Assembly: GCF_947581915.1 (NCBI RefSeq)
Contig: NZ_CANPWG010000065.1
Span: 161,181-225,180 of the forward strand
DNA length: 64,000 bases
Origin: Candidatus Palauibacter scopulicola
Lineage (GTDB): Bacteria > Gemmatimonadota > Gemmatimonadetes > Palauibacterales > Palauibacteraceae
Direction: 5' to 3'
This document shows positions 1-64,000 of this stretch, in pieces. The translations under genes and the position numbers were made by a program. Numbering within the stretch: the stretch's first letter is position 1; the number at the start of each line of letters is the position of its first letter. The notes beneath the pieces were generated by a model. That model saw only the letters and a program-made list of their open reading frames with translations. It did not search any database and was not told the DNA's origin.

Positions 1-294
1 GTGAGCCACTCCGCCGAATCGCACCCGAGCACGCGCCTCTACATCGCCGTCGCGGTGATCCTCGCCGCGCTGACGGCGCTCGAGGTAATGGTGTTCTACA
101 TCGAGGCGCTCGCGCCGGTGCTCATCCCGATCCTGCTCGTGATGATGGCGGCGAAATTCGCGCTCGTCGCAATGTTCTTCATGCACCTGAAGTCCGACGG
201 CCCGGTCCTCACCTCGATCTTCGCCTGGGGGGCGTTCATCGCCACGGCCATCGTCGTCGCACTGATGGCGATCTACGGCAAGTTCGGCGCCTAG
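1..294 (+). CDS. cytochrome c oxidase subunit IV (prokaryotic caa3-type small subunit family)
   Basis: 97-aa protein with two TM helices and the HPS..LY / ALT..EV / KFxLVxxFFMHLK pattern typical of the bacterial COX4_pro family. The GTG at position 1 coincides with the window edge, so the true 5' end could lie upstream. Confidence 0.55.
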   Translation: MSHSAESHPSTRLYIAVAVILAALTALEVMVFYIEALAPVLIPILLVMMAAKFALVAMFFMHLKSDGPVLTSIFAWGAFIATAIVVALMAIYGKFGA

Positions 295-312
295 CCTCGG
301 CCTGCTGGACCG

Positions 313-1116
313 TCAGCGGGACGGGGTGGCGGAGAGTGCGTAGAGAAAGAGGTTCACGCCCATTCTGATCGCGGACTCCCGTACTTCGGGTGCGTCCCCG
401 TGTACGCCCTCATCCTCCCAGCCGTCCCCCAGGTCGGATTCGAAGCTGTAGAAGACCGCGAGCCGGCCATCGAGGAAGATGCCGAACCCCTGGGCGGGAT
501 TCCCGTCGTGTTCGTGGACCTTGGGCAGGCCGTCCGGCATCTCGTAGAAGACCCGGTAGATGCTGTGCTCGAGCGGTACCTCGGCGAGCGGCGTGTCCGG
601 GAAGAGGCGAGCGATCTCCCGGCGAAAGGACTCGTCCAGGCCGTAGTTGTCGTCCACGTGCAGGAAGCCGCCCCCGTACAGGTAGGCACGCAGGCGTTCG
701 ACCTCGAGGGCGGTGAAGGACATGTTGCCGTGTCCGGTCGCGTACAGGTACGGATGGTCGGCGAGGTCGGGATCGGCGGCGCCGACTTCCGCGGGCCGGT
801 CGGCGACCGGAACCCCGGTCCGAAGCCGGATCTGCTCGAGGAGGTTGTCGAGGCTCGAGGGGTTCGCGTACCAGTCGCCCCCGCCGTCGTAGCGCAGCCG
901 CGCGATCGTCGGTGGCTCCGTCCCCCGCGAGCCGTCCGGCGGCTGGCCGGCGAGGCTCGGACAGGAGCCGAGCGCGGCCAATGCGGCAGCGGCGACCGTG
1001 ACGAAGCCGATCACCATCTGCGGCGTGCGGTCGCCGCGCCGCTGCGTGGCCCGGCAGTGCGGACAGATTTTCGTCGCGTCCGGCACGTTGCACCGGCAGC
1101 GCCGGCACGGCTTCAT
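313..1116 (-). CDS. DUF4159 domain protein with N-terminal C4 zinc ribbon and one TM helix
   Basis: The ORF-track protein contains MKPCRRCRCNVPDATKICPHCRAT (zinc ribbon), then a TM segment (MVIGFVTVAAAALAALG), then a DUF4159-like body (GNMSFTALEVERLRAYLYGGGFLHVDDNYGLD). Start chosen at the internal ATG at 1116, which is preceded by GGAGGAG at a 6-nt spacing. The longer 313..1284 ORF N-terminus is Arg-rich and looks like out-of-frame junk. Confidence 0.7.
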   Translation of the reverse strand: MKPCRRCRCNVPDATKICPHCRATQRRGDRTPQMVIGFVTVAAAALAALGSCPSLAGQPPDGSRGTEPPTIARLRYDGGGDWYANPSSLDNLLEQIRLRTGVPVADRPAEVGAADPDLADHPYLYATGHGNMSFTALEVERLRAYLYGGGFLHVDDNYGLDESFRREIARLFPDTPLAEVPLEHSIYRVFYEMPDGLPKVHEHDGNPAQGFGIFLDGRLAVFYSFESDLGDGWEDEGVHGDAPEVRESAIRMGVNLFLYALSATPSR

Positions 1117-1297
1117 ACGAACTCCTCCGCCAGGGCTCGACCTGGGTTCATCTTGGCGCCTCGGTCGCATGGCGCGGCACTTCGGCCGCGTGGTGTCCCA
1201 CCCGTAGATTATCGGTTCGCGCGGTCCAGGGCGAAGGCTTAGGATGTGCCGCGCGACGGGCCGCTTTCCGGCCTGCCGGACCACGAGGACCTGGACG

Positions 1298-2437
1298 ATG
1301 CGTCGATACTCGGCCTACGACCCCCCTGAGTACGTCTCCTGGCAGCCGGACCCCGAACTCCTGGAGGAGTACAGGTCGCGCATCCGGGCGGACGACGCCC
1401 GCGCGCGCGAGATCGCCGTGTTGCCTCCCGCCGCGCACATCGCGCTGTACCGCGGACTCCTCCGCTTCCGCCTCAGCGACATCGCCCTCACGCGGTGGGT
1501 GAAACAGGGCGTGATCTCGAAGGCGTGGCTCGGGACCGGCGAGGAAGCCGTGACCGTGGGGGCCGTGAACGCGCTCGACCGCCGCGGTCCCGACGGAGAC
1601 ATCGTCGGGCCCATGATCCGCAACCAGGGCGCGAACCACGAGATGGGCATGCCGATGGCGGAGGTGTTTCGCACCTACCTCGGGACGGCGGACGCCCCCG
1701 CGGGGGGACGCGATCTGCACCTCGGAGACCTGCGCTACGGCGTGTGTCCGCCCATCAGCATGGTCGCGACGCTGTCGACGGTCATGAACGGGTTCGCCCT
1801 CGCCTTCCGGATCCGCGGAGAACCGCGGGTGGCCCTGACCTGGGTCGGGGACGGCGCGACGAAACACGGCGAGGCGCACGAGGCGTTCGCCTTCGCGGCT
1901 TCGCTCGGGCTGCCGATCGTCTTCATCATCCAGAACAACCAGGTGGCGCTGGGGACGCGGCTGGACCAGCACCATGTGCCGCCCGACTTCTCGGACTGGG
2001 GGGCGGCGTACGGGATTCCCTCCGAATCGGTCGACGGGAACCATGTGCTGGAGGTCTATGCGGCCACGCGGGTGGCGGCCGAACGCTGCCGGCGGGGGGA
2101 GGGGCCGCAACTCCTCGAGGCGCGCACCTTCCGCATGGGAGGGCACGCGACGCACGACGTGCGCGAGGCCCGGGCCACCTTCTCCAGCGAGCTGTTCCGA
2201 TACTGGGGACGGCGGGATCCGATCGGGCTCTATGAAGAGTACCTGGCGGAGGTCGACCTCGGAGTCGCCGGCGCCGGAAACCTGCGGGAGCGGAACCTCC
2301 GCAAGCTCGCATCGGTGGAGCGGGAAGTGGAGGCGGAGATCGAGCAGGCCGCGGGCGAGGCGCTGGCGAGCCGCGAGATGGCCGTGCCGCGCGGCGAAAC
2401 GGTGACGCACGGCGTGTACGGAGGGGGGGCGGCATGA
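1298..2437 (+). CDS. thiamine-diphosphate-dependent 2-oxoacid dehydrogenase E1 component alpha subunit (pyruvate/acetoin/branched-chain E1-alpha family)
   Basis: TPP-binding E1-alpha signature (GTGEEAVTVGAV..., MGGHATHDV, FIIQNNQVALGT). Start taken at ATG 1298 (MRRYSAYDPP). No E1-beta gene follows. Confidence 0.8.
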   Translation: MRRYSAYDPPEYVSWQPDPELLEEYRSRIRADDARAREIAVLPPAAHIALYRGLLRFRLSDIALTRWVKQGVISKAWLGTGEEAVTVGAVNALDRRGPDGDIVGPMIRNQGANHEMGMPMAEVFRTYLGTADAPAGGRDLHLGDLRYGVCPPISMVATLSTVMNGFALAFRIRGEPRVALTWVGDGATKHGEAHEAFAFAASLGLPIVFIIQNNQVALGTRLDQHHVPPDFSDWGAAYGIPSESVDGNHVLEVYAATRVAAERCRRGEGPQLLEARTFRMGGHATHDVREARATFSSELFRYWGRRDPIGLYEEYLAEVDLGVAGAGNLRERNLRKLASVEREVEAEIEQAAGEALASREMAVPRGETVTHGVYGGGAA

Positions 2438-2892
2438 CGGACGGTGGCGCCCGCCCGCGGCGGTCGGGCCGGATCGGTGGCGCAGCGTGGACGTTGTACG
2501 ACGCGGGCCGGGCGCCATCCGGCCTCGGTCTCGGCTACTTCGTTTGCGACGACCCGCAGGCGGCGGACCGGCGGGCGGCGCTTCCCGCCGGGCAGGCCCT
2601 CGCGGATCTCGACGATGACGCCTTCCGCGCGTTGTGGGAGGCGGGTCGACCGCTCACGGCGACTGAACGCCGGGTCGTCGACGGGAGCGGAGCGATCTGG
2701 CTCGCCCAGGGCATGGGACCGGTCTGGGCCGAGGGCGGGAGCGCGGCGGGTACCACGGGCCTTCGCCTGCGCTGCGTCAGCGCTCATCGCCCCGTGGTGG
2801 AACTGAACGGCGCCACGCTCTCCGGGACGTCGGACGCGGAACTGATCGCGCGCATCGGCGCGCCCGAAGGAGTCGCGCCATCCTCCGACTGA
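2434..2892 (+). CDS. hypothetical protein (152 aa)
   Basis: ORF whose ATG overlaps the stop of the upstream gene (ATGA). No recognisable motifs. Kept only because it fills a 450-nt gap and has non-junk composition. Confidence 0.3.
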   Translation: MTDGGARPRRSGRIGGAAWTLYDAGRAPSGLGLGYFVCDDPQAADRRAALPAGQALADLDDDAFRALWEAGRPLTATERRVVDGSGAIWLAQGMGPVWAEGGSAAGTTGLRLRCVSAHRPVVELNGATLSGTSDAELIARIGAPEGVAPSSD

Positions 2893-3818
2893 CGTTTCTC
2901 GGAACGGCTTCTTCGCGGCCGACGGTGTCGCGGAACGTTTCGTCGCTCGCGCTGAAGCGGGAAGGGCGGCTGTTTCTCCTCGACTGCGGCGAGGGAACGC
3001 AGCGGCAGATGATGCGCTACGGGGTGGGTTTCTCCCTCGGAGACATCCTCATCACGCACCTCCACTCCGACCATTACCTCGGGCTGCCGGGTCTGCTTCG
3101 CACGATGAGCCTCCAGGGGCGCGAGGAACCGCTCCGGATCTGGGCGCCAGGCGGGGCGGGCGAGACGCTCCGCGCGCTCCGGGATCTGGGAGGGGATCGC
3201 CTGGCGTTCGAGGCGACCGTGCACGAACTCCGGGCGGGTGAAGCGGTCGAAGGGGAGGGATTCCGAGTGGAGGCGTTCGCGACCGAGCACACGCGGCGCT
3301 CGCTCGGATACGCCCTCATCGAGGATGATCGCCCCGGGAGGTTCGATGTGGCGGCGGCCCGCGAACTGGGCGTCCCGGAAGGCCCGCTCTTCGGTCGGCT
3401 CCACCGCGGCGAGAGCGTGGATCTCGAGGACGGCCGCCGCGTGCGCCCCGCGGAACTCGTGGGTCCTCCGCGGCCGGGCAGGAAGGTTGTGTACACGGGG
3501 GATACGCGTCCCTGTCCCGAAACGGTTCGGATCTCGCACGGCGCCGATCTCCTCGTGCACGAGGCGACGTTCACGGAGGAGGAACGGGGTCGGGCGCGGG
3601 ACACCGGCCACTCCACCGCCGCGGATGCGGCCCGGGTCGCGCGCGAGGCGGGGGTGCGGCGGCTCGTGCTGACGCACGTCAGCGCCCGCTACGCCGAACG
3701 GCCGGCGCAACTGCTCGAGGAGGCGCGCGCCCTCTTCGCCCGGGTGGAACTCGCGCGCGACGGCTGGTCCACCGAGGTCTCCTTCGATGACGCGGACGCG
3801 GGGGATCCCGAGCCTTGA
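2889..3818 (+). CDS. rnz: ribonuclease Z (tRNA 3'-processing endonuclease, MBL fold)
   Basis: HxHxDH motif (ITHLHSDHYLGLPGLL), the C-terminal LTHVSARY/HSTAADAA motifs and ~300 aa length. The conserved RNase Z N-terminus (L)TFLGTASSRPTVSRNVSSLAL is encoded in-frame upstream of the first canonical start (GTG 2925). The 5' end is therefore placed at CTG 2889 (an ATC at 2880 is the alternative); see findings. Confidence 0.85.
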   Translation: MTFLGTASSRPTVSRNVSSLALKREGRLFLLDCGEGTQRQMMRYGVGFSLGDILITHLHSDHYLGLPGLLRTMSLQGREEPLRIWAPGGAGETLRALRDLGGDRLAFEATVHELRAGEAVEGEGFRVEAFATEHTRRSLGYALIEDDRPGRFDVAAARELGVPEGPLFGRLHRGESVDLEDGRRVRPAELVGPPRPGRKVVYTGDTRPCPETVRISHGADLLVHEATFTEEERGRARDTGHSTAADAARVAREAGVRRLVLTHVSARYAERPAQLLEEARALFARVELARDGWSTEVSFDDADAGDPEP

Positions 3819-5794
3819 TCCGCGTGCGCGTACCCGGGGACAAGTCGATCTCCCACCGCGCCGCGCTTATCGCGCCCCTCGCCTCGTCGCCATCCGTCGT
3901 CCGCGGCCTTTCGGACGGCGTCGACGTGCGGGCCAGCGTGCGGGCGATGCAGCGGCTCGGCGCCGCCGTCGAGTGCACGGACGAAGAGCGCGGTCTCACG
4001 ATCCGTTGCGCGGGCGGCGGGCTCGAGTTCGGCCTGGCTCCGCGGCTCGACTGCGGGAACAGCGGGACGACGGCACGCCTGCTCGCCGGGATCCTGGCGG
4101 GTTCCGGCGCCGCGGCGGTCCTGGATGGCGATCCATCGCTTCGCAGCCGACCCATGCGCCGCGTCATCTATCCGCTGCAGGCCATGGGGGCGCGGATCGA
4201 GTACGACGGAGAGCCGGAGCGGCTCCCGGTGCGGCTCCACGGGCGAGCCACGGGGGCCCTGCGGACGCTGCGGCACCGCGGCAGGGTCGCCAGCGCCCAG
4301 GTCAAGTCGGCCGTGCTGCTGGCCGGTGTGCTGGGCCGCGTGCGGGTCGAGGTCAGCGAGCCCGCCCTCTCCCGCGATCACACCGAACGCATGCTCGCGG
4401 CGATGGGCGTGCCGATCGCGTTCGATCCGGAGCGGATGGGAGCGGGAGAGGTGCGCTTCGACCCATCCGGCTGGGAAGGCGGGCTCGAGGGGCTCCGCAT
4501 GACCGTGCCCGGCGACCCCTCCTCGGCCGCCTTCCTGATCGGAGCGTCGCTCCTAGGCGGCCGCGCGGTGCGGGTGGAAGCCGTGGCGGCCAACGCCGGG
4601 CGCATCGGGTTTCTCTCCGTGCTCGAGGAGATGGGGGCGCGGGTCGACCGGGACCCCGAGCCGGCCCAGGCGGACGAACCGCTGGAAACGTGGACCGTCC
4701 ATCCTCCGGACGGTCTGCGGGCGTTCTCGATCGGCGGCGACCTGATCCCGCGGGTGGTCGACGAGATTCCGCTCCTCGCCGTCCTCGCCGCCCGGGCGCG
4801 GGGTCGTTCCGAGATCCGCGATGCCGCCGAGTTGCGCGTGAAGGAGAGCGACCGCCTCGCCGTGCTGGCCCGGACGCTCGGGAGGCTCGGGGTCGTCGTG
4901 GAGGAAAGGGCGGATGGGCTCACGATCCGGGGCCGCGCCGGACGGTTGCGCGGCGACGTCGAGACCCGCGGCGACCACCGGATCGCCATGGCGTTCGGAG
5001 TCCTCGACGCGGCGGGAGACGCCGACCTGCGGATCGACGACCGCGCATGCGTGGACGTCTCGTATCCGGGCTTCTGGGAGGCGATCGAGCCGTTTCGCCG
5101 CAGGGGCCGCCGAGCGCGTTCCCCCCGGACGGGACGAGTGATCGCGGTGGACGGGCCCGCCGCCTCCGGCAAGAGCAGCACCGCCCGGAGCGTGGCCCGG
5201 AGACTCGGCTTTGTGCATGTGAACTCCGGGCTGCTCTACCGGGCGATCACCCGGTGGGCCCTCGACCGGGGCATCGCCGAAGACGGCCCGTCGATCGAGG
5301 CGGCCGCGCCCGGGCTGGAGATCGATCTCGTCCCCGCGGGCGATGGATTCGACGTATCCGTGGAGGGAACCCGCCCCGGCCCGGGTCTCGAAACGCCCGA
5401 GGTGACCGCGCGGGTGTCGGCCGTTTCCATGCTTCCGGCGGTTCGGGAGGTCGTGCTGGAGCGGCTGCGCCGGGCGGGCCGCCGGCACGACATCGTCTGC
5501 GACGGACGCGACATCGGTACGGCGGTCTTCCCCGGCGCGGACCTGAAGGTCTTTCTCGTCGCGGAGGCCCGTGAGAGGGCGCGCCGTCGACTGCGCCAGC
5601 GTGGCGCCCCCCTGACGGACGATGAGGTCGAGCGCGAGACCCGGCGTCTCGATGCACGCGACCGGCTGGATCGTTCGCGTCCGCTGTCCCCGCTGCGGCG
5701 AGCGTCCGACGCCATCGAGATCGATACGACCTCCATGTCCCCGAAACGGGTCGTGGATGCGATCCTCGAGCTTGCGGCCGCCGCTTTCCGTTGA
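3815..5794 (+). CDS. aroA: bifunctional 3-phosphoshikimate 1-carboxyvinyltransferase (EPSP synthase) / cytidylate kinase fusion
   Basis: The N-terminal ~430 aa are AroA-like (VPGDKSISHRAALIA..., LDCGNSGTTARLLAG, RVKESDRL). The C-terminal ~220 aa are Cmk-like (VIAVDGPAASGKSSTARSVARRLGFVHVNSGLLYRA). It is a single 659-aa ORF with a TTG start overlapping the rnz stop (TTGA). Confidence 0.85.
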   Translation: MIRVRVPGDKSISHRAALIAPLASSPSVVRGLSDGVDVRASVRAMQRLGAAVECTDEERGLTIRCAGGGLEFGLAPRLDCGNSGTTARLLAGILAGSGAAAVLDGDPSLRSRPMRRVIYPLQAMGARIEYDGEPERLPVRLHGRATGALRTLRHRGRVASAQVKSAVLLAGVLGRVRVEVSEPALSRDHTERMLAAMGVPIAFDPERMGAGEVRFDPSGWEGGLEGLRMTVPGDPSSAAFLIGASLLGGRAVRVEAVAANAGRIGFLSVLEEMGARVDRDPEPAQADEPLETWTVHPPDGLRAFSIGGDLIPRVVDEIPLLAVLAARARGRSEIRDAAELRVKESDRLAVLARTLGRLGVVVEERADGLTIRGRAGRLRGDVETRGDHRIAMAFGVLDAAGDADLRIDDRACVDVSYPGFWEAIEPFRRRGRRARSPRTGRVIAVDGPAASGKSSTARSVARRLGFVHVNSGLLYRAITRWALDRGIAEDGPSIEAAAPGLEIDLVPAGDGFDVSVEGTRPGPGLETPEVTARVSAVSMLPAVREVVLERLRRAGRRHDIVCDGRDIGTAVFPGADLKVFLVAEARERARRRLRQRGAPLTDDEVERETRRLDARDRLDRSRPLSPLRRASDAIEIDTTSMSPKRVVDAILELAAAAFR

Positions 5795-5819
5795 CGCTTT
5801 CGCGGCCCGAATCTAAGTT
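5791..5819 (+). promoter_or_regulatory. putative sigma70-like promoter for rpsA (TTGACG, 17 bp spacer, TAAGTT)
   Basis: -35 TTGACG at 5791-5796 (overlapping the cmk stop), a 17-nt spacer, then -10 TAAGTT at 5814-5819. This lies about 185 nt upstream of the rpsA ATG and is consistent with a long S1 leader. Confidence 0.3.
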
Positions 5820-6003
5820 GGCTTACTGTTCGAGGACCGGTGGCGGAAAAAGTGGCGCTCCGCCCCGGATCCTGTGGAGACCCGACACCAGGGGATCGGC
5901 CGGCGGCTGGGCGGAGATGGTGAAGCTCGGTTGAGGTCGATTCTTTTTTGCCACGAGGCCCGGCGGGACGCACGGTTGGCCCCGCGCGGGAACTTGATTC
6001 CCT

Positions 6004-7881
6004 ATGCCCGACGACACGAACCCTCAGACCGACGTCCCCGAGACCGACACCCCCGAGGAGATGGAAGCGGTGACGGAAGTCGCCGACTCCGCTCCGGACG
6101 ACGCGGAGGTCGCCGTTGCGGCCCCGGTCGCCTTCGAGCCGAGTGCCATCGACCTGGATCTCGACGCCGACCCCCGGGACGACTCGCAGCACGACCAGGC
6201 GGAGTACGCCGAACTCTACGCGCTCTACGAGGACACGCTCAGCCGCATCACGGAAGGCGAGATCGTCTCGGCGCAGGTCATCGGAAAGACCGAGACGGAC
6301 ATCATCCTCGACGTCGGCTTCAAGTCCGAAGGGGCCGTCCCGCTCGAAGAGTTCTCGGATCCGGACGAAGTTCAACTGGGCGACTCCGTCGATGTTCTCC
6401 TCGAGAGCCTCGAGGATGAGGAAGGCGTCGTCGTCCTGTCGAAGAAGAAGGCGGATTTCCTCCGCGTCTGGGAGAAGATCAAGGATGCCTTCGACAACGA
6501 CCGACCCGTGCAGGGGCGCATCAAGCGGAAGATCAAGGGTGGCGTGACGGTCGACCTCATGGGGGTCGACGCTTTCCTCCCGGGGTCGCAGATCGCGCTT
6601 CGCCGCGTGCCCAACGTCGACGACCTGCTGGGCGACGAGTACGACTTCAAGATCCTCAAGCTCAACAAGCGCCGCCGGAACATCGTGGTGAGCCGTCGCG
6701 TCCTTCTCGAGGAGGAGCGGGCAGGGAAGCGCGAGGAGCTGAAGAAGGAGCTGTCGGTGGGCGATGTGCGCCCCGGGATCGTCAAGAACATCACGGACTT
6801 CGGCGCTTTCATCGACCTGGGCGGCATGGACGGCCTCCTCCACATCACCGACATGTCCTGGGGGCGCATCGGCCATCCCTCGGAAGTCTGCGAGATCGGC
6901 CAGTCGCTCGAGATCAAGATCCTCGACATCGACTGGGATCGGGAGAGAATCTCGCTCGGTCTGAAGCAGCTTCAGGAGTACCCCTGGAAGAACGTGGCCG
7001 AGAAATACCCGGTCGGAATACGCGTGCTGGGCCGCGTCGTCTCGATCACGAACTACGGCGCCTTCATCGAACTCGAGCGCGGGATCGAGGGTCTCGTCCA
7101 CATCTCCGAGATGTCGTGGACCCGCAACGTCCGCCATCCTTCGCAACTGGTGGGCATCAACGACAAGGTCGAATGCGTCGTGCTGCGCGTCGATGAGGAG
7201 GCGCAGAAGATCTCGCTCGGGATGAAGCAGGTGGAGGAGGACCCGTGGCTGGCGCTCCCGGCGCAGTACCCGCCGGGGACGAAGATCCGCGGACTCGTGC
7301 GCAACCTCACGTCCTTCGGGGCCTTCGTGGAGGTCGAGGCGGGCATCGACGGTCTCGTACATATCTCCGACATGAGCTGGACCCGGCGGGTGCAGCATCC
7401 GGCGGAGGTGCTTCGCAAGGGGGAGGAGGTCGATGTCGTCGTGCTATCGATCGATCCCGACCAGAAGCGGATCTCCCTCGGTTTGAAGCAGGTGCAGGAA
7501 GACCCCTGGTATCAGCTCGCGCAGGCTTACCAGCCGGGACGGGAGGTGGCCGGCTCGATCACGCGGTTGCTCGAGAAGGGCGTCGTCGTGGACCTCGGGA
7601 GCGATCTCGAAGGGTTCGTGCCGATCTCGCAACTCGGTGTGGAAGCGCCGATCGCCGAGCCCGCCGACCACTTCGACGAGGGTCATCGGTTGGATCTGCG
7701 CGTACTCGAGACGGATCCGATCAACCGCCGCATCGTCCTCGCCGTCGTGGACGCGCCCGATGTTCCGTACGACGCCGAGGAGGTGGAGTACGAGAACATG
7801 GCGGCGTCGAAGTCCGGTTCCGCGGCGGACGACACGGACGAGGGGGAGCAGTCCGATTCCGGTGGTGAGGCAGGGGAGTAG
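6004..7881 (+). CDS. rpsA: 30S ribosomal protein S1
   Basis: Repeated S1 domains (VxGxVxxIxxFGAFVxL..GLLHISEMSW), 625 aa with an acidic N- and C-terminus. It sits downstream of cmk, as in the classical cmk-rpsA arrangement. Confidence 0.95.
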   Translation: MPDDTNPQTDVPETDTPEEMEAVTEVADSAPDDAEVAVAAPVAFEPSAIDLDLDADPRDDSQHDQAEYAELYALYEDTLSRITEGEIVSAQVIGKTETDIILDVGFKSEGAVPLEEFSDPDEVQLGDSVDVLLESLEDEEGVVVLSKKKADFLRVWEKIKDAFDNDRPVQGRIKRKIKGGVTVDLMGVDAFLPGSQIALRRVPNVDDLLGDEYDFKILKLNKRRRNIVVSRRVLLEEERAGKREELKKELSVGDVRPGIVKNITDFGAFIDLGGMDGLLHITDMSWGRIGHPSEVCEIGQSLEIKILDIDWDRERISLGLKQLQEYPWKNVAEKYPVGIRVLGRVVSITNYGAFIELERGIEGLVHISEMSWTRNVRHPSQLVGINDKVECVVLRVDEEAQKISLGMKQVEEDPWLALPAQYPPGTKIRGLVRNLTSFGAFVEVEAGIDGLVHISDMSWTRRVQHPAEVLRKGEEVDVVVLSIDPDQKRISLGLKQVQEDPWYQLAQAYQPGREVAGSITRLLEKGVVVDLGSDLEGFVPISQLGVEAPIAEPADHFDEGHRLDLRVLETDPINRRIVLAVVDAPDVPYDAEEVEYENMAASKSGSAADDTDEGEQSDSGGEAGE

Positions 7882-9796
7882 CCCCTTCCACGAGCGGCGA
7901 AGAGCGGCGCAGAGGCGCGTAGCCCTCGGCTGCGGCGCCGTTCTGGTCGCGGCCGCCGGTTGTGCGTTCATCGCCGGCAACCCACCCATCGAGACCGCCG
8001 CGCCGAACGCGGTCGATGCGGAGGGAGCGGCAGCCGCGCTCCGACTCGCCGAGGCGGACTACGAGCAGGGGCGATTCGCCGAGGCCGCGGCGCGCGCGGA
8101 TTCCCTCGACGCCGCATGGCGTGAGGTCGAACCTCTTCGCCCCCTCGCGGACCGCGCCCTCTCCGTGGCGGGCCGGGCGCTGGAGGCGCAGAGGCTCCCG
8201 CGGGCCGCGGCGGATCGCTATGGCCTCCTCCTCGCGCGGGCGCCTGCCGACCCACTGGAAACGGCCACCCTGGAGCGACTGGTTCGGGTCCTCTCGGACA
8301 CGAGTCGCGAGGCGGAGGCGGTCGCCGCGATCCTCTCCACGCCCCGAGGGCCCGAGACGGTCGGCGCCGAGGAGCTTCGCCGGTTGACCTCCGCCCTCAC
8401 GGTCGCGGAATTGCGTCCCTTGACGGAGACCTTCCCGCCGGAGACCGCCGCGGCCGCGATCGTTCATGCCCACCTTGCCCGCCTTCTCGTCATCGAGAGG
8501 GAGGCGGATGAGGCGAGGCGTCTGGCCGCCCGCATCCTCGAGGGGCAACCCGCGGAACGCGAACGGACCACGGCGGAGATGATCGCGGGAACGGAGGCGG
8601 ATCTCGGCAGCGGAAACGCGCGCATCGGCGCGATCCTCCCGCTCACGGGCGACCTCTCGGAGGTGGGCCACGTCCTGCGCGAGGGAATCGAACTCGCCGT
8701 CGAGCGGTATCGCGACGGGCGCCCGTCCGGCTTCGACGTCGAGCTCATCGTCCTCGATGACGAATCGGATCCGGAGAACACGGCGGGCCTCGTGCGGTCG
8801 CTCGAAGGACGGGACGTGATCGCGATCGTGGGTCCCCTGCGCTCCGAGCCCTTCGCGGCGGCCGCACGGGCGCGCCGGAATCCGAGGCTGCCGATCATCA
8901 GCCCCACGGCGACGGAGGTGCTGAACCCCGCGCCGGCGACCTACTCCCTCTACGACGCGGGCACGCGCGCCTCGGATGTGGCGGAGGAACTGGCGCGCTG
9001 GACGCTGGAGGAACTGCGGCTCCGGCGGGTCGCCGTCCTCGAGCCGGATGGGGTCGGACTCGGTGGAGCCGTGGGCGCTTTCACCCGAACGATCCGGGAG
9101 TACGGCGGCCTGCTCGTCGGTCACGAACGGTACGATCCCGGACTCACGACCTTCCAGGAGCCCATCGAGGCCGTCGCGGCCTCGGAGCCGGACGTCGTCT
9201 TCGCCCCGGCGGCGTCCGCATCCGGCGTTCTCGCCGTGGCGCCTCAGCTGTTCTATTACGGGCTCTACAACGTGATCGTCGTGGGGAGCGAAGCCTGGGC
9301 CGAACCGGCCGTGTTGCGGCGCCTCGAACGCTTCGCGACGGACCATCGGGTGATCGGTCTTGTCACCGATCGCGTCAACCCGGGTACGCCGTGGCAGCGA
9401 TTTGTCACGGACTATGAGAGACGATATCGAAAAACGTTGCGGGACAACATTATGCCGGCTCTGGCGCACGACGCGACGCTTCTCGTGCTCTCCGCGCTCG
9501 ACGGTGCGAGGCTGCCGATCCCGGCCGCGCTCGCCGCATACCTCGAGTCGGGGCCGGAAATCGAGGGTGTGACGGGCCGCCTGCGTCCCGAAGCCGAGCG
9601 ATCCGTCGTGCGGCGCTCCACGGAGGTCCGCATGCTGGTCGACGGCGCACCCGTGGAGGCGGACACGGAGGAGCTTCTCGCCTGGCTGGCGGAGGTGCGG
9701 GCGGCGCCGTCTCCCTTTGCTCCGCGCGACTCGCTGCGCGTGGACACCCTGCGCACGGAGGCGCGCCGCCGGGCGGGAGCGATGAGCATCCCATGA
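7865..9796 (+). CDS. LpoA-like lipoprotein: TPR-like N-terminal region plus type-I periplasmic-binding (LivJ/Peripla_BP_6-like) C-terminal domain
   Basis: Translation from GTG 7865 gives [35 protein letters not shown], a lipoprotein signal with a lipobox. It has a TPR-like stretch ([19 protein letters not shown]) and a C-terminal PBP type-I fold ([17 protein letters not shown]..., VVGSEAW). The start overlaps the end of rpsA by 17 nt. Confidence 0.6.
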
Positions 9797-11340
9797 GCAT
9801 GCGCGAGAAGCTGGCCGACCTCGAGGCCCGATCCGAGCGCGCAGCCCACGGAGATCCGGACCGGCTCGCCCGCCAGCATGAGCGCGGCAAGCTGGGCGCC
9901 CGGGAGCGCCTCGAGATCCTCCTCGACGAGGGGAGCTTCGTGGAGTTCGACCGCTTCGTCGAGCACCGCTGCACGGACTTCGGGTTGGGGGACCGGCGCA
10001 TCCCCGGCGACGGCGTCATCACGGGCTACGGCCGCATCGACGGACGTATCGTCTACGTGTTCAGCCAGGACTTCACGGTCTTCGGGGGGTCGCTGTCGGA
10101 GGCGCACGCCGGCAAGATCGTGAAGGTGCTGGACCTCGCGACGCGGAACGGCGCCCCCTTCATCGGCATCAACGACTCGGGCGGCGCACGGATCCAGGAG
10201 GGGGTCGCCTCTCTCGGCGGCTACGCGGACATCTTCCTCCGGAATACGCTGGCCTCGGGCGTGATCCCGCAACTGAGCGCGATCCTGGGGCCGTGTTCCG
10301 GAGGGGCGGTCTACAGCCCCGCCATTACGGACTTCGTGTTCATGGTGGACGGGGTGAGCCACATGTTCATCACGGGCCCCGGCGTCGTGAAGACCGTGAC
10401 GCACGAGGACGTGACGTTCGACGAACTCGGCGGCGCGGCCGTACACGCGAGCCGGTCCGGCGTGGCGCACTTCCGTTCGGCGACCGAAGTCGAGGCGCTC
10501 GGCGCCGTACGTCGCCTTTTGTCGTATCTGCCCCCGAACAATCAGGAGACGCCGCCGTGGCGGGAGACGACGGATCCGCCGGACCGGGCCGACGAGGCAC
10601 TTCTCGAGATCGTGCCGGACGACCCGAAGCTTCCGTACGACATGCTGGACATCATCCGCCGGGTCGTCGACACGGGAAGCCTGATGGAAGTCCACGAGGA
10701 TTACGCCCGCAACATCATCACCGGCTTCGCCCGGCTCGGCGGCAACGCCGTGGGCATCATCGGCAACCAGCCCGCGGTCCTCGCCGGCGTCCTGGACAGC
10801 GATGCGAGCATCAAGGCCGCGCGTTTCGTCCGCTTCTGCGACGCGTTCAACGTTCCGCTCGTGACCTTCGAGGATGTTCCCGGCTTTCTCCCGGGGCTGC
10901 GGGAAGAGCACGAGGGCATCATCCGGAACGGCGCGAAACTCCTGTTCGCCTACTGCGAGGCGACCGTGCCGAAGCTCACGGTCATCACCCGCAAGGCATA
11001 CGGGGGCGCGTACGACGTCATGTCGTCGAAGCACATCCGCGGCGACCTCAATCTCGCGTGGCCCAGCGCGGAGATCGCGGTGATGGGCGCGAAGGGTGCG
11101 GTGGAGGTCCTGTTCCGGCGCGAGATCGCCGCGGCCGAGGACCCGGTGGCGCGCACGGCGGAACTCGAAGCGGAGTATCGGGCGAAGTTCGCCAACCCCT
11201 ACCTGGCGGCCGAGCGCGGGTTCATCGACGACGTGATCGACCCCCGCGAGACGCGGGCGCGCCTCGTGTCCGGGCTCGAGGCCATGGCCGGGAAGCGCGA
11301 CCGGAACCCCCCCAGGAAGCACGGCAACATCCCGCTGTGA
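9793..11340 (+). CDS. pccB: acyl-CoA carboxylase carboxyltransferase (beta) subunit (propionyl-CoA carboxylase beta / methylmalonyl-CoA carboxyltransferase 12S family)
   Basis: Carboxyl_trans domain signatures ([50 protein letters not shown]), 515 aa. Confidence 0.9.
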
Positions 11341-11356
11341 CCCCTTTCGAGGCCGG

Positions 11357-12847
11357 ATGTTCGACAAGGTCCTGATCGCGAACCGCGGCGAGATCGCGGT
11401 TCGGGTCATCCGCGCGTGCCACGAGGAGGGCCTGGGAACGGTCGCCGTCTACTCCGACGCGGACCGCCAGGCTCCCCACGTGCTTCTTGCAGGCGAGGCG
11501 GTCCGGATCGGCGGGGCCGCCGCCGTGGAGAGCTACCTTTCGATCGACCGCCTCGTCGCCGCCGCGGAGGAGACGGGGGCGGGCGCGGTCCACCCGGGGT
11601 ACGGCTTTCTGGCCGAGAACGCCGACTTCGCGCGTGCCGTCGAGGCCGCCGGGCTCGTCCATGTCGGACCTCCCGCCGAGGCGATCGAAATCATGGGGGA
11701 CAAGACGCGGGCCCGGGCGCGGATGGTCGAGGCCGGAGTCCCCGTCATCCCGGGCAGCGACCCACTCGCTTCGGCGCGGGACGCCGTCCGCGAGGCGGGC
11801 AGGATCGGATTTCCCGTCCTGCTGAAGGCGGCGGCGGGAGGGGGCGGCAAGGGCATGCACGTCGTCTCGGACGCGGAGGAGATCGCCGGGGCGTTCGGGC
11901 GTGCGACGCGGGAAGCGCGGGCCGCCTTCGGTGACGGACGGGTGTTCGCGGAGCGCTTCCTGCGTGCCCCCCGGCACATCGAGATCCAGGTGCTCGCCGA
12001 CGACGAGCGGACAGTGGACTTCGGCGAGCGGGAGTGTTCGATCCAGCGGCGGCACCAGAAACTGATCGAGGAGGCGCCGTCCACGGCGATCGGCGACGCC
12101 CTCCGGCGCCGGATGGCGGAGGTCGCCGTCCGGGCGGCCGAGGCGGTCGGCTACCGAAGCGCCGGTACGGTCGAGTTCCTGGTCGAGGGAAGGGAGTTCT
12201 TCTTCCTCGAGATGAACACCCGGATTCAGGTCGAGCACCCCGTGACGGAGCTGGTCACCGGCGTGGACCTCGTCCGGCAGCAACTGCGCGTCGCCCGAGG
12301 GCTTCCGCTGCTCGGAGGCGGAGCGCCGCCCGCGGCGCGCGGACACGCGATCGAATGCCGGATCAACGCGGAGGATCCCACCGCAGGTTTCGTCCCGTCG
12401 ACCGGGCGGATCGACCGGCTCGAAGTCCCGACGGGGCCGGGCGTGCGCTGGGACGGCGGGATCCGCAACGGGTCGGAGGTCGGCCCGCACTACGACTCGC
12501 TGCTCGGCAAGCTCGTCGTCCACGCCTCGGATCGGGAGGCGGCGATCCGGCGCATGCGGTCCGCGCTCGAGGGGCTCGTCATCGGCGGCGTCGAGACGAC
12601 TGTCCCGTGGCACCTCGCCGTGATGGACGAACCCGACTACCGGATGAACGACCTCTCCATCCGATACGTGGAAGAACACCCCGGACTCGGTGAGACCGCG
12701 GATCCCGAACTGCGCGATGTGGCGATGGCGGCCGCCGTGCTCCTCACGGATCGCGAGCGGCCACGGGTCGTTTCCGGCGGTGCGCGGCGCCCCCGCGGCG
12801 AAGGGAACGGGCTGTCGGCCTGGGTGCGGGCGGGTCGGGAGTGGTGA
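11357..12847 (+). CDS. accC: biotin carboxylase subunit of acyl-CoA carboxylase
   Basis: ATP-grasp biotin carboxylase motifs (MFDKVLIANRGEIAVRVIRAC, GYGFLAENADFA, EMNTRIQVEHPVTE). 496 aa with no fused BCCP domain. Confidence 0.9.
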   Translation: MFDKVLIANRGEIAVRVIRACHEEGLGTVAVYSDADRQAPHVLLAGEAVRIGGAAAVESYLSIDRLVAAAEETGAGAVHPGYGFLAENADFARAVEAAGLVHVGPPAEAIEIMGDKTRARARMVEAGVPVIPGSDPLASARDAVREAGRIGFPVLLKAAAGGGGKGMHVVSDAEEIAGAFGRATREARAAFGDGRVFAERFLRAPRHIEIQVLADDERTVDFGERECSIQRRHQKLIEEAPSTAIGDALRRRMAEVAVRAAEAVGYRSAGTVEFLVEGREFFFLEMNTRIQVEHPVTELVTGVDLVRQQLRVARGLPLLGGGAPPAARGHAIECRINAEDPTAGFVPSTGRIDRLEVPTGPGVRWDGGIRNGSEVGPHYDSLLGKLVVHASDREAAIRRMRSALEGLVIGGVETTVPWHLAVMDEPDYRMNDLSIRYVEEHPGLGETADPELRDVAMAAAVLLTDRERPRVVSGGARRPRGEGNGLSAWVRAGREW

Positions 12848-12854
12848 AGCGATT

Positions 12855-13358
12855 GTGAAGTACTACGTCGAGGTGGGCGGCGGGAACTTCGAGGTCGAAC
12901 GGCTGGCCTCCGGACTGCGCCTCAACGGCGCGAAACGGGAAGCCGGGTTCGAGTGGCTGGCGAACGGCGAGGTCCAGCTCACCCTGGACGGCGCGAACCA
13001 TCGCGTGTTCGCGCGCCGGACTCCCGGGGGCTGGCGGCTGACCGTGCGCGGCCGGACGTTCGACGTCAAGGTGGAGGATGAACGCACCCGGGCCCTCCGT
13101 GCGCTGGCCGACCGGAGCGCGGGGGGGCGGGGACCGCGGGAGTTGCGCGCTCCGATGCCCGGGCTCGTCACGCGCGTCGTCGCGGAAGCCGGGCAGCGCG
13201 TGGACGCGGGCGATGGGCTGGTCGTGATCGAAGCCATGAAGATGGAGAACGAACTGCGGGCCCGGGAACCGGGAACCGTGGCCGGGATCGCGGTTCGCCC
13301 CGGCGATGTCGTGGAGCGCGACCAGGTGCTCGTGACGCTCGAAGCGGAGACGTCATGA
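12855..13358 (+). CDS. biotin carboxyl carrier protein (biotin/lipoyl attachment domain)
   Basis: C-terminal EAMKMENEL biotinyl-lysine motif. Start placed at GTG 12855, just after the accC stop; the longer ORF N-terminus (12690-) is junk. Confidence 0.8.
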   Translation: MKYYVEVGGGNFEVERLASGLRLNGAKREAGFEWLANGEVQLTLDGANHRVFARRTPGGWRLTVRGRTFDVKVEDERTRALRALADRSAGGRGPRELRAPMPGLVTRVVAEAGQRVDAGDGLVVIEAMKMENELRAREPGTVAGIAVRPGDVVERDQVLVTLEAETS

Positions 13359-14917
13359 GCGAGCGGCGTCGGGTCTTTTCCACGACGAGCGGCATCGAGG
13401 TCGATCCCGTCTACCGCGCGGGCGATGCGAGCCGGGATTCGGCGCCGCCCGGCGAGTTCCCCTACACGCGCGGCGTATACCCCACCATGTACCGGGGGCG
13501 GTTGTGGACGATGCGCCAATACGCCGGCTTCGGGACGGCCGCGTCGACGAACGCGCGTTTCCGTTACCTGCTCGACTCCGGGCAGACAGGTCTTTCCGTC
13601 GCCTTCGACCTTCCGACCCAGATGGGGTACGACTCCGACGACGCCAGGGTGCGAGGGGAAGTCGGACGGGTCGGCGTGGCGATCGATTCGATCGAGGACA
13701 TGCACCGCCTGTTCGAGGGGATCCCGCTCGAGCGCGTATCGACGGCCATGACGATCAACGCCACCGCCCCGGTGCTGCTCGCCATGTACGCGGGGGTGGC
13801 CCGGGAACGGGGAGTCGACCCGGCGGTCCTCCGGGGCACGGTCCAGAACGACGTGCTGAAGGAGTTCATCGCGCGGGGGACGTACATCTACCCGGTGGAG
13901 CCCAGCGTTCGGTACGTGACGGACGTGTTCGACTTCTGCGCCCGCGAGATGCCGCGCTGGCGTTCGATCTCCATCAGCGGGTACCACATCCGCGAGGCCG
14001 GCGCGACGGCGGCCCAGGAGCTGGCCTTCACGATCGCCAACGGGCTCGAATACGTGCGCCGCGCCATCGAGCGAGGGCTGGAAATCGACGACTTCGCTCC
14101 GGGGCTCAGCTTTTTCTTCTCGGCCGACCGGTTGTTCTTCGAGGAGGTGGCCAAGTTCCGCGCGGCCCGCCGTATGTGGGCCCGGCTCATGCGGGACCGG
14201 TTCGGAGCCTCGGAGGCGAGTTGCCGGCTGAAGTTCCACACCCAGACGTCCGGGGCCGCGCTGACGGCCCAGCAGCCGTTGAACAACGTGGTGCGCGTCG
14301 CGGTCCAGGCGCTCTCCGCCGTCCTCGGGGGCACGCAGTCGCTGCACACGAACAGCTACGATGAAGCCTTGTCGCTCCCCGACGCGGATGCCGCGCGGCT
14401 CGCGCTCCGCACGCAGCAGGTTCTGGCGGCCGAGACGGGTGTGGGGGACACCGTCGACCCCCTGGGGGGCTCCTGGTTCGTGGAGTCGCTCACGGACGAC
14501 CTCGAGGCGCGCGCGGCGGAGTACCTCGCGCGCCTTGAGGAACTGGGCGGTCCGGTGCAGGCGATCGAGTACATGCGGGAGGAGATCCACCTCGCCGCCC
14601 GCCGGCACCAGGAGGCCGTCGAGAGCGGTGAACTCGAGGTTGTCGGCGTGAACGTGCACGCGGATGCCGAACCGGTCGAGATGCCGAAGGCGCCGGACTT
14701 CGCCCGCCTGGCGGAGGAGCAGCGCCGACGGCTCTCGCGGCTCAGGGCGGAGAGGGACGGCGCGAACGTGGAAGCTTCGCTGGGGGAGATCCGGCGAGCG
14801 GCGGCCGGAGATGCTAACCTCCTGCCCGTACTGATCGACGCCGTCCGGCGCCGCGTGACTCTGGGTGAGATCAGCCACGCGTTGCGCGACGTGTGGGGGG
14901 AATACCGTCCCGGCTAG
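13355..14917 (+). CDS. methylmalonyl-CoA mutase, catalytic (N-terminal TIM-barrel) subunit, without B12-binding domain
   Basis: MM_CoA_mutase family motifs (PYTRGVYPTMYRGRLWTMRQYAGFGTA, SVAFDLPTQMGYDSD, SISGYHIREAGATAAQELAFT). 520 aa, which is the length of the split catalytic chain; the B12-binding chain is not in this window. Confidence 0.9.
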   Translation: MSERRRVFSTTSGIEVDPVYRAGDASRDSAPPGEFPYTRGVYPTMYRGRLWTMRQYAGFGTAASTNARFRYLLDSGQTGLSVAFDLPTQMGYDSDDARVRGEVGRVGVAIDSIEDMHRLFEGIPLERVSTAMTINATAPVLLAMYAGVARERGVDPAVLRGTVQNDVLKEFIARGTYIYPVEPSVRYVTDVFDFCAREMPRWRSISISGYHIREAGATAAQELAFTIANGLEYVRRAIERGLEIDDFAPGLSFFFSADRLFFEEVAKFRAARRMWARLMRDRFGASEASCRLKFHTQTSGAALTAQQPLNNVVRVAVQALSAVLGGTQSLHTNSYDEALSLPDADAARLALRTQQVLAAETGVGDTVDPLGGSWFVESLTDDLEARAAEYLARLEELGGPVQAIEYMREEIHLAARRHQEAVESGELEVVGVNVHADAEPVEMPKAPDFARLAEEQRRRLSRLRAERDGANVEASLGEIRRAAAGDANLLPVLIDAVRRRVTLGEISHALRDVWGEYRPG

Positions 14918-14977
14918 CAGTCCGCGGCAAGACCCTGCGGGCATGCCGGGCGTTCCACGATGGACCCGGGGGCACGA

Positions 14978-15292
14978 GTGCCAACGTACGAGTACAGATG
15001 TCGCGGTTGCCGACACGATTTCGAGCGCTTCCAGCGCATGTCGGACGCGGCGATCCGCGTCTGCCCGTCGTGCGGGGAAGAGCAGGTGGAGCGCCTCATC
15101 TCGACCGGAGGCGGGATCGTCTTCAAGGGGTCCGGCTTCTACGCCACCGACTATCGGCAGCCGGCAGCCGATGGCGGCACGTCCGACGCGGCGAAGGCGT
15201 CGGACGGAGACTCGTCCCCGTCGCGGGACGGCCCCTCGGCCGCGTCCGAACCCACTCCATCCGGGTCATCGAAGGGCGGCTCCGGCTCTTGA
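14978..15292 (+). CDS. FmdB-family zinc-ribbon putative regulatory protein
   Basis: MPTYEYRCRGCRHDFE...CPSCG CxxC...CxxC zinc-ribbon signature at the N-terminus (start at GTG 14978), with a Ser/Gly/Asp-rich tail. Confidence 0.75.
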   Translation: MPTYEYRCRGCRHDFERFQRMSDAAIRVCPSCGEEQVERLISTGGGIVFKGSGFYATDYRQPAADGGTSDAAKASDGDSSPSRDGPSAASEPTPSGSSKGGSGS

Positions 15293-16977
15293 CGGGTGAT
15301 GCCGGGCCGGCCCGGCTCGCCGAGGCGCTCGAATCCGCCCTTTCCGCCGCCGGGGCTCCGGAGGGCTTCTCTCCGGCGCTGGAGCGGCCGCGGGATCCGA
15401 CGCACGGAGACTGGGCGTCCAACGCGGCGCTCGTGCTCGCGAAGAGCCTGGGCCAGCCTCCCCGGGCGCTTGCGGCGCGCGTCTGCGAACTGATCGACTC
15501 CGAGGCCGCCGGCATCGCGGCCGTGGAAGTCGCGGGCCCTGGATTCCTGAACTTCCGGCTCTCCGATCGATCCATCTGGCGTAGACTGGCGGGGGTCATC
15601 GAGGCTGGCCGCGATTGGGGGCGGACGCGGGCCTCGCCCGTGCTCCGCGTCAACGTGGAGTTCGTCTCCGCCAATCCGACGGGGCCGCTGCATGTGGCCC
15701 ACGGTCGTGGCGCGGCGCTCGGCGACGCGGTCGCGTCGCTGCTGGAGTGGGCCGGACACGAGGTGACGCGCGAGTTCTACGTGAACGACGCCGGACGGCA
15801 GATCGAACTGCTCGGCGAATCCGTCGAGGCACGCTACGAGGAAACGGCGGGCCGGCCCGCGGCCATCCCCGAAGGCGGATACCACGGCGAGTACGTCCGC
15901 GACGTGGCGCTGGCGGTTCGGGACGCCGCCGGCCCCGGGGTTCTCGCCTCCCTCTCCCCGGACGAGCGCCGCGCGCACTTCAGGCGCGAGGCCGTGCGCC
16001 TGCTCCGCGATGAGCAGGCGGAGGACCTGTCGCGGTTCGGCGTCCACATGGACCTGTACTATTCCGAACGGTCGCTCTACGAGTCCGGAGCCATCGACCG
16101 CCTCCTCGATGCGCTGGAGGCCGGCGGCCTGATCTACCGCTCGCAGGGGGCGACCTGGCTTCGGACTTCGAGCCTCGGCGACGAGAAGGACCGGGTCCTC
16201 ATCAAGAGCGACGGCTCCTTCACCTACTTCCTGCCGGACCTCGCCTATCACCTCGACAAGGCGAGGCGCGGCTTCGAACTCGCGATCGATGTCTGGGGTG
16301 CGGATCACCAGGGCCACGAGAAGCGGATGCTGGCGGCCCTGCGCGGGCTGTCGTACCCGGAGCTGCTCGAGGTCCTCATCATCCAGCTTGTCACGGTTCT
16401 GCGCGACGGCAGGGAGGTCCGGATGAGCAAGCGCGCGGGGCGCTTCGTGACGCTGGGCGAACTCGTCGACGAAACGGGCCCGGACGTGGCGCGATACTTT
16501 TTTCTCATGCGCCGGGCCGAGGTCCATCTCAACTTCGACCTCGATCTGGCTCTGGATACGTCGGACGCGAATCCGGTCTACAAGGTCCAGTATGCGCATG
16601 CGCGCATGTGCAGCGTGTTCCGCAGGGCCGGAATTGTTGCCGACGAGGTTCCGGCCGCGCTCGACGTCCCGGAGACCTTCGGTACCCCGGCCGAGCGCGA
16701 GGTCGCCCTGTCCGTCATGCGGCTTCCGGAGGTCATCGCGACGGCCGCGGCGGGCCGGGCTCCGCACCTGGTCTGCACCTACCTGGAGGAGACGGCGGGG
16801 CTCGTGAACGCCTGGTATCACCAGGGGAACCTGAACCCGGCGCAGCGAATCCTGGCGGATGTGCCGGAGCGGGCCGCGAGAATCCGGCTCGCGCGCGCGG
16901 TCCAGCTCACCCTGGGCAACGGGCTGCGGGCGCTCGGCCTCTCGGCTCCCGAGACCATGACCCGGGAGGACACGTGA
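15289..16977 (+). CDS. argS: arginine--tRNA ligase
   Basis: Class-I HIGH motif (PTGPLHVAHGRGAALGD) and KMSKR-like MSKRAG. 562 aa from TTG 15289, which overlaps the FmdB stop (TTGA). The longer ORF N-terminus is out-of-frame junk over the FmdB gene. Confidence 0.9.
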   Translation: MTGDAGPARLAEALESALSAAGAPEGFSPALERPRDPTHGDWASNAALVLAKSLGQPPRALAARVCELIDSEAAGIAAVEVAGPGFLNFRLSDRSIWRRLAGVIEAGRDWGRTRASPVLRVNVEFVSANPTGPLHVAHGRGAALGDAVASLLEWAGHEVTREFYVNDAGRQIELLGESVEARYEETAGRPAAIPEGGYHGEYVRDVALAVRDAAGPGVLASLSPDERRAHFRREAVRLLRDEQAEDLSRFGVHMDLYYSERSLYESGAIDRLLDALEAGGLIYRSQGATWLRTSSLGDEKDRVLIKSDGSFTYFLPDLAYHLDKARRGFELAIDVWGADHQGHEKRMLAALRGLSYPELLEVLIIQLVTVLRDGREVRMSKRAGRFVTLGELVDETGPDVARYFFLMRRAEVHLNFDLDLALDTSDANPVYKVQYAHARMCSVFRRAGIVADEVPAALDVPETFGTPAEREVALSVMRLPEVIATAAAGRAPHLVCTYLEETAGLVNAWYHQGNLNPAQRILADVPERAARIRLARAVQLTLGNGLRALGLSAPETMTREDT

Positions 16978-17930
16978 CGTACCGTGACCCCGAGGATGGC
17001 GGGGCCCCGGCGGCGCCGATCCTCGTCGTGGGCAGCGTCGCCCTCGATGAAATTTCGACCCCCGCCGGACACCGGGAGGGCGTGGTCGGCGGAACGGCGG
17101 TAAACTTCAGCGCCGCGGCCTCCCTGTTCGCGCCGGTTCAGCTCGTAGGGGTCATCGGGGACGATTATCCGACGGATGAGCTCGATTTCCTCCTCCGCCG
17201 GGGCGCGGATTTGTCGGGGCTCGAGCGGCGGCCCGGCCGCAGCTTCCGGTGGGGCGGCTTCTATCGCCGGGACATGAACACGAGGGAAACGACGTTCACC
17301 GAACTGGGCGTGTTCGCGGACTTCCATCCGACGATCCCCGAGGCGTTCCGAGGCGCGCCCTGGGCCTTTCTGGGCGCCATCGACCCCACCCTTCAGCTTG
17401 AGGTACTGGATCAGATCGAGTCGCCGGTGCTCGCGGCGTGTGACACGATGAACTACTGGATCGAGGGGACGCCGGAGCGTCTCGCCGAAGTCATCGAGAA
17501 GATCGACCTCATCACGCTGAACGACGAGGAGGCGAAACAGCTATCGGGCGAACACAACCTGGCCCGGGCCGCGCGCTGGATCCGGAACCGCGGCCCGCGG
17601 CACGTCGTGATCAAGAAGGGCGAGCACGGAGCCGTGCTGCTCACCGGCGACGGGTTCTTCCTCACGCCCGGCTTTCCGCTCGAAGACGTGGTCGACCCGA
17701 CCGGTGCCGGCGATGCGTTCGCGGGCGGCCTGCTCGGATACCTGGCGCGCTGCGGTTCGATCACGGGACCGGCGTTGAGGCGGGCCGTGGTGTACGGCTG
17801 CGCGCTCGGGTCCTTCGCGTGCGAAGCCTTCGGCGCCGGCCGCATGGTGACGCTCACCATGGCCGAAGTGGAGGATCGGGTGCGAAGCTTTGGCGCGCTC
17901 ACGAGATTCGATGTTCCAGCAGGGGCGTGA
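16974..17930 (+). CDS. PfkB-family carbohydrate/nucleoside kinase (ribokinase-like)
   Basis: C-terminal PfkB signature DPTGAGDAFAGG. About 318 aa from GTG 16974, overlapping the argS stop (GTGA). Confidence 0.8.
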   Translation: MTYRDPEDGGAPAAPILVVGSVALDEISTPAGHREGVVGGTAVNFSAAASLFAPVQLVGVIGDDYPTDELDFLLRRGADLSGLERRPGRSFRWGGFYRRDMNTRETTFTELGVFADFHPTIPEAFRGAPWAFLGAIDPTLQLEVLDQIESPVLAACDTMNYWIEGTPERLAEVIEKIDLITLNDEEAKQLSGEHNLARAARWIRNRGPRHVVIKKGEHGAVLLTGDGFFLTPGFPLEDVVDPTGAGDAFAGGLLGYLARCGSITGPALRRAVVYGCALGSFACEAFGAGRMVTLTMAEVEDRVRSFGALTRFDVPAGA

Positions 17931-17937
17931 CTGAGAC

Positions 17938-18963
17938 ATGAACGACGGATTGACGTACCGGGACGCCGGCGTGGACCTCGAGGCGGCCCGCGCGACCAAA
18001 GCCCGGATCTCCCGGCTCGTCCAGGGAACCCGGACGGATGCCGTGAGTTCGGACTTCGGTTCGTTCGGAGGACGGTTCCGGGCGACCCCGGGGCGGGAAC
18101 TCGTGGCGAGCGCCGATGGCGTCGGGACGAAGCTGAAGATCGCCTTCATGGCGGACCGGCACGACACGGTGGGCGCCGATCTCGTGAATCACTGCGTGAA
18201 CGACATCCTCGTCGAAGGGGCCCGGCCGCTCGTCTTCATGGACTACGTCGCCTGCGGTGTACTGGATCCGGATACCGTGACGAGCGTCGTGTCGGGACTC
18301 GCCGCTGCCTGTCGCGCGAACGGTTGCGCGCTGCTCGGGGGAGAGACCGCGGAGATGCCGGACTTCTACGCGCCTGGCGAATACGACCTCGCGGGGTTTG
18401 TGGTGGGCGAGATCGTCTACCCGGAGCTGTCACGCCGCGATCTCGAGCCTGGGGACCGTCTCATCGGGCTCGCGTCGAGCGGCATCCACACGAACGGCTA
18501 CAGCTTCGTGCGCGCCCTCTTCCTCGACCGCCTCGGACTCGGGGCGCACGACCCCTTCCCGGGGGCCGAACGCTCCGTGTCGGACGTCCTCCTGCGTCCC
18601 CACCGGAGCTACCTGCCGATCCTCGAGCGCAGCCTCGAAGCGGGGCGCGTGCGGGCGCTTGCCCACATCACGGGCGGCGGAATCCCCGGGAATGTGGACC
18701 GGGTCATCGGACAGCATCTTGATGCGGTGGTGCGCACGGACCGTTGGCCGCGCCCGCACGAGTTCGACGTCATCGCGCGGGAGAGCGGGGCGGACGAGGC
18801 GGAACTCTTCTCCACCTTCAACATGGGGGTGGGGATGGTCGCGGTCGTGCGCGGGCGGGAGGCCGGACGGGTCCTCGAGGAGATCCGCGGCGCCGGGTGC
18901 GAGGCGTTCCTGTGCGGTGAGCTCGTTGCCGGCAGCGGCCGGGTGCACCTGGAGCACTCGTGA
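17938..18963 (+). CDS. purM: phosphoribosylformylglycinamidine cyclo-ligase (AIR synthetase)
   Basis: YRDAGVDLEAA, GGETAEMPDFY and GIHTNGYS motifs; 341 aa. Confidence 0.92.
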   Translation: MNDGLTYRDAGVDLEAARATKARISRLVQGTRTDAVSSDFGSFGGRFRATPGRELVASADGVGTKLKIAFMADRHDTVGADLVNHCVNDILVEGARPLVFMDYVACGVLDPDTVTSVVSGLAAACRANGCALLGGETAEMPDFYAPGEYDLAGFVVGEIVYPELSRRDLEPGDRLIGLASSGIHTNGYSFVRALFLDRLGLGAHDPFPGAERSVSDVLLRPHRSYLPILERSLEAGRVRALAHITGGGIPGNVDRVIGQHLDAVVRTDRWPRPHEFDVIARESGADEAELFSTFNMGVGMVAVVRGREAGRVLEEIRGAGCEAFLCGELVAGSGRVHLEHS

Positions 18964-20120
18964 CGGCGCGGGGATTCGACCCCATCTCCGGGGCCCCGCC
19001 GAGCCGCACCGAGGACCTGCGCCACATGCGCGAGGCGCTGGCCGTGGCGCCGCGCGGACAGGGCCGCGTGTCGCCCAATCCGCTCGTGGGCGCCGTCGTT
19101 GCCCGGGGCAACCAGGTTTTCGGCACGGGATGGCACGCGGAGTACGGCGGCGATCATGCGGAAGTGGTGGCGCTGCGCGAGGCCGGGTCGCGCGCGGCAG
19201 GCGCGACGCTGTACGTCACGCTCGAGCCGTGCCGCCACGAGGGGCAGACGCCGCCGTGCACGACCGCCATCATCCGCTCCGGCGTGCGCCGCGTCGTGAT
19301 CGCCTGCCGGGACCCCAATCCCGAGGCGCGCCACGGGGCGGAAGAGCTGCGGCAGGCCGGCCTGGATGTCGAGATCGGGATCGAGGAGAACGCCGCGAAG
19401 CGGCTGAACGCGGCCTTCCTCTGGTTTCACCAGCGATGGGTGCCCTTCGCTTCGCTCAAGCTGGCGCTCTCCCTTGACGCGAAGCTCGGGGAGGAGAGCG
19501 TCCGCACGCCGGTGACCGGCATCCGGGCGCTGGACGAGGTCCACCGTCTCCGCTCCTGTCACGATGCGATCCTGATCGGCTCGAACACGATCGAGATCGA
19601 CGATCCCCTGCTGACGGCCCGCGGAGAGGTCGTGCCGCGGGTGCCGCCGATACGGGCGGTCCTGGATACTACGCTCCGGCTCCGAACCTCGAGTCAGCTC
19701 GTGCGCACGGCCTCGCAGGCGCCGGTATGGGCCTTCGCCGACCCCGAGACGGACGGATTCGACGAGCGCGCAGGTCCGCTCCGCGATGCGGGCGTGGAGG
19801 TGATCGGAGTCCCGCGGAGCGGGGACCACAGGCTGGACCTGAGCGCGGTCTGGAACGAAATGGCGATCCGCGGCGTACTTTCGGTGCTCGTCGAGGGAGG
19901 GGGGCAGGTCGCCGCATCGTTGCTGCGCGACGGGCACATCCAGAGGATCCATGCCTTCATCGCCCCCATGTTCTACGGGCGGGACGGCGTACCGGCGTTT
20001 CCCGGTCTCGATCCGTCGACGCCCGGCGACTGGCTGCCCGTGCAGCGGGAGTCACTGGGACAGGACACGCATATCGTGTTCGAGCACCGCCAGCTCCAGG
20101 AAACCCTGGACAACCTCTGA
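18960..20120 (+). CDS. ribD: bifunctional diaminohydroxyphosphoribosylaminopyrimidine deaminase / 5-amino-6-(5-phosphoribosylamino)uracil reductase
   Basis: CMP/dCMP deaminase zinc motif (HAEVVALREAG...TLYVTLEPCRHEG) plus a C-terminal RibD reductase domain. Confidence 0.9.
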   Translation: MTARGFDPISGAPPSRTEDLRHMREALAVAPRGQGRVSPNPLVGAVVARGNQVFGTGWHAEYGGDHAEVVALREAGSRAAGATLYVTLEPCRHEGQTPPCTTAIIRSGVRRVVIACRDPNPEARHGAEELRQAGLDVEIGIEENAAKRLNAAFLWFHQRWVPFASLKLALSLDAKLGEESVRTPVTGIRALDEVHRLRSCHDAILIGSNTIEIDDPLLTARGEVVPRVPPIRAVLDTTLRLRTSSQLVRTASQAPVWAFADPETDGFDERAGPLRDAGVEVIGVPRSGDHRLDLSAVWNEMAIRGVLSVLVEGGGQVAASLLRDGHIQRIHAFIAPMFYGRDGVPAFPGLDPSTPGDWLPVQRESLGQDTHIVFEHRQLQETLDNL

Positions 20121-20132
20121 GGGGCCCGACTC

Positions 20133-20741
20133 GTGTTCACCGGAATCATACGGGCGGTCGGCGAGGTCGCGGGCCGTGAGCGCCGGAAGACCGGACTCCG
20201 GCTGACGATCGCCCGCGTCCCCTTTATCGAACGGCTCCGGGACGGGGATTCGGTGTCGCTCGCGGGCGTGTGTACGACGGTCGTCGCTCTCGGAGAGGCG
20301 TCGTTCGATGTCGACGTCGTCGAGGCGACGCTGGAGCGGACGACGGTCGGGAGCTGGCGGGTCGGCGATCTCGTGAACCTCGAACCTGCGCTGTGCGCCG
20401 GGGACCCGCTCGGCGGGCACATGGTGCAGGGACACATCGATGGGGTGGGGACCGTGGCCGCGGCCAGGTGGGAAGCCGGGTCGGGTCGGCTCGAGATCGA
20501 ACTCCCGGGCGGCCTCGAGAGGGTGACCGTGCCGCAGGGCTCCTTCGCGGTCGATGGCGTGAGTCTCACGGTCAACCGCCTGAGCGGGACCATCGCGCGT
20601 TTCGCCATCATCCCATATACATGGACCCACACGACCCTCGGGCGCCTCGTATCCGGCGCGAGCGTCAACCTCGAGGCGGACCTGATCGGCAAACACGTGG
20701 CGCGTGCCCTCCGACCGCACGCGGCCCCGGCGGACTCCTGA
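20133..20741 (+). CDS. ribE: riboflavin synthase alpha subunit
   Basis: [12 protein letters not shown]... lumazine-binding repeats; 202 aa. Confidence 0.9.
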
Positions 20742-20758
20742 GACTTCGGCTGGCGGAC

Positions 20759-21973
20759 ATGCCCGCAGACACGGTGGAAGCGGCGATCGCGCGGATCCGC
20801 AGCGGCGGACTCGTGATCATCGCGGACGATGAGGATCGCGAGAACGAGGGGGACCTCGTCTGCGCGGCCGCGCTCGCGACGCCCGAGACGATCAACTTCA
20901 TGGCCAGGCACGCGCGGGGCCTCATATGTCTCGCGATGCCCGACGAAATGGCCGATCGCCTCGATCTCCCGCTCATGACGGACGACCGGCTGGCGGACCC
21001 GAACAAGACGGCGTTCACCGTGTCGATCGATGCCCGCCAGGATTTCGGCGTGTCGACCGGGATCTCCGCGCAGGATCGTGCCCGGACGATCCGCGTCGCC
21101 GTGGATCCCCAGACCCGGCCCACGGACCTCATGCGCCCGGGCCACATCTTCCCGCTCCGCTCCCGGCCCGGCGGTGTGCTCCAGCGCGTGGGCCAGACGG
21201 AGGCTTCGGTCGATCTCGCCCGGCTCGCCGGGCTCACCCCGGCGGGTGTGATCTGCGAGATTCTGAACGAGGATGGGACGATGGCGCGCCGCCCGGATCT
21301 CGAGAAGTTCGCGGCGGAGTACGACCTCCCCTTCATCACGGTCGCCGCCCTCGTCTCCTACCGGTTGCGCACGGAGAGTCTCGTACGGCGCGTCGCCGAG
21401 GCGGATCTTCCCACGCCCTGGGGAGATTTCCGCATCGTCGGGTACGCGAACGAGGTGGATGGGCGCGAACACGTCGCGCTCGTGCGCGGCGACGTGGCGG
21501 GTGCGGAGGATGTCCCTGTGCGCGTTCACTCGCGTTGCCTGACGGGCGATGTGTTCCACTCCCACCGCTGCGATTGCGGCAGCCAGCTCGAGGCGGCGAT
21601 GCGGATGGTCGTGGAGGCTGGTGCCGGGGTCATCGTCTATCTCGACCAGGAAGGGCGGGGGATCGGACTCCTGAACAAGCTCCGAGCCTACGAGCTGCAG
21701 GACGAGGGCCACGACACGGTCGAAGCGAACGAGGCGCTCGGTTTCCCGCCCGACCTGCGGAACTACGGAATCGGGGCCCAGATCCTCGTGGATCTCGGGT
21801 TGCGCTCGATCCGGGTCCTCACGAACAACCCGAAGAAACTCGCGGGGCTGGAGGGGTTCGGTCTCGTGATCCGCGACCGCCTGCCGCTCGAGTTCGGCGG
21901 GGTCGATGACCGGCTGGTCCGCTATCTCCGCACGAAGCGCGAGAAGCTGGGACACCTGACCGAATCCGCGTGA
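20759..21973 (+). CDS. ribBA: bifunctional 3,4-dihydroxy-2-butanone-4-phosphate synthase / GTP cyclohydrolase II
   Basis: DHBP synthase motifs ([20 protein letters not shown]) and GTP cyclohydrolase II CxxC ([20 protein letters not shown]). Start at ATG 20759. Confidence 0.9.
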
Positions 21974-22494
21974 GAAGCGGGTCGGACACCCCTCGCGGCG
22001 ACGGCCCCGACAGGTTCACCCGCGGGCGCCTGAAGGAGTACGAGGGCGCGGCTTCCGGAACCGGCCGGAGGGTCTGCATTCTCGTCAGCCGGTTCAACTC
22101 CCGGGTCACCGAACGTCTGCTGGAAGGCGCCGCGCGGGCGACCCTCGAATGCGGTGTCGCCGAGAAGGACGTCGATATCGTGTACGTCCCGGGCGCCTGG
22201 GAGCTGCCGCTCGCCGCGCAACGGGCCGTGACGCGCGGATACGCCGCCATCGTCGCCCTGGGCTGTGTGATTCGCGGGGAAACCGCGCACTTCGACCACG
22301 TAAGCCGGGCGGCCACGGACGGCCTCGCGAAGGTACAGCTCGACTCTGGCGTGCCGATCGGTCTCGGCGTCCTCACGCCGGACACGCTGGAGCAAGCGCT
22401 CGCGCGGGCCGGCGGCGAACTCGGAAACGCCGGCTCGGAGGCGGCGCGCGCGGCGCTACGCATGGCCGACCTCCACGAACGGCTGGGCGCGTGA
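21970..22494 (+). CDS. ribH: 6,7-dimethyl-8-ribityllumazine synthase
   Basis: VCILVSRFNSRVTERLLEGA..., GAWELPLAAQ, IVALGCVIRGETAHFDHV. Confidence 0.9.
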   Translation: MRSGSDTPRGDGPDRFTRGRLKEYEGAASGTGRRVCILVSRFNSRVTERLLEGAARATLECGVAEKDVDIVYVPGAWELPLAAQRAVTRGYAAIVALGCVIRGETAHFDHVSRAATDGLAKVQLDSGVPIGLGVLTPDTLEQALARAGGELGNAGSEAARAALRMADLHERLGA

Positions 22495-22925
22495 CGCCGG
22501 CCTCCCGGACGCACGTCCATTCGCGCGCGCGGAGCTGGGCGTTGAACCTCCTCTATGCGTGGGAGGTGGGCGGAAAGGGCACGCCGCTCGAACACGCGGC
22601 GCAGAGCCTCGTCCACCGCCGCATGTCCGACCGCTACCGCCCGCACGTCCGGCGCCTGCTCGAGACCGCGAGCCGCCACCTCGACGAGATCGACGCCACG
22701 ATCGCCCATCACGCGTCGAACTGGCGGATCGAGCGCCTGCACGCCATCGACCGGAACATCCTGCGGATCGGGATCGCGGAGCTTCTGTGGTTCGAAGACG
22801 TACCGCCGAAGGTCGCGATTCACGAAGCTCTGAAGCTGGCCCGCCGGTATGGGAGTCCCGGCAGTCCGCGGTTTCTCAACGGCGTGCTCGACGCGGTGCT
22901 GAAGGCGCGGGAGGCCGGGTCCTGA
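22491..22925 (+). CDS. nusB: transcription antitermination factor NusB
   Basis: ARSWALNLLYAWEV... and ERLHAIDRNILRIGIAELL. GTG start overlaps the ribH stop (GTGA), giving the classical ribH-nusB pair. Confidence 0.85.
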   Translation: MTPASRTHVHSRARSWALNLLYAWEVGGKGTPLEHAAQSLVHRRMSDRYRPHVRRLLETASRHLDEIDATIAHHASNWRIERLHAIDRNILRIGIAELLWFEDVPPKVAIHEALKLARRYGSPGSPRFLNGVLDAVLKAREAGS

Positions 22926-22933
22926 GCGAACCC

Positions 22934-24058
22934 GTGGCGCGGCCGCTCCGGATCCTCCTCCTCAACTGGCAGGACCGGGAGAACCCCGAGGCCGGCGGCG
23001 CCGAGGTGCACCTCCACGAGATCTTCGGCCGGCTCGCGGCCCGGGGGCACCTCGTGCGGGCCGTCGTGAGCGGCTGGCCCGGCGCGGCCCCGTCCGCGAC
23101 ACTCGATTGCATCGACTTTCGGCGCGTCGGAAACCGGCACAGCTACGCATGGCGGGGGCGGCGGGCCGCGCGGGAGGTCGTGCACGACTTCGCCCCGGAT
23201 ATTCTCGTCGAGGACATCAACAAGATCCCGCTGTACTCCCCTCGGTGGGCCGGCGTCCCCGTCGTCGCCCTCGTTCCGCACCTGTTCGGGGCCACGGCTT
23301 ACGCGGAGGCGTCGATCCCCGTCGCGACGGCGGTCTGGGCCGCGGAACGGGCGATCCCCCGCGTCTATCGCAACTGCCCCTTTCAGGCGATCTCGGAGAG
23401 CACCGCGCTCGATCTCACGAAGCGGGGCCTGCTCGCCCGCGACATCACGGTCATCCCGCCCGGCATCGATCACGACACCTATTGTCCGGACCCCGCGACG
23501 GAACGTGCGGAGGCGCCGACGCTGCTCTATGTGGGCCGCCTCAAGCGCTACAAGGGTCTCGATCTCCTGCTCGAAGCGCTGTCGCGGCTGAGCGGCCGGC
23601 TGCCCGACGCAAGGCTCGTCATCGCGGGGCGCGGTAGCGACGAACGCCGTCTCCGAAGGCTCGTGCGGGGCGCCGAGCTCTCGCACCGGGTACGCTTTCT
23701 GGGGTACATCTCCGAGGAGGAGAAGGTCGCCTGGCTGCGTCGGGCCTGGGCCGTGGTCTATCCCTCTCCGAAGGAAGGGTGGGGAATGACGAACGTGGAG
23801 GCCGCCGCGTGCGGCACGCCGGTGATCGCGAGCGACTCCCCGGGGCTGCGGGAGTCGGTGGCGGCGGGGGAGTCGGGAGTTCTCGCCCCGCATGGCAACG
23901 TCGCGGCGTGGGTGGCCGCGATCGACGAACTTCTCGGGCAGCCGTCGGTGCGCAAACAGCTCGGACGGGGCGGGATCGCCCACGCGGCTCGGTTCTCGTG
24001 GTCGCGTGCAGCGGATGAGACGGAAGCGCACCTTTACCAGTCACTCGAACCCCGATGA
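22934..24058 (+). CDS. glycosyltransferase family 4 (GT-B, RfaG-like)
   Basis: C-terminal GT4 motif (YVGRLKRYKGLDLLLEA... PSPKEGWGMTNVEAAACGTPVIASDSPG). Start at GTG 22934. Confidence 0.8.
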   Translation: MARPLRILLLNWQDRENPEAGGAEVHLHEIFGRLAARGHLVRAVVSGWPGAAPSATLDCIDFRRVGNRHSYAWRGRRAAREVVHDFAPDILVEDINKIPLYSPRWAGVPVVALVPHLFGATAYAEASIPVATAVWAAERAIPRVYRNCPFQAISESTALDLTKRGLLARDITVIPPGIDHDTYCPDPATERAEAPTLLYVGRLKRYKGLDLLLEALSRLSGRLPDARLVIAGRGSDERRLRRLVRGAELSHRVRFLGYISEEEKVAWLRRAWAVVYPSPKEGWGMTNVEAAACGTPVIASDSPGLRESVAAGESGVLAPHGNVAAWVAAIDELLGQPSVRKQLGRGGIAHAARFSWSRAADETEAHLYQSLEPR

Positions 24059-24064
24059 GGACCG

Positions 24065-24412
24065 ATGCGAACCATCGTCACCGCGCGTAACGCCGATGTC
24101 TCGGACATCCGCGAGATCATCGAGACGCGCTTCACGAACCTGACCCGTTTCGAGCCGCGCGCGTCGAAGGCCGAGATCGTATTCACCGGAGAGAAGACGC
24201 AGGTGCGCGCGGCGGCCGTGGTCAGCGTCGACCGCGCCCGTCCCGTGCACGGGGAGGCGGCGGGCCCCGACCCGCGCACGGCGCTCGACCGGCTCGCGGA
24301 CAAGCTGGGCAACCAGCTCCGCCGCAACCACGACCGGTACAACGAGCACTCGGCGCCGCCGATGGATGAGCTGTTCGGGAATCCCTTTGAAGCGGGCGGA
24401 GAAGCCGAGTGA
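24065..24412 (+). CDS. hpf: ribosome hibernation promoting factor / RaiA family (sigma-54 modulation protein)
   Basis: 115-aa protein with the beta-alpha-beta-beta-beta-alpha HPF-like pattern (IVTARN.DVSD.IREIIE.RF..L.RFE). It sits immediately upstream of hprK, as in rpoN-hpf-hprK loci. Confidence 0.75.
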   Translation: MRTIVTARNADVSDIREIIETRFTNLTRFEPRASKAEIVFTGEKTQVRAAAVVSVDRARPVHGEAAGPDPRTALDRLADKLGNQLRRNHDRYNEHSAPPMDELFGNPFEAGGEAE

Positions 24413-25365
24413 CCCTCACGGTCGCGTCGCTGCTTCGACGCAAGCGGGAAGCGTTTTCCCTCACGGTGGTGGCCGGCGAGTCCGGCCTCGAGCGCCGGAT
24501 CGATGTCCCGGAGGTCTCGTCGCCGGGACTCGCGCTGGCGGGCTACCGCGAGCGCTTCGTGTCTCAGCGGGTCCTCATCTTCGGCGAAACGGAGATCGCC
24601 TATCTCCAGAGCCTCCGCGCCTCGCAACGCGCCGCCGCTCTCACGTTCGTGTTCGAGTCCGGCGTGCCCTGCGCGATCATTACGAAGAGCCAGGCGCCGC
24701 CTGAAGAACTCGTCTCCGCGGCGGAGGCGGCCGGCGTGGCGGTGCTGGAAACGCCTCTGAAGACGGGCGATTTCTACCGGAGACTGCAGCCCTATCTCGA
24801 GGAAGAGTTCGCGCCCCGGACTTCGCTCCACGGCTCCCTCGCCGATGTGTACGGGATCGGCCTCCTCTTCATCGGGCCGTCCGGCATCGGCAAGAGCGAA
24901 TGCGTGCTCGATCTCGTGGAGCGGGGCCACCGCCTCGTCGCGGACGATCTCATCCTCGTGCACCGCCGCCAGAGCGACATTCTCCTCGGACGCGCGCACG
25001 AACACCAGCGCCATCACATGGAGATCCGGGGCGTCGGCATCATCGATGTGCGGGCCATGTTCGGGATCCGGGCCGTGCGCCAGCAGAAGCGGATCGAAGT
25101 CGTCGTCGAACTCGAGGTCTGGGGAGAGCGCGACGACTATGACCGAACCGGTCTCGAAGCGGAGGAGTGCGAGATCCTGGGCGTCAAGCTGCCGAAGGTC
25201 CGCATCCCGCTGAACCCGGGCAAGAACATCACGGTGATCGCCGAAGTCGTGGCCATGAACCATCTGCTGCGCTATTCCGGGGAGGACCCCGCGGCGGCCT
25301 TCGAGCGCGATCTCATCGAGCGCATGCGGCCGGTGCGCGACTACCTCGAGTCCGATGACGAATAG
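24409..25365 (+). CDS. hprK: HPr kinase/phosphorylase
   Basis: Walker A GPSGIGKSE plus the HprK signature LVADDLILV...MEIRGVGIIDV. Confidence 0.9.
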   Translation: MTLTVASLLRRKREAFSLTVVAGESGLERRIDVPEVSSPGLALAGYRERFVSQRVLIFGETEIAYLQSLRASQRAAALTFVFESGVPCAIITKSQAPPEELVSAAEAAGVAVLETPLKTGDFYRRLQPYLEEEFAPRTSLHGSLADVYGIGLLFIGPSGIGKSECVLDLVERGHRLVADDLILVHRRQSDILLGRAHEHQRHHMEIRGVGIIDVRAMFGIRAVRQQKRIEVVVELEVWGERDDYDRTGLEAEECEILGVKLPKVRIPLNPGKNITVIAEVVAMNHLLRYSGEDPAAAFERDLIERMRPVRDYLESDDE

Positions 25366-25756
25366 CCGGGTTCGCGGCGTCGTCGTGGCGCACGTGGAAC
25401 TGGCTCATGCCCTCGTGTCCGCCGTCGAGGCCATCAGCGGCGTCAGCGGCGCGCTGCATGCCGTGAGCAACGAAGGCCTGGGGCCGGACGAACTCGCCGA
25501 AATCATCGGAGAGGCGGCGAAGGGCGCGGAGGCCATCCTTTTCGTGGACCTCGCGGGCGGCAGCTGCGGTCTGGCCAGCCTCCGGCATGTGCGGGAGAGC
25601 GGGGGCGGCGCGTGGATCACCGGCGTCAACCTTCCGATGCTGCTCGACTTCGTCTTTCACCGCGAAATGCCGCTCGAGGCGCTCGTCCCCCGCCTTCTCC
25701 GGAAGGGACGGGCCGGACAGCGCGCCCACCCGTCCCCGCCGTCCGGAACCGACTGA
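25355..25756 (+). CDS. PTS mannose/fructose/sorbose-family EIIA component
   Basis: EIIA-Man fold signature (GVVVAHVELAHAL...). Co-located with the IIB/IIC/IID genes. Confidence 0.75.
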   Translation: MTNSRVRGVVVAHVELAHALVSAVEAISGVSGALHAVSNEGLGPDELAEIIGEAAKGAEAILFVDLAGGSCGLASLRHVRESGGGAWITGVNLPMLLDFVFHREMPLEALVPRLLRKGRAGQRAHPSPPSGTD

Positions 25757-25765
25757 GCACGAACC

Positions 25766-26245
25766 GTGGCGCTCGAACTCCTCCGGATCGATGAGCGTCT
25801 GATCCACGGCCAGGTGCTCGTGGGCTGGGGACGTCCCCTGGACCTCGACTTCTACGTCATCGTCGACGAACCTCTCGCTTCCAGCGCGTGGGAGCAGGAG
25901 CTCTGGGCCAGCGCCCTCGACGACGAAGAAAGCGCCGAGTTCCTCGGGGTGGACGAGGCAGCGCGGCGCTTCGGGGAACTGAGCGCCCGGGTGGAGCGGG
26001 GCGCGCTCCTGACGCGGGATACGGCGACGATGCGGGCACTGGCCGAGCGTGGGTGCCTCGACGGGCGGACGGTGAACGTGGGAGGCGTGTACGCCGCGGC
26101 AGGGCGGAGGAAAATCCTCGACTACGTCCACCTCTCGCCGGAAGAGGTCGAGGACCTGCGGGCGATCGGTGAGCACGCTGCCGTGAGCGCCCGCAACCTC
26201 CCCACCGCACCCGAGGTCCGTCTCGACGCGCGGAAGCTCCGATGA
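25766..26245 (+). CDS. PTS mannose/sorbose-family EIIB component
   Basis: RIDERLIHGQV motif with the phosphorylatable His, characteristic of EIIB-Man. Confidence 0.8.
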   Translation: MALELLRIDERLIHGQVLVGWGRPLDLDFYVIVDEPLASSAWEQELWASALDDEESAEFLGVDEAARRFGELSARVERGALLTRDTATMRALAERGCLDGRTVNVGGVYAAAGRRKILDYVHLSPEEVEDLRAIGEHAAVSARNLPTAPEVRLDARKLR

Positions 26246-26931
26246 CCGGGGTCGAGCTCACGGTCGGCGACTGGGCGCTGGCCTGTCTGCTCGGCGCGGT
26301 CATCGGTCTCGACGAGGTGTCCTGGCCCCAGGCCATGTGGTCCCGGCCCATCGTGGCCGGCACGCTGGGAGGCATGCTTTTCGGGGCGCCCGCCGCCGGT
26401 TGCCTGGTCGGAGTCTGGCTGGAACTCGTCCTGTCGCGACATCCCTCCTTCGGCGGCGCGCGGCATCCGGAGGCCGGGCCGGCCTCTTTCACGGCGGGGG
26501 CGGCGTACGCGATCGCCGGCGGCGGCACCCCGGGCGGGATCGTCGCCGCGGTCGCGGTCGGGTGGGCGGTCGGGTGGACGGGCGCGTACTCGGTGACCCT
26601 CCTCCGGCGCGTGACGCCGCGCCTCGTCTCGCGGCCCGAAGGCTTTGGCGGGGGGGGCGCCGCCCTCGCGCGACGCCATAGGCTGGCGATGGCCCTGGAC
26701 GGGTTGCGCGCAGGATTCCTCGTCGCCGCGCTGCTCGTGCCGTCGACGCTGTTCGTGCGTCTGCTGTCGACGCAGCCACCGGGCGCCGCGTGGTGGCCCG
26801 TCGTGGCGGGGCTCGGACTCGCCGGAGCCGCGGGCGTCGGGGCTCGCGGGCTCGGCGCGCGAGCCCGCCACTGGCCCGCGCTGGCGGCCGGATGCGTCCT
26901 GGGGACGGTCCTCGCCCGGGTGCTCTCGTGA
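26242..26931 (+). CDS. PTS mannose/sorbose-family EIIC component (short)
   Basis: Polytopic membrane protein that sits between IIB and IID, with ATGA coupling to IIB. At 229 aa it is shorter than typical transport IIC-Man proteins. Confidence 0.65.
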   Translation: MTGVELTVGDWALACLLGAVIGLDEVSWPQAMWSRPIVAGTLGGMLFGAPAAGCLVGVWLELVLSRHPSFGGARHPEAGPASFTAGAAYAIAGGGTPGGIVAAVAVGWAVGWTGAYSVTLLRRVTPRLVSRPEGFGGGGAALARRHRLAMALDGLRAGFLVAALLVPSTLFVRLLSTQPPGAAWWPVVAGLGLAGAAGVGARGLGARARHWPALAAGCVLGTVLARVLS

Positions 26932-27656
26932 AACCGCGCAGAAGGGATTTCGCACGCGCCATCCTGCGCAGCTTTTCCATCCAGGGTTCATGGAACGACC
27001 GCACGATGACGGGGCCCGGACTTGCGCATGCGCTGGCGCCGCTTCTGGCGCGGATCCACGCGGGCGATCCGGCCGCGTTCCGGCAGGCCGTGCAACGTCA
27101 TTCGCGAGCCTTCAACGCGCATCCGTACCTCGCTCCCGTCGCGATCGGGGCCATCGCGCGCCTCGAATTCGATGGCGATGACCCCGACACCCTGTCGCGC
27201 TTCCGTTCCGCCCTCCGCGCGCCGCTTGGGGCGCTGGGCGACGGGGTCGCGTGGGCCGGATGGCGGCCCTTCTGCACATCCGCCGCGGCCATCGGGTTCG
27301 TGCTTGGACTCGACGCCCCGGTCGCGGCCGGCGCGTTCCTCGTTCTGTACAATGCCGGCCACCTCGCCCTCCGCATCTGGGGGCTGCGCTGCGGCTGGAG
27401 GTCCGGCCGGTCCGTGGCCTCCGCGTTGAAGCGCGCGCCGCTGCGCCGGCTGGAGAGAGCGTTCGTGTTCGCGAACCAGGTGCTCATCGGAGCCCTCGCC
27501 GCGCTGCTCATCGGCCAGCTTCCCGGAGCCGGCCTCGTCCCCTGGCGGGACGGCGGTGCAGTCATCGTGGCGCTAATGGGTTATCTTGTCCCCCGACACA
27601 TCTCGGCGGTCGCCATGGCGAGCCTCCTCGCCGCGTGCGCGGTGTGGCTCCTGTGA
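26928..27656 (+). CDS. PTS mannose/sorbose-family EIID component
   Basis: FNAHPYLAPVAIGAIARLE and LRAPLGALGD resemble IID-Man. Start at GTG 26928 (GTGA overlap). Confidence 0.7.
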   Translation: MKPRRRDFARAILRSFSIQGSWNDRTMTGPGLAHALAPLLARIHAGDPAAFRQAVQRHSRAFNAHPYLAPVAIGAIARLEFDGDDPDTLSRFRSALRAPLGALGDGVAWAGWRPFCTSAAAIGFVLGLDAPVAAGAFLVLYNAGHLALRIWGLRCGWRSGRSVASALKRAPLRRLERAFVFANQVLIGALAALLIGQLPGAGLVPWRDGGAVIVALMGYLVPRHISAVAMASLLAACAVWLL

Positions 27657-27741
27657 GCGTCCCGACAGGCGGTGCAGCCTGCCGCGACGCGCGGCCCGAC
27701 GCCGATCGTTCGCTCGACCGGAGCGGAAGGTTTCTGTGACG

Positions 27742-28044
27742 ATGCGACACGAAGCAGCGGTACGTATTCGGAACCGGCTGGGGCTGCACGCCCGTCCGGC
27801 CGCGGAGTTCGTTAAGCTTGCGAGCCGGTTCCGTGCCGAGGTGAGGGTCGAGAAGGACGAACTGGAAGTGAACGGGAAGAGCATCATGGGGGTGATGATG
27901 CTCGCCGCCGAGGCCGGCGCCTCCATCCGCATCCGGGCCACGGGGTCCGACGCCGCCAACGCCGTCGACTCCCTCACCGAGCTCGTTCTGTCCGGGTTCA
28001 GCGAGGAACTCGCTCTGGACGTGGACGCGGACGGCCCGGCGTGA
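27742..28044 (+). CDS. ptsH: phosphocarrier protein HPr
   Basis: VRIRNRLGLHARPAAEFV (His-15 region) and GKSIMGVMMLAA (Ser-46 region). Confidence 0.85.
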   Translation: MRHEAAVRIRNRLGLHARPAAEFVKLASRFRAEVRVEKDELEVNGKSIMGVMMLAAEAGASIRIRATGSDAANAVDSLTELVLSGFSEELALDVDADGPA

Positions 28045-29789
28045 GCGAGGTTGTTCACGGGATCGGCGCCGCGCCGGGGCGCGCGCTCGGCGTGGTTCAG
28101 CGGATCGAGCGTCACGAGTGGCGGCCGGAGCACCGGACGATCCCCGCCGATGCCGTCGAGCGCGAGGTCGCGCGTTTCGAGGAGGCGCTGGCCTGGGCCG
28201 CCGACCGCGTCCGGGATACGCGCGAGCAGGCCGCGCGTTCGCTGGGCGAGGTCGAAGCGAACATCTTCGATCCGCAGATTCTCATCCTCTCGGACCCGGA
28301 CCTCGTCGCGGGCACGATCCGCTATATCCGGGAAAACTTCCTCTCCGCGGAGCGCGCCTTCGACTGGCGCCTGACCGAACTTCGGACGGCGATCATCGAT
28401 GCGGGGCACTTCATGGTCGTCGACCGGCTGGCCGACCTGCGAGACATCCGGTCTCGCGTCCTCGCGCGGCTCACCGGGCGCAGCGAAGACCCGCTCGCCC
28501 TTCCGAAGGAGCCCGGGCTCATCGCCGTCGACGACCTCACGCCCAGCTTCGCGGTGCGTCTCGACCCGGCACTCGTCCTTGGCGTGGCGAGCGGATCGGG
28601 GTCGCGGACCTCGCACAGCACGCTGGTTGCTCGCTCTCTGGGCATTCCGGCGGTCGTCGGACTCGGCGCCGACCTCGCGAAGATCGAAGACGGGACGACC
28701 GTTCTCCTCGACGGAGGCAACGGTCGCGTCCTGATCGAGCCCACGGAGGCGGAGAAGGCGGCACACGTGCGGATGGTCCGCCGGCTTTCAGCACGTCCCG
28801 CCGCCGACCTCACGCCCGAATCCGCGCCTCTGCTGACGGCGGACGGAGTCCGCGTCCATCTTCGCGCCAACATCGATCAGCCGCACGATGTGCCGGCGGC
28901 CCGGCGCGTGGGGGCAGAAGGGGTCGGGCTCTTCCGATCCGAATTCCTCGTCATCGGACGGAGGGTGATTCCAAGCGAGGAAGAGCAGTACGAAGCCTAC
29001 CGCGAGGTCGTGGAGGGGTTTCCGAACGAGCCCGTGACGCTCCGGACGTTCGATATCGGCGGCGACAAGTTCCCGCTCTTTCTCGACCTTCCTCCGGAGG
29101 AAAACCCCTACCTGGGCTGGCGTGCCATCCGTGTGTGCCTGGACCGGCCGCAGCTCTTCCGCAACCAGTTGCGCGCCGCGATCCGCGCCGGAGGGCCGGA
29201 GGCCCGCATGCGGATCCTCGTCCCCTTCGTCATCTGCGAAACCGAGATCCTGCGCACGAAGGAAATCGTGGCGGAAGTCGGACGCGAGCTGGGTCAGGCG
29301 GAACCCGCCCCCTTCGGTGTGATGGTGGAGACGCCCGCCCTTGCCGACACGCTCGATCTCGTGGGGCGGCACCTCGATTTCATCAGTCTCGGCACGAACG
29401 ACCTGACGCAGTATGCGCTCGCCGTGGACCGCGGCAACGCCCGGCTCCAGCACCTCTCGAACCCCATGCACCCCGCGCTCATCCGCAGCTACGAGCGGAT
29501 CTTCAACACGGCCAGCGCCCTCGACCTCGACATCGGCGTCTGCGGAGACCTGGCCGCGGAACCGGTGGGACTCGCCCTCCTGCTCGGCCTCGGCTATCGG
29601 GATTTCAGTCTCGCGCCCGCGTCGATCCCCGAAGTGAGGGAACTCGTGGGACTCCTGTCCGTGGCCGAGCTGTCGGAACTCTGGAGCCGGGTCGGTCGTG
29701 CCGGCTCGCCCTCCGGGATGCCCGGCGAACTCCTCGCGCGGCTTGAGGACGCGATTCCGGTGGAGCCGTCGCCGCTGTACATGTCCTGA
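28041..29789 (+). CDS. ptsI: phosphoenolpyruvate--protein phosphotransferase (Enzyme I)
   Basis: [22 protein letters not shown] (active His), [15 protein letters not shown]; 582 aa. Confidence 0.92.
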
Positions 29790-29895
29790 TCACGCGGCGG
29801 CGACGTTGCCTCCGCCCGCCCGCGCGGCCACTATCTTGGCCGCTACGCCTCCTGCGGCGCTCCGCCGCGAACCTCGAAGTGGGAGAATCAGCCTC

Positions 29896-31038
29896 GTGAA
29901 GGGGATACAACCGTTTTCCTCCGAATCCGTGACCGAGGGACACCCCGACAAGGTCGCGGACCAGATTTCCGACGCAGTACTCGACGGCATCCTCGCGGAG
30001 GATGACCGGGGCCGGGTCGCATGCGAGACGCTCGTGACGACGGGCCTCGTCCTCGTGACCGGCGAGATCACCACGGCCGCCGGGATCGACATCGCGGCCA
30101 TCGCCCGGGAAGTGCTGCGCGACATCGGCTACACGCGCGCCGAGCACGGAATCCGGTGGGACACGTGCAGCGTGCTGACCGCGGTCGACGAGCAGTCGCC
30201 GGACATCGCCCAGGGGGTGAATGTCGGCGGGGCCGGAGATCAGGGGATGATGTTCGGATACGCGACGGACGAGACGCCGCAGCTGATGCCCCTTCCGATC
30301 ATGCTGGCGCACGCGCTGGCGAAGCGCCTGGCCGACGTACGGAGATCCGGGGGGATCGCGTGGCTGCGGCCGGACGGGAAGGCGCAGGTATCCGTCGAAT
30401 ACCGGGACGGCGAACCGGCCCGGATCACCACCGTGGTCGTCTCGGCCCAGCACGACGGCGACATCGCGCCGGATGAGATCGAAGCGGCGATCAGGGAACA
30501 GGTCATCGGGCCCGTGCTGCCGGGCGAGCTCTACGACGAAGGCCGGGCGCAGTGCCACATCAACCCCACGGGTCGTTTCGAGATCGGCGGACCGCAGGGC
30601 GATGCGGGCCTCACGGGGCGAAAGATCATCGTGGACACCTACGGAGGCGTGGGCCGGCACGGGGGCGGCGCCTTCTCGGGGAAGGATCCGTCGAAGGTCG
30701 ACCGCTCGGCGGCATACGCGGCGCGGTGGATCGCCAAGAACCTCGTCGCGGCGGAACTCGCCCGACGGGCCGAAGTCCAGCTCGCCTACGCCATCGGGGT
30801 CGATGAGCCCGTCAGCGTGAGGGTCGACACTTTCGGCACGGGGCGCCGGCCGGACGACGAACTCGCCGGCCGGGTGACGGAAGTGTTCGACCTTCGGCCG
30901 CGCGCGATCATCGAGCGGCTCGGACTCCGGAAACCGATCTACCGCCGGACCGCCGCTTACGGGCACTTCGGCCGCGAGCCCGAAGGCGATGCGTTCACGT
31001 GGGAGAGAACCGATCGAACCGATGCCCTCGCCGGCTGA
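29896..31038 (+). CDS. metK: S-adenosylmethionine synthetase
   Basis: [36 protein letters not shown] and [19 protein letters not shown]. Start at GTG 29896. Confidence 0.92.
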
Positions 31039-31074
31039 CCCTCTACGTCGGGGCAGGAGGGGGAGGGGGCCGGA

Positions 31075-31614
31075 ATGACGGAGTCCGGGATGCTGGAGGT
31101 CGCCGTGGCCAGCCTTGGACTCGACAAGACGACGGGTGCCCCCGTCGTCATTCTCAGGGAGAAGGACGGCGAGCGCTTCCTCCCGATCTGGATCGGACCC
31201 GGCGAAGCTTCGGCCATCGCGATGGAACTCGCCGGAGTCCAGTTCACGCGTCCCCTCACGCACGATCTCTTCAACGCCGTGGTGCGCGGGCTGGACAGCA
31301 CCTTCGTCCGCGTACTCATCACGAAGGTGGTCGACAACACCTACTACGCGTCGCTCGTGTTCCGGCGAGAGGACGAGTTCATCTCCATCGACGCCCGTCC
31401 CAGCGACAGCATCGCGCTGGCGCTGCGAGCCGGCGTCCCGATTCATGCGGCGGAGAGCCTCCTCGAGGCGAGCGCGTTCGAGATCGACGAGACCGGAGTG
31501 GCCGAGGGGGAAGCGCCACCTCCCGGAACCGGGCCCTCCCGGGCCCCCGAAGAGCCGCTGAGCGACTACCTCAAGGGGCTTGACCCGGAGGACTTCGGTC
31601 GCTTCGAGCCCTGA
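31075..31614 (+). CDS. bifunctional nuclease family protein (BFN/DUF151)
   Basis: PVVILREKDGERFLPIWIGPGEASAIAMEL..RPLTHDL..., the DUF151 nuclease pattern. Confidence 0.7.
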   Translation: MTESGMLEVAVASLGLDKTTGAPVVILREKDGERFLPIWIGPGEASAIAMELAGVQFTRPLTHDLFNAVVRGLDSTFVRVLITKVVDNTYYASLVFRREDEFISIDARPSDSIALALRAGVPIHAAESLLEASAFEIDETGVAEGEAPPPGTGPSRAPEEPLSDYLKGLDPEDFGRFEP

Positions 31615-31868
31615 ACGACGCTACAACGGGGAGCCGTTTCCCGTGCGTGGCGGGGAGGCGGCGAGCGGCGCGTCGTCGCCGATGGAGGTCCTCCAAACGT
31701 TGTTCTGGCGGAAGCTCGCCGGACCCGAACGGGCGGAGCGGCGTCCGCTTGCCGTGCACCACCCGCGAGCGGACCTTGCCGGGAAGCACCGAACCGCCGG
31801 GGTGCCGGCGGCTCCCGGTCGGCGAACGGTCGCGGGCCGCACAGGGTTGGGCATCAGAGGAGCGGATC

Positions 31869-33005
31869 ATGCGGAGACGTAGCTGGACACGGATTGGGGC
31901 GCTGGCGATCGTCGCCGGGTGTGGCGGTTCGAACGGGACGGGGCCGGATAACCCGGGCGTCGTCACGCCCGACCGCTCGGAATTCGCCGTTCTCAACTCC
32001 ATCTCCGGGACCCTGCAGCAGTTCAACCGGATCGGCGGCGCGCTCGTCCCCTTCGGGCGTGACATTCAGCTTGGGGCGGGGTTCAGGGGCGAGACGGCGG
32101 ATTTCATCCAGGATCTCTGGGTGACGGCGTGGGACGCTCCGGAGGGGAGCCAGGTCCTCTTCGGTTCCTTCTCCACCGACGAACGGACGACGGCCGTCTT
32201 TCCGAACAACGCCATCGTGGACCCCGGTAAGCCCACCGTGATCTTCGATGCGGGCGGTACGGTGGGCGCGCTCATTCCCGCCCGGGCGCTGGACGAGGTG
32301 TACGTGGCCTTCCCGGGCACTCCGATGGCGCAGATCGCCGTCGAGGCGGTGGGCACCTTCGTGGAGCGAGTGATCCCGGCCGGGCAGTTCCTCGTCTCCG
32401 CCGACGGCAACCTCGACGACGCGGACGGCGGACGCGAACCCCTCGGCCCGCCCCGCATCGTCCTCCACGAGTTCATCAGCGGCAGCTACTTCGACGAGCT
32501 GAGGCTTCCGGAAGGCACGGTCGGGGTCACCGAAGCCATAGTGCTCGAAGACAACATGCTCCTGCTGGCCGGCGGGGGAGTCGATCCGGCGACCTCCGCC
32601 GGGCTGGGGGACGGGAATCTCGTCGAGATCGACATGTCGGCCCGGAGCGTGCAGGACGTGAACGCCCTCGGCGGAAACGGACTCTCCATGGAGGCCGGGC
32701 GGGACGGGCTCGTCTATGTCGTGCGAACGAAGGGTGTCGACACGGCGGAAACGGACGTGCTGACGTTCAGCTTTGCGGTTCGGTCGTGGATGAACGGGCC
32801 GGAAAACCCGATCCAGCCGCGCGACCGGGACGGCTCGAACCTCAACTGCCGGGTCGCGGCCGGATTCCTTGACGGCCAGATCCTCTGCGCCACCTACGTG
32901 GCCGCGGGCCAGGGACGTCTCGTTCTCCTTTCGGCCGAGGGCGAGTTCATCCACGAGGTGCCGATCGGGGCGGGAACGACCGATATCCTGCTTCGCCCGA
33001 GCTGA
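31869..33005 (+). CDS. hypothetical lipoprotein (secreted, repeat/beta-rich)
   Basis: MRRRSWTRIGALAIVAGCGGS lipoprotein signal at ATG 31869. The 254 nt upstream are in-frame but Arg-rich junk. Confidence 0.5.
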   Translation: MRRRSWTRIGALAIVAGCGGSNGTGPDNPGVVTPDRSEFAVLNSISGTLQQFNRIGGALVPFGRDIQLGAGFRGETADFIQDLWVTAWDAPEGSQVLFGSFSTDERTTAVFPNNAIVDPGKPTVIFDAGGTVGALIPARALDEVYVAFPGTPMAQIAVEAVGTFVERVIPAGQFLVSADGNLDDADGGREPLGPPRIVLHEFISGSYFDELRLPEGTVGVTEAIVLEDNMLLLAGGGVDPATSAGLGDGNLVEIDMSARSVQDVNALGGNGLSMEAGRDGLVYVVRTKGVDTAETDVLTFSFAVRSWMNGPENPIQPRDRDGSNLNCRVAAGFLDGQILCATYVAAGQGRLVLLSAEGEFIHEVPIGAGTTDILLRPS

Positions 33006-33032
33006 CCGCGCCCGGGACCGGCAGTCCGCCGA

Positions 33033-33764
33033 GTGGGACTCGTAACGACCCGGGCGGTGGTCCTCCAAACGTACCGGTACAGCGAAACCAGCAAGATCCT
33101 GCGCCTGATGACGTGGGAACTCGGCCCCTGCTCAGCGCTCGCCCGCGGGGCGCTGCGTCCTCGAAGCCGCTTCGGCGGCCTGCTGGAGCCTTTCGTGGAG
33201 GGGGAGGCGACCTTCTACAGCCGGGAGGGACGCGACCTGCATACCCTCTCCAACTTCGAACTCCTCCGCGACCGGCGGGGCATCGACCGTTCGATCGAAC
33301 TCTTCACGATCGCATCCGTGCTCTGCGAACTCGTGATGCGCCTCGCCCCGGAGCACAGCGATGCGGAGCTGTACCGCACGCTGACAAAGGGTCTCGACGG
33401 GCTCCACCGCCGGGTCCGGGAAAGGGCGTCGGCCGGCGGCCTCGAGTACGTCTGGGGTGTGGTCAGCGCCCTGGGGTTCCGCCCGGAGATCGAACGTTGC
33501 GTCGGTTGCCGGAATCCCATCGGAGCCGCGGGCGCGCGCTTCGACTTCGAGGCCGGCGGGCTTCGCTGCGCCTCGTGCGGTCCGATAGGGCCCGAACTTG
33601 ATCCGGGGGAGCTCAATGCCCTTCGGATCCTCGTGTCCGGCGGGCCGGCGGAACGGAGCCGCGCCAACGGCCGCCAGGGCCGCTGGCTGGCCGAGTTCAT
33701 CCGGCACCACGTGGCGGAGGGGGCGCAGTTGAAGTCTCTGCCTTTTCTGAGTCGGCTGGACTGA
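33033..33764 (+). CDS. recO: DNA repair protein RecO
   Basis: N-terminal OB fold (AVVLQTYRYSETSKILRLMT) plus a C-terminal Cys4 zinc motif (CVGCRNP...CASCGP). Confidence 0.85.
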   Translation: MGLVTTRAVVLQTYRYSETSKILRLMTWELGPCSALARGALRPRSRFGGLLEPFVEGEATFYSREGRDLHTLSNFELLRDRRGIDRSIELFTIASVLCELVMRLAPEHSDAELYRTLTKGLDGLHRRVRERASAGGLEYVWGVVSALGFRPEIERCVGCRNPIGAAGARFDFEAGGLRCASCGPIGPELDPGELNALRILVSGGPAERSRANGRQGRWLAEFIRHHVAEGAQLKSLPFLSRLD

Positions 33765-33793
33765 ACGGCCCGTGAAGAACCGGTGAAGACACG

Positions 33794-35704
33794 GTGAGCG
33801 AGGGCGCGAGCGATCGGCGCGGGATCGTGATCGGGACGGCTGGCCACGTGGATCACGGCAAGACCGCCCTCGTGCGGGCGTTGACGGGGATCGAGACGGA
33901 TCGCTGGCTGGAGGAGCAAAAGCGGGGGCTCACGATAGACCTGGGCTTCGCGCGGCTCGACCTCGACCCCGGCCTGGAGACGGGAGTCGTCGACGTCCCG
34001 GGACACGAGGATTTTCTCAAGAACATGCTCGCCGGGGCCACGGGCATCGATGTCCTCCTCCTGGTCGTGGCGGCCGACGAGGGCCCGATGCCTCAGACGC
34101 ACGAGCACCTCGCGATCGCGCGTCTTCTGAACGTCCGGCGCGGGGTCGTCGCGCTCACGAAGCGGGACCGGGTCGATGAGGACTGGCTCGAACTCGCGAG
34201 CGAAACGACCCGGGAACTGCTGGACGAAGACCCCGCCCGGGCGTCGTGGGAGATCGTACCGGTCTCCGCCCTGACGGGCGAAGGGATCGAACCGCTGCGA
34301 GCCGCGCTGCGCAGGTCGACCGCGGAAATCCGCGCGCGCAGCGTCGAAGACCGCTTTCGGCTCCCGGTCGACCGGTCCTTCTCCATCCGGGGCACGGGTA
34401 CCGTGGTGACCGGCACGGTATGGAGCGGATCCGTCGGCGTGGGCGACACCGTGCGCATCTTCCCGGGGGGCGGCTCGGCCCGCGTGCGCGCGCTCCAGGT
34501 GCATGAAGACCCGCGTCGCCGCGTCGCCGCCGGCCGCCGGTGCGCCGTCGCGCTCGTCGGCGTTGCGCCGGCTGCGGTGGCGCGGGGCAGCGTGCTGGTG
34601 GATCCGTCCGAGTGGGGGTCGAGCGAGCGTCTCGGCGTCCGTGTACGGGCGCTCGGGAGCCGCGACCGGCCCCTCCGGCACGGACAGCGCCTGAGGGTCT
34701 ACCTCGGCACCCGCGAGGTCATGGCCCGACTGCAGACGGCCGATCGCCAGCCCGTCGCGCCCGGAGCGACCGCCTGGGCCGTGCTGGCCCTCGAGGCGCC
34801 GCTCCTCGCCCGGACCCGCGATCGGGCCATCCTCCGCTTTTATTCGCCGGTGACGACGATCGGCGGGATCCGCGTGGCGGAACTGAACCCGCCGCCCGAC
34901 TGGCCGGCGCGGACGGGAGCCTGGCGGCGCATTCTCGACGGCGCCCCGGCGGAAGCGATCGCCGCCGCCGTCGCCCTGGAGGGCCTGCGCGGGCTTCCCG
35001 TCGCGACATCATCGATCCTCCTCGGCCGGCGCGCCCCCACGCTCGAGACGGCCGCGGAGGAGGCCGGCTGCGTGCACATCGGCGACCGCTGGTTCGCCGC
35101 CGACGCCGTGACCGAGGCCATGGAAGCCGTGGAGCAGAGCGTGACCCGTCTCCACGCCGCGGATCGCCGCGCCCCCGGCGTGTCGAAAGAGGCCGTGCGC
35201 TCCGCGATGGCGCCGTTCTGCGACCTCGAACTGGCGGAGACCGCCGTACGTCGCCTCCTCGCCGGTCGTGGCCTCCTTGAGAGCGGGCCGCGGCTGGCTC
35301 TTCCGGGCCATGCCCCCCGCCTCACCGCGCAGGAGGAGGAGGGGCGCGCGCAACTCGCCGGGACGATAGAAGCCGCCGGTCTGCAGCCACCGCTCGTCAC
35401 GGAGTTGGGGAAGAAGCTGCGCCTGGACCGCGCCGTGCTCGACGACCTCCTCCGGCTGTTGCAGGAGTCCGGCCTGACGAAGGCGGTCACGCCCGAGCTG
35501 CACGTCGCCGTCGGGGCACTGGAGACGATGGAGGCGCGAGTGCGAGAGCTTCTCGCCGATGCCGCGCCGGTCCCTCCCGCGCGGTTCAAGGAGACGTTCG
35601 GGCTCTCCCGGAAGTACCTGATCCCGCTCCTCGAGTACCTGGACCGGGAGGGCGTGACGCGGCGAACCGCGAAAGGGAGGGTCCTCGCCCGCCCCGCCGA
35701 CTAG
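33794..35704 (+). CDS. selB: selenocysteine-specific translation elongation factor SelB
   Basis: EF-Tu-like GTPase ([31 protein letters not shown]-like TKRD) followed by ~300 aa of winged-helix C-terminal extension; 636 aa. Confidence 0.9.
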
Positions 35705-35731
35705 CAGTCCGTGGCTGCCGGCAGTCCGGGT

Positions 35732-36088
35732 TCAGCCGACGTGGTAGAGGAAGCAGCCGCAGTACTCGCACGATTCGACGCGGAGATTCCGATCCGCCTC
35801 GGAGGCGCGAGCCGTCGAAACCGCCACGAAGCAGCCGTAGCAGATGCCGTTGATGACGGGTGCGACGACGCGCGGCGCCTTGTCGGCGATGCGGCGGTAG
35901 CGCTCCTGGATCCCCCGCGTCAGCCTCTGCGCCAGTTCCTCGACCTTCTCGTCGAGCAATCGGATCGCGTCTTCGATCTTCACGTCGAAGACATCCGCCT
36001 CGAGGTCCGTCAGCGTTCCGTCCGAGAGACCTCGACGCTGCATCCGCAGGTCCTGAATCTCAAGGAGGAGTTCGAGTTGCTGGTCCAC
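35732..36088 (-). CDS. zinc-ribbon domain protein (COG1579-like, C4 zinc ribbon preceded by coiled coil)
   Basis: C-terminal CYGCFV...CEYCGC. GTG start overlaps the ptsN stop by 1 nt (TAGTG). Confidence 0.6.
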   Translation of the reverse strand: MDQQLELLLEIQDLRMQRRGLSDGTLTDLEADVFDVKIEDAIRLLDEKVEELAQRLTRGIQERYRRIADKAPRVVAPVINGICYGCFVAVSTARASEADRNLRVESCEYCGCFLYHVG

Positions 36089-36540
36089 TAGAGACCCTTC
36101 GCATCGAGCAACTCGATGAACTGGTCGGGACTCGAGATTTCAGCGAGCAATTCCGGCACGTCGGCCTCCTTGCCGAACTGCGCGATCTTCCCCAGCACCG
36201 GGAGATACTGATTCGAGACCTCGAGCGGCGGTGCGACGATGAGGAAGACGTACCGAACGGGCTTTTCGTCGATCGCCTTGAAGTCGAGACCCGAGAGCTT
36301 TCGGCCGAATGCAACCCTCAACCGGGTCACGACGAGCGAACGGCAGTGGGGGATCGCGATGCCGCGGCCGATCCCGGTCGAGCCGAGATTTTCCCGCCGC
36401 TTCAACATCTTGTAGAGGATTCCTTCAGACTTTCCGTCGAGACCCATACACGACACAAGTTCCTTCAGGGCCTCATCCTTCGTCTCCGCCGCCAGGTCGA
36501 GCTTGATGGCGGACGGAACGAACAGTTCTCGAAGCTGCAC
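36088..36540 (-). CDS. ptsN: PTS IIA-Ntr-type regulatory protein (PTS EIIA type-2 domain)
   Basis: GIAIPHCR (active His) in an EIIA-2 fold; 150 aa. Confidence 0.8.
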   Translation of the reverse strand: MQLRELFVPSAIKLDLAAETKDEALKELVSCMGLDGKSEGILYKMLKRRENLGSTGIGRGIAIPHCRSLVVTRLRVAFGRKLSGLDFKAIDEKPVRYVFLIVAPPLEVSNQYLPVLGKIAQFGKEADVPELLAEISSPDQFIELLDAKGL

Positions 36541-36733
36541 TTGGATCTATGTCTCCTCCCCGCGAACGCGGGGCGCATATCGAATCAACGGGAACCGGCG
36601 CCGCCGGACCCGGCAAACTCCGAGTATACCCGTGCCGGTTTCCGGCTGTCAAAAGAACTCCGGGGCCGCTCCCGGAACTTGCGCCGCACGCCGGGATAAA
36701 CGACCGTGTGGGGTAGCCTTTGCGAGTATTCGG

Positions 36734-37101
36734 GGGGGCGACACGGCTTCGACGCGTGAACCGGAAGCCGCGGAAGCGTGCCGAGGTGCCCGGGGCCTCG
36801 TTAAACACCGGGAAATCTTCAGGTGCCAACAACGGTTTGGCTCTGGCTGCGTAAATCTGCGTAGCCCGTCCCCGAGAGATCCGGGCCCGAGGACCTCCCG
36901 GCGGACGTCGATGAATCGGGCTGGTCGCCCCGGCGCGCCGTGAGCCGCGGGTGACGAGAGCACGGCGAGAGCCGCGTACACGGCTGGTTTCGCAAGGGGT
37001 TGTTCGTGAACCCTCGCGGGATGAGACCTGATCACGGACTACGCACGTAGATGCCGTGGCGGATGGGCTCGCGGACGCGGGTTCGATTCCCGCCGCCTCC
37101 A
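36734..37101 (+). ncRNA. ssrA: tmRNA (transfer-messenger RNA, SsrA)
   Basis: 5' GGGGGCGACACGGCUUCGACG..., 3' T-arm GCGGGUUCGAUUCCCGC, with the acceptor 3' strand CGCCUCC pairing to the 5' GGGGGCG and discriminator A. There is an internal tag ORF ...GCC AAC AAC GGT TTG GCT CTG GCT GCG TAA (ANNGLALAA*) at 36825-36854. Length 368 nt; CCA is not encoded. Confidence 0.85.
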
Positions 37102-37132
37102 CTATTGCGATCGGTGCAGTGCTCCGCCCGGG

Positions 37133-37167
37133 GCGCCTCCCTTTCCGGGAGCGCCTCGGCTTTTTTT
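37133..37167 (+). terminator. putative intrinsic terminator downstream of ssrA
   Basis: GC-rich imperfect hairpin (GCGCCUCCC / GGGAGCGC, loop UUUCC) followed after a short spacer by a T7 run at 37161-37167. Confidence 0.4.
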
Positions 37168-37202
37168 GCGGCCGGCCCGTCAACGGGTCGAGGAGGTTCC
37201 GG

Positions 37203-37670
37203 ATGATCGAAGAACTGCAGCGCAAGATCGGGGACGAAGCGGAGACGCTCCTCCACGAGCTGAACGTCATCCTTCCGAAAGAGATCGAGAAGGCCGTCGC
37301 CCAGGGCGATTTGCGGGAGAACTCCGAGTACACCGCCGCCCTGGAGCGGCAGGGTTTCGTGCGGGCGCGGCTCGACTACCTGGCGCGCCGAATGTCGCAG
37401 CTCGGGGAACTCGATATCGAGAACATCCCGACGGACCGGGTCGGGTTCGGATCGAGAGTTGCGGTGCGCGACCTGGAGGACGACGAGATCGAGTCCTTCA
37501 ACCTCACGATCGGTGACGACGTCGACATCGAGAACAACGACATCTCGATGGAATCGCCCATCGGCCGGGCGCTCCTCGGGAGAAGGAAGGGCGAACTCGT
37601 GAGCGTGAGGCTCCCCGCCGGCGCGCGCGAGTTCGAGGTCGTCGATTTCGAGACGCTCCACGACCTCTAG
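37203..37670 (+). CDS. greA: transcription elongation factor GreA
   Basis: N-terminal coiled coil plus an FKBP-like C-terminus (DRVGFGSRVAVRDLEDDEIESFNLTIG). GAGGAGG RBS 8 nt upstream of ATG 37203. Confidence 0.9.
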   Translation: MIEELQRKIGDEAETLLHELNVILPKEIEKAVAQGDLRENSEYTAALERQGFVRARLDYLARRMSQLGELDIENIPTDRVGFGSRVAVRDLEDDEIESFNLTIGDDVDIENNDISMESPIGRALLGRRKGELVSVRLPAGAREFEVVDFETLHDL

Positions 37671-37700
37671 CACTGCCGGCCCGAAGCCTCCGTCCGGCCG

Positions 37701-38681
37701 CTAGAAGACCCGGATCGGCGGGATGAACTTGCCGGGGTCGGCCCGCACTTCGGCGAGGAACGCGTTCAGGTCCACCACGACCTTGAGGAACTCTTCGTAC
37801 AGCGTCTCGTCGCCGATGAGCTGCCCAACCGCCCCTTCGCCGTCCTCGATAAGACCAAGGATGGTGTTGGCCCGGGTCGCGGACGATGCGATCGCCCGAT
37901 ACAGGGAGTCCGACGCCAGCATCCGCCCGAGCGTCCCTTCGCCGGCCGCCAGCGCCGCCGTCACCGTGTCGAAGCGGGCGGTGGAGGACACGAGGCGGTC
38001 GTACAACTCCGGATCCTCGAGCAGGCGGGCCAGCGAGCCCTCCCCGTCCGCGATCGGTCCCAGCACGGCCGCGAGGTTCTCGTTGAGGTCGACGAGGCCG
38101 TCGTAGAGCGCTTCGTCGACAAGGAGGCGTCCAAGCGAACCCTCGCCGCTCGAGACGCGCTCCAGCGTCGCGGAAAGATCGTTCGAGAGCTGCGTGAGAC
38201 CGAGGACGGCGTCGGCCGCCTGCCCGAGGAGTTCGTCGTAGCTCAGCGCGGGCGCCGTTCCGATGGTGTCTCCCGGAACGAGGACCGCCGAGTCGGGAGA
38301 TCCCGGTTCGATGTCGATGAGACGGTCGCCGAGCAGTCCCTGCGTCCGCACGCGGGCTCGCGAGCCGCGCCGGATCTGCTCGCGGACATCCACGTTGACT
38401 CCGAGCCAGACCGCGACCGCCGCCTCCGAGTCACCGCGCTCCTCCGGTGCGATGAATTCCACGCGCTCAACCTGGCCGACGCCTCGCCCGGCCACCTGGA
38501 CGGGGGCTCCGGGGCGGAGCCCCGACGCGGATTCCATCAGCGCGACAAGCTGATAGCGCTCGCCGAACACGTCCCCGATCCGGCCCACGAACAGCACGCA
38601 CAGCGCGAGCAGGACGAGAGAGACGATGAGGACGAACCCCACGCGCATCTGGTCCCAGGTGATCGGTTCCGACCGTCGCAT
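37701..38681 (-). CDS. mlaD: MCE-family protein MlaD (phospholipid ABC transporter substrate-binding component)
   Basis: N-terminal TM helix plus an MCE domain (YQLVALMESASGLRPGAPVQVAGRGVGQVERVEF), with a C-terminal helical repeat region. Confidence 0.8.
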   Translation of the reverse strand: MRRSEPITWDQMRVGFVLIVSLVLLALCVLFVGRIGDVFGERYQLVALMESASGLRPGAPVQVAGRGVGQVERVEFIAPEERGDSEAAVAVWLGVNVDVREQIRRGSRARVRTQGLLGDRLIDIEPGSPDSAVLVPGDTIGTAPALSYDELLGQAADAVLGLTQLSNDLSATLERVSSGEGSLGRLLVDEALYDGLVDLNENLAAVLGPIADGEGSLARLLEDPELYDRLVSSTARFDTVTAALAAGEGTLGRMLASDSLYRAIASSATRANTILGLIEDGEGAVGQLIGDETLYEEFLKVVVDLNAFLAEVRADPGKFIPPIRVF

Positions 38682-38723
38682 CGTATCCCTGTGCCCCCTG
38701 TCTGACCGGTTGGCGGTCCGTGC

Positions 38724-39566
38724 TTAGCCCCGGAAAGCCCGAACATAGCGGTCTTCCGTCGCGTGCATCTCCTCCGGAGTTCCGCTGAAGATAATCTTCC
38801 CGTCCTTCAGGAGCGCGGTCTCGGTCGCGATTCTCGCCGCGGACCGCACATCGTGGGTCACGACGACCACGCAGACATGAAGCTCCCGCCGCAGCTTCAG
38901 GATCAGTTCATCGATCCTCCGCGTCGTGATCGGATCGAGCCCGCTCGTCGGTTCGTCGAACAGGAGGATGGGGGGGCGGTGCACGATCGCCCTCGCGATG
39001 GCGACGCGCTTGCGCATACCTCCGGACAGTGCGGACGGAAGCAGCGGGAGAACCATCGTCGGGTCGAGGTCCACGAAGGACAGCACCTCCTCCACGCGGT
39101 CCCGGACTTCGTCATCTCCCAGCTTCGTATGCTCGTAGAGCGGAAAGGCCACGTTGTCGAACACGTTCAGGGAATCGAAGAGAGCCGATCCCTGGAACAC
39201 CATTCCCATCCGTTCTCGCAGCGCCAGGGCCTCCGGACGCGAAACGGCGCTGATGTCGCGTCCCTCGATGAGTACCTCGCCGCGGTCCGGGAGGAGGAGC
39301 CGGAGCATGAGGCGCAGGATCGTCGACTTCCCGACCCCCGACCCGCCGAGGATGCAGAGCGTTCCGCCCCGCGCGACGCCCAGCGAGACGCCCCGCAGCA
39401 CCTCGTGATCTCCGAACGAGAGCCACACGTCCCGCAGTTCGACGATCTCGGGCTGCGCGGATCCGCCTCCGTGGGTCTCCAGCTCGCGGCGAATCTCGTC
39501 GCGCAACTCCGCCTCGAAGGCCTCGCTTCCCGGCTCCGGCCCGCCGGCGGGCGTGCGGTCGCTCAC
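38724..39566 (-). CDS. mlaF: ABC transporter ATP-binding protein MlaF
   Basis: Walker A GGSGVGKST, signature LSGGMRKRVAIARA and Walker B ILLFDEPTSGLD. Confidence 0.85.
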   Translation of the reverse strand: MSDRTPAGGPEPGSEAFEAELRDEIRRELETHGGGSAQPEIVELRDVWLSFGDHEVLRGVSLGVARGGTLCILGGSGVGKSTILRLMLRLLLPDRGEVLIEGRDISAVSRPEALALRERMGMVFQGSALFDSLNVFDNVAFPLYEHTKLGDDEVRDRVEEVLSFVDLDPTMVLPLLPSALSGGMRKRVAIARAIVHRPPILLFDEPTSGLDPITTRRIDELILKLRRELHVCVVVVTHDVRSAARIATETALLKDGKIIFSGTPEEMHATEDRYVRAFRG

Positions 39567-39579
39567 GTCGGATCCTCGC

Positions 39580-40350
39580 TCACCATTGGAAGATGGCGAG
39601 CAGGATCTGGGTGAGGAAGTAATCCACGGCGAGGATGAGAATGGAGGACGTCACGACGGCCCGCGTCGTCGCGCGCCCGACCCCCTCCGTACCGCCCTCC
39701 GCCCTGAGACCGTGGAAACAGCTCGTGAGCGCGATGATCCCGCCGAACGCGAAGGGCTTGCCCAGTCCCTGAATCAGGTCGATGGGGACGACCGTGAACA
39801 CGAAGCCGGTCTGCGCGAGGGTTTCCCACACGGAGTTGATGTACAGCTCGGCCGTGAAGTCCAGCGTCAGCACGGCGATGAGGAGCCCGCCCAGGATGGC
39901 GATGGCATCGCCGATGATCGTGACCACGGGGAGCATCACGAGGGCGGCCAGGAAACGCGGCACCACCAGTTTCCGGATCGGGTCCACACCCATCGTCCGG
40001 AGCGCGTCGACCTGCTCCGTGACCCGCATCGCGCCCAGGGCCGCAGCCATGCCGGCCCCCGCGCGGCCGGTGACGATGAGCGCCGTGAGGACGGGTCCGA
40101 GTTCGCGGATCGTGCTCGCCCCCACCAGTCGGCCGATGTAGACCGTCGCCCCGAAACGTTCCATCTCCACGGCGGCCTGGAGAGCGAGCACCATCCCCGT
40201 GAAGAGGCCCGTCAGCATGACGATGAAGATCGAGGCGACCCCGATCGTGTCCATCTGCTGCACGAGGTCGCCGCGATAGAAGGGCCGACTCAAACAGGCC
40301 CTCGCCACGCGCACGAGAAGCCTGAAGTACGCCTCGACCGCGAAGGCCAT
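39580..40350 (-). CDS. mlaE: ABC transporter permease MlaE
   Basis: 256-aa polytopic permease (MAFAVEAYFRLL...ELGPVLTALIVTGRAG). The start was checked as CAT on the + strand at 40348-40350. The longer 39580..40905 ORF N-terminus is junk. Confidence 0.85.
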   Translation of the reverse strand: MAFAVEAYFRLLVRVARACLSRPFYRGDLVQQMDTIGVASIFIVMLTGLFTGMVLALQAAVEMERFGATVYIGRLVGASTIRELGPVLTALIVTGRAGAGMAAALGAMRVTEQVDALRTMGVDPIRKLVVPRFLAALVMLPVVTIIGDAIAILGGLLIAVLTLDFTAELYINSVWETLAQTGFVFTVVPIDLIQGLGKPFAFGGIIALTSCFHGLRAEGGTEGVGRATTRAVVTSSILILAVDYFLTQILLAIFQW

Positions 40351-40617
40351 GCGGAGTGCGGCATCGCGGGCGAGTCTTGCGGCGGAACGGCGAGCCGAGC
40401 CGTTGGGCACGATCTTTGGCGCTCTCCGGGGGATCGAAGTATGTTCGCCCGACCGCCAGAACGCGTTCGAACGCAACGACTCGCCTCCAGCGATGAGGCG
40501 TACGGGCGAGGTTACCGGCTCCCACCGATCCGATGCAAGGCAACGGCGACCCACGGGCACGCCGCGTCCTGCCCGGTGGCGGCGGCCGGTCGCCCGCCCC
40601 CGAAAGGAGCCTCGAGC

Positions 40618-41007
40618 ATGCAGACCGGACCGGTCCACACCGACCATGCACCCGCCGCCGTCGGCCCCTACTCCCAGGGGTACTGGGCCGGCGAGCTGTT
40701 CTACTCCGCAGGGCAGGTGGGGCTGGTTCCGTCCAGCGGCGAGCTGGTGGGGCCCGACGTCGTATCCCAGGCGGAGCGCGTGATGACGAACCTCGCGGCC
40801 GTGCTGGACGAGGCGGGGCTCGCCTTCGGAGATGTCGTGAAGACGACGATCTTCCTCGCGGACATGGGCGATTTCGGTGCCGTGAACGAGGTCTACGCCC
40901 GCCATTTCGAGCCCCCGTTTCCCGCGCGCTCGACGGTCGCCGTGGGTGCGCTGCCCCTGGGGGCCCGGGTCGAGATCGAGGTGATCGGGCGCGCCCGATC
41001 GGGGTGA
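40618..41007 (+). CDS. ridA: RidA/YjgF-family reactive-intermediate deaminase
   Basis: 129 aa with AVGPYSQG...AGQVGL...TTIFLADM...PARSTVAVGALP, the canonical RidA pattern. Confidence 0.85.
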   Translation: MQTGPVHTDHAPAAVGPYSQGYWAGELFYSAGQVGLVPSSGELVGPDVVSQAERVMTNLAAVLDEAGLAFGDVVKTTIFLADMGDFGAVNEVYARHFEPPFPARSTVAVGALPLGARVEIEVIGRARSG

Positions 41008-41045
41008 GATCGGTCGGACCGGAACGACGAACGATGCGGATGACC

Positions 41046-41141
41046 GGGAGCGGATGGTGACTGGTGTCGCCTGCGGTCTTCAAAACCGTTACGGGGCGTT
41101 CGCGCGTCCCGGGTGGGTTCGATTCCCACACGTTCCCGCCA
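41046..41141 (+). tRNA. selC: tRNA-Sec (selenocysteine tRNA, anticodon UCA)
   Basis: Manual fold: anticodon arm GCGGU/CUUCAAA/ACCGU with anticodon UCA (41080-41082); 6-bp D stem GGUGAC/GUCGCC with a 4-nt loop; a long extra arm (~41090-41112); T arm GUGGG-UUCGAUU-CCCAC; acceptor GGGAGCGG/ACGUUCCC, discriminator G and encoded CCA. The 6-bp D stem, long variable arm and G73-CCA are selC hallmarks. selB lies 5.3 kb upstream. Confidence 0.8.
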
Positions 41142-41292
41142 TTTTCGTCCTCGCGGCCCTTCTGACCGGCCAGGGCCTGGACCCCTCGCCGCTGTGCGGG
41201 CAGGATCCTCCGCCTCCCGCGGCCGCACCCGATTCCGCCGCGGCGGAATCGAGCCCCGCCGCCGACACGACGGGGGTCCGGCGCCCGCCCAT

Positions 41293-41650
41293 CTCCCCGC
41301 TTGGCGCCTTCGGCCGCTCCCTGATCCTTCCGGGCTGGGGACAACTGGAGGTCGGGCGCCCGGCCCGCGGCGCCTTCTACTTCGCCGCGGAGTCCGTCTT
41401 CCTGTTCATGGTCTTCAAGTCGGACGCGCGCCTCTCGGCGGCGAAGGAGGAGTTGCCGCCGAACGAAGAGCGGATATCCAACCGCACGGGGCAGCGGGAG
41501 AACTGGATCGTCCTCGCCGGATTCTTCGCCTTTCTGAGCGGTCTTGACGCCTGGGTGTCCACGCAGTTCTGGGACTTCGAGCCCTCGATCGGCCCGCCCG
41601 CCGATGGGTCTGTCGGGATCGCCCTCGGCTTCAAGGTCGATTTCCCCTAG
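41293..41650 (+). CDS. hypothetical membrane/secreted protein with LPGWGQ motif (DUF5683-like); start uncertain
   Basis: The C-terminal body (SLILPGWGQ...FYFAAESVFLFMVFKSD...) looks genuine. The ORF-track ATG at 41054 lies entirely on top of the tRNA-Sec gene, so the start is placed at TTG 41293; it could be elsewhere. Confidence 0.35.
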
Positions 41651-41657
41651 GCAGAGC

Positions 41658-42401
41658 TCAGCCTGCGCCGGGTCCCTGGTACGATTCGAGGCGGATCTCG
41701 TCCGGTGTCACGACGGCGAAGCTGTTGTGATGGAGCCAGTCACCCGAGTTGAGGTAGAACCTCCCCGGTGCGAGTTCGGTGACCTCCGGCCGGTGCGAGT
41801 GTCCGAACACGACGAGGTCCACATCCTCGTGAGCGGTCAGCACCTCGACCGCGTGCCGCGCGAGGAGCGACGCCCGGGGCGACTCGCTCCTCGCCCCCCC
41901 CGCCTGCGCCCGCCGTGTACCGCTGGCGAGCCGCGCGAGGGGGACCCCGAGGTCGGGGTGGACCCAGCGAAAGAGCCCGCGTGCCAACGGACTGCGGGCG
42001 GCCCGGCGCAGGACCCGGTAACCCCGGTCCGCGGGGCCGAGTCCATCGCCGTGCGCGATGTACGCCCGCCGCCCGGCGATGCGTCGCAGCGCCGGCTCTT
42101 CGAGGATTTCGACCCCGACCTCGTCACGGAGGAAGCTCCCCCCCCACGCGTCGTGGTTCCCGCCCATGAACAGCACCGGCATGCCGCCTTCCACGAGGTT
42201 CCGCAAGCGGGCGAGCACGTCGAGCTGCCCGCGCGGGATCACCTGCCGGTATTCGAACCAGAAGTCGAACAGGTCGCCGTTGATCAGGAGTTCGTCGCCC
42301 CAGCGCTTCGCCTCCTCGAGGAAGGCAAGAAACGCGCGCGCGTTCTCCTCGGCGACGGCCCCGAGGTGGATGTCGGACACGACGACGGTGCGTTCGGGCA
42401 T
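41658..42401 (-). CDS. metallophosphoesterase, UDP-2,3-diacylglucosamine hydrolase (LpxH)-like
   Basis: VVSDIHLG...NGDLFDFW...GGNHD...GHSH calcineurin-like motifs. Confidence 0.75.
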   Translation of the reverse strand: MPERTVVVSDIHLGAVAEENARAFLAFLEEAKRWGDELLINGDLFDFWFEYRQVIPRGQLDVLARLRNLVEGGMPVLFMGGNHDAWGGSFLRDEVGVEILEEPALRRIAGRRAYIAHGDGLGPADRGYRVLRRAARSPLARGLFRWVHPDLGVPLARLASGTRRAQAGGARSESPRASLLARHAVEVLTAHEDVDLVVFGHSHRPEVTELAPGRFYLNSGDWLHHNSFAVVTPDEIRLESYQGPGAG

Positions 42402-42485
42402 GGGGCCGAAGCTCGGCGCGCCGGGCGCGGCACGTCAAACGGTGAAAGTTCGACACCCGGTGCGTCGCGGGAGCATATTGCGGGC

Positions 42486-42929
42486 ATGGAAGGCGCAAAC
42501 GGAGTCGGAACGACGGAAGTACGCGTACGGTATGCCGAGACCGACCAGATGGGGCGTGCGCACCACCGCCACTACCTCGTCTGGTGCGAACTCGGACGCA
42601 CGACGCTCATGCGCGAGCGCGGCGTGTCGTACGCGGAACTCGAGCGCGGAGGCCTCTGGCTCCCGGTGTCCCGGGTCGAGGTCGAATACCGGATCCCGGT
42701 CGAGTACGACGAACTCATCCGCATCCACACCCGGGTGGAACGCGTCCGCAGCCGCGAGGTCGTGTTCGCCTACCGGATCGCGCGCGCCTCCGACGACGCG
42801 ACGCTCGCCCGCGCCCGCACGGCCCTCGTGTGCACCGATGCGCGGGGCCGTCCGCACCGCTTTCCGGAGGCCGTGAGGCGGCAACTGCAGACTCTGCCGG
42901 CCGTCGCCGCCCCGCCGACCGCCACATGA
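42486..42929 (+). CDS. acyl-CoA thioesterase (4HBT / YbgC-like hotdog fold)
   Basis: VRVRYAETDQMGRAHHRHYLVWCELGRT..., the 4HBT pattern; 147 aa from ATG 42486. Confidence 0.8.
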   Translation: MEGANGVGTTEVRVRYAETDQMGRAHHRHYLVWCELGRTTLMRERGVSYAELERGGLWLPVSRVEVEYRIPVEYDELIRIHTRVERVRSREVVFAYRIARASDDATLARARTALVCTDARGRPHRFPEAVRRQLQTLPAVAAPPTAT

Positions 42930-43864
42930 GCCGTGCGCCCGCGCGCCGCGTCCTGCGGCTGCTCCTCATCGTGCCCCTCACCGCGTGCGGCGGCGGTTTC
43001 GAGCGCGGGGCCCCGATGCCGGATGCGGAAGAGATCGCGCGGCGCGCGCGCGCCGACTCGGGCACGGAGCAGCCGATGCACGTCGTCTTCCGGTGGGAAT
43101 ACGCCGGCGAGAGCGGCAACTTCCGCGGCGACGGCGCGGCCCGGGTGAATCCTCCCGACCGCTTTCGTCTCGACCTCTTCTCGACGGGGGAGGGAAGCCT
43201 CCAGGCCACGCTCGTCGACGGGGTTCTGGCCACGTCGGGCGACATCGAGGGCGTCGAACTCCCCCCGACCGTCTTCCTGTACGCCATGGCGGGCGTGTTT
43301 CGCCCCGGCGACATGCCTCCCGCCGCCGGCTTCGAGATCCCCGGTTCCCGCGTCCTCGAGTTCGCGGTCGAAGAAGGCGCGACGCGGAGCTATTATCTTG
43401 AGGAGGGACGGCTCACCCGCCTCGAGGAGCGGCGAGCCGACCGCCGCGAACGCTGGATCGAACTCGAGTGGGGAAGCGACCGCAGCTGGCCCAGGGAAGC
43501 CCGATATCGGGACATCGTGGACTCGAGCGGGGTCCTTTGGGAGCTGGTGAGCGCGACGGCTCAATCACAGCCATACGACGAGGAACACTATGTCCTGCCG
43601 ATTCCGCGCCGGAGCGATGGCCGCGATCGCGATGCTCGCCGTGCTGGCCGGGTGCTACGGTTTCTCCGGCGGCGGCGGGCTGCCCAGCCACATGCGCACC
43701 GTGTGGGTCGCCCCGATCGAGAACGAGAGCACTCAGTTCGGCATCGCGGAGTCGCTGATGGACGAACTCCTCACGGCGGCGCGCCAGCGGCTGGGGCTGC
43801 GGCTCGCGTCCGAGGAGGAAGCCGACGCGGTCATCACGGCGCAGATCCGGCGCTACGCCGATGA
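42926..43864 (+). CDS. lipoprotein (LolB/DUF4292-like, tentative); C-terminal ~80 aa probably not genuine
   Basis: ATG 42926 overlaps the thioesterase stop (ATGA), followed by the lipobox LTACGGG. After ~230 aa the translation becomes Arg-rich junk and overlaps the next gene by ~250 nt (see findings). Confidence 0.45.
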   Translation: MSRAPARRVLRLLLIVPLTACGGGFERGAPMPDAEEIARRARADSGTEQPMHVVFRWEYAGESGNFRGDGAARVNPPDRFRLDLFSTGEGSLQATLVDGVLATSGDIEGVELPPTVFLYAMAGVFRPGDMPPAAGFEIPGSRVLEFAVEEGATRSYYLEEGRLTRLEERRADRRERWIELEWGSDRSWPREARYRDIVDSSGVLWELVSATAQSQPYDEEHYVLPIPRRSDGRDRDARRAGRVLRFLRRRRAAQPHAHRVGRPDREREHSVRHRGVADGRTPHGGAPAAGAAARVRGGSRRGHHGADPALRR

Positions 43865-44102
43865 GGCGGTCAACTTCGACGCGGTCGGGGGCGTGGGCGC
43901 GGACGTCTTCCAGCGTCGCGTCACCGTCAGCGTTTCCGTGGAGATCCTCGATGTGGCCGAGAACCTCATCATCTGGGGCAATCAGAGCCTGACCGGGACC
44001 GGCGAGTATGAACCCGGGGCGGAAACCGAAGACCAGGCGTTGATCGTCGCGCTGGAGAACCTCGTCCAGCAGATCGTCGACGGAGCGCAATCGCAGTGGT
44101 AG
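43617..44102 (+). CDS. lipoprotein, LptE-like (tentative)
   Basis: MAAIAMLAVLAGCYGFSGG lipobox, then RTVWVAPIENESTQFGIAESLMDELLTAARQR, resembling LptE/RlpB-family lipoproteins; ~160 aa. Confidence 0.5.
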   Translation: MAAIAMLAVLAGCYGFSGGGGLPSHMRTVWVAPIENESTQFGIAESLMDELLTAARQRLGLRLASEEEADAVITAQIRRYADEAVNFDAVGGVGADVFQRRVTVSVSVEILDVAENLIIWGNQSLTGTGEYEPGAETEDQALIVALENLVQQIVDGAQSQW

Positions 44103-44265
44103 ACTGACCGGCGTCGATCGCCGGGACGGGATCGGGCGGGAGCCTCTCGCGCCCGCGCGACCGGTTCGCCATTCTGTGGTCGACTTGTTTACACGGGCCG
44201 ATAACCTTCACTCAACGTCCGGGCGCCGACATGCCGCCAGCCGCTCGACCCGCCACCCCGAATCC

Positions 44266-44745
44266 GTGACGTACGCCGTCGGCCTCGTCGCCATCCTGGC
44301 GGCCGTATGGCTCATCTGGTCGGGGCACTTCGAAAACCCGGTCATTCTAAGTCTGGGGGCGGTGTCCATCGGGCTCGTCGTCTTCATCTCGCTCCGCATG
44401 AGGATTGTCGATGACGAGGGGGCACCGATCCAGCTCCCGCTGGGGCTGGTCCGCTATCTGCCCTGGCTGGTGATCGAGATCGTGAAGGCGAATGTCGCCG
44501 TAGCCCTGCGCATCGTGAGCCCCGGGCTGCCGATCCAGCCCCGCGTGATACGGGTGCGGGCCGGGCAGCGCACGGACATCGGTCGGGTCATCTACGCGAA
44601 CTCGATCACGCTCACGCCCGGCACCGTGACGGTCGACACGGAAGGCGATCACATCACGGTCCACGCCCTCACCCGCGAGGCGGCGGAAGGCGTGCTCTCG
44701 GGCGAGATGGACCGGCGGGTGGCGCGGGTCGAGGGGCGCGGATGA
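44266..44745 (+). CDS. mrpE: Mrp-type cation/proton antiporter subunit E
   Basis: MnhE-like, ~159 aa (LVAILAAVWLIWSG... ANSITLTPGTVTVD). Start at GTG 44266. Confidence 0.8.
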   Translation: MTYAVGLVAILAAVWLIWSGHFENPVILSLGAVSIGLVVFISLRMRIVDDEGAPIQLPLGLVRYLPWLVIEIVKANVAVALRIVSPGLPIQPRVIRVRAGQRTDIGRVIYANSITLTPGTVTVDTEGDHITVHALTREAAEGVLSGEMDRRVARVEGRG

Positions 44746-45023
44746 CCCTCGCCGCCGTGGTCGCCGCGATCATCGTCACGATGGGACTCGCTCTCGTCCG
44801 GGCCGCGAAGGGTCCCACGGTCTTCGACCGCATCCTCGCGCTGAACATGTTCGGGACGAAGACCGTGCTGCTGATCGCGGTCATCGGATTCGTGACGGGC
44901 CGGCCGGATTTTCTCGACCTCGGACTCGTCTACGCCCTCATCAACTTCATCGGCGTCATCGCGGTGCTCAGATTCTCGAAGTACGGCAATTTCGCGGACC
45001 CGGACCGGGAGAAGGCGACGTGA
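44742..45023 (+). CDS. mrpF: Mrp-type antiporter subunit F
   Basis: 93-aa three-TM protein (FDRILALNMFGTKTVLLIAV), MnhF-like; ATGA coupling. Confidence 0.8.
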   Translation: MTLAAVVAAIIVTMGLALVRAAKGPTVFDRILALNMFGTKTVLLIAVIGFVTGRPDFLDLGLVYALINFIGVIAVLRFSKYGNFADPDREKAT

Positions 45024-45343
45024 TGCCGGAGTCCGCGTTCGAGATCGTGAGCGCCGTGCTCATGCTGACGGGCGCCCTCTTCGCCGTCATCGGCGGGATC
45101 GGGGTCGTGCGCCTGCCCGACTTCTTCTGCCGCATCCACGGGGCCGGGATCACGGACACGCTCGGAGCGGGGCTCATCCTCACCGGGCTCATGTTCCTGT
45201 CGCCCGGGTGGATCGTGACCGCCAAGCTGGTTTCGATTCTCGTCTTCCTCTGGATCACGAGCCCGACATCCACGCACGCACTGGCCAATGCCGCGCTGGA
45301 GACCGGACTCCGACCGTACGTCGACGAGGCGGAGGAGGCGTGA
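45020..45343 (+). CDS. mrpG: Mrp-type antiporter subunit G
   Basis: MnhG signature GGIGVVRLPDFFCRIHGAGITDTLG. Confidence 0.8.
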   Translation: MMPESAFEIVSAVLMLTGALFAVIGGIGVVRLPDFFCRIHGAGITDTLGAGLILTGLMFLSPGWIVTAKLVSILVFLWITSPTSTHALANAALETGLRPYVDEAEEA

Positions 45344-45921
45344 TCGATCCCGTAGCCCTGGAGATCCAGGTTGCGACGGCGCTGCTCCTCACGCTGCTCT
45401 GCGCGACGGCGGTCGCGGTGCTGCGGATGCGCGGGCTGTTCGCGGCCGTGATGTTGATGGGCATTTTCAGCTTCCTCGGCGCCGGCTGGATGCTCCTGCT
45501 GGATGCTCCCGACGTCGCCCTCACCGAGGCCGCCGTCGGCGCCGGGATCTCGACGATTCTCGCGCTCGCCACTCTGGCCCTCACCACGCGCAAGGCCAAG
45601 CGGCCGGTGCGACCCGCGGTGTTGCCGCTGGCCGTGGTGACGATCACGGGCGTCGCGCTCGTGTACGGCACGCTGGACATGCCGCGGTTCGGCGACCCCG
45701 AGGCCCCGGCCAGCAACTATCCGCTGCCCTCGTACGTCGAGCGGACGGACCACGACATCCACATCCCGAACGTCGTCACCGCCGTGCTTGGCAGCTACCG
45801 CGGCTACGACACGCTCGGAGAAACGGTCGTCATCTTCACCGCCGGCATCGCGGTGCTCGTTCTCCTCCGCGGAAGCCGCAAACGCCGGCCCGCGGCGGAC
45901 GGCGGGGAGGACGACGCGTGA
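45340..45921 (+). CDS. MrpA C-terminal-domain-like membrane protein (MnhB-like/DUF4040; MbhD-equivalent)
   Basis: Polytopic ~193-aa protein in the position that the MrpA C-terminal (MrpB-like) domain occupies in Mbh/Mbx-type clusters. GTGA coupling to mrpG. Confidence 0.6.
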   Translation: MIDPVALEIQVATALLLTLLCATAVAVLRMRGLFAAVMLMGIFSFLGAGWMLLLDAPDVALTEAAVGAGISTILALATLALTTRKAKRPVRPAVLPLAVVTITGVALVYGTLDMPRFGDPEAPASNYPLPSYVERTDHDIHIPNVVTAVLGSYRGYDTLGETVVIFTAGIAVLVLLRGSRKRRPAADGGEDDA

Positions 45922-46340
45922 CCGATCACACCATCCTGCGCGTGGTCAGCAAGTTCCTGCTGCCGTATGTCCTCCTCTTCGCCCTGTACGTCCAGTTCCA
46001 CGGCGACTACGGACCGGGCGGAGGGTTCCAGGCCGGCGTCATCTTCGCGGCCGGGTTCGTGCTCTACGGGCTGATCTACGGACTCACGGCCGTGCGCCGC
46101 GTGGCGCCGGAGCGAGTGATCGAAATCCTGATCGCGGTCGGCGTGCTCATCTTCGCCGGCACGGGCGTTCTTACGATGCTTCGGGGCGGCAACTTCCTCG
46201 AGTACGGCGTCCTGACGCCGGCGTATCCGTCGTCGGGACAGCACTACGGGATCCTCGTCGTCGAACTCGGCGTCGGAGTGACGGTCGCCGCGGTGATCAT
46301 CGCGATCTATTCGACCTTCGCGGGACGCGGGCGCCAGTGA
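45918..46340 (+). CDS. mrpB: Mrp-type antiporter subunit B
   Basis: MnhB-like (YVQFHGDYGPGGGFQAGVIFAAGFVLYGL); 140 aa. Confidence 0.75.
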   Translation: MTDHTILRVVSKFLLPYVLLFALYVQFHGDYGPGGGFQAGVIFAAGFVLYGLIYGLTAVRRVAPERVIEILIAVGVLIFAGTGVLTMLRGGNFLEYGVLTPAYPSSGQHYGILVVELGVGVTVAAVIIAIYSTFAGRGRQ

Positions 46341-46708
46341 TCGAGTCCATCTTCGACTCCGCGCTCGGACTGTACAACTACTGGGTCGTCATCTTCCTGA
46401 TGATGACGGGGTTCTACATCGTCATCTCGCGCGGGAACCTCATCAAGAAGGTCATCGGACTCAACATCTTCCAGGTCTCGGTCTTCCTCTTCTACATCAC
46501 CGTCGGAAAGGTCAGCGGAGGCACGGCACCGATCACGGCCGAGGGGTTCGAGGTCTACAGCAACCCGCTCCCCAGCGTCCTCATCCTGACCGCGATCGTC
46601 GTGGGCGTCGCGACGACCTCCGTCGCCCTCTCGCTCGTCGTCCGCATCCGTGAAGCGTACGAGACGATCGAGGAGGACGAGATCTACGCGCAGGACGACC
46701 CCCGATGA
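46337..46708 (+). CDS. mrpC: Mrp-type antiporter subunit C (NuoK-like)
   Basis: NuoK/MnhC-like three-TM protein (VIGLNIFQVSVFLFYITVG); 123 aa. Confidence 0.8.
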   Translation: MIESIFDSALGLYNYWVVIFLMMTGFYIVISRGNLIKKVIGLNIFQVSVFLFYITVGKVSGGTAPITAEGFEVYSNPLPSVLILTAIVVGVATTSVALSLVVRIREAYETIEEDEIYAQDDPR

Positions 46709-48204
46709 ACTGGCTGACCTCGGCGGTCGGAGATCAACTGCCGGTCCTGCAGGTCGTCATTCCGCTCCTGGCGGCGCCGCTCTGCATCATCCTGCGGCGG
46801 CGCTCCCTGGTGCTGCCCTTCGCGATCATCGTGTGCTGGGCCGCGTTCGGCGTCTCCGTCGCGTTGCTCCAGGAGGTGCTCGAGGTCGGCGCCATCACCT
46901 ACGAACTGGGGGGCTGGGCCGCGCCGTGGGGCATCGAGTATCGCGTCGACGCCCTCGGCGCCTTCGTGCTTCTCTTCGTGTCGGGAATCGGCGCGCTCGT
47001 GCTGACCTATGCGCCGCGCAGTCTGATCGATGAGGTTCCCGCCGGCCGGCAATACCTCTTCTGCACGCTCTACCTGCTCTCCCTCACCGGCCTGCTCGGA
47101 ATCGCGATTACCGGCGACCTCTTCAACGTCTTCGTCTTCCTCGAGATTGCGGCGCTCTCCTCGTACGCCCTGATCGCGCTCGGAGGGCGCAGGCAGGCGC
47201 TGCCCGCGGCGTTCCAGTACCTGGTCATGGGTACGATCGGGGCCACGTTCATCCTCATCGGCATCGGTCTCATGTACCAGATGACCGGGACGCTGAACAT
47301 GGTCGACATGGCCGACCGGCTGCCCGCCGTCGAGGGCATGCGGACGGCGCTCGTCGCCTTCGGCTTCCTCACCGTGGGCATTGCCCTGAAGATGGCGCTC
47401 TTCCCGCTCCACGTCTGGCTGCCCAACGCCTACGCGTACGCGCCGTCCGTCGTCAGCGCCTTTATCGCGGCGACCTCGACCAAGGTCTCCGTCTACATCC
47501 TGCTGCGCTTCATGTTCAGCGTGTTCGGGCTCGAATTCTCGTTCGAGCACCTCGGGCTGGGGCGCGCGCTCATGCCGCTCGCCCTGGCCGGGATCTTCGT
47601 GGCCTCCACGGTCGCGATCTTTCAGCGCAACATTAAGCGGATGCTCGCCTATTCGTCGGTGGCCCAGGTCGGATACATGGTCCTGGGAATCAGCTTCGCG
47701 ACGGCGACCGGGCTCACCGGGGGCATCGTCCACCTGTTCAACCACGCGCTCATCAAGGGCGGGCTCTTCATGGCCATGGGGTGCATCATGCTGCGGCTGC
47801 ACTCCGTCGACCTCGATGACATGGCCGGGATCGGACGCGCGATGCCGTGGACGATGGCCGCGTGGGCGCTCGGTGGCCTCGGCCTCATCGGGGTCCCGGC
47901 GACGGCGGGCTTCATCAGCAAGTGGTACCTCATCGAGGCGGCGTTGGAGCAGGGCAGCGTCCTCGTCGCGGTCCTCCTGCTCCTCAGTTCGCTGCTGGCC
48001 CTCGTCTACGTGTGGCGCGTGGTCGAGACCGCCTTCTTCCACGAACCGAGCGAGCGGGCGCGCGAGGCGCGCGAGGCGCCGCTTTCGATGCTGGTCCCGA
48101 CGTGGGTGCTGCTCGGCGCGACGGTCTTTTTCGGCATCTACACGGCGTACTCGGCGGGCGTGGCGGAGCAGGCGGCGGAGGCCGTGCTCGGCGGGCTCCG
48201 GTGA
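46705..48204 (+). CDS. mrpD: Mrp-type antiporter subunit D (NuoN/M-like)
   Basis: Proton-pumping NuoL/M/N family motifs (LFNVFVFLEIAALSSYALI, HLFNHALIKGGLFMAMG); 499 aa. Confidence 0.85.
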   Translation: MNWLTSAVGDQLPVLQVVIPLLAAPLCIILRRRSLVLPFAIIVCWAAFGVSVALLQEVLEVGAITYELGGWAAPWGIEYRVDALGAFVLLFVSGIGALVLTYAPRSLIDEVPAGRQYLFCTLYLLSLTGLLGIAITGDLFNVFVFLEIAALSSYALIALGGRRQALPAAFQYLVMGTIGATFILIGIGLMYQMTGTLNMVDMADRLPAVEGMRTALVAFGFLTVGIALKMALFPLHVWLPNAYAYAPSVVSAFIAATSTKVSVYILLRFMFSVFGLEFSFEHLGLGRALMPLALAGIFVASTVAIFQRNIKRMLAYSSVAQVGYMVLGISFATATGLTGGIVHLFNHALIKGGLFMAMGCIMLRLHSVDLDDMAGIGRAMPWTMAAWALGGLGLIGVPATAGFISKWYLIEAALEQGSVLVAVLLLLSSLLALVYVWRVVETAFFHEPSERAREAREAPLSMLVPTWVLLGATVFFGIYTAYSAGVAEQAAEAVLGGLR

Positions 48205-49667
48205 GCGGCATGGTGCCGCTGTACTGGGCGCTGGCGATCCCGCTCGCCGGCGCCGTGCTCATCGCCCTGTTCGGCCGCTGGCCCAACATCCGGGAAGCCG
48301 TCACGCTCGCCACCGGCGCGGCGCTCTTCTGGTTCGTCGCGTCGCTCCTGCCGCACGTCCTTGCCGGCGCGACCCCCGGGGTGCTCATGGTGCGGCTGCT
48401 TCCCGGCGGCCTCTCCCTCGTGCTCCGGCTGGAGCCCCTCGGGATGCTCTTCGCCCTGGTCGCGGCCGGGCTCTGGATCGTCACTTCGCTGTACTCGATC
48501 GGCTACATGCGGGGACACGCGGAGGTGCACCAGACGCGGTTCTACGTCTGTTTCGCGGTCTCCATTTGCGCCGCCATGGGCGTGGCGCTCGCGGGCAACC
48601 TGCTCACGCTGTTCCTCTTCTATGAGGTGCTGACGCTCTCGACCTACCCGCTCGTCTCGCACCACGGGACGCCGAAGGCGATGAAGGGCGCCCGCACGTA
48701 TCTGGGCATCCTCGTCACCACATCCGTCGCGTTTCTGCTCCTCGCGGTCGCGTGGACCTGGGTGCTCGCCGGCACGCTCGACTTCCGCGTCGGGGGGATC
48801 CTGGCCGGCCAGGCGAGCGACGGCGTGCTCCTCGTCCTGCTCGCGCTCTTCGTGTTCGGGACGGGGAAGGCCGCCCTCATGCCGGTCCATCGCTGGCTGC
48901 CCGCCGCCATGGTCGCGCCGACGCCCGTGAGCGCGCTCCTGCACGCGGTCGCGGTCGTGAAGGCCGGCGTGTTCACGATCATGAAGGTCGTCATCTACAT
49001 CTTCGGTCTCGACCTGCTGAGCGCGACCGGGATCAGCGTGTGGCTCATGTACGCCGCCGGCTTCACCGTCATCGCGGGCTCGCTCGTGGCCATGGCGCAG
49101 GACAATCTCAAGCGGCGCCTCGCATATTCCACGGTGAGCCAGCTCTCCTACATCGTCCTCGGGGCGGCGCTCGCGAACGCCTGGGGCGTGGTCGGCGGCA
49201 GCATGCACATCCTCATGCACGCCTTCGGCAAGATCACCCTCTTCTTCTGCGCCGGCGCGATCTACGTCGCGGCGCACAAGACGGAGATCAGCGACATGCG
49301 CGGGCTGGGCCGCGCGATGCCGATCACGATGGCGGCCTTCCTCATCGGGGCCCTCAGCGTCATCGGCGTCCCGCCCCTCGGCGGGAGCTGGAGCAAGTGG
49401 TACCTGGCACTCGGGGCGCTCGACGCCGGGCAGATCCTCTTCGTCGCCGTCCTCATGGTCAGTTCGCTGCTGAACATCGCGTACCTCGTCCCGATCCCCA
49501 TCCGGGCGTTCTTCTCGAAACCCGCCGACGGGTCGGACCCGCCGCGCTTCAAGGAGGCGCCGGCGTTCTGCGTCGCGGCGCTCTCGTTCACGGCGGTCGG
49601 CTGCATCGTCCTCTTTTTCCTCGCGGACGATGTGTACCGCCTGCTCGTCCCCCTGGGCGGAGGGTAA
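48201..49667 (+). CDS. second NuoL/M/N-family antiporter-like subunit (MrpA N-terminal / MrpD paralog)
   Basis: FLFYEVLTLSTYPLV, LHAVAVVKAGVFTIMKV, ILMHAFGKITLFFCAG; ~488 aa. GTGA overlap with mrpD. Confidence 0.8.
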   Translation: MSGMVPLYWALAIPLAGAVLIALFGRWPNIREAVTLATGAALFWFVASLLPHVLAGATPGVLMVRLLPGGLSLVLRLEPLGMLFALVAAGLWIVTSLYSIGYMRGHAEVHQTRFYVCFAVSICAAMGVALAGNLLTLFLFYEVLTLSTYPLVSHHGTPKAMKGARTYLGILVTTSVAFLLLAVAWTWVLAGTLDFRVGGILAGQASDGVLLVLLALFVFGTGKAALMPVHRWLPAAMVAPTPVSALLHAVAVVKAGVFTIMKVVIYIFGLDLLSATGISVWLMYAAGFTVIAGSLVAMAQDNLKRRLAYSTVSQLSYIVLGAALANAWGVVGGSMHILMHAFGKITLFFCAGAIYVAAHKTEISDMRGLGRAMPITMAAFLIGALSVIGVPPLGGSWSKWYLALGALDAGQILFVAVLMVSSLLNIAYLVPIPIRAFFSKPADGSDPPRFKEAPAFCVAALSFTAVGCIVLFFLADDVYRLLVPLGGG

Positions 49668-49670
49668 GCC

Positions 49671-49982
49671 ATGGCCGCTGACACGCACGACACGGGCGGA
49701 CGGACGAAGGACCGGGGCCGGCACTACTTCGACGATCCGAAGCGCTGGAAGCGCCTGATCGCGATCCTGGTCGTGGTGTGCGGCGTGCTGTTCGCGCTCG
49801 ACTTCGTGAATTTCCTGCAGCAGCGAATGGGGTGGTGGGAGTTGCGCCACCCGGAGCGCGACTGGGAGGGCCTGCCGCCCTTCTACGCGGTCTACGGCTT
49901 CCTCGCGTACACGGCGATCGTCTACACCGCCAAGCTGCTCCGGAAGGGCGTAATGCGGGACGAGGACTACTATGATCGGTAG
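49671..49982 (+). CDS. small two-TM membrane protein, hypothetical
   Basis: 103-aa ORF between two antiporter-subunit genes, with a good hydrophobic core (LIAILVVVCGVLFALDFVNFL...FYAVYGFLAYTAIVYTAKLL). Confidence 0.45.
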   Translation: MAADTHDTGGRTKDRGRHYFDDPKRWKRLIAILVVVCGVLFALDFVNFLQQRMGWWELRHPERDWEGLPPFYAVYGFLAYTAIVYTAKLLRKGVMRDEDYYDR

Positions 49983-51714
49983 CCTTCCTCCCGCCGCGAT
50001 CATGATCCTCGGGGCGTTGCTCGTCCCCCTCCTCCGGGGCCGTGCGCGCACGGGCTGGGTCCTCCTCCTGCCCGTCGCGAGCCTCGCCGCCCTTCTCGCG
50101 GTGGGCGAAGGAGAGTTCGGGCAGATCTCGATCTTCTCGTACGAGCTGACGCTCGTCCGGATCGACGGGCTGAGCCGGATCTTCGGGTGGCTCTTCCACA
50201 TCGCGGCCTTCATCGGGCTCATCTTCGCGCGGCGCGGAGGGAGCGCGCTGGAAGATGCCGCGGCGCTGGTCTACGCGGGCGCCGCCATCGGAGCCGTGCA
50301 GGCCGGCGACCTGATCACGCTCTTCGTCTTCTGGGAGCTTCTGGCCCTGAGTTCCGTCTTTCTGGTGTGGGCGCGCGGCACGGAACGTTCCTACCGGGCG
50401 GGGATCCGCTACCTGATCGTGCAGGTCGGCTCCGGGGTCGTCCTCCTGGCCGGCATCATCGCCCACGCGCGGGCCACGGGCTCCGTCGCCTTCGACCACC
50501 TGGGGACGGGGACCCTGGCGACGGGGACGCTGGGGACGAACCTCATCCTCCTCGGAATCGGCATCAAGGCGGCCTTCCCGCTGCTGCACAACTGGCTCAC
50601 GGACGCCTATCCCGAGGCCACCTACAGCGGCGCCGTCTTCCTGAGTGCGTTCACGACCAAGGTCGCCGTTTACGCCCTGGCGCGGGGATACCAGGGCGAG
50701 GAGCTGCTGATCTGGGTCGGCGTTGTCATGACGATGTTCCCGATCTTCTACGCCGTGATCGAGAACGATCTGCGCCGGGTGCTCGGATACAGCATGATCA
50801 ACCAGATCGGCTTCATGGTCTGCGGCGTCGGAATCGGCACCGAGATGGCCGTGAACGGGGCGGTTGCGCACGCCTTCAACGACGTGCTCTTCAAGGGGCT
50901 CCTCTTCATGTCGACGGGGGCGCTGCTCTACCGCGCGGGCACGACGAAGTGCAGCGAGCTGGGCGGACTCTACAAGAGCATGCCGAAGACGGCGGGTTTG
51001 TGCGTCGTCGGCGCCGCCTCCATCTCCGCCTTCCCGCTGTTCAGCGGGTTCGTGAGCAAGTCGATGGTGATGGCGGCGGCGCTGGAGATGAACCTCGACA
51101 TCGTGTGGCTCTTCCTCCTGTTCGCCTCGGCCGGCGTGCTGCACCACGCGGGGATCAAGATCCCGTTCTACGGCTTCTTCGGGCCCGATTCCGGGATCCG
51201 CACGAAGGAGGCGCCGACGAGTATGCTCATCGCGATGGGGATGGCGGCCTTCCTGTGCATCCTCAACGGGTCGTGGCCAACGCTGTTCCTGTATCCGAAC
51301 CTGCCGTACGAGGTGACGTACGTGCCGTTCACCCCCGCGCACGTGATCAGCCAGCTGCAGCTGCTCTTCTTCGCCGTGCTCGCCTTCGTGTGGCTGCGGC
51401 TCACCGACCGGGAACCGCACGAGCTGCCGTCGACGAACCTCGACGCGGACTGGTTCTATCGCCGATTCGGCAGGGGGCTGGCGCTCGCGGCGGGGGGCGT
51501 CTCGTCGCGGCTGCGGGAAGCCGTCGCGGCGCGCACCGTGGTCGCGGCCGGCGACGTGATCGGATCGGCCAGGCGCTACATGGGCCCGAGCGGCGTGTTG
51601 GGGCGTACCTGGCCCACCGGAGTCTCCGTCATATGGGTTGCGATCCTGCTCCTGGTGTTCCTGCTCCTCTACTACGCGACTACGCCCGTCACGAACGCCC
51701 TCCCGCCGCCATGA
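49972..51714 (+). CDS. third NuoL/M/N-family antiporter-like subunit
   Basis: LFVFWELLALSSVFLV, HAFNDVLFKGLLFMSTGALL; 580 aa. Confidence 0.8.
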   Translation: MIGSLPPAAIMILGALLVPLLRGRARTGWVLLLPVASLAALLAVGEGEFGQISIFSYELTLVRIDGLSRIFGWLFHIAAFIGLIFARRGGSALEDAAALVYAGAAIGAVQAGDLITLFVFWELLALSSVFLVWARGTERSYRAGIRYLIVQVGSGVVLLAGIIAHARATGSVAFDHLGTGTLATGTLGTNLILLGIGIKAAFPLLHNWLTDAYPEATYSGAVFLSAFTTKVAVYALARGYQGEELLIWVGVVMTMFPIFYAVIENDLRRVLGYSMINQIGFMVCGVGIGTEMAVNGAVAHAFNDVLFKGLLFMSTGALLYRAGTTKCSELGGLYKSMPKTAGLCVVGAASISAFPLFSGFVSKSMVMAAALEMNLDIVWLFLLFASAGVLHHAGIKIPFYGFFGPDSGIRTKEAPTSMLIAMGMAAFLCILNGSWPTLFLYPNLPYEVTYVPFTPAHVISQLQLLFFAVLAFVWLRLTDREPHELPSTNLDADWFYRRFGRGLALAAGGVSSRLREAVAARTVVAAGDVIGSARRYMGPSGVLGRTWPTGVSVIWVAILLLVFLLLYYATTPVTNALPPP

Positions 51715-52151
51715 CGGAGTCCGGCGCGGCGCGGACCGACGGGGCTCGGGATGCGGGCGCGCGGGCCCTGATCGAGTCCATCCTCGCCGACTCGGAGGCG
51801 ATCGTCGCGCTCGGCGTCACGCTCGAAGAACTGGGCGACGACACCGCCGTCCTCCGGATGACCATGCGTCCCGACCTTACCCGAGACGGCACGATGTACC
51901 ACGGCGGTCCGGTCGCCTCGCTGATCGACATCGCCGGGGACATGGTCGTCGCCGTGCGGGCCGGAGGCGGCGTCCCGACGATTTCGCTGCGGGTCGACTA
52001 CCTGCGCCCCTGCACCGGCCCGTACCTGCTGGCCACGGCCCGTTTGCGGCGTCACGGCCGTACGATCTCGGTGTCGGACGTCGACGTGCACGACGATCAG
52101 GGGCGCCTCTGCGCGGTCGGACGGGGGACCTACTCGTCGCTGGCGGGCTGA
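51711..52151 (+). CDS. PaaI-family hotdog thioesterase
   Basis: MYHGGPVASLIDIAGDMVV...ISLRVDYLRP, the PaaI/4HBT-II pattern; ATGA coupling to the upstream gene. Confidence 0.8.
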   Translation: MTESGAARTDGARDAGARALIESILADSEAIVALGVTLEELGDDTAVLRMTMRPDLTRDGTMYHGGPVASLIDIAGDMVVAVRAGGGVPTISLRVDYLRPCTGPYLLATARLRRHGRTISVSDVDVHDDQGRLCAVGRGTYSSLAG

Positions 52152-52155
52152 TGCG

Positions 52156-53166
52156 GTGAGGGCGGTCCTCTACGACGGGCACGGCGACGCCGACGAACTC
52201 TACCTGGGCGAGGTCCCGGACCCCGAACCCGCTCCCGGCGAAGCCCTGGTCCGGATCCGCGCCTGCGGGCTCAACGGCTTCGACCCGATGATGCTCGGCG
52301 GCACGACGGGGCTGCGGGTCCCGCTCCCCATGACGCCGTGCGGCGACGCGGCGGGAGAGATCGCGGGCTTCGGGGCCGGGACGGACGCGGCCGGACGGCG
52401 GGTCGGGGACCGCGTTCTGATCGACCCGTTGATCGAAGGCCGCGGCATGCTGGGCGAGAAGGCTCCGGGCGCGGCCGCCGAGTACCTTGCCGTCCCTCTC
52501 GGCAACCTGCTGCCGATCCCCGAAGGCGTCTCGTTCGAGCAGGCCGCAGCCCTGCCCGTCGCGTACGGGACCGCCCTGCGCATGATCGAGGACCGCGCCC
52601 GGGTGCAGGCGGGCGAGACCGTGCTGATCCTGGGCGCGACCGGCGGCGTGGGCTGTGGCTGCGTCCAGCTCTGCAAGCGAATCGGGGCGCGGATCATCGC
52701 CACCGGCGGCTCCGGACGGAAACTGGAACGGCTCCGCGCGCTGGGTGCGGACCACGTGCTGCCCTCCGACTCCGCCGAACTCGTGAGGCGGGTGCGGGCG
52801 ATCGCGGGCCGGCCCCGCTACCACGATCCCGACGCCGGCGGCGTGGACGTCGTGATCAACTACATCGGCGGGGCCTCGTGGGCCGCCAGCCTGAGGATGC
52901 TGCGCTTTCAGGGCCGCATGGTCACCTGCGGGGCGACCGCCGGCTACGACCCGCGAACGGACATCCGCTACATCTGGAGCTTCGAGCAGTCGATCGTCGG
53001 ATCGGACGGGTGGAGCCGCGAGGGGCTGGCGCGGCTGCTCGACATGGTGGCCGGGGGCGAACTCGACCCGGTGATCCACGCCGTCAGACCGGTCGGCGAG
53101 GTCCGCACCGCGATGCGCGAACTGATGGAGCGCGCCGTATTCGGCAAATCGATCCTGACTCCGTGA
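52156..53166 (+). CDS. zinc-type alcohol dehydrogenase / quinone oxidoreductase (MDR superfamily)
   Basis: MDR/GroES-like N-terminus plus a Rossmann fold (VLILGATGGVGCGCVQLCKRIGARIIAT). Confidence 0.85.
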   Translation: MRAVLYDGHGDADELYLGEVPDPEPAPGEALVRIRACGLNGFDPMMLGGTTGLRVPLPMTPCGDAAGEIAGFGAGTDAAGRRVGDRVLIDPLIEGRGMLGEKAPGAAAEYLAVPLGNLLPIPEGVSFEQAAALPVAYGTALRMIEDRARVQAGETVLILGATGGVGCGCVQLCKRIGARIIATGGSGRKLERLRALGADHVLPSDSAELVRRVRAIAGRPRYHDPDAGGVDVVINYIGGASWAASLRMLRFQGRMVTCGATAGYDPRTDIRYIWSFEQSIVGSDGWSREGLARLLDMVAGGELDPVIHAVRPVGEVRTAMRELMERAVFGKSILTP

Positions 53167-54500
53167 ACTACCCGATCGCCCGCAAGATCCCGCGGGCGGT
53201 CCTGGACGCCGAAGCCGACCGGCTGGCGGCGCTCGCCGACGCTCCTTTGCACCGGAAGCTCGGCGGCTACGCCCGCCTGGCCGGGCCGGGGTTCATGGGC
53301 GCGGCGCTCACGCTCGGCGCCGGTACGCTCACCTCCTCGATGCTGTCGGGCGCCACGTTCGGGTACCGCACGCTGTGGCTGATCTGGCTGAGCGCGGGGC
53401 TGGGCCTGTTCATGATGGCCGCGATGGCCCGTTTCACCTGCAGGGGCGGCTTCCGCGTGATCCCGGTACAGAACCGGCGCCACTCCTGGGTCATCGGGTC
53501 GCTGATGACCGGACTCGTCGGCACGGCTGCGGTCGCCGTGATCTTCAACTTCGGCCAGGTCGCCCTCGGCACCCATCTCATCGAGTCGCTGGCACCGTTC
53601 GCCGGCTTCACATTCCCCGCCGAGTACAACTGGCTCATGTACTGTGGGGTCACGAGCGCGCTCATCCTCAGCTACGGGCGTCGGGGAGGCCGGGGGACGC
53701 GGCTTGTCGAGGCGGTCATGAAGAGCGGCATCGCCGTCATGATCCTCGCTTTCGGAGCCGTCCTGCTGCTCGTGGGCGTCGACTGGGGCGCGGCGGCGCG
53801 CGGCTTCTTCGTGCCGTGGTTGCCTGGCGGCGGGGAGGGCCTGGATCTCTTCATCGCGTCGTCCGCCGCCGCCGTCGGCGTCATGGACTGGGTCTTCTTC
53901 CACTACGCGGGCCTCGGCCGCGGCTGGGGGCGGAAGCACGAATCGCTGGCCCGCTTCGACCTGATCGCCGGGCTCTTCCTCCCGTTCGTGGTCATCAACT
54001 TCCTGGTGATCGGAGTGTTCGCGGCGACGCTGTTTCCGCAGGGGATCACGCCGGACTCCGCGCCCGCACTGGCGGCCGCGCTCATGCCGCTCCTCGGGCC
54101 CACATGGTCGCAGATCCTCTTCTACGCGGGCTTCCTGGCCGTGCCGATCACGACGACGGTCGGGATGAGTCTGGCCGGGGCCATGGCCGTCCACGAGGCC
54201 TTCGGCTGGGAGCCCGACACGTCGTCGTGGCGCTGGAAGGTCAGCGCCCTGCTGCCGCAGATCGCCTTCCTTGCCGCATGGAACGCCCGTCCGGTCTGGC
54301 TCGTGATCGCGATCGCGGCCTTTCTCTCGCTGGCGAACAACGTCGTCGGATGGTCGATGTACCTGCTGCTGAACGACCGCGAACTCCTCGGCGCGGACCG
54401 CTGCCGGTCGTACCTGTGGAACCTCGGAATCCTGCTCCAGGTCACCCTCCTGAACGCGATCGCCGTCACGTACGTCTTCAACCGGCTGGGGTGGTGGTGA
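53163..54500 (+). CDS. mntH: NRAMP-family divalent metal cation transporter (MntH-like)
   Basis: GPGFMGAALTLGAGTLTSS (NRAMP consensus motif region), polytopic, ~445 aa from GTG 53163 (GTGA overlap). Confidence 0.8.
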   Translation: MNYPIARKIPRAVLDAEADRLAALADAPLHRKLGGYARLAGPGFMGAALTLGAGTLTSSMLSGATFGYRTLWLIWLSAGLGLFMMAAMARFTCRGGFRVIPVQNRRHSWVIGSLMTGLVGTAAVAVIFNFGQVALGTHLIESLAPFAGFTFPAEYNWLMYCGVTSALILSYGRRGGRGTRLVEAVMKSGIAVMILAFGAVLLLVGVDWGAAARGFFVPWLPGGGEGLDLFIASSAAAVGVMDWVFFHYAGLGRGWGRKHESLARFDLIAGLFLPFVVINFLVIGVFAATLFPQGITPDSAPALAAALMPLLGPTWSQILFYAGFLAVPITTTVGMSLAGAMAVHEAFGWEPDTSSWRWKVSALLPQIAFLAAWNARPVWLVIAIAAFLSLANNVVGWSMYLLLNDRELLGADRCRSYLWNLGILLQVTLLNAIAVTYVFNRLGWW

Positions 54501-54724
54501 TGGGCGCCGTCGACCGGCTACTCGAACGACGGGCCGGGCCGTGGTCCGGGCGGGTCTGGGGACTGCTCCTCAACCTGGTCGCGAACGCCGTGGCGCTGTG
54601 GGGCGTCTCGTCGGTCATGCGGACCGGCGACGGCTGGACGTGGGTCGCCGTCGGCTGCGCGGCCACGGTCGTTTGCATCGCCGTGCTCGCGCGCCCCTCG
54701 CGGTCCCCGGGGTCGGAGGAGTGA
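54500..54724 (+). CDS. small membrane protein, hypothetical (74 aa)
   Basis: Two hydrophobic segments, packed between mntH and the acyl-CoA synthetase with 4-nt overlaps. Weak support. Confidence 0.3.
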   Translation: MGAVDRLLERRAGPWSGRVWGLLLNLVANAVALWGVSSVMRTGDGWTWVAVGCAATVVCIAVLARPSRSPGSEE

Positions 54725-56313
54725 GCGGCGCCGGGCGGAGCGACCGATCCCGCGGCCGCGATTCCAACCTCGGATACTGGCTCCGCGACGCCGCCGAGGC
54801 CTTCCCGGGCCGGGTCGCGCTCATCGACCTTTCGGGCCCCGTCCCCCGCGAAGTCACGTACGCCGAAATCGACGAGCGGATGGATCGCGTGGCGAACCTC
54901 CTCTCGGATGCCGGCATCGGGGCGGGCGACCGCTTCGTTCTGAGCGTCGGCAACCGCTTCGAGTTCGTCGAGATCCTCTTCGGAGGCATGCGCTGCGGAG
55001 CCGTCCCCGTTCCGCTCAACTTCAAGCTGTCGGAGGACTCGCTCGCGCACATCGTCCGGGACGCGGCCTGCCGGGCCGCCTTCGTCGAGACCGCGGCGAC
55101 CGAGCGCTCGGTCGCGGTCGTCGAACGGTTGGGGATCGAGAGAAGGTGGGACGTCGGCGGCGACGGCATGGGGGGCGAGCGGGGAGGCGCCGGCTGGCTG
55201 GACTACGAGAGCGCCCTCGCGGGATCGTCGCCCCGGTTCGATCCCCCGCGGCTCGATGCCCGCCGCCCGGCGTTCCAGCCCTACACGTCGGGGTCGACGG
55301 GCAAGCCCAAGGGCGTCGTCCTCTCCCACGAGGGCCAACTCTGGTGGGTGCGCTGCCTGCGGAAGTACTGGCCGGCCGACCCCGGCGACCGGGCTCTCGT
55401 CGCCGTACCCCTCTACCACAAGAACGCGATGGCCGGGGCCATCAAGCCCCTGCTGCAGGCCGGGGCCTCGGTCGTGATTCTGCCCGGCTTCTCCCCGGAA
55501 CCGTTTCTTCGGGCCCTCAGCGGGTACCGCTGTACGCAGGTGGGCGCCGTCCCCGCCGTGTTCGCGATGGTCCTGGATCGGATGGATCTGATCGAGAAGC
55601 TCGATTTCTCGGCGCTTCGGAAGGTCACGCTGGGCTCCGCCCCGGTGCAGCCCGAACTGATGGACGCGGTCGAGCGCGCGTTCGACATCGAAGTCGGCGA
55701 GAGCTACGGGCTCACCGAAGGCGGGCCGGTCATGATCGGACCTGGGCCCGACGGACGCCCGACCCCGAGGGGAAGCTGCGGCGCGGCGTGGCCCGAGGGA
55801 GAGATCAAGCTCGTGCGCGATGGCAGCGAAGATCCGGAGTACGGAGAGCTATGGGTCCGGAATCCCGGCGTCACGACGGGCTATCACAATCTGCCCGAGG
55901 TGAACGCGGCCCGGATCCGGGACGGCTGGCTCGCCACGGGCGACCTCTTCTTCCGCGACGGGGAGGGCTTCTACTACTTCCGCGGCCGCACCGACGACAT
56001 GTTCAACTCCGGCGGCGAGAACATCTATCCCAAGGAGGTGGAGGACCTGCTGCTCTCCCATCCCGATGTCCGTGACGCGACCGTCGTGCCCGTGCCCCAC
56101 GCCCTCAAGGGTGCGGTCCCGGCCGCGGTGGTCCGGCTCAGAACCGAGGCGACCGTCACGGCCGAATCCCTCAAGCGGTACACGCTCGAGCGGGGACCCG
56201 CCTATGCGCACCCCCGTCGCATCGCGATCGTGGAGGAGATGCCGCTCACCGGCGTGGGGAAGGTCGACCGGGCGGCGATCCTCGGCGTGCTGGGAGACGG
56301 CGGCGCGGGGTGA
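54721..56313 (+). CDS. AMP-dependent acyl-CoA synthetase/ligase (ANL superfamily)
   Basis: AMP-binding motif YTSGSTGKPKGV, plus GYGLTEGG, GDLFFRDGEGFYYFRGRTDD and IYPKEVE. Confidence 0.85.
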   Translation: MSGAGRSDRSRGRDSNLGYWLRDAAEAFPGRVALIDLSGPVPREVTYAEIDERMDRVANLLSDAGIGAGDRFVLSVGNRFEFVEILFGGMRCGAVPVPLNFKLSEDSLAHIVRDAACRAAFVETAATERSVAVVERLGIERRWDVGGDGMGGERGGAGWLDYESALAGSSPRFDPPRLDARRPAFQPYTSGSTGKPKGVVLSHEGQLWWVRCLRKYWPADPGDRALVAVPLYHKNAMAGAIKPLLQAGASVVILPGFSPEPFLRALSGYRCTQVGAVPAVFAMVLDRMDLIEKLDFSALRKVTLGSAPVQPELMDAVERAFDIEVGESYGLTEGGPVMIGPGPDGRPTPRGSCGAAWPEGEIKLVRDGSEDPEYGELWVRNPGVTTGYHNLPEVNAARIRDGWLATGDLFFRDGEGFYYFRGRTDDMFNSGGENIYPKEVEDLLLSHPDVRDATVVPVPHALKGAVPAAVVRLRTEATVTAESLKRYTLERGPAYAHPRRIAIVEEMPLTGVGKVDRAAILGVLGDGGAG

Positions 56314-57272
56314 GCGAGCCGCTCGTCGTCGGGGCCAGGAGGTCGCCGCTCTCCCGGGCGCAAGCCGCCTGGGTGGGCGAACGGCTGCGCGAACGCTGGC
56401 CGGAGCTGTCCGTCGAATACCGGTTCATCTCCACCGCCGGGGACCGCGATCCCGGGACGCCGCTTCCGGAGATCGGGGGGAAGGGGCTGTTCACCGAGGA
56501 CCTCGAACGCGCCCTCCGGAAAGGGGACATCGACGTCGCGGTGCATTCCCTGAAGGACCTGCCGACGGACCTCCCCGATGGATTGACGCTGGGCGCGGTC
56601 CCCTCCCGCGAAGATCCCCGCGACGTCCTCGTGGTCCGCGAATCGCCGGTTGCCGCGCCCCGGGACACGGGCGGACGCGACCTCCTCCGACGTCTGCCCT
56701 CCGGCGCACGGGTCGGCACGTCGTCGCTGCGGCGCGCCGCGCAGTTGCGCGCCGCGCGGGCCGACCTCGAGCCGCGGCCGATCCGCGGGAATGTCGACAC
56801 GCGGCTCCGCAGGCTGGAGGACGGCCGCTTCGAGGCGCTGGTGCTGGCGGCAGCCGGGCTCCGGCGGCTCGGTCTGTGGCCCCGGGGCGCCCGCATCCTG
56901 GATGAGGACTGGCTACCCGCTCCCGGCCAGGGCGCGCTCGGGCTCCAGTGTCGGGACGGAGAGGATGGCATGGCCGCTCGCGTCGGGGCGCTGGACGACC
57001 CGGGCGTCCGAGCCGAGGTGACCGCCGAGCGGGCCCTGCTCGCGGCGCTCGAAGGGGGTTGCCGGGTTCCGATCGCCGCCCGCGCGTGGCTGCGGGGGGG
57101 AGATCTCTGGCTCCGCTCAGCCGTCTACGACGTGGACGGTGGCCCGCCGGTCGAAGCGGCCGGAACGGGGTCGCGCGCTTCGGCCGGCGCACTCGGCCGC
57201 GGGCTGGCGGAACAGTTGTTGAAGGCGGGGGCGTCCCGCCTCGTGGAGCGGGCGCGGCGGCTCAGCCCGTGA
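56310..57272 (+). CDS. hemC: hydroxymethylbilane synthase (porphobilinogen deaminase)
   Basis: VVGARRSPLSRAQA, VHSLKDLP, RGNVDTRL and a C-terminal dipyrromethane cofactor Cys region. Confidence 0.9.
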   Translation: MSEPLVVGARRSPLSRAQAAWVGERLRERWPELSVEYRFISTAGDRDPGTPLPEIGGKGLFTEDLERALRKGDIDVAVHSLKDLPTDLPDGLTLGAVPSREDPRDVLVVRESPVAAPRDTGGRDLLRRLPSGARVGTSSLRRAAQLRAARADLEPRPIRGNVDTRLRRLEDGRFEALVLAAAGLRRLGLWPRGARILDEDWLPAPGQGALGLQCRDGEDGMAARVGALDDPGVRAEVTAERALLAALEGGCRVPIAARAWLRGGDLWLRSAVYDVDGGPPVEAAGTGSRASAGALGRGLAEQLLKAGASRLVERARRLSP

Positions 57273-57891
57273 GGCGGCGCGAACCGTCTCCCTGGAATCC
57301 GTACATGAGAGTCACGCATCCGGGCGTCGCCTGCGGGCAGTAATAGCTCAGGATCCTCAGCTTCGCGTAGCGCCCCTCCGCCGTCCGGATCACGTAGGTC
57401 TCGTCCTTCGGTTCGAGGAGGTGGGAGAAAAATCCGTACCGGTACCAGCGTTCGAGTCCGGGCGTCGCCGGGCCGTCCTCCAGCGCGCCCTCCGTCGTCG
57501 CGTAACCGGACGCCGGAGCCTCCGTCACAGCCTCCCACGGGGCGCCGATGGCGATCGCCCCCCCGGCCCCGGGATATCCGCTGCCACCGTTGACAACGAG
57601 GTGGTACCGGTTGAGGGCGAGGTCCCAGCCGGCGAGCGGACCGCCGACCGCGCTCCCCTTGTCGAAATCGAAGTAGACCCAGTGCGAGCCGTCCCGGGCA
57701 TCGACGGTGACGGTGTCCACGACGAACCGGTCCACGGGGGGGCGCGGGCCGACGGGAGAAGGAACGAAGGTCACGGGGTCGGGCCTCGTGAACGAGCCGG
57801 CAACGACGACGACGAGGATGAACAGGAACACGGCCCCCGCGACGTACAGTACAACCGGCCGGTCCCCGTCCGTCCGGTCCCCGCCCTTCAC
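57262..57891 (-). CDS. hypothetical membrane-anchored protein, possibly HmuY-like (tentative)
   Basis: GTG start at 57891 shares GTGA with the stop of the upstream small ORF. There is an N-terminal TM (VVLYVAGAVFLFILVVVVAG) then a beta-rich domain (WVYFDFDKG...WDLALNRYHLVVNGG...YAKLRILSYY). The similarity to the HmuY heme-binding family is from memory only and unverified. Confidence 0.45.
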   Translation of the reverse strand: MKGGDRTDGDRPVVLYVAGAVFLFILVVVVAGSFTRPDPVTFVPSPVGPRPPVDRFVVDTVTVDARDGSHWVYFDFDKGSAVGGPLAGWDLALNRYHLVVNGGSGYPGAGGAIAIGAPWEAVTEAPASGYATTEGALEDGPATPGLERWYRYGFFSHLLEPKDETYVIRTAEGRYAKLRILSYYCPQATPGCVTLMYGFQGDGSRRLTG

Positions 57892-58115
57892 CGTCCTCGG
57901 TGCCACGGGGAATCGTGCCGCGTTCCGCTCAGGAACCGGGCCAGGTTGGCGAGATAGTAGGCGAGCGCCGCCGTCGCGAGCGCGAAGATCACGCCGATTG
58001 CCAGCGCCCCGAGACTCCCGGCGCTCGCGAAGATCCGGAATTCCCACGCGGCGAAGACGGCGCAGAAGACGATGGCCGTCGCGATGAGAAAACGGTGAAA
58101 CCCGATGATCGACAT
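57888..58115 (-). CDS. small membrane protein, hypothetical (~75 aa)
   Basis: MSIIGFHRFLIATAIVFCAVFAAWEF...LGALAIGVIFALATAALAYYL. Translationally coupled (GTGA) to the downstream gene. Confidence 0.35.
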   Translation of the reverse strand: MSIIGFHRFLIATAIVFCAVFAAWEFRIFASAGSLGALAIGVIFALATAALAYYLANLARFLSGTRHDSPWHRGR

Positions 58116-58225
58116 GGGATGTTCCGATTCACGGTGGACTTCGGTCCGTCTGCCGGACATCGTACGAAGGCGGGACGCGAGCCGAAACTTCGCCTCCATC
58201 CCCTGTTGACCCTCTGCCGGCCCGA

Positions 58226-59134
58226 TTGGAGCTTCCACTCCCCATGAGTTCCGGATTTCGCACCTACCACGAAGTGGACGAACTGCGCTCGGATCTCCCG
58301 GATCAGATCGCGGCCGGGGACGAGCGCGTGTCCGTGCGGCTCGCTTCCGTCGCCCGCGTCATCGCGGTGATGAGCGGCAAGGGCGGGGTGGGGAAGAGCC
58401 TCGTCTCCGCCCTTCTCGCGACCGCCCTCGCCCGGGGGGGGGATCGCGTGGGCCTGGTCGATGCGGACCTCAACGGCCCCAGCGTGCCGCGCCTTCTCGG
58501 CATCGAACCCGAAAGCCTCGCCGAATCCCGGGATGGGTTCGCACCGCCCGCTTCGCGCGCCGGAGTCCGCGTCATGTCGATGGCGTTCCTCACGGAGCCG
58601 GACCGCGCCCTCACGTGGCGCGAGCCCGCCGACGCCGGCTTTGTGTGGCGTGGCGCCCAGGAGCGGGGGGCCCTGCGGGAATTCCTGTCCGATGTCGCGT
58701 GGGGAGAACTGGATGCGCTCCTCGTGGACCTGCCGCCGGGTACCCAGCGGCTCGCCGAACTCCACGCGCTCGTCCCCGGAATCGCCGGCATCGTCGCGGT
58801 CACCATCCCGAGCGCCGCCTCCCGCGACGCGGTGGCGCGTTCGCTCGATCTCGCTCGGAGACGCGGCCTTCCCATCCTGGGACTCGTGGAGAACCTGTCG
58901 GGGGTTCGCTGCGACGCCTGCGGAGAGCTTGCTCCGCTGCACGCCGGTGACGCCGGGGCCGAACTGGCGGGCCGTTTCCGGGTTCCCCTGCTTGCGCGCC
59001 TCCCCTTCGATGCGGCGCTGGGGGCCGCGGCGGACGAGGGACGGCTCGAGGAATGGCTGGCGGGCGGGCGCGGAGCCGCGGAGGCGCTCCGGAAGGTGGT
59101 CGACGTGCTTCACGCGGCGCGCGCGGCGCGATGA
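58226..59134 (+). CDS. apbC: Mrp/NBP35-family Fe-S cluster carrier ATPase (ApbC-like)
   Basis: Deviant Walker A SGKGGVGKS, and a CxxC near the C-terminus (RCDACGE). Confidence 0.9.
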   Translation: MELPLPMSSGFRTYHEVDELRSDLPDQIAAGDERVSVRLASVARVIAVMSGKGGVGKSLVSALLATALARGGDRVGLVDADLNGPSVPRLLGIEPESLAESRDGFAPPASRAGVRVMSMAFLTEPDRALTWREPADAGFVWRGAQERGALREFLSDVAWGELDALLVDLPPGTQRLAELHALVPGIAGIVAVTIPSAASRDAVARSLDLARRRGLPILGLVENLSGVRCDACGELAPLHAGDAGAELAGRFRVPLLARLPFDAALGAAADEGRLEEWLAGGRGAAEALRKVVDVLHAARAAR

Positions 59135-59574
59135 AGTTCCTCTGCGTGGACTGCGACCGGCAGATGGCCTTCGACGAGCGGGCCGTGCCCGGCGACGGCA
59201 CGATGGCCGCCGTCTTCAGGTGTCCCTCCTGCGGGCGGAAGACCGCGATGCTCGCCAACCCCATGGAAACGCAGCTCGTGAGTTCGCTCGGCGTGAAGGT
59301 GGGAGGCCGCACCGTCCCGAACGAGAACTTTGAAGGCATCCGCGCCGGCGTGGAGCAGGCGCGCGACGAAGCCCCGTCCGCACCGCCGTTGACGAACCCC
59401 GGACCCGTGCGCTGGAACGTGGACGCGGTCGAGCGCCTCGGCCACGTGCCCTCCTTCGTGCGGGGGATGGTGAAGAAGATCTACAACGAATACGCCCGGG
59501 AACGCGGGATCGAGGAGATGACGCCCGCCGTCATGGACCGGGCCCGGTCCGATCTCGGCCTGGAAGGCATGTAG
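59131..59574 (+). CDS. zinc-ribbon + PCP_red-domain protein (protochlorophyllide-reductase 57 kDa-subunit C-terminal-like domain)
   Basis: N-terminal CVDCD...CPSCG zinc ribbon. The C-terminal VRWNVDAVERLGHVPSFVRGMVKKIYNEYARERGIEEMT matches the PCP_red consensus (W..EA..RL..IP.FVR......E..A...G...IT). ATGA overlap with apbC. Confidence 0.6.
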   Translation: MKFLCVDCDRQMAFDERAVPGDGTMAAVFRCPSCGRKTAMLANPMETQLVSSLGVKVGGRTVPNENFEGIRAGVEQARDEAPSAPPLTNPGPVRWNVDAVERLGHVPSFVRGMVKKIYNEYARERGIEEMTPAVMDRARSDLGLEGM

Positions 59575-59580
59575 CCGGCG

Positions 59581-59871
59581 GTGACGGATGGCGGCGGAGG
59601 GGTGAGCGATACGCGTGAAGGGGCGGGGGCTCCGGATCCGTCCGTGGAACGGGAGGTCCACGGGCTCCGCGCCGTCATTGACCGCGACCTGTGCGTCGGC
59701 TTCGGGGACTGCATCGAGGAGGCGCCGGAGGCCTTCGATCTCGACGAGGATGGGGTAGCGGTGTTCACCGGCCCGGAGCATGCCTCGCGGAAGCGCTTCA
59801 TCGAGGCGTGCGCGTCCTGTCCGGTCGATGCGATCACCGTCCTGGAAGACGGGATAGAGATCGTTCCGTGA
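59581..59871 (+). CDS. small single-cluster [3Fe-4S]/[4Fe-4S] ferredoxin
   Basis: IDRDLCVGFGDCIEEAPEAF...CASCPVDAI, a CxxGxxxC...C(P) ferredoxin pattern. Confidence 0.7.
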   Translation: MTDGGGGVSDTREGAGAPDPSVEREVHGLRAVIDRDLCVGFGDCIEEAPEAFDLDEDGVAVFTGPEHASRKRFIEACASCPVDAITVLEDGIEIVP

Positions 59872-60815
59872 ACCCCGGCGCCGCGGCGAAGCCCCCGCTG
59901 GTGACGGCGGAGGCGGTCGCCTACCGCTACCCCGATGGGAGTCCCGCCCTCCGGGACCTCTCGCTCGAGGTCCGGGAGGGAGAGCGCCTCGCGCTCCTCG
60001 GCCCCAACGGGTCCGGCAAATCGACCTTCCTCCGACTCCTCGGCGGCGACGGCGCTCCGGGGCTTCGTCGGGCCCCCGGTGTCGACGATGCCCGGCAGCG
60101 CTGGCTCGCCCCCGACCGGCCCGCCCTGCGCACGTGGCTCAGCGGGCGCGACAACGCGGCCGTCCTGCTCGAACTCCACGGCGCCGGACCCGGCGAGGCG
60201 CGCGCCACGGCGGACGCGTGGCTCGCGCGCTTCGGGCTCGAGGCGGACGCCGGCCGCCCCGCCGGCGCCTACTCGAGCGGCATGCGGAGACGGCTCGCGC
60301 TCGCGACCGCGTTCGGAACCGCGGCCCCGTTGCTCCTGCTCGACGAGCCGCTGGCCGGGCTCGATCCCGGTGGTCGGGCGGCCTTCGCCGAAGCCCTCGC
60401 CGACCACGCCGCCGACGGGGGGACCGCGGTGCTGTCCGCCCATGATCCCGTCTTCGCCGCCGCGCACTGCGACCGTGTCGCGTTCATCGTCGACGGGCGC
60501 TGCGCGGTGGTGGACACCCCGGCCCGGCTCCTGGAGCGCGTCGGCGCCCGCCCCCGCGTGGAGATCCGGTTCGCCGCCGGGCGGAGCCCCGACCCCGACA
60601 CCCTGGACCCCGCGCCGGAGGACGTGCGCACGTCGGTCTGGGACGAGAGCGCGGTGATCCTCGAGGTCGAGGACCCGAGCCGGGCGCTTCCCGAGACGCT
60701 GGCCTGGGTCCTGCGCGGCGGGGCCTCCGTCGCCTCGGTCGCCGTCCGGGAACCCAGTCTCGCGGACGCCTTTGCGACGCTCACGGGCCGGCGTCTGGAA
60801 GAGAGTTCCGAGTGA
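59868..60815 (+). CDS. ABC transporter ATP-binding protein (ABC-2 exporter type)
   Basis: Walker A GPNGSGKST, signature YSSGMRRRLALA and Walker B LLLLDEPLAGLD. GTGA overlap with the ferredoxin. Confidence 0.85.
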   Translation: MNPGAAAKPPLVTAEAVAYRYPDGSPALRDLSLEVREGERLALLGPNGSGKSTFLRLLGGDGAPGLRRAPGVDDARQRWLAPDRPALRTWLSGRDNAAVLLELHGAGPGEARATADAWLARFGLEADAGRPAGAYSSGMRRRLALATAFGTAAPLLLLDEPLAGLDPGGRAAFAEALADHAADGGTAVLSAHDPVFAAAHCDRVAFIVDGRCAVVDTPARLLERVGARPRVEIRFAAGRSPDPDTLDPAPEDVRTSVWDESAVILEVEDPSRALPETLAWVLRGGASVASVAVREPSLADAFATLTGRRLEESSE

Positions 60816-61519
60816 CGATCTGGCGCCTGGCGTGGCGCACGGCCCTGCGGCGGCGGCGGTTGTTCCTGTGGAACGTCGGGGTCCCGCTCCTCCTCCTCAC
60901 GCCCGTGGCCCTCAGCGCGACCGCGGCGCCGCACCGGGTCGCCGTCTTCGGCGTATTCATCGTCTTCTTCGGAGCCTTCGGCTCGGCCATCCCCGCCGTG
61001 CGCGACGCCCGCGACGGGTGGCTCGATGAGATCCTTCGCACCGGCTACTCCGCACCCCGCTGGCTCCTCGAGCGCACGCTCGCGGGCACGACGATCGACG
61101 CGCTCCAGCTCGCGCCCGCGGTCCTCGTCCTCCTGTGGTCGGCCGGCGGCGCCGGTGCGGGACCCGTCGTCCTCCTGTCGGCCCTCGCGACGTTGTGGTT
61201 CGCGAACCTGCTCGGTCCCCTTGTGGCGGCCGCGGTGCGTTCGCTCGCCGAAGCGGCCCTCGCTTCCGCCGCGCTTTCCCTCCTCCTCCTGCACTTCGCC
61301 GGCTTCTTCCGGACCCCCGTTCCGGGCTGGACCTCCTTCGTCGCCGAGTGGAATCCGTACGCGCCGCTGCGGGCCGCGCTCACGGCGGGCACCGGCGGGA
61401 TGCCCATGGACGCTTCCGTCTGGCTCCGCAGCCTTCTCGTCGCGGCCGGCGTGACCTTCGGGGCCGCGGTTTTGGCCTCGGATTGGAGCCGCCGCCTCCG
61501 CTGGCCGCGAACTCCCTAG
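60812..61519 (+). CDS. ABC-2-type transporter permease
   Basis: Six predicted TM segments; GTGA coupling to the ATPase. Confidence 0.6.
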   Translation: MTIWRLAWRTALRRRRLFLWNVGVPLLLLTPVALSATAAPHRVAVFGVFIVFFGAFGSAIPAVRDARDGWLDEILRTGYSAPRWLLERTLAGTTIDALQLAPAVLVLLWSAGGAGAGPVVLLSALATLWFANLLGPLVAAAVRSLAEAALASAALSLLLLHFAGFFRTPVPGWTSFVAEWNPYAPLRAALTAGTGGMPMDASVWLRSLLVAAGVTFGAAVLASDWSRRLRWPRTP

Positions 61520-61731
61520 TGCCGTTTGACTTTCCCCGTGGGCAGCCGCACCTTCTTGGCGCATAAGCGGGGTTCCGGACCTTCCGGCGGCCCCGACAAC
61601 CTTGGATCAGCGTCGCCGAATTCCTCGTCCGTGGCCGATTCTCGCGGACTGCGTACATCCGGGCTTCGCAGCCGGGCGAGGCTGGTGCGAGCAGCGTGAA
61701 CCGGCCGCAGCACGCCGTCCAACGGAGCGCC

Positions 61732-63993
61732 ATGTATCGAGAGGTATTCGTCCCGGTCGATAACTCGCGCGAGTCGGACTGGGCCGTGGACCGGGCCATC
61801 GAACTCTGCGCTCGCTCCGGAGGCCGCATCACCGGCTCTCACGTCTACGCCGCGCGCCTCCACGACATCCGGTTTCGCCAGCTCGAGATCGGCCTCCCGG
61901 CCCAGTTCCAGGAGCCGGCGGAGATCCGCAGGCAGCGCAAGATCCACGACAAGCTGATCGAGAAGGGGCTTCAGCTCATCTCGGACAGCTTCCTGGACCA
62001 GCTCCACCGCCGCTGCTCCGAAGCCGGCGTGACCCTCACGCGGCAGCTTCTCGAGGGCATCAACTACGAGGAGATCATCAACGAGGCGAACCGCGGCGGC
62101 GGACGTCTCCCGAGCCTCATCGGTTTCGACCCGAACATCGCCCACAACTACGACGGCAGCGAGAAGCAGCGCGCGGACGTCAAGCTGGGCGAGAACGGCC
62201 GGCTCGTGGCCGAGGACGAAGAGCAGGAGGACAAGCTCGCCGGTACCTCCGGTCGCGACTACGACCTCGTCACCATCGGCGCCCACGGCCTCGGGCGGCA
62301 GGAACGGAGCCGCCTCGGCGGCGTCGTCGCGCGCGCGCTCCGCGGGATCGAGAAAGACGCGCTCATCGTCCGCGACGACCGGCCGCTGGAGGGTGGCAGG
62401 TGGCTCGTCGGCGTGGACGGGTCGGCGTACGCCTACAAGGGCCTGCGCATCGCGCTCGACATGGCCCGCGAATACGGCGCCAAGGTCTACATCGCGAGCG
62501 CCTTCGACGTGCAGTACCACCACGTCGTCTTCCACAACATCAAAGACGTGCTCTCGGTCCAGGCCTCGAAGGTGTTCAAGTTCGAGGAGCAGGAGGAGCT
62601 CCACAACAACATCATCGACAAGGGCCTGCTCCGCCTCTGCAAGGCGAACATCAAGCGGGCCGAGGTGATGGCGAGCGAGTATCCCGAGGTCGAGATCGAG
62701 ACCCAGGTGCTGGTCGGGAAGCCGTTCGACGTGCTCCTCAAGTGGGCCGAGGAGATCGATCCATCGCTCATCGTCGTGGCCCGCCACGGCTCGCACCGCA
62801 TCGAGGGCACGGACATCGGCTCGCAGGCCGACAACCTCGTCGCCCTCGCGGACGCGAACATCCTGCTCATCGGCACCGGGAACGTCCGGCCCGAGGAGAT
62901 CCCCTGGATCGAGGAGGACGGCGAGGCCGGGCTCGAGTGGGCGCCCGAGGCGGAGGTGAGGATCCTGCGCGTGCCGCCGTTCGCCCTCGGGATCGCGCGC
63001 AAGGCCGTCGAGGAGTTCGTCCTCGAACACTACGGACCCGGGAGCCGCTACGCGGCCGCCTTCGTCCCGAATCCGAAGGACGAGAAGCAGTACCGGGCGG
63101 CTCGGCCGCCGGCGGACGGAGACGCCGTGGCCGGCAATGGGGCGAGCGGCACCGCGAAGGTGGCGCGTGACGCGCTGGAGACCGGCGCGGCGCCTTCGAT
63201 CGCCGAGGTCGGAGAGGCCGCCAACGGGCGCGGGAACGCGGAGAAGACCGAACTCTGGAATCGCGACCAGCTGCCCGTCGTGACGAATGATCGCCTCGAC
63301 GAGGCGATCAAGAAGCTCCTCCCGACCCACATGCAGCTCGTGATGGGGATCGGCGACGCGGAGGAACTCGCCCTCGCCGAGGTGAAGGCGGACGAGGCGA
63401 TGAAGCGCACCGTGGTGGAGACGAGCGACGCCGACGCGTTCGAGGCCCCGCTTCCGGTGATGGCGAAGTGCCCGGTCACGGACAACCAGATCCCGCGCGA
63501 CCGCACGGCCGCCGACCCGATCGTCTGGACGCACGAGGCGTTCGAGCGCCTGGGGCGCGTGCCGCTGATCGCCCGCCCCCTCGCCCGGAACACGGTGGAG
63601 CGCTTCGCCCGCGACCAGGGCATGTGGCGCGTGACCACCGTCGTCATGGACGAGAACAAGGACGCGATGATCGCGGCCGACGAGTTCGACCTCGACACGA
63701 TGCTCGTGATGTTCAACGAGTTGAAGGCGAAGCAGGCGCGGGCCGAAGCCGCCGGCGTTGACGGCATGAGCGAGGAGATGAAGCGCTTCATCGAGGAGGC
63801 GAAGGCCTCCGGGGTGACGCGCTGTCCGATCCGCGACATCGAGCAGCAGGCGGCGGACTGTCCCGTCGACTTCAAGATGGTGTCGCCCGACGATGCCCGC
63901 GCGGCGGTCGAGAAGTTCGCGCGCACGGAGCTCGGGGACGAGTCGGAAGCGGACGCCCGTCCCGCTTCGGAGCAGGGGCCGCGCGCGAAGTGA
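61732..63993 (+). CDS. multidomain protein: tandem universal stress protein (UspA) domains + two PCP_red domains + C-terminal Cys-Pro motif region
   Basis: UspA-like 1 (MYREVFVPVDNSRESDWAVDRAIELC ... DYDLVTIGAHGLGRQERSRLGGVVARALR). UspA-like 2 (WLVGVDGSAYAYKGLRIALDMA ... LIVVARHGSHRIEGTDIGSQADNLV). PCP_red 1 (EWAPEAEVRILRVPPFALGIARKAVEEFVLEHYG). PCP_red 2 (WTHEAFERLGRVPLIARPLARNTVERFARDQGMWRVT). C-terminal RCPIRD...CPVDF. Start at ATG 61732; the ORF-track GTG is at 61696. Confidence 0.75.
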   Translation: MYREVFVPVDNSRESDWAVDRAIELCARSGGRITGSHVYAARLHDIRFRQLEIGLPAQFQEPAEIRRQRKIHDKLIEKGLQLISDSFLDQLHRRCSEAGVTLTRQLLEGINYEEIINEANRGGGRLPSLIGFDPNIAHNYDGSEKQRADVKLGENGRLVAEDEEQEDKLAGTSGRDYDLVTIGAHGLGRQERSRLGGVVARALRGIEKDALIVRDDRPLEGGRWLVGVDGSAYAYKGLRIALDMAREYGAKVYIASAFDVQYHHVVFHNIKDVLSVQASKVFKFEEQEELHNNIIDKGLLRLCKANIKRAEVMASEYPEVEIETQVLVGKPFDVLLKWAEEIDPSLIVVARHGSHRIEGTDIGSQADNLVALADANILLIGTGNVRPEEIPWIEEDGEAGLEWAPEAEVRILRVPPFALGIARKAVEEFVLEHYGPGSRYAAAFVPNPKDEKQYRAARPPADGDAVAGNGASGTAKVARDALETGAAPSIAEVGEAANGRGNAEKTELWNRDQLPVVTNDRLDEAIKKLLPTHMQLVMGIGDAEELALAEVKADEAMKRTVVETSDADAFEAPLPVMAKCPVTDNQIPRDRTAADPIVWTHEAFERLGRVPLIARPLARNTVERFARDQGMWRVTTVVMDENKDAMIAADEFDLDTMLVMFNELKAKQARAEAAGVDGMSEEMKRFIEEAKASGVTRCPIRDIEQQAADCPVDFKMVSPDDARAAVEKFARTELGDESEADARPASEQGPRAK

Positions 63994-64000
63994 CCGGGGC

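Follow-up and report, generated by a model that had tools for sequence, protein, structure and literature searches.

What is the function of a protein in which two universal stress protein (Usp) domains are fused to copies of PCP_red, a helical domain otherwise found at the C-terminus of the BchB/ChlB subunit of DPOR and in small stand-alone proteins (PDB 2KRU; Nostoc Asr4154, 2L09)? Such a protein is encoded close to the 3' end of a 64,000-nucleotide stretch of DNA (the window) from Candidatus Palauibacter, a member of the Gemmatimonadota, and proteins of its family are publicly annotated as 'universal stress protein'. The original prediction saw in it a stress module coupled to a generic Fe–S or redox interaction domain, a description that overlooks the AhbD/NirJ2-like radical-SAM/SPASM–PCP_red partner encoded past the end of the window. 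Here we describe the protein, its relatives and its neighbours, and conclude that, rather than being a general stress protein, it most likely binds nucleotides and assists the late steps of haem synthesis that serve the adjacent respiratory complexes.

The Usp–PCP_red protein

The open reading frame lies on the forward strand at the predicted position, although its product is 753 amino acids long rather than 754, the last triplet being the stop codon. The N-terminal sequence, MYREV, is shared with homologues, a GGAG sequence lies 7–10 nt 5' of the start and GC3 is 0.92, matching expectation for a genuine gene in a 70% GC genome. The product is cytoplasmic and is organised as follows:

61732–63993, forward strand: Usp–PCP_red gene, 753 codons plus stop codon (63991–63993)
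61732–62373, forward strand: Usp domain 1 (aa 1–214), with PVD at aa 8–10
62395–62877, forward strand: Usp domain 2 (aa 222–382), with VDGS at aa 228–231; best Pfam stretch aa 225–380
62932–63057, forward strand: PCP_red copy 1 (aa 401–442; custom profile E 3.8e-15; second Pfam stretch)
63058–63270, forward strand: low-complexity Ala/Gly/Asp linker (aa 443–513)
63271–63519, forward strand: conserved helical segment (aa 514–562) followed by a small beta-sheet (aa 563–596) with C580 (KCPxT)
63520–63675, forward strand: PCP_red copy 2 (aa 597–648), complete (custom profile E 9.6e-22)
63676–63993, forward strand: C-terminal helical region with RC698PIRD, C710PVD, a PCP_red helix remnant (aa 720–735), an acidic tail and the stop codon

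Both domain types had been correctly recognised from the sequence. Pfam detects Usp (PF00582) in three stretches (E 7.4e-30, 104.8 bits against a cut-off of 24) and PCP_red (PF08369) in two (E 4.2e-15, 56 bits against 32.5), in each case above the curated cut-off. Nor is the fusion an artefact of assembly: over 120 protein clusters, drawn from independent assemblies that include complete chromosomes, show the identical architecture. Closed genomes with the module include Ca. Palauibacter NZ_OZ244907.1 and Nitrospira sp. Kam-Ns4a OZ224218.1. The family is a large one, with 2132 protein clusters at E ≤ 0.001 among 8000 candidates scored and a match in at least 581 species genomes. Identity is ~70% across orders of the Gemmatimonadota, and relatives are found in the Nitrospirota, Manganitrophaceae, Nitrospinota, Zetaproteobacteria, SAR324 and Binatia. 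The protein was said to have no obvious characterised homologue, and this holds: no NCBIfam model exists at the level of the family, NCBIfam and PDB sequence searches return matches to individual domains only, and literature searches on PCP_red/PF08369, on bd-like complexes together with radical SAM or Usp, and on Nide0901 yielded nothing on the protein or its module. We found no description of the Usp–PCP_red/radical-SAM module in the literature.

The N-terminal half has the fold of an ordinary tandem Usp. Foldseek matches it to 3CIS, 3AB8, 4R2J and 5CB0 with ~390 columns aligned, E values of 1e-15 to 1e-11 and TM-scores (normalised to the query) of 0.7–0.8 and, like Rv2623 of M. tuberculosis, TTHA0350 of T. 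thermophilus and E. coli UspE, it carries two Usp alpha/beta domains in a single chain. The protein differs from these in its ~370 additional C-terminal residues, which contain the PCP_red domains and the Cys sites, in the fixed operonic pairing of its gene with that of a radical-SAM enzyme and in the long, strongly conserved alpha-2 hairpin of each Usp domain. In the first hairpin (aa 41–98) H44, D45, R47, F48, E52, Q68, R69, H72 and D73 are invariant across phyla, and in the second H263, F267, Q287, E288 and H291 are invariant. The long insertion reported in the first domain corresponds to a 53-residue segment (aa 123–175) that is present in all Gemmatimonadota members and in no homologue from another phylum.

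The nucleotide loop of tandem Usps is retained across the family, but in a slightly altered form in the Gemmatimonadota. The reference motif, the UspFG-class ATP-binding sequence G-x2-G-x9-G-(S/T), is intact in both domains of homologues from other phyla, whereas the Gemmatimonadota proteins have a single substitution in each: domain 1 reads G183-AH-G186-x9-G196-G (GAHG-x9-GG, with G in place of S/T) and domain 2 reads A350-RH-G353-x9-G363-S (ARHG-x9-GS, with A in place of the first G). Because the motif is intact elsewhere and only slightly changed here, the nucleotide sensing originally suggested for this half is plausible, judging from the sequence.

A custom profile finds exactly two PCP_red copies in the C-terminal half (aa 401–435/442 and aa 597–639). 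The three-helix PCP_red fold is present, although copy 1 is truncated after helix 2 and lacks the third helix. A third copy, sought in aa 514–562 and at the C-terminus, was rejected, the profile finding only a 12-residue remnant at aa 720–735. The predicted Ala/Gly/Asp linker between the two copies is variable in both length and sequence, with pLDDT values below 50, and the region from aa 549 to 644 is modelled with pLDDT above 90. Unlike BchB/ChlB, the protein has no nitrogenase-like body, its N-terminal half being Usp, and its PCP_red domain is repeated, fused to Usp and, in copy 1, truncated. With the DPOR model TIGR01278 (BchB/ChlB) the protein reaches 32.8 bits, the cut-off being 490, and only model positions 455–510 match. 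No bchN/bchL (chlN/chlL) genes are present in the window or in any locus examined.

Three cysteines, each followed by proline, are invariant in 58 Gemmatimonadota sequences: C580 (KCPxT) and the two residues of the RCPIRD...CPVDF motif noted previously, C698 and C710. The protein contains no CxxC and thus lacks the two knuckles of a rubredoxin-like/Zn-ribbon (RUBY_RBDX) Cys4 site. Outside the Gemmatimonadota, by contrast, relatives combine three to seven PCP_red copies with rubredoxin-like ribbons. The beta-sheet around C580 (aa 563–596) is a remnant of this ribbon, and C580, at the second-knuckle position, is its sole surviving Cys. The conserved Cys residues are not kept across phyla, and for this reason we rejected the idea that the protein is itself the protein substrate of the neighbouring radical-SAM enzyme.

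A conserved gene neighbourhood

The genes flanking the Usp–PCP_red gene in and at the edge of the window are as follows:

58226–59134, forward strand: Mrp/ApbC/NBP35-type P-loop ATPase of the Fe–S cluster carrier type (ParA/NUBPL, PF10609, E 7.8e-63)
59131–59574, forward strand: 147-aa Zn ribbon and PCP_red protein (CxxC...CxxC; Pfam PCP_red E 1.5e-12)
59581–59871, forward strand: small single-cluster ferredoxin (CxxxxxC...CP; Fer4_13 E 7.6e-11; Fer4_15)
59868–61519, forward strand: ABC transporter, with ATPase (59868–60815, ABC_tran) and ABC-2 permease (60812–61519, ABC2_membrane)
63990–64000, forward strand: first 11 nt of a radical-SAM/SPASM/PCP_red gene (AhbD/NirJ2-like), its GTG start overlapping the TGA of the Usp–PCP_red gene (GTGA)

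The last of these is the key to the locus. The window ends in ...aaGTGAccggggc, which matches locus L001 from position 12259 on, and the remainder of the gene lies beyond it. A radical-SAM–SPASM–PCP_red gene is found directly downstream and on the same strand in 66 of 66 species loci from the Gemmatimonadota for which 3.5 kb or more of downstream sequence is available. It also lies within 4 kb of the Usp–PCP_red homologue in 23 of 27 metagenome loci from outside the Gemmatimonadota (MoaA-query cross-matches on the radical-SAM gene, and 'PCP4' matches at about +1 kb that represent the repeats of the Usp–PCP_red protein itself, having been removed from the locus counts). Of the loci from other phyla that were looked up one by one, all seven that extend 3.5 kb or more to either side possess it within the same 4 kb; an eighth, Nitrospinota L089, has no such gene downstream and offers less than 1 kb upstream. 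The Usp–PCP_red gene and the gene for this enzyme of the AhbD/NirJ clade are tied together in one operon, and as a rule the two overlap.

In L001 this enzyme (12259–13671) matches Pfam Radical_SAM and SPASM, with a CNLACAHC (CxxxCxxC) motif and a Cys-rich SPASM segment, and it itself ends in a PCP_red domain. Its best NCBIfam matches, both full length, are NirJ2 (TIGR04055, 271–311 bits) and the haem b synthase AhbD (TIGR04545, 268–297 bits), and some members carry the JGI label 'AdoMet-dependent heme synthase'. Peptide-modifying and molybdenum cofactor radical-SAM families reach at most ~150 bits, with MoaA at 83–95 bits and the tungsten-cofactor maturase at 73 bits. Because the AhbD and NirJ2 scores fall below the equivalog cut-off of 500 that applies to both, we infer, rather than assign, a tetrapyrrole substrate. 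The enzyme resembles AhbD and NirJ in its CxxxCxxC motif, its SPASM segment, its best full-length model matches and, in some lineages, an adjacent HemY-type oxidase, but differs from them in scoring below the cut-offs and in carrying an extra C-terminal PCP_red domain, or four to five when fused: in loci L090 and L103 it is joined to the 4xPCP_red protein that is elsewhere encoded by a separate gene. AhbD serves coproporphyrin-pathway organisms that have no other Ahb enzymes (PMC13564367). The PCP_red proteins of the cluster are, depending on lineage, separate genes or fused to one another. To our knowledge, no accessory protein of this kind has been reported for canonical AhbD.

Upstream, Pfam finds the ApbC-type ATPase, the Zn-ribbon–PCP_red protein and the ferredoxin where they had been predicted, and the suspected tie to these genes is backed by synteny, the ParA-type ATPase and Zn-ribbon–PCP_red genes being present within 10 kb in all 45 Gemmatimonadota loci with enough flanking sequence. 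The ATPase, whose true start is probably near 58244, has a deviant Walker A motif (SGKGGVGKS) and a CDAC (CxxC) motif; its L001 orthologue has MrpORP as best NCBIfam match, at 218 bits and under the cut-off of 450 for that model. The start of the Zn-ribbon–PCP_red gene overlaps the stop of the ATPase gene, and the adjoining ferredoxin gene is likewise conserved in Gemmatimonadota. Only one of 16 metagenome loci from outside the Gemmatimonadota has the Zn-ribbon–PCP_red gene, against the 45 of 45 within the phylum: in other phyla, the ribbon–PCP_red unit is found inside the Usp–PCP_red homologue instead of in a separate gene. An ABC transporter, unmentioned previously, sits between the ferredoxin and the Usp–PCP_red gene. 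Its ATPase occurs in about 19 of 80 Gemmatimonadota loci, and the compact arrangement of the Gemmatimonadales lacks it; the transporter is a lineage-specific insertion into the cluster and probably does not belong to the system. HemC, an AMP-binding enzyme, Nramp and a Zn-ADH, also encoded upstream, were rejected as partners because most Gemmatimonadota loci do not have them, even though HemC is recurrent within the Palauibacter-like clade.

Downstream, the Gemmatimonadota loci continue with a cytochrome bd-like (OR-N2) complex and an aa3 oxidase. In both Gemmatimonadota and SAR324, the genes encode a CydA-like protein of 14-TM size, two cytochromes c and a cytochrome c–EB_dh fusion. The CydA-like OR-N2 and EB_dh cytochrome c genes are present within 10 kb in 44 of 45 Gemmatimonadota loci and in seven of 16 metagenome loci. 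They match the OR-N2 or 'bd-like_3 + alt-NxrC_2' clusters of Nitrospira, Nitrospina and anammox bacteria described in the supplement to bioRxiv 10.1101/2021.01.16.426971 and in PMC6606698; a keyword search of both sources finds no mention of a Usp–PCP_red or radical-SAM accessory module. In Nitrospira, unlike in Gemmatimonadota, the module and the bd-like cluster occupy separate places in the genome, and in Manganitrophus too it is not found beside a bd-like complex. A HemY-type oxidase (TIGR00562, 257 bits against a cut-off of 97.85) can follow the radical-SAM gene directly, and is found within 6 kb in 14 of 38 metagenome loci. HmuY-like and HemC genes are recurrent neighbours of the module, and CopD-like and cupredoxin genes are also found. 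Molybdenum-cofactor genes lie near it in two lineages (L007 and L090): the zetaproteobacterial locus has the module in the midst of genes for MoaA, MoaC, MoaE, ModABC and a molybdopterin enzyme, and L090 has MoaA close by. No recognisable ferrochelatase was found within the examined 10-kb flanks of operons with HemY-like and AhbD-like genes.

A proposed role in haem synthesis

The presence of the AhbD/NirJ2-like partner together with a HemY-like protein, the bd-like complex, cytochromes c and an aa3 oxidase therefore points to tetrapyrrole or haem handling, not to a general stress or Fe–S role. More specifically, we propose, with middling confidence, that the Usp–PCP_red protein works in the cytoplasm as an accessory subunit of a radical-SAM tetrapyrrole (haem) enzyme of AhbD-like type, acting as a nucleotide-gated dock, redox partner or hand-off partner. 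Counting against this are the sub-cut-off AhbD and NirJ2 scores of the enzyme, the lack of a downstream radical-SAM gene at Nitrospinota L089, the separation of the module from bd-like genes in Nitrospira and Manganitrophus, the molybdenum-cofactor genes near it in two lineages and the substitution in each ATP motif of the Gemmatimonadota proteins.

How might such a subunit work? In DPOR, the C-terminal helix of BchB covers the protochlorophyllide (Pchlide) cavity (PMC4071322) and, by analogy, the PCP_red domains could be docking or lid modules through which the Usp–PCP_red protein, its Zn-ribbon–PCP_red counterpart and the radical-SAM enzyme come together around a substrate or product of the haem type. 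A Cys-ligated site, represented in most phyla by the rubredoxin-like ribbon and in Gemmatimonadota by the three Cys-Pro motifs and the separate Zn-ribbon protein, would pass electrons to or from the auxiliary clusters of the enzyme or hold a metal. The tandem Usp half would bind an adenine nucleotide, as its loop motifs suggest, and in doing so gate complex formation or haem hand-off. The upstream ferredoxin and Mrp/ApbC ATPase may supply the radical-SAM enzyme with reducing electrons and Fe–S clusters, and the recipients of the haem would be the downstream membrane apoproteins: the bd-like OR-N2 complex, the cytochromes c and the aa3 oxidase.

Several other explanations need to be weighed against this. 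That the protein is a pure sensor or regulator, its Usp half sensing ATP, AMP, cAMP or the state of energy or oxygen and its PCP_red domains free tetrapyrrole, and that it merely switches the radical-SAM enzyme or operon with no docking, electron transfer or haem hand-off, appears unlikely. Usp proteins are typically regulatory nucleotide binders and the ATP motif is conserved in the family; moreover, in Nitrospira marina, Usps whose genes adjoin respiratory operons increase at low oxygen (PMC8115632), although they are not identified there as members of the present family. However, ~70% identity across Gemmatimonadota orders is very high for a regulator, the protein has no DNA-binding or signalling output domain, and relatives carry three to seven PCP_red repeats with metal ribbons or have PCP_red repeats fused straight to the enzyme. 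The conservation, the repeats and ribbons and the enzyme fusions together fit a structural or stoichiometric partner better than a regulator. An ordinary stress protein in a coincidental neighbourhood, or a mis-assembled fusion, is scarcely credible: the public annotation speaks for the former, but synteny is kept across at least six phyla and the same architecture is seen in the clusters, species genomes and closed chromosomes described above.

Another possibility is that the protein helps to assemble the bd-like (OR-N2)/alt-NxrC complex or another metallo-cofactor (molybdenum cofactor, copper), with the radical-SAM enzyme maturing a non-tetrapyrrole cofactor or protein and haem synthesis playing no part. 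The frequent proximity of CydA-like and EB_dh cytochrome c genes, the Moa and Mod genes and molybdopterin enzyme of the zetaproteobacterial locus, the nearby MoaA in L090 and the CopD-like and cupredoxin neighbours are all consistent with this. We nevertheless consider it improbable: Nitrospira and Manganitrophus-type loci have the module on its own, with no bd-like genes beside it, AhbD/NirJ2 match the radical-SAM core much more closely than do MoaA or the tungsten-cofactor maturase, and HemY-like genes follow the radical-SAM gene in 14 of 38 loci; a molybdenum-cofactor role, suggested by L007 and L090, is ranked low. There is also little to recommend a catalytic Usp half, that is, an ATP-using tetrapyrrole enzyme performing, for example, a metal-inserting or adenylating step that is missing locally, with PCP_red as substrate lid. 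In its favour are the Usp-atypical residues invariant across phyla (the hairpin residues listed above other than the two phenylalanines, together with H37 in domain 1 and H355 in domain 2) and the operons with HemY-like and AhbD-like genes in which no ferrochelatase is recognisable nearby. Against it, we know of no Usp-fold protein that acts as a chelatase, Foldseek returns only ordinary tandem Usps, and a ferrochelatase may be encoded elsewhere.

The accessory-subunit proposal can be taken further, although we give the extension rather little credence. The Usp–PCP_red proteins and the PCP_red-tagged AhbD-like enzyme would then represent an undescribed variant of terminal haem synthesis in nitrite, manganese and iron oxidisers, SAR324 and Gemmatimonadota. 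The Usp–PCP_red protein would be its dedicated ATP-gated partner, providing at least one of the following: the long-missing AhbD-type electron acceptor or donor, via its Cys-metal sites; a haem chaperone for the bd-like and aa3 complexes; or the missing metal-inserting enzyme. The same variant may extend to a HemY-type oxidase or a HemJ/CopD-like membrane protein.

What would such a role mean? The family is large and is carried by organisms responsible for nitrification, for the oxidation of manganese and iron and for sponge symbiosis, but its members are annotated merely as universal stress proteins. If the Usp–PCP_red protein is indeed the partner of an oxygen-independent AhbD-like haem synthase, it would offer the first functional handle on PCP_red outside chlorophyll synthesis and a candidate explanation for electron exchange or haem release by enzymes of the AhbD type. 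It would also provide a genetic marker for cofactor supply to the enigmatic cytochrome bd-like (OR-N2/alt-NxrC) complexes.

Anatomy of the tandem Usp–PCP_red protein

The window has a GC content of ~70% and genes were therefore sought by third-position GC content. The ORF at 61732-63993 on the forward strand has a GC3 of 0.92 and begins with an ATG codon (MYREV...) preceded by GGAG 7–10 nt upstream. It encodes a fusion of Usp and PCP_red domains, as originally predicted, although at 753 rather than 754 residues. Pfam matches to Usp (E 7.4e-30, three stretches) and to PCP_red (E 4.2e-15, two stretches) are both above the curated cut-offs, the latter bearing out the proposal of two C-terminal PCP_red domains. 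The protein had also been thought to have no obvious characterised homologue and, in keeping with this, no family-level NCBIfam model was found, matches being confined to the C-terminal ~55 positions of the BchB models and ~65 of the UspE/UspF models.

In an AlphaFold2 model built from an alignment of 40 sequences, both Usp cores have pLDDT values >90, and a Foldseek comparison (E 1e-15 to 1e-11) matches the model to tandem Usps of known structure, namely Rv2623, ATP-bound TTHA0350 and UspE.

Usp domains of the protein
aa 1-214: Usp1
aa 222-382: Usp2

The alpha-2 hairpin is unusually long in both domains, with several residues that do not change between Gemmatimonadota and Nitrospirota (H44, D45, R47, F48, E52, Q68, R69, H72 and D73 in Usp1; H263, F267, Q287, E288 and H291 in Usp2). 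The predicted long insertion in the first Usp domain is present (53 residues, aa 123-175) and is found in Gemmatimonadota only. Other phyla keep an intact UspFG-type nucleotide loop (G-x2-G-x9-G-S/T) in both Usp domains; Gemmatimonadota loops have one substitution per domain (GAHG-x9-GG and ARHG-x9-GS). Of the six cysteines, three do not vary across 58 Gemmatimonadota sequences: C580 (KCPxT), C698 (RCPIRD) and C710 (CPVD), the last two belonging to the RCPIRD...CPVD(F) motif noted earlier. Homologues from other phyla possess one to three copies of a rubredoxin-like CxxC...CPxC ribbon; C580 falls at its second knuckle in the alignment, so the ribbon has degenerated here.

The nearest public protein (97% identity) is from a Gemmatimonadales MAG, and others are labelled Candidatus Palauibacter (sponge-associated Gemmatimonadota). 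When 1.84 billion cluster representatives were scanned in full with HMMER, 1312 matched at E <=0.001, 234 of them at E <=1e-30. All 120 Gemmatimonadota-type clusters (120/120) have two PCP_red copies; full-length relatives with 35–45% identity, from Nitrospinota, Nitrospiria, Candidatus Manganitrophaceae, Mariprofundaceae, SAR324 and Binatia, have a Usp-Usp-(PCP_red)3-7 arrangement, with or without ribbons. Relatives are encoded in at least 581 species-representative genomes, ruling out the assembly artefact that had been entertained for the fusion.

The gene neighbourhood in Gemmatimonadota

The Zn-ribbon–PCP_red protein, ferredoxin and Fe–S-carrier-type ATPase previously placed upstream are all found in the window.

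Genes upstream of the Usp–PCP_red gene
58226-59134: Mrp/ApbC-type (ParA-type) ATPase with a CxxC motif
59131-59574: Zn-ribbon–PCP_red protein
59581-59871: ferredoxin
59868-61519 (+): ABC transporter (ABC ATPase and ABC-2 permease), between ferredoxin and Usp–PCP_red genes

The window ends 7 nt past the stop codon of the Usp–PCP_red gene, and its final bases, GTGAccggggc (63990-64000), are the first 11 nt of a radical-SAM/SPASM/PCP_red gene whose GTG start overlaps the TGA stop (GTGA). The order beyond was read from contigs encoding the 97%-identical protein.

Genes downstream, in order
1: Radical_SAM–SPASM–PCP_red protein, 470 aa
2: CydA-like protein, 606 aa
3: three cytochromes c, of which the third carries a fused EB_dh domain (NxrC/EbdC-like)
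4: CarboxypepD_reg protein
5: COX2, COX1, COX3

In the Gemmatimonadota locus L001, the stop of the radical-SAM gene (12259-13671) in turn shares bases with the CydA-like gene's start; these overlaps suggest translational coupling of all three genes.

Eighty Gemmatimonadota species genomes were sampled, with counts made over loci with enough flank. The radical-SAM gene lies directly downstream on the same strand in 66/66, the ParA-type ATPase and Zn-ribbon–PCP_red genes are within 10 kb in 45/45, and a CydA-like gene is within 10 kb in 44/45. In the compact Gemmatimonadales arrangement, the ATPase, Zn-ribbon–PCP_red, ferredoxin, Usp–PCP_red, radical-SAM and CydA-like genes are close-packed in that order. 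The ABC transporter, HemC, an AMP-binding enzyme and Nramp are lineage-specific neighbours, the ABC ATPase occurring in ~19/80 loci and missing from the compact arrangement.

HemC (porphobilinogen deaminase; 56310-57272, forward strand) lies 4.5 kb upstream of the Usp–PCP_red gene, a position that is not kept phylum-wide but only by the Palauibacter-like clade and a handful of loci besides. Another haem-related neighbour, an HmuY-like gene (PF14064, haem-binding hemophore family, E 1.3e-14; 57262-58047, reverse strand), is divergent and upstream of the ATPase gene, as in ~20/80 loci. A 126-aa predicted membrane protein (9274-9654 in locus L004, and in 30 other Gemmatimonadota loci) is encoded nearby, directly upstream in several; it gave no Pfam or NCBIfam match and has no counterpart in the window. 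Downstream, the OR-N2-type bd-like cluster is always followed directly by aa3-type COX2, COX1 and COX3 (L001 13668-22262), which makes a single extended respiratory super-operon downstream of the radical-SAM module.

Elsewhere in the window, an LptE-like gene precedes a multi-subunit Mrp-type Na+/H+ antiporter operon (43590-51714, forward strand; MnhE, MnhB and three Proton_antipo_M subunits). The presence of the selenocysteine-specific elongation factor SelB (33776-35704, forward strand) makes it likely that the organism uses selenoproteins. Just upstream of SelB, a 473-aa ORF (31584-33005, forward strand) has a strong coding signal and no Pfam match at E <=1e-5.

The proposed radical-SAM partner and its setting in other phyla

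The radical-SAM protein has a CxxxCxxC motif and a Cys-rich SPASM domain. Its best NCBIfam matches are NirJ2 (TIGR04055, 271–311 bits) and AhbD haem b synthase (TIGR04545, 268–297 bits), both full length and both below the 500-bit equivalog cut-off; PqqE, MftC and sactipeptide maturases score at most ~150 bits and MoaA 83–95 bits. A profile search recovered the same taxa as the Usp–PCP_red protein, with PCP_red present in 120/120 best matches, and some such proteins are named 'AdoMet-dependent heme synthase' by JGI. AhbD converts coprohaem to haem b by decarboxylation, without oxygen. It occurs in coproporphyrin-pathway organisms without other Ahb enzymes (PMC13564367). The CydA-like, cytochrome c and EB_dh genes downstream correspond to the 'OR-N2' type among cytochrome bd-like enzymes (bioRxiv 10.1101/2021.01.16.426971 supplement) and to the Nitrospira 'bd-like_3/alt-NxrC_2' cluster (PMC6606698); keyword searches of both papers turned up nothing on the Usp–PCP_red or radical-SAM module.

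Outside Gemmatimonadota, eight looked-up loci and 80 metagenome loci were sampled, the latter biased to relatives of the alignment's first sequence. A radical-SAM–PCP_red gene lies within 4 kb in 23/27 non-Gemmatimonadota metagenome loci and in 7/7 looked-up loci whose flanks reach at least 3.5 kb each way; none was seen within 4 kb in the eighth, Nitrospinota L089, whose upstream flank is too short. A CydA-like/EB_dh cluster is within 10 kb in 7/16 loci. Within 6 kb, a HemY-type oxidase (257 bits against the TIGR00562 cut-off of 97.85) occurs in 14/38 loci, directly 3' of the radical-SAM gene, and a small CopD/DUF4149-type membrane protein in 16/38.

CopD/DUF4149-type membrane proteins, 150–175 aa
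L005 13594-14121
L006 15213-15674
L091 13432-13959
L092 13437-13889

In Nitrospirota-type loci the CopD-type gene comes straight after the radical-SAM gene, except in L006, where one gene separates them. The L005 and L006 proteins have a common N-terminal NHWLHL...W.GG motif, and one CopD-like copy gave a weak, full-length, sub-threshold match to the HemJ family UPF0093 (E 5.8e-5). As the HemY-type and CopD-type genes never co-occur in the 80 metagenome loci, they may be alternative porphyrinogen oxidases.

The radical-SAM enzyme is fused to a 4xPCP_red protein in L090 (12234-14255) and L103 (12217-14361); L006, L007 and L092 encode the 4xPCP_red protein separately (~320 aa). Downstream of the fused gene are a HemY-type oxidase and a sigma-54 two-component system. 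A HEAT/PBS-lyase-like repeat protein adjoins the module in zetaproteobacterial, SAR324 and related loci, beside a CarboxypepD_reg protein in 3/4; in Gemmatimonadota, the latter follows the cytochromes c.

HEAT/PBS-lyase-like repeat proteins, 725–822 aa
L007 939-3116
L008 12442-14640
L090 6235-8703
L103 6477-8930

In the Nitrospira-like contig L091, divergent SAM synthetase and S-adenosylhomocysteine hydrolase genes (5922-8505, reverse strand) lie upstream, which fits a SAM-consuming module.

A possible role in tetrapyrrole metabolism

The Usp–PCP_red protein is co-inherited, and predicted to be co-transcribed, with an AhbD-like radical-SAM–PCP_red enzyme in at least six phyla. Depending on lineage, the cluster's PCP_red proteins come as fusions or as separate gene products, a classic sign of physical or functional partnership, and haem-related genes surround the module time and again. 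That the protein is functionally partnered with a radical-SAM enzyme acting on tetrapyrroles is, in our judgement, an evenly balanced proposition. The original interpretation is partly supported: it tied the protein to the upstream ATPase and Zn-ribbon–PCP_red protein, a link backed by synteny (45/45 loci), but its reading as a stress module leaves out the AhbD-like enzyme. A purely regulatory Usp is unlikely. Less probable still is a role in the assembly of the bd-like/NxrC-like complex or of another cofactor, such as molybdenum cofactor, and a catalytic role for the Usp half is just as doubtful. A coincidental neighbourhood or an artefact is scarcely credible.

The individual steps by which a partner of the radical-SAM enzyme might act are less certain than partnership itself. 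In DPOR, the BchB C-terminal helix caps the protochlorophyllide cavity (PMC4071322). The PCP_red domains could dock the proteins to each other, cover a haem-type ligand, or do both; electron transfer or metal binding might fall to the Cys-metal site, whether ribbon or Cys-Pro triad; and the Usp pair would bind adenine nucleotide and gate the process. The ferredoxin and Mrp-type ATPase would serve the clusters of the radical-SAM enzyme, with the product passing to the cytochrome-rich complexes encoded downstream. The protein is built from known domains in a new combination, and the linkage of its gene to those for an AhbD-like enzyme and bd-like respiratory complexes, which appears to be undescribed so far, is experimentally tractable.
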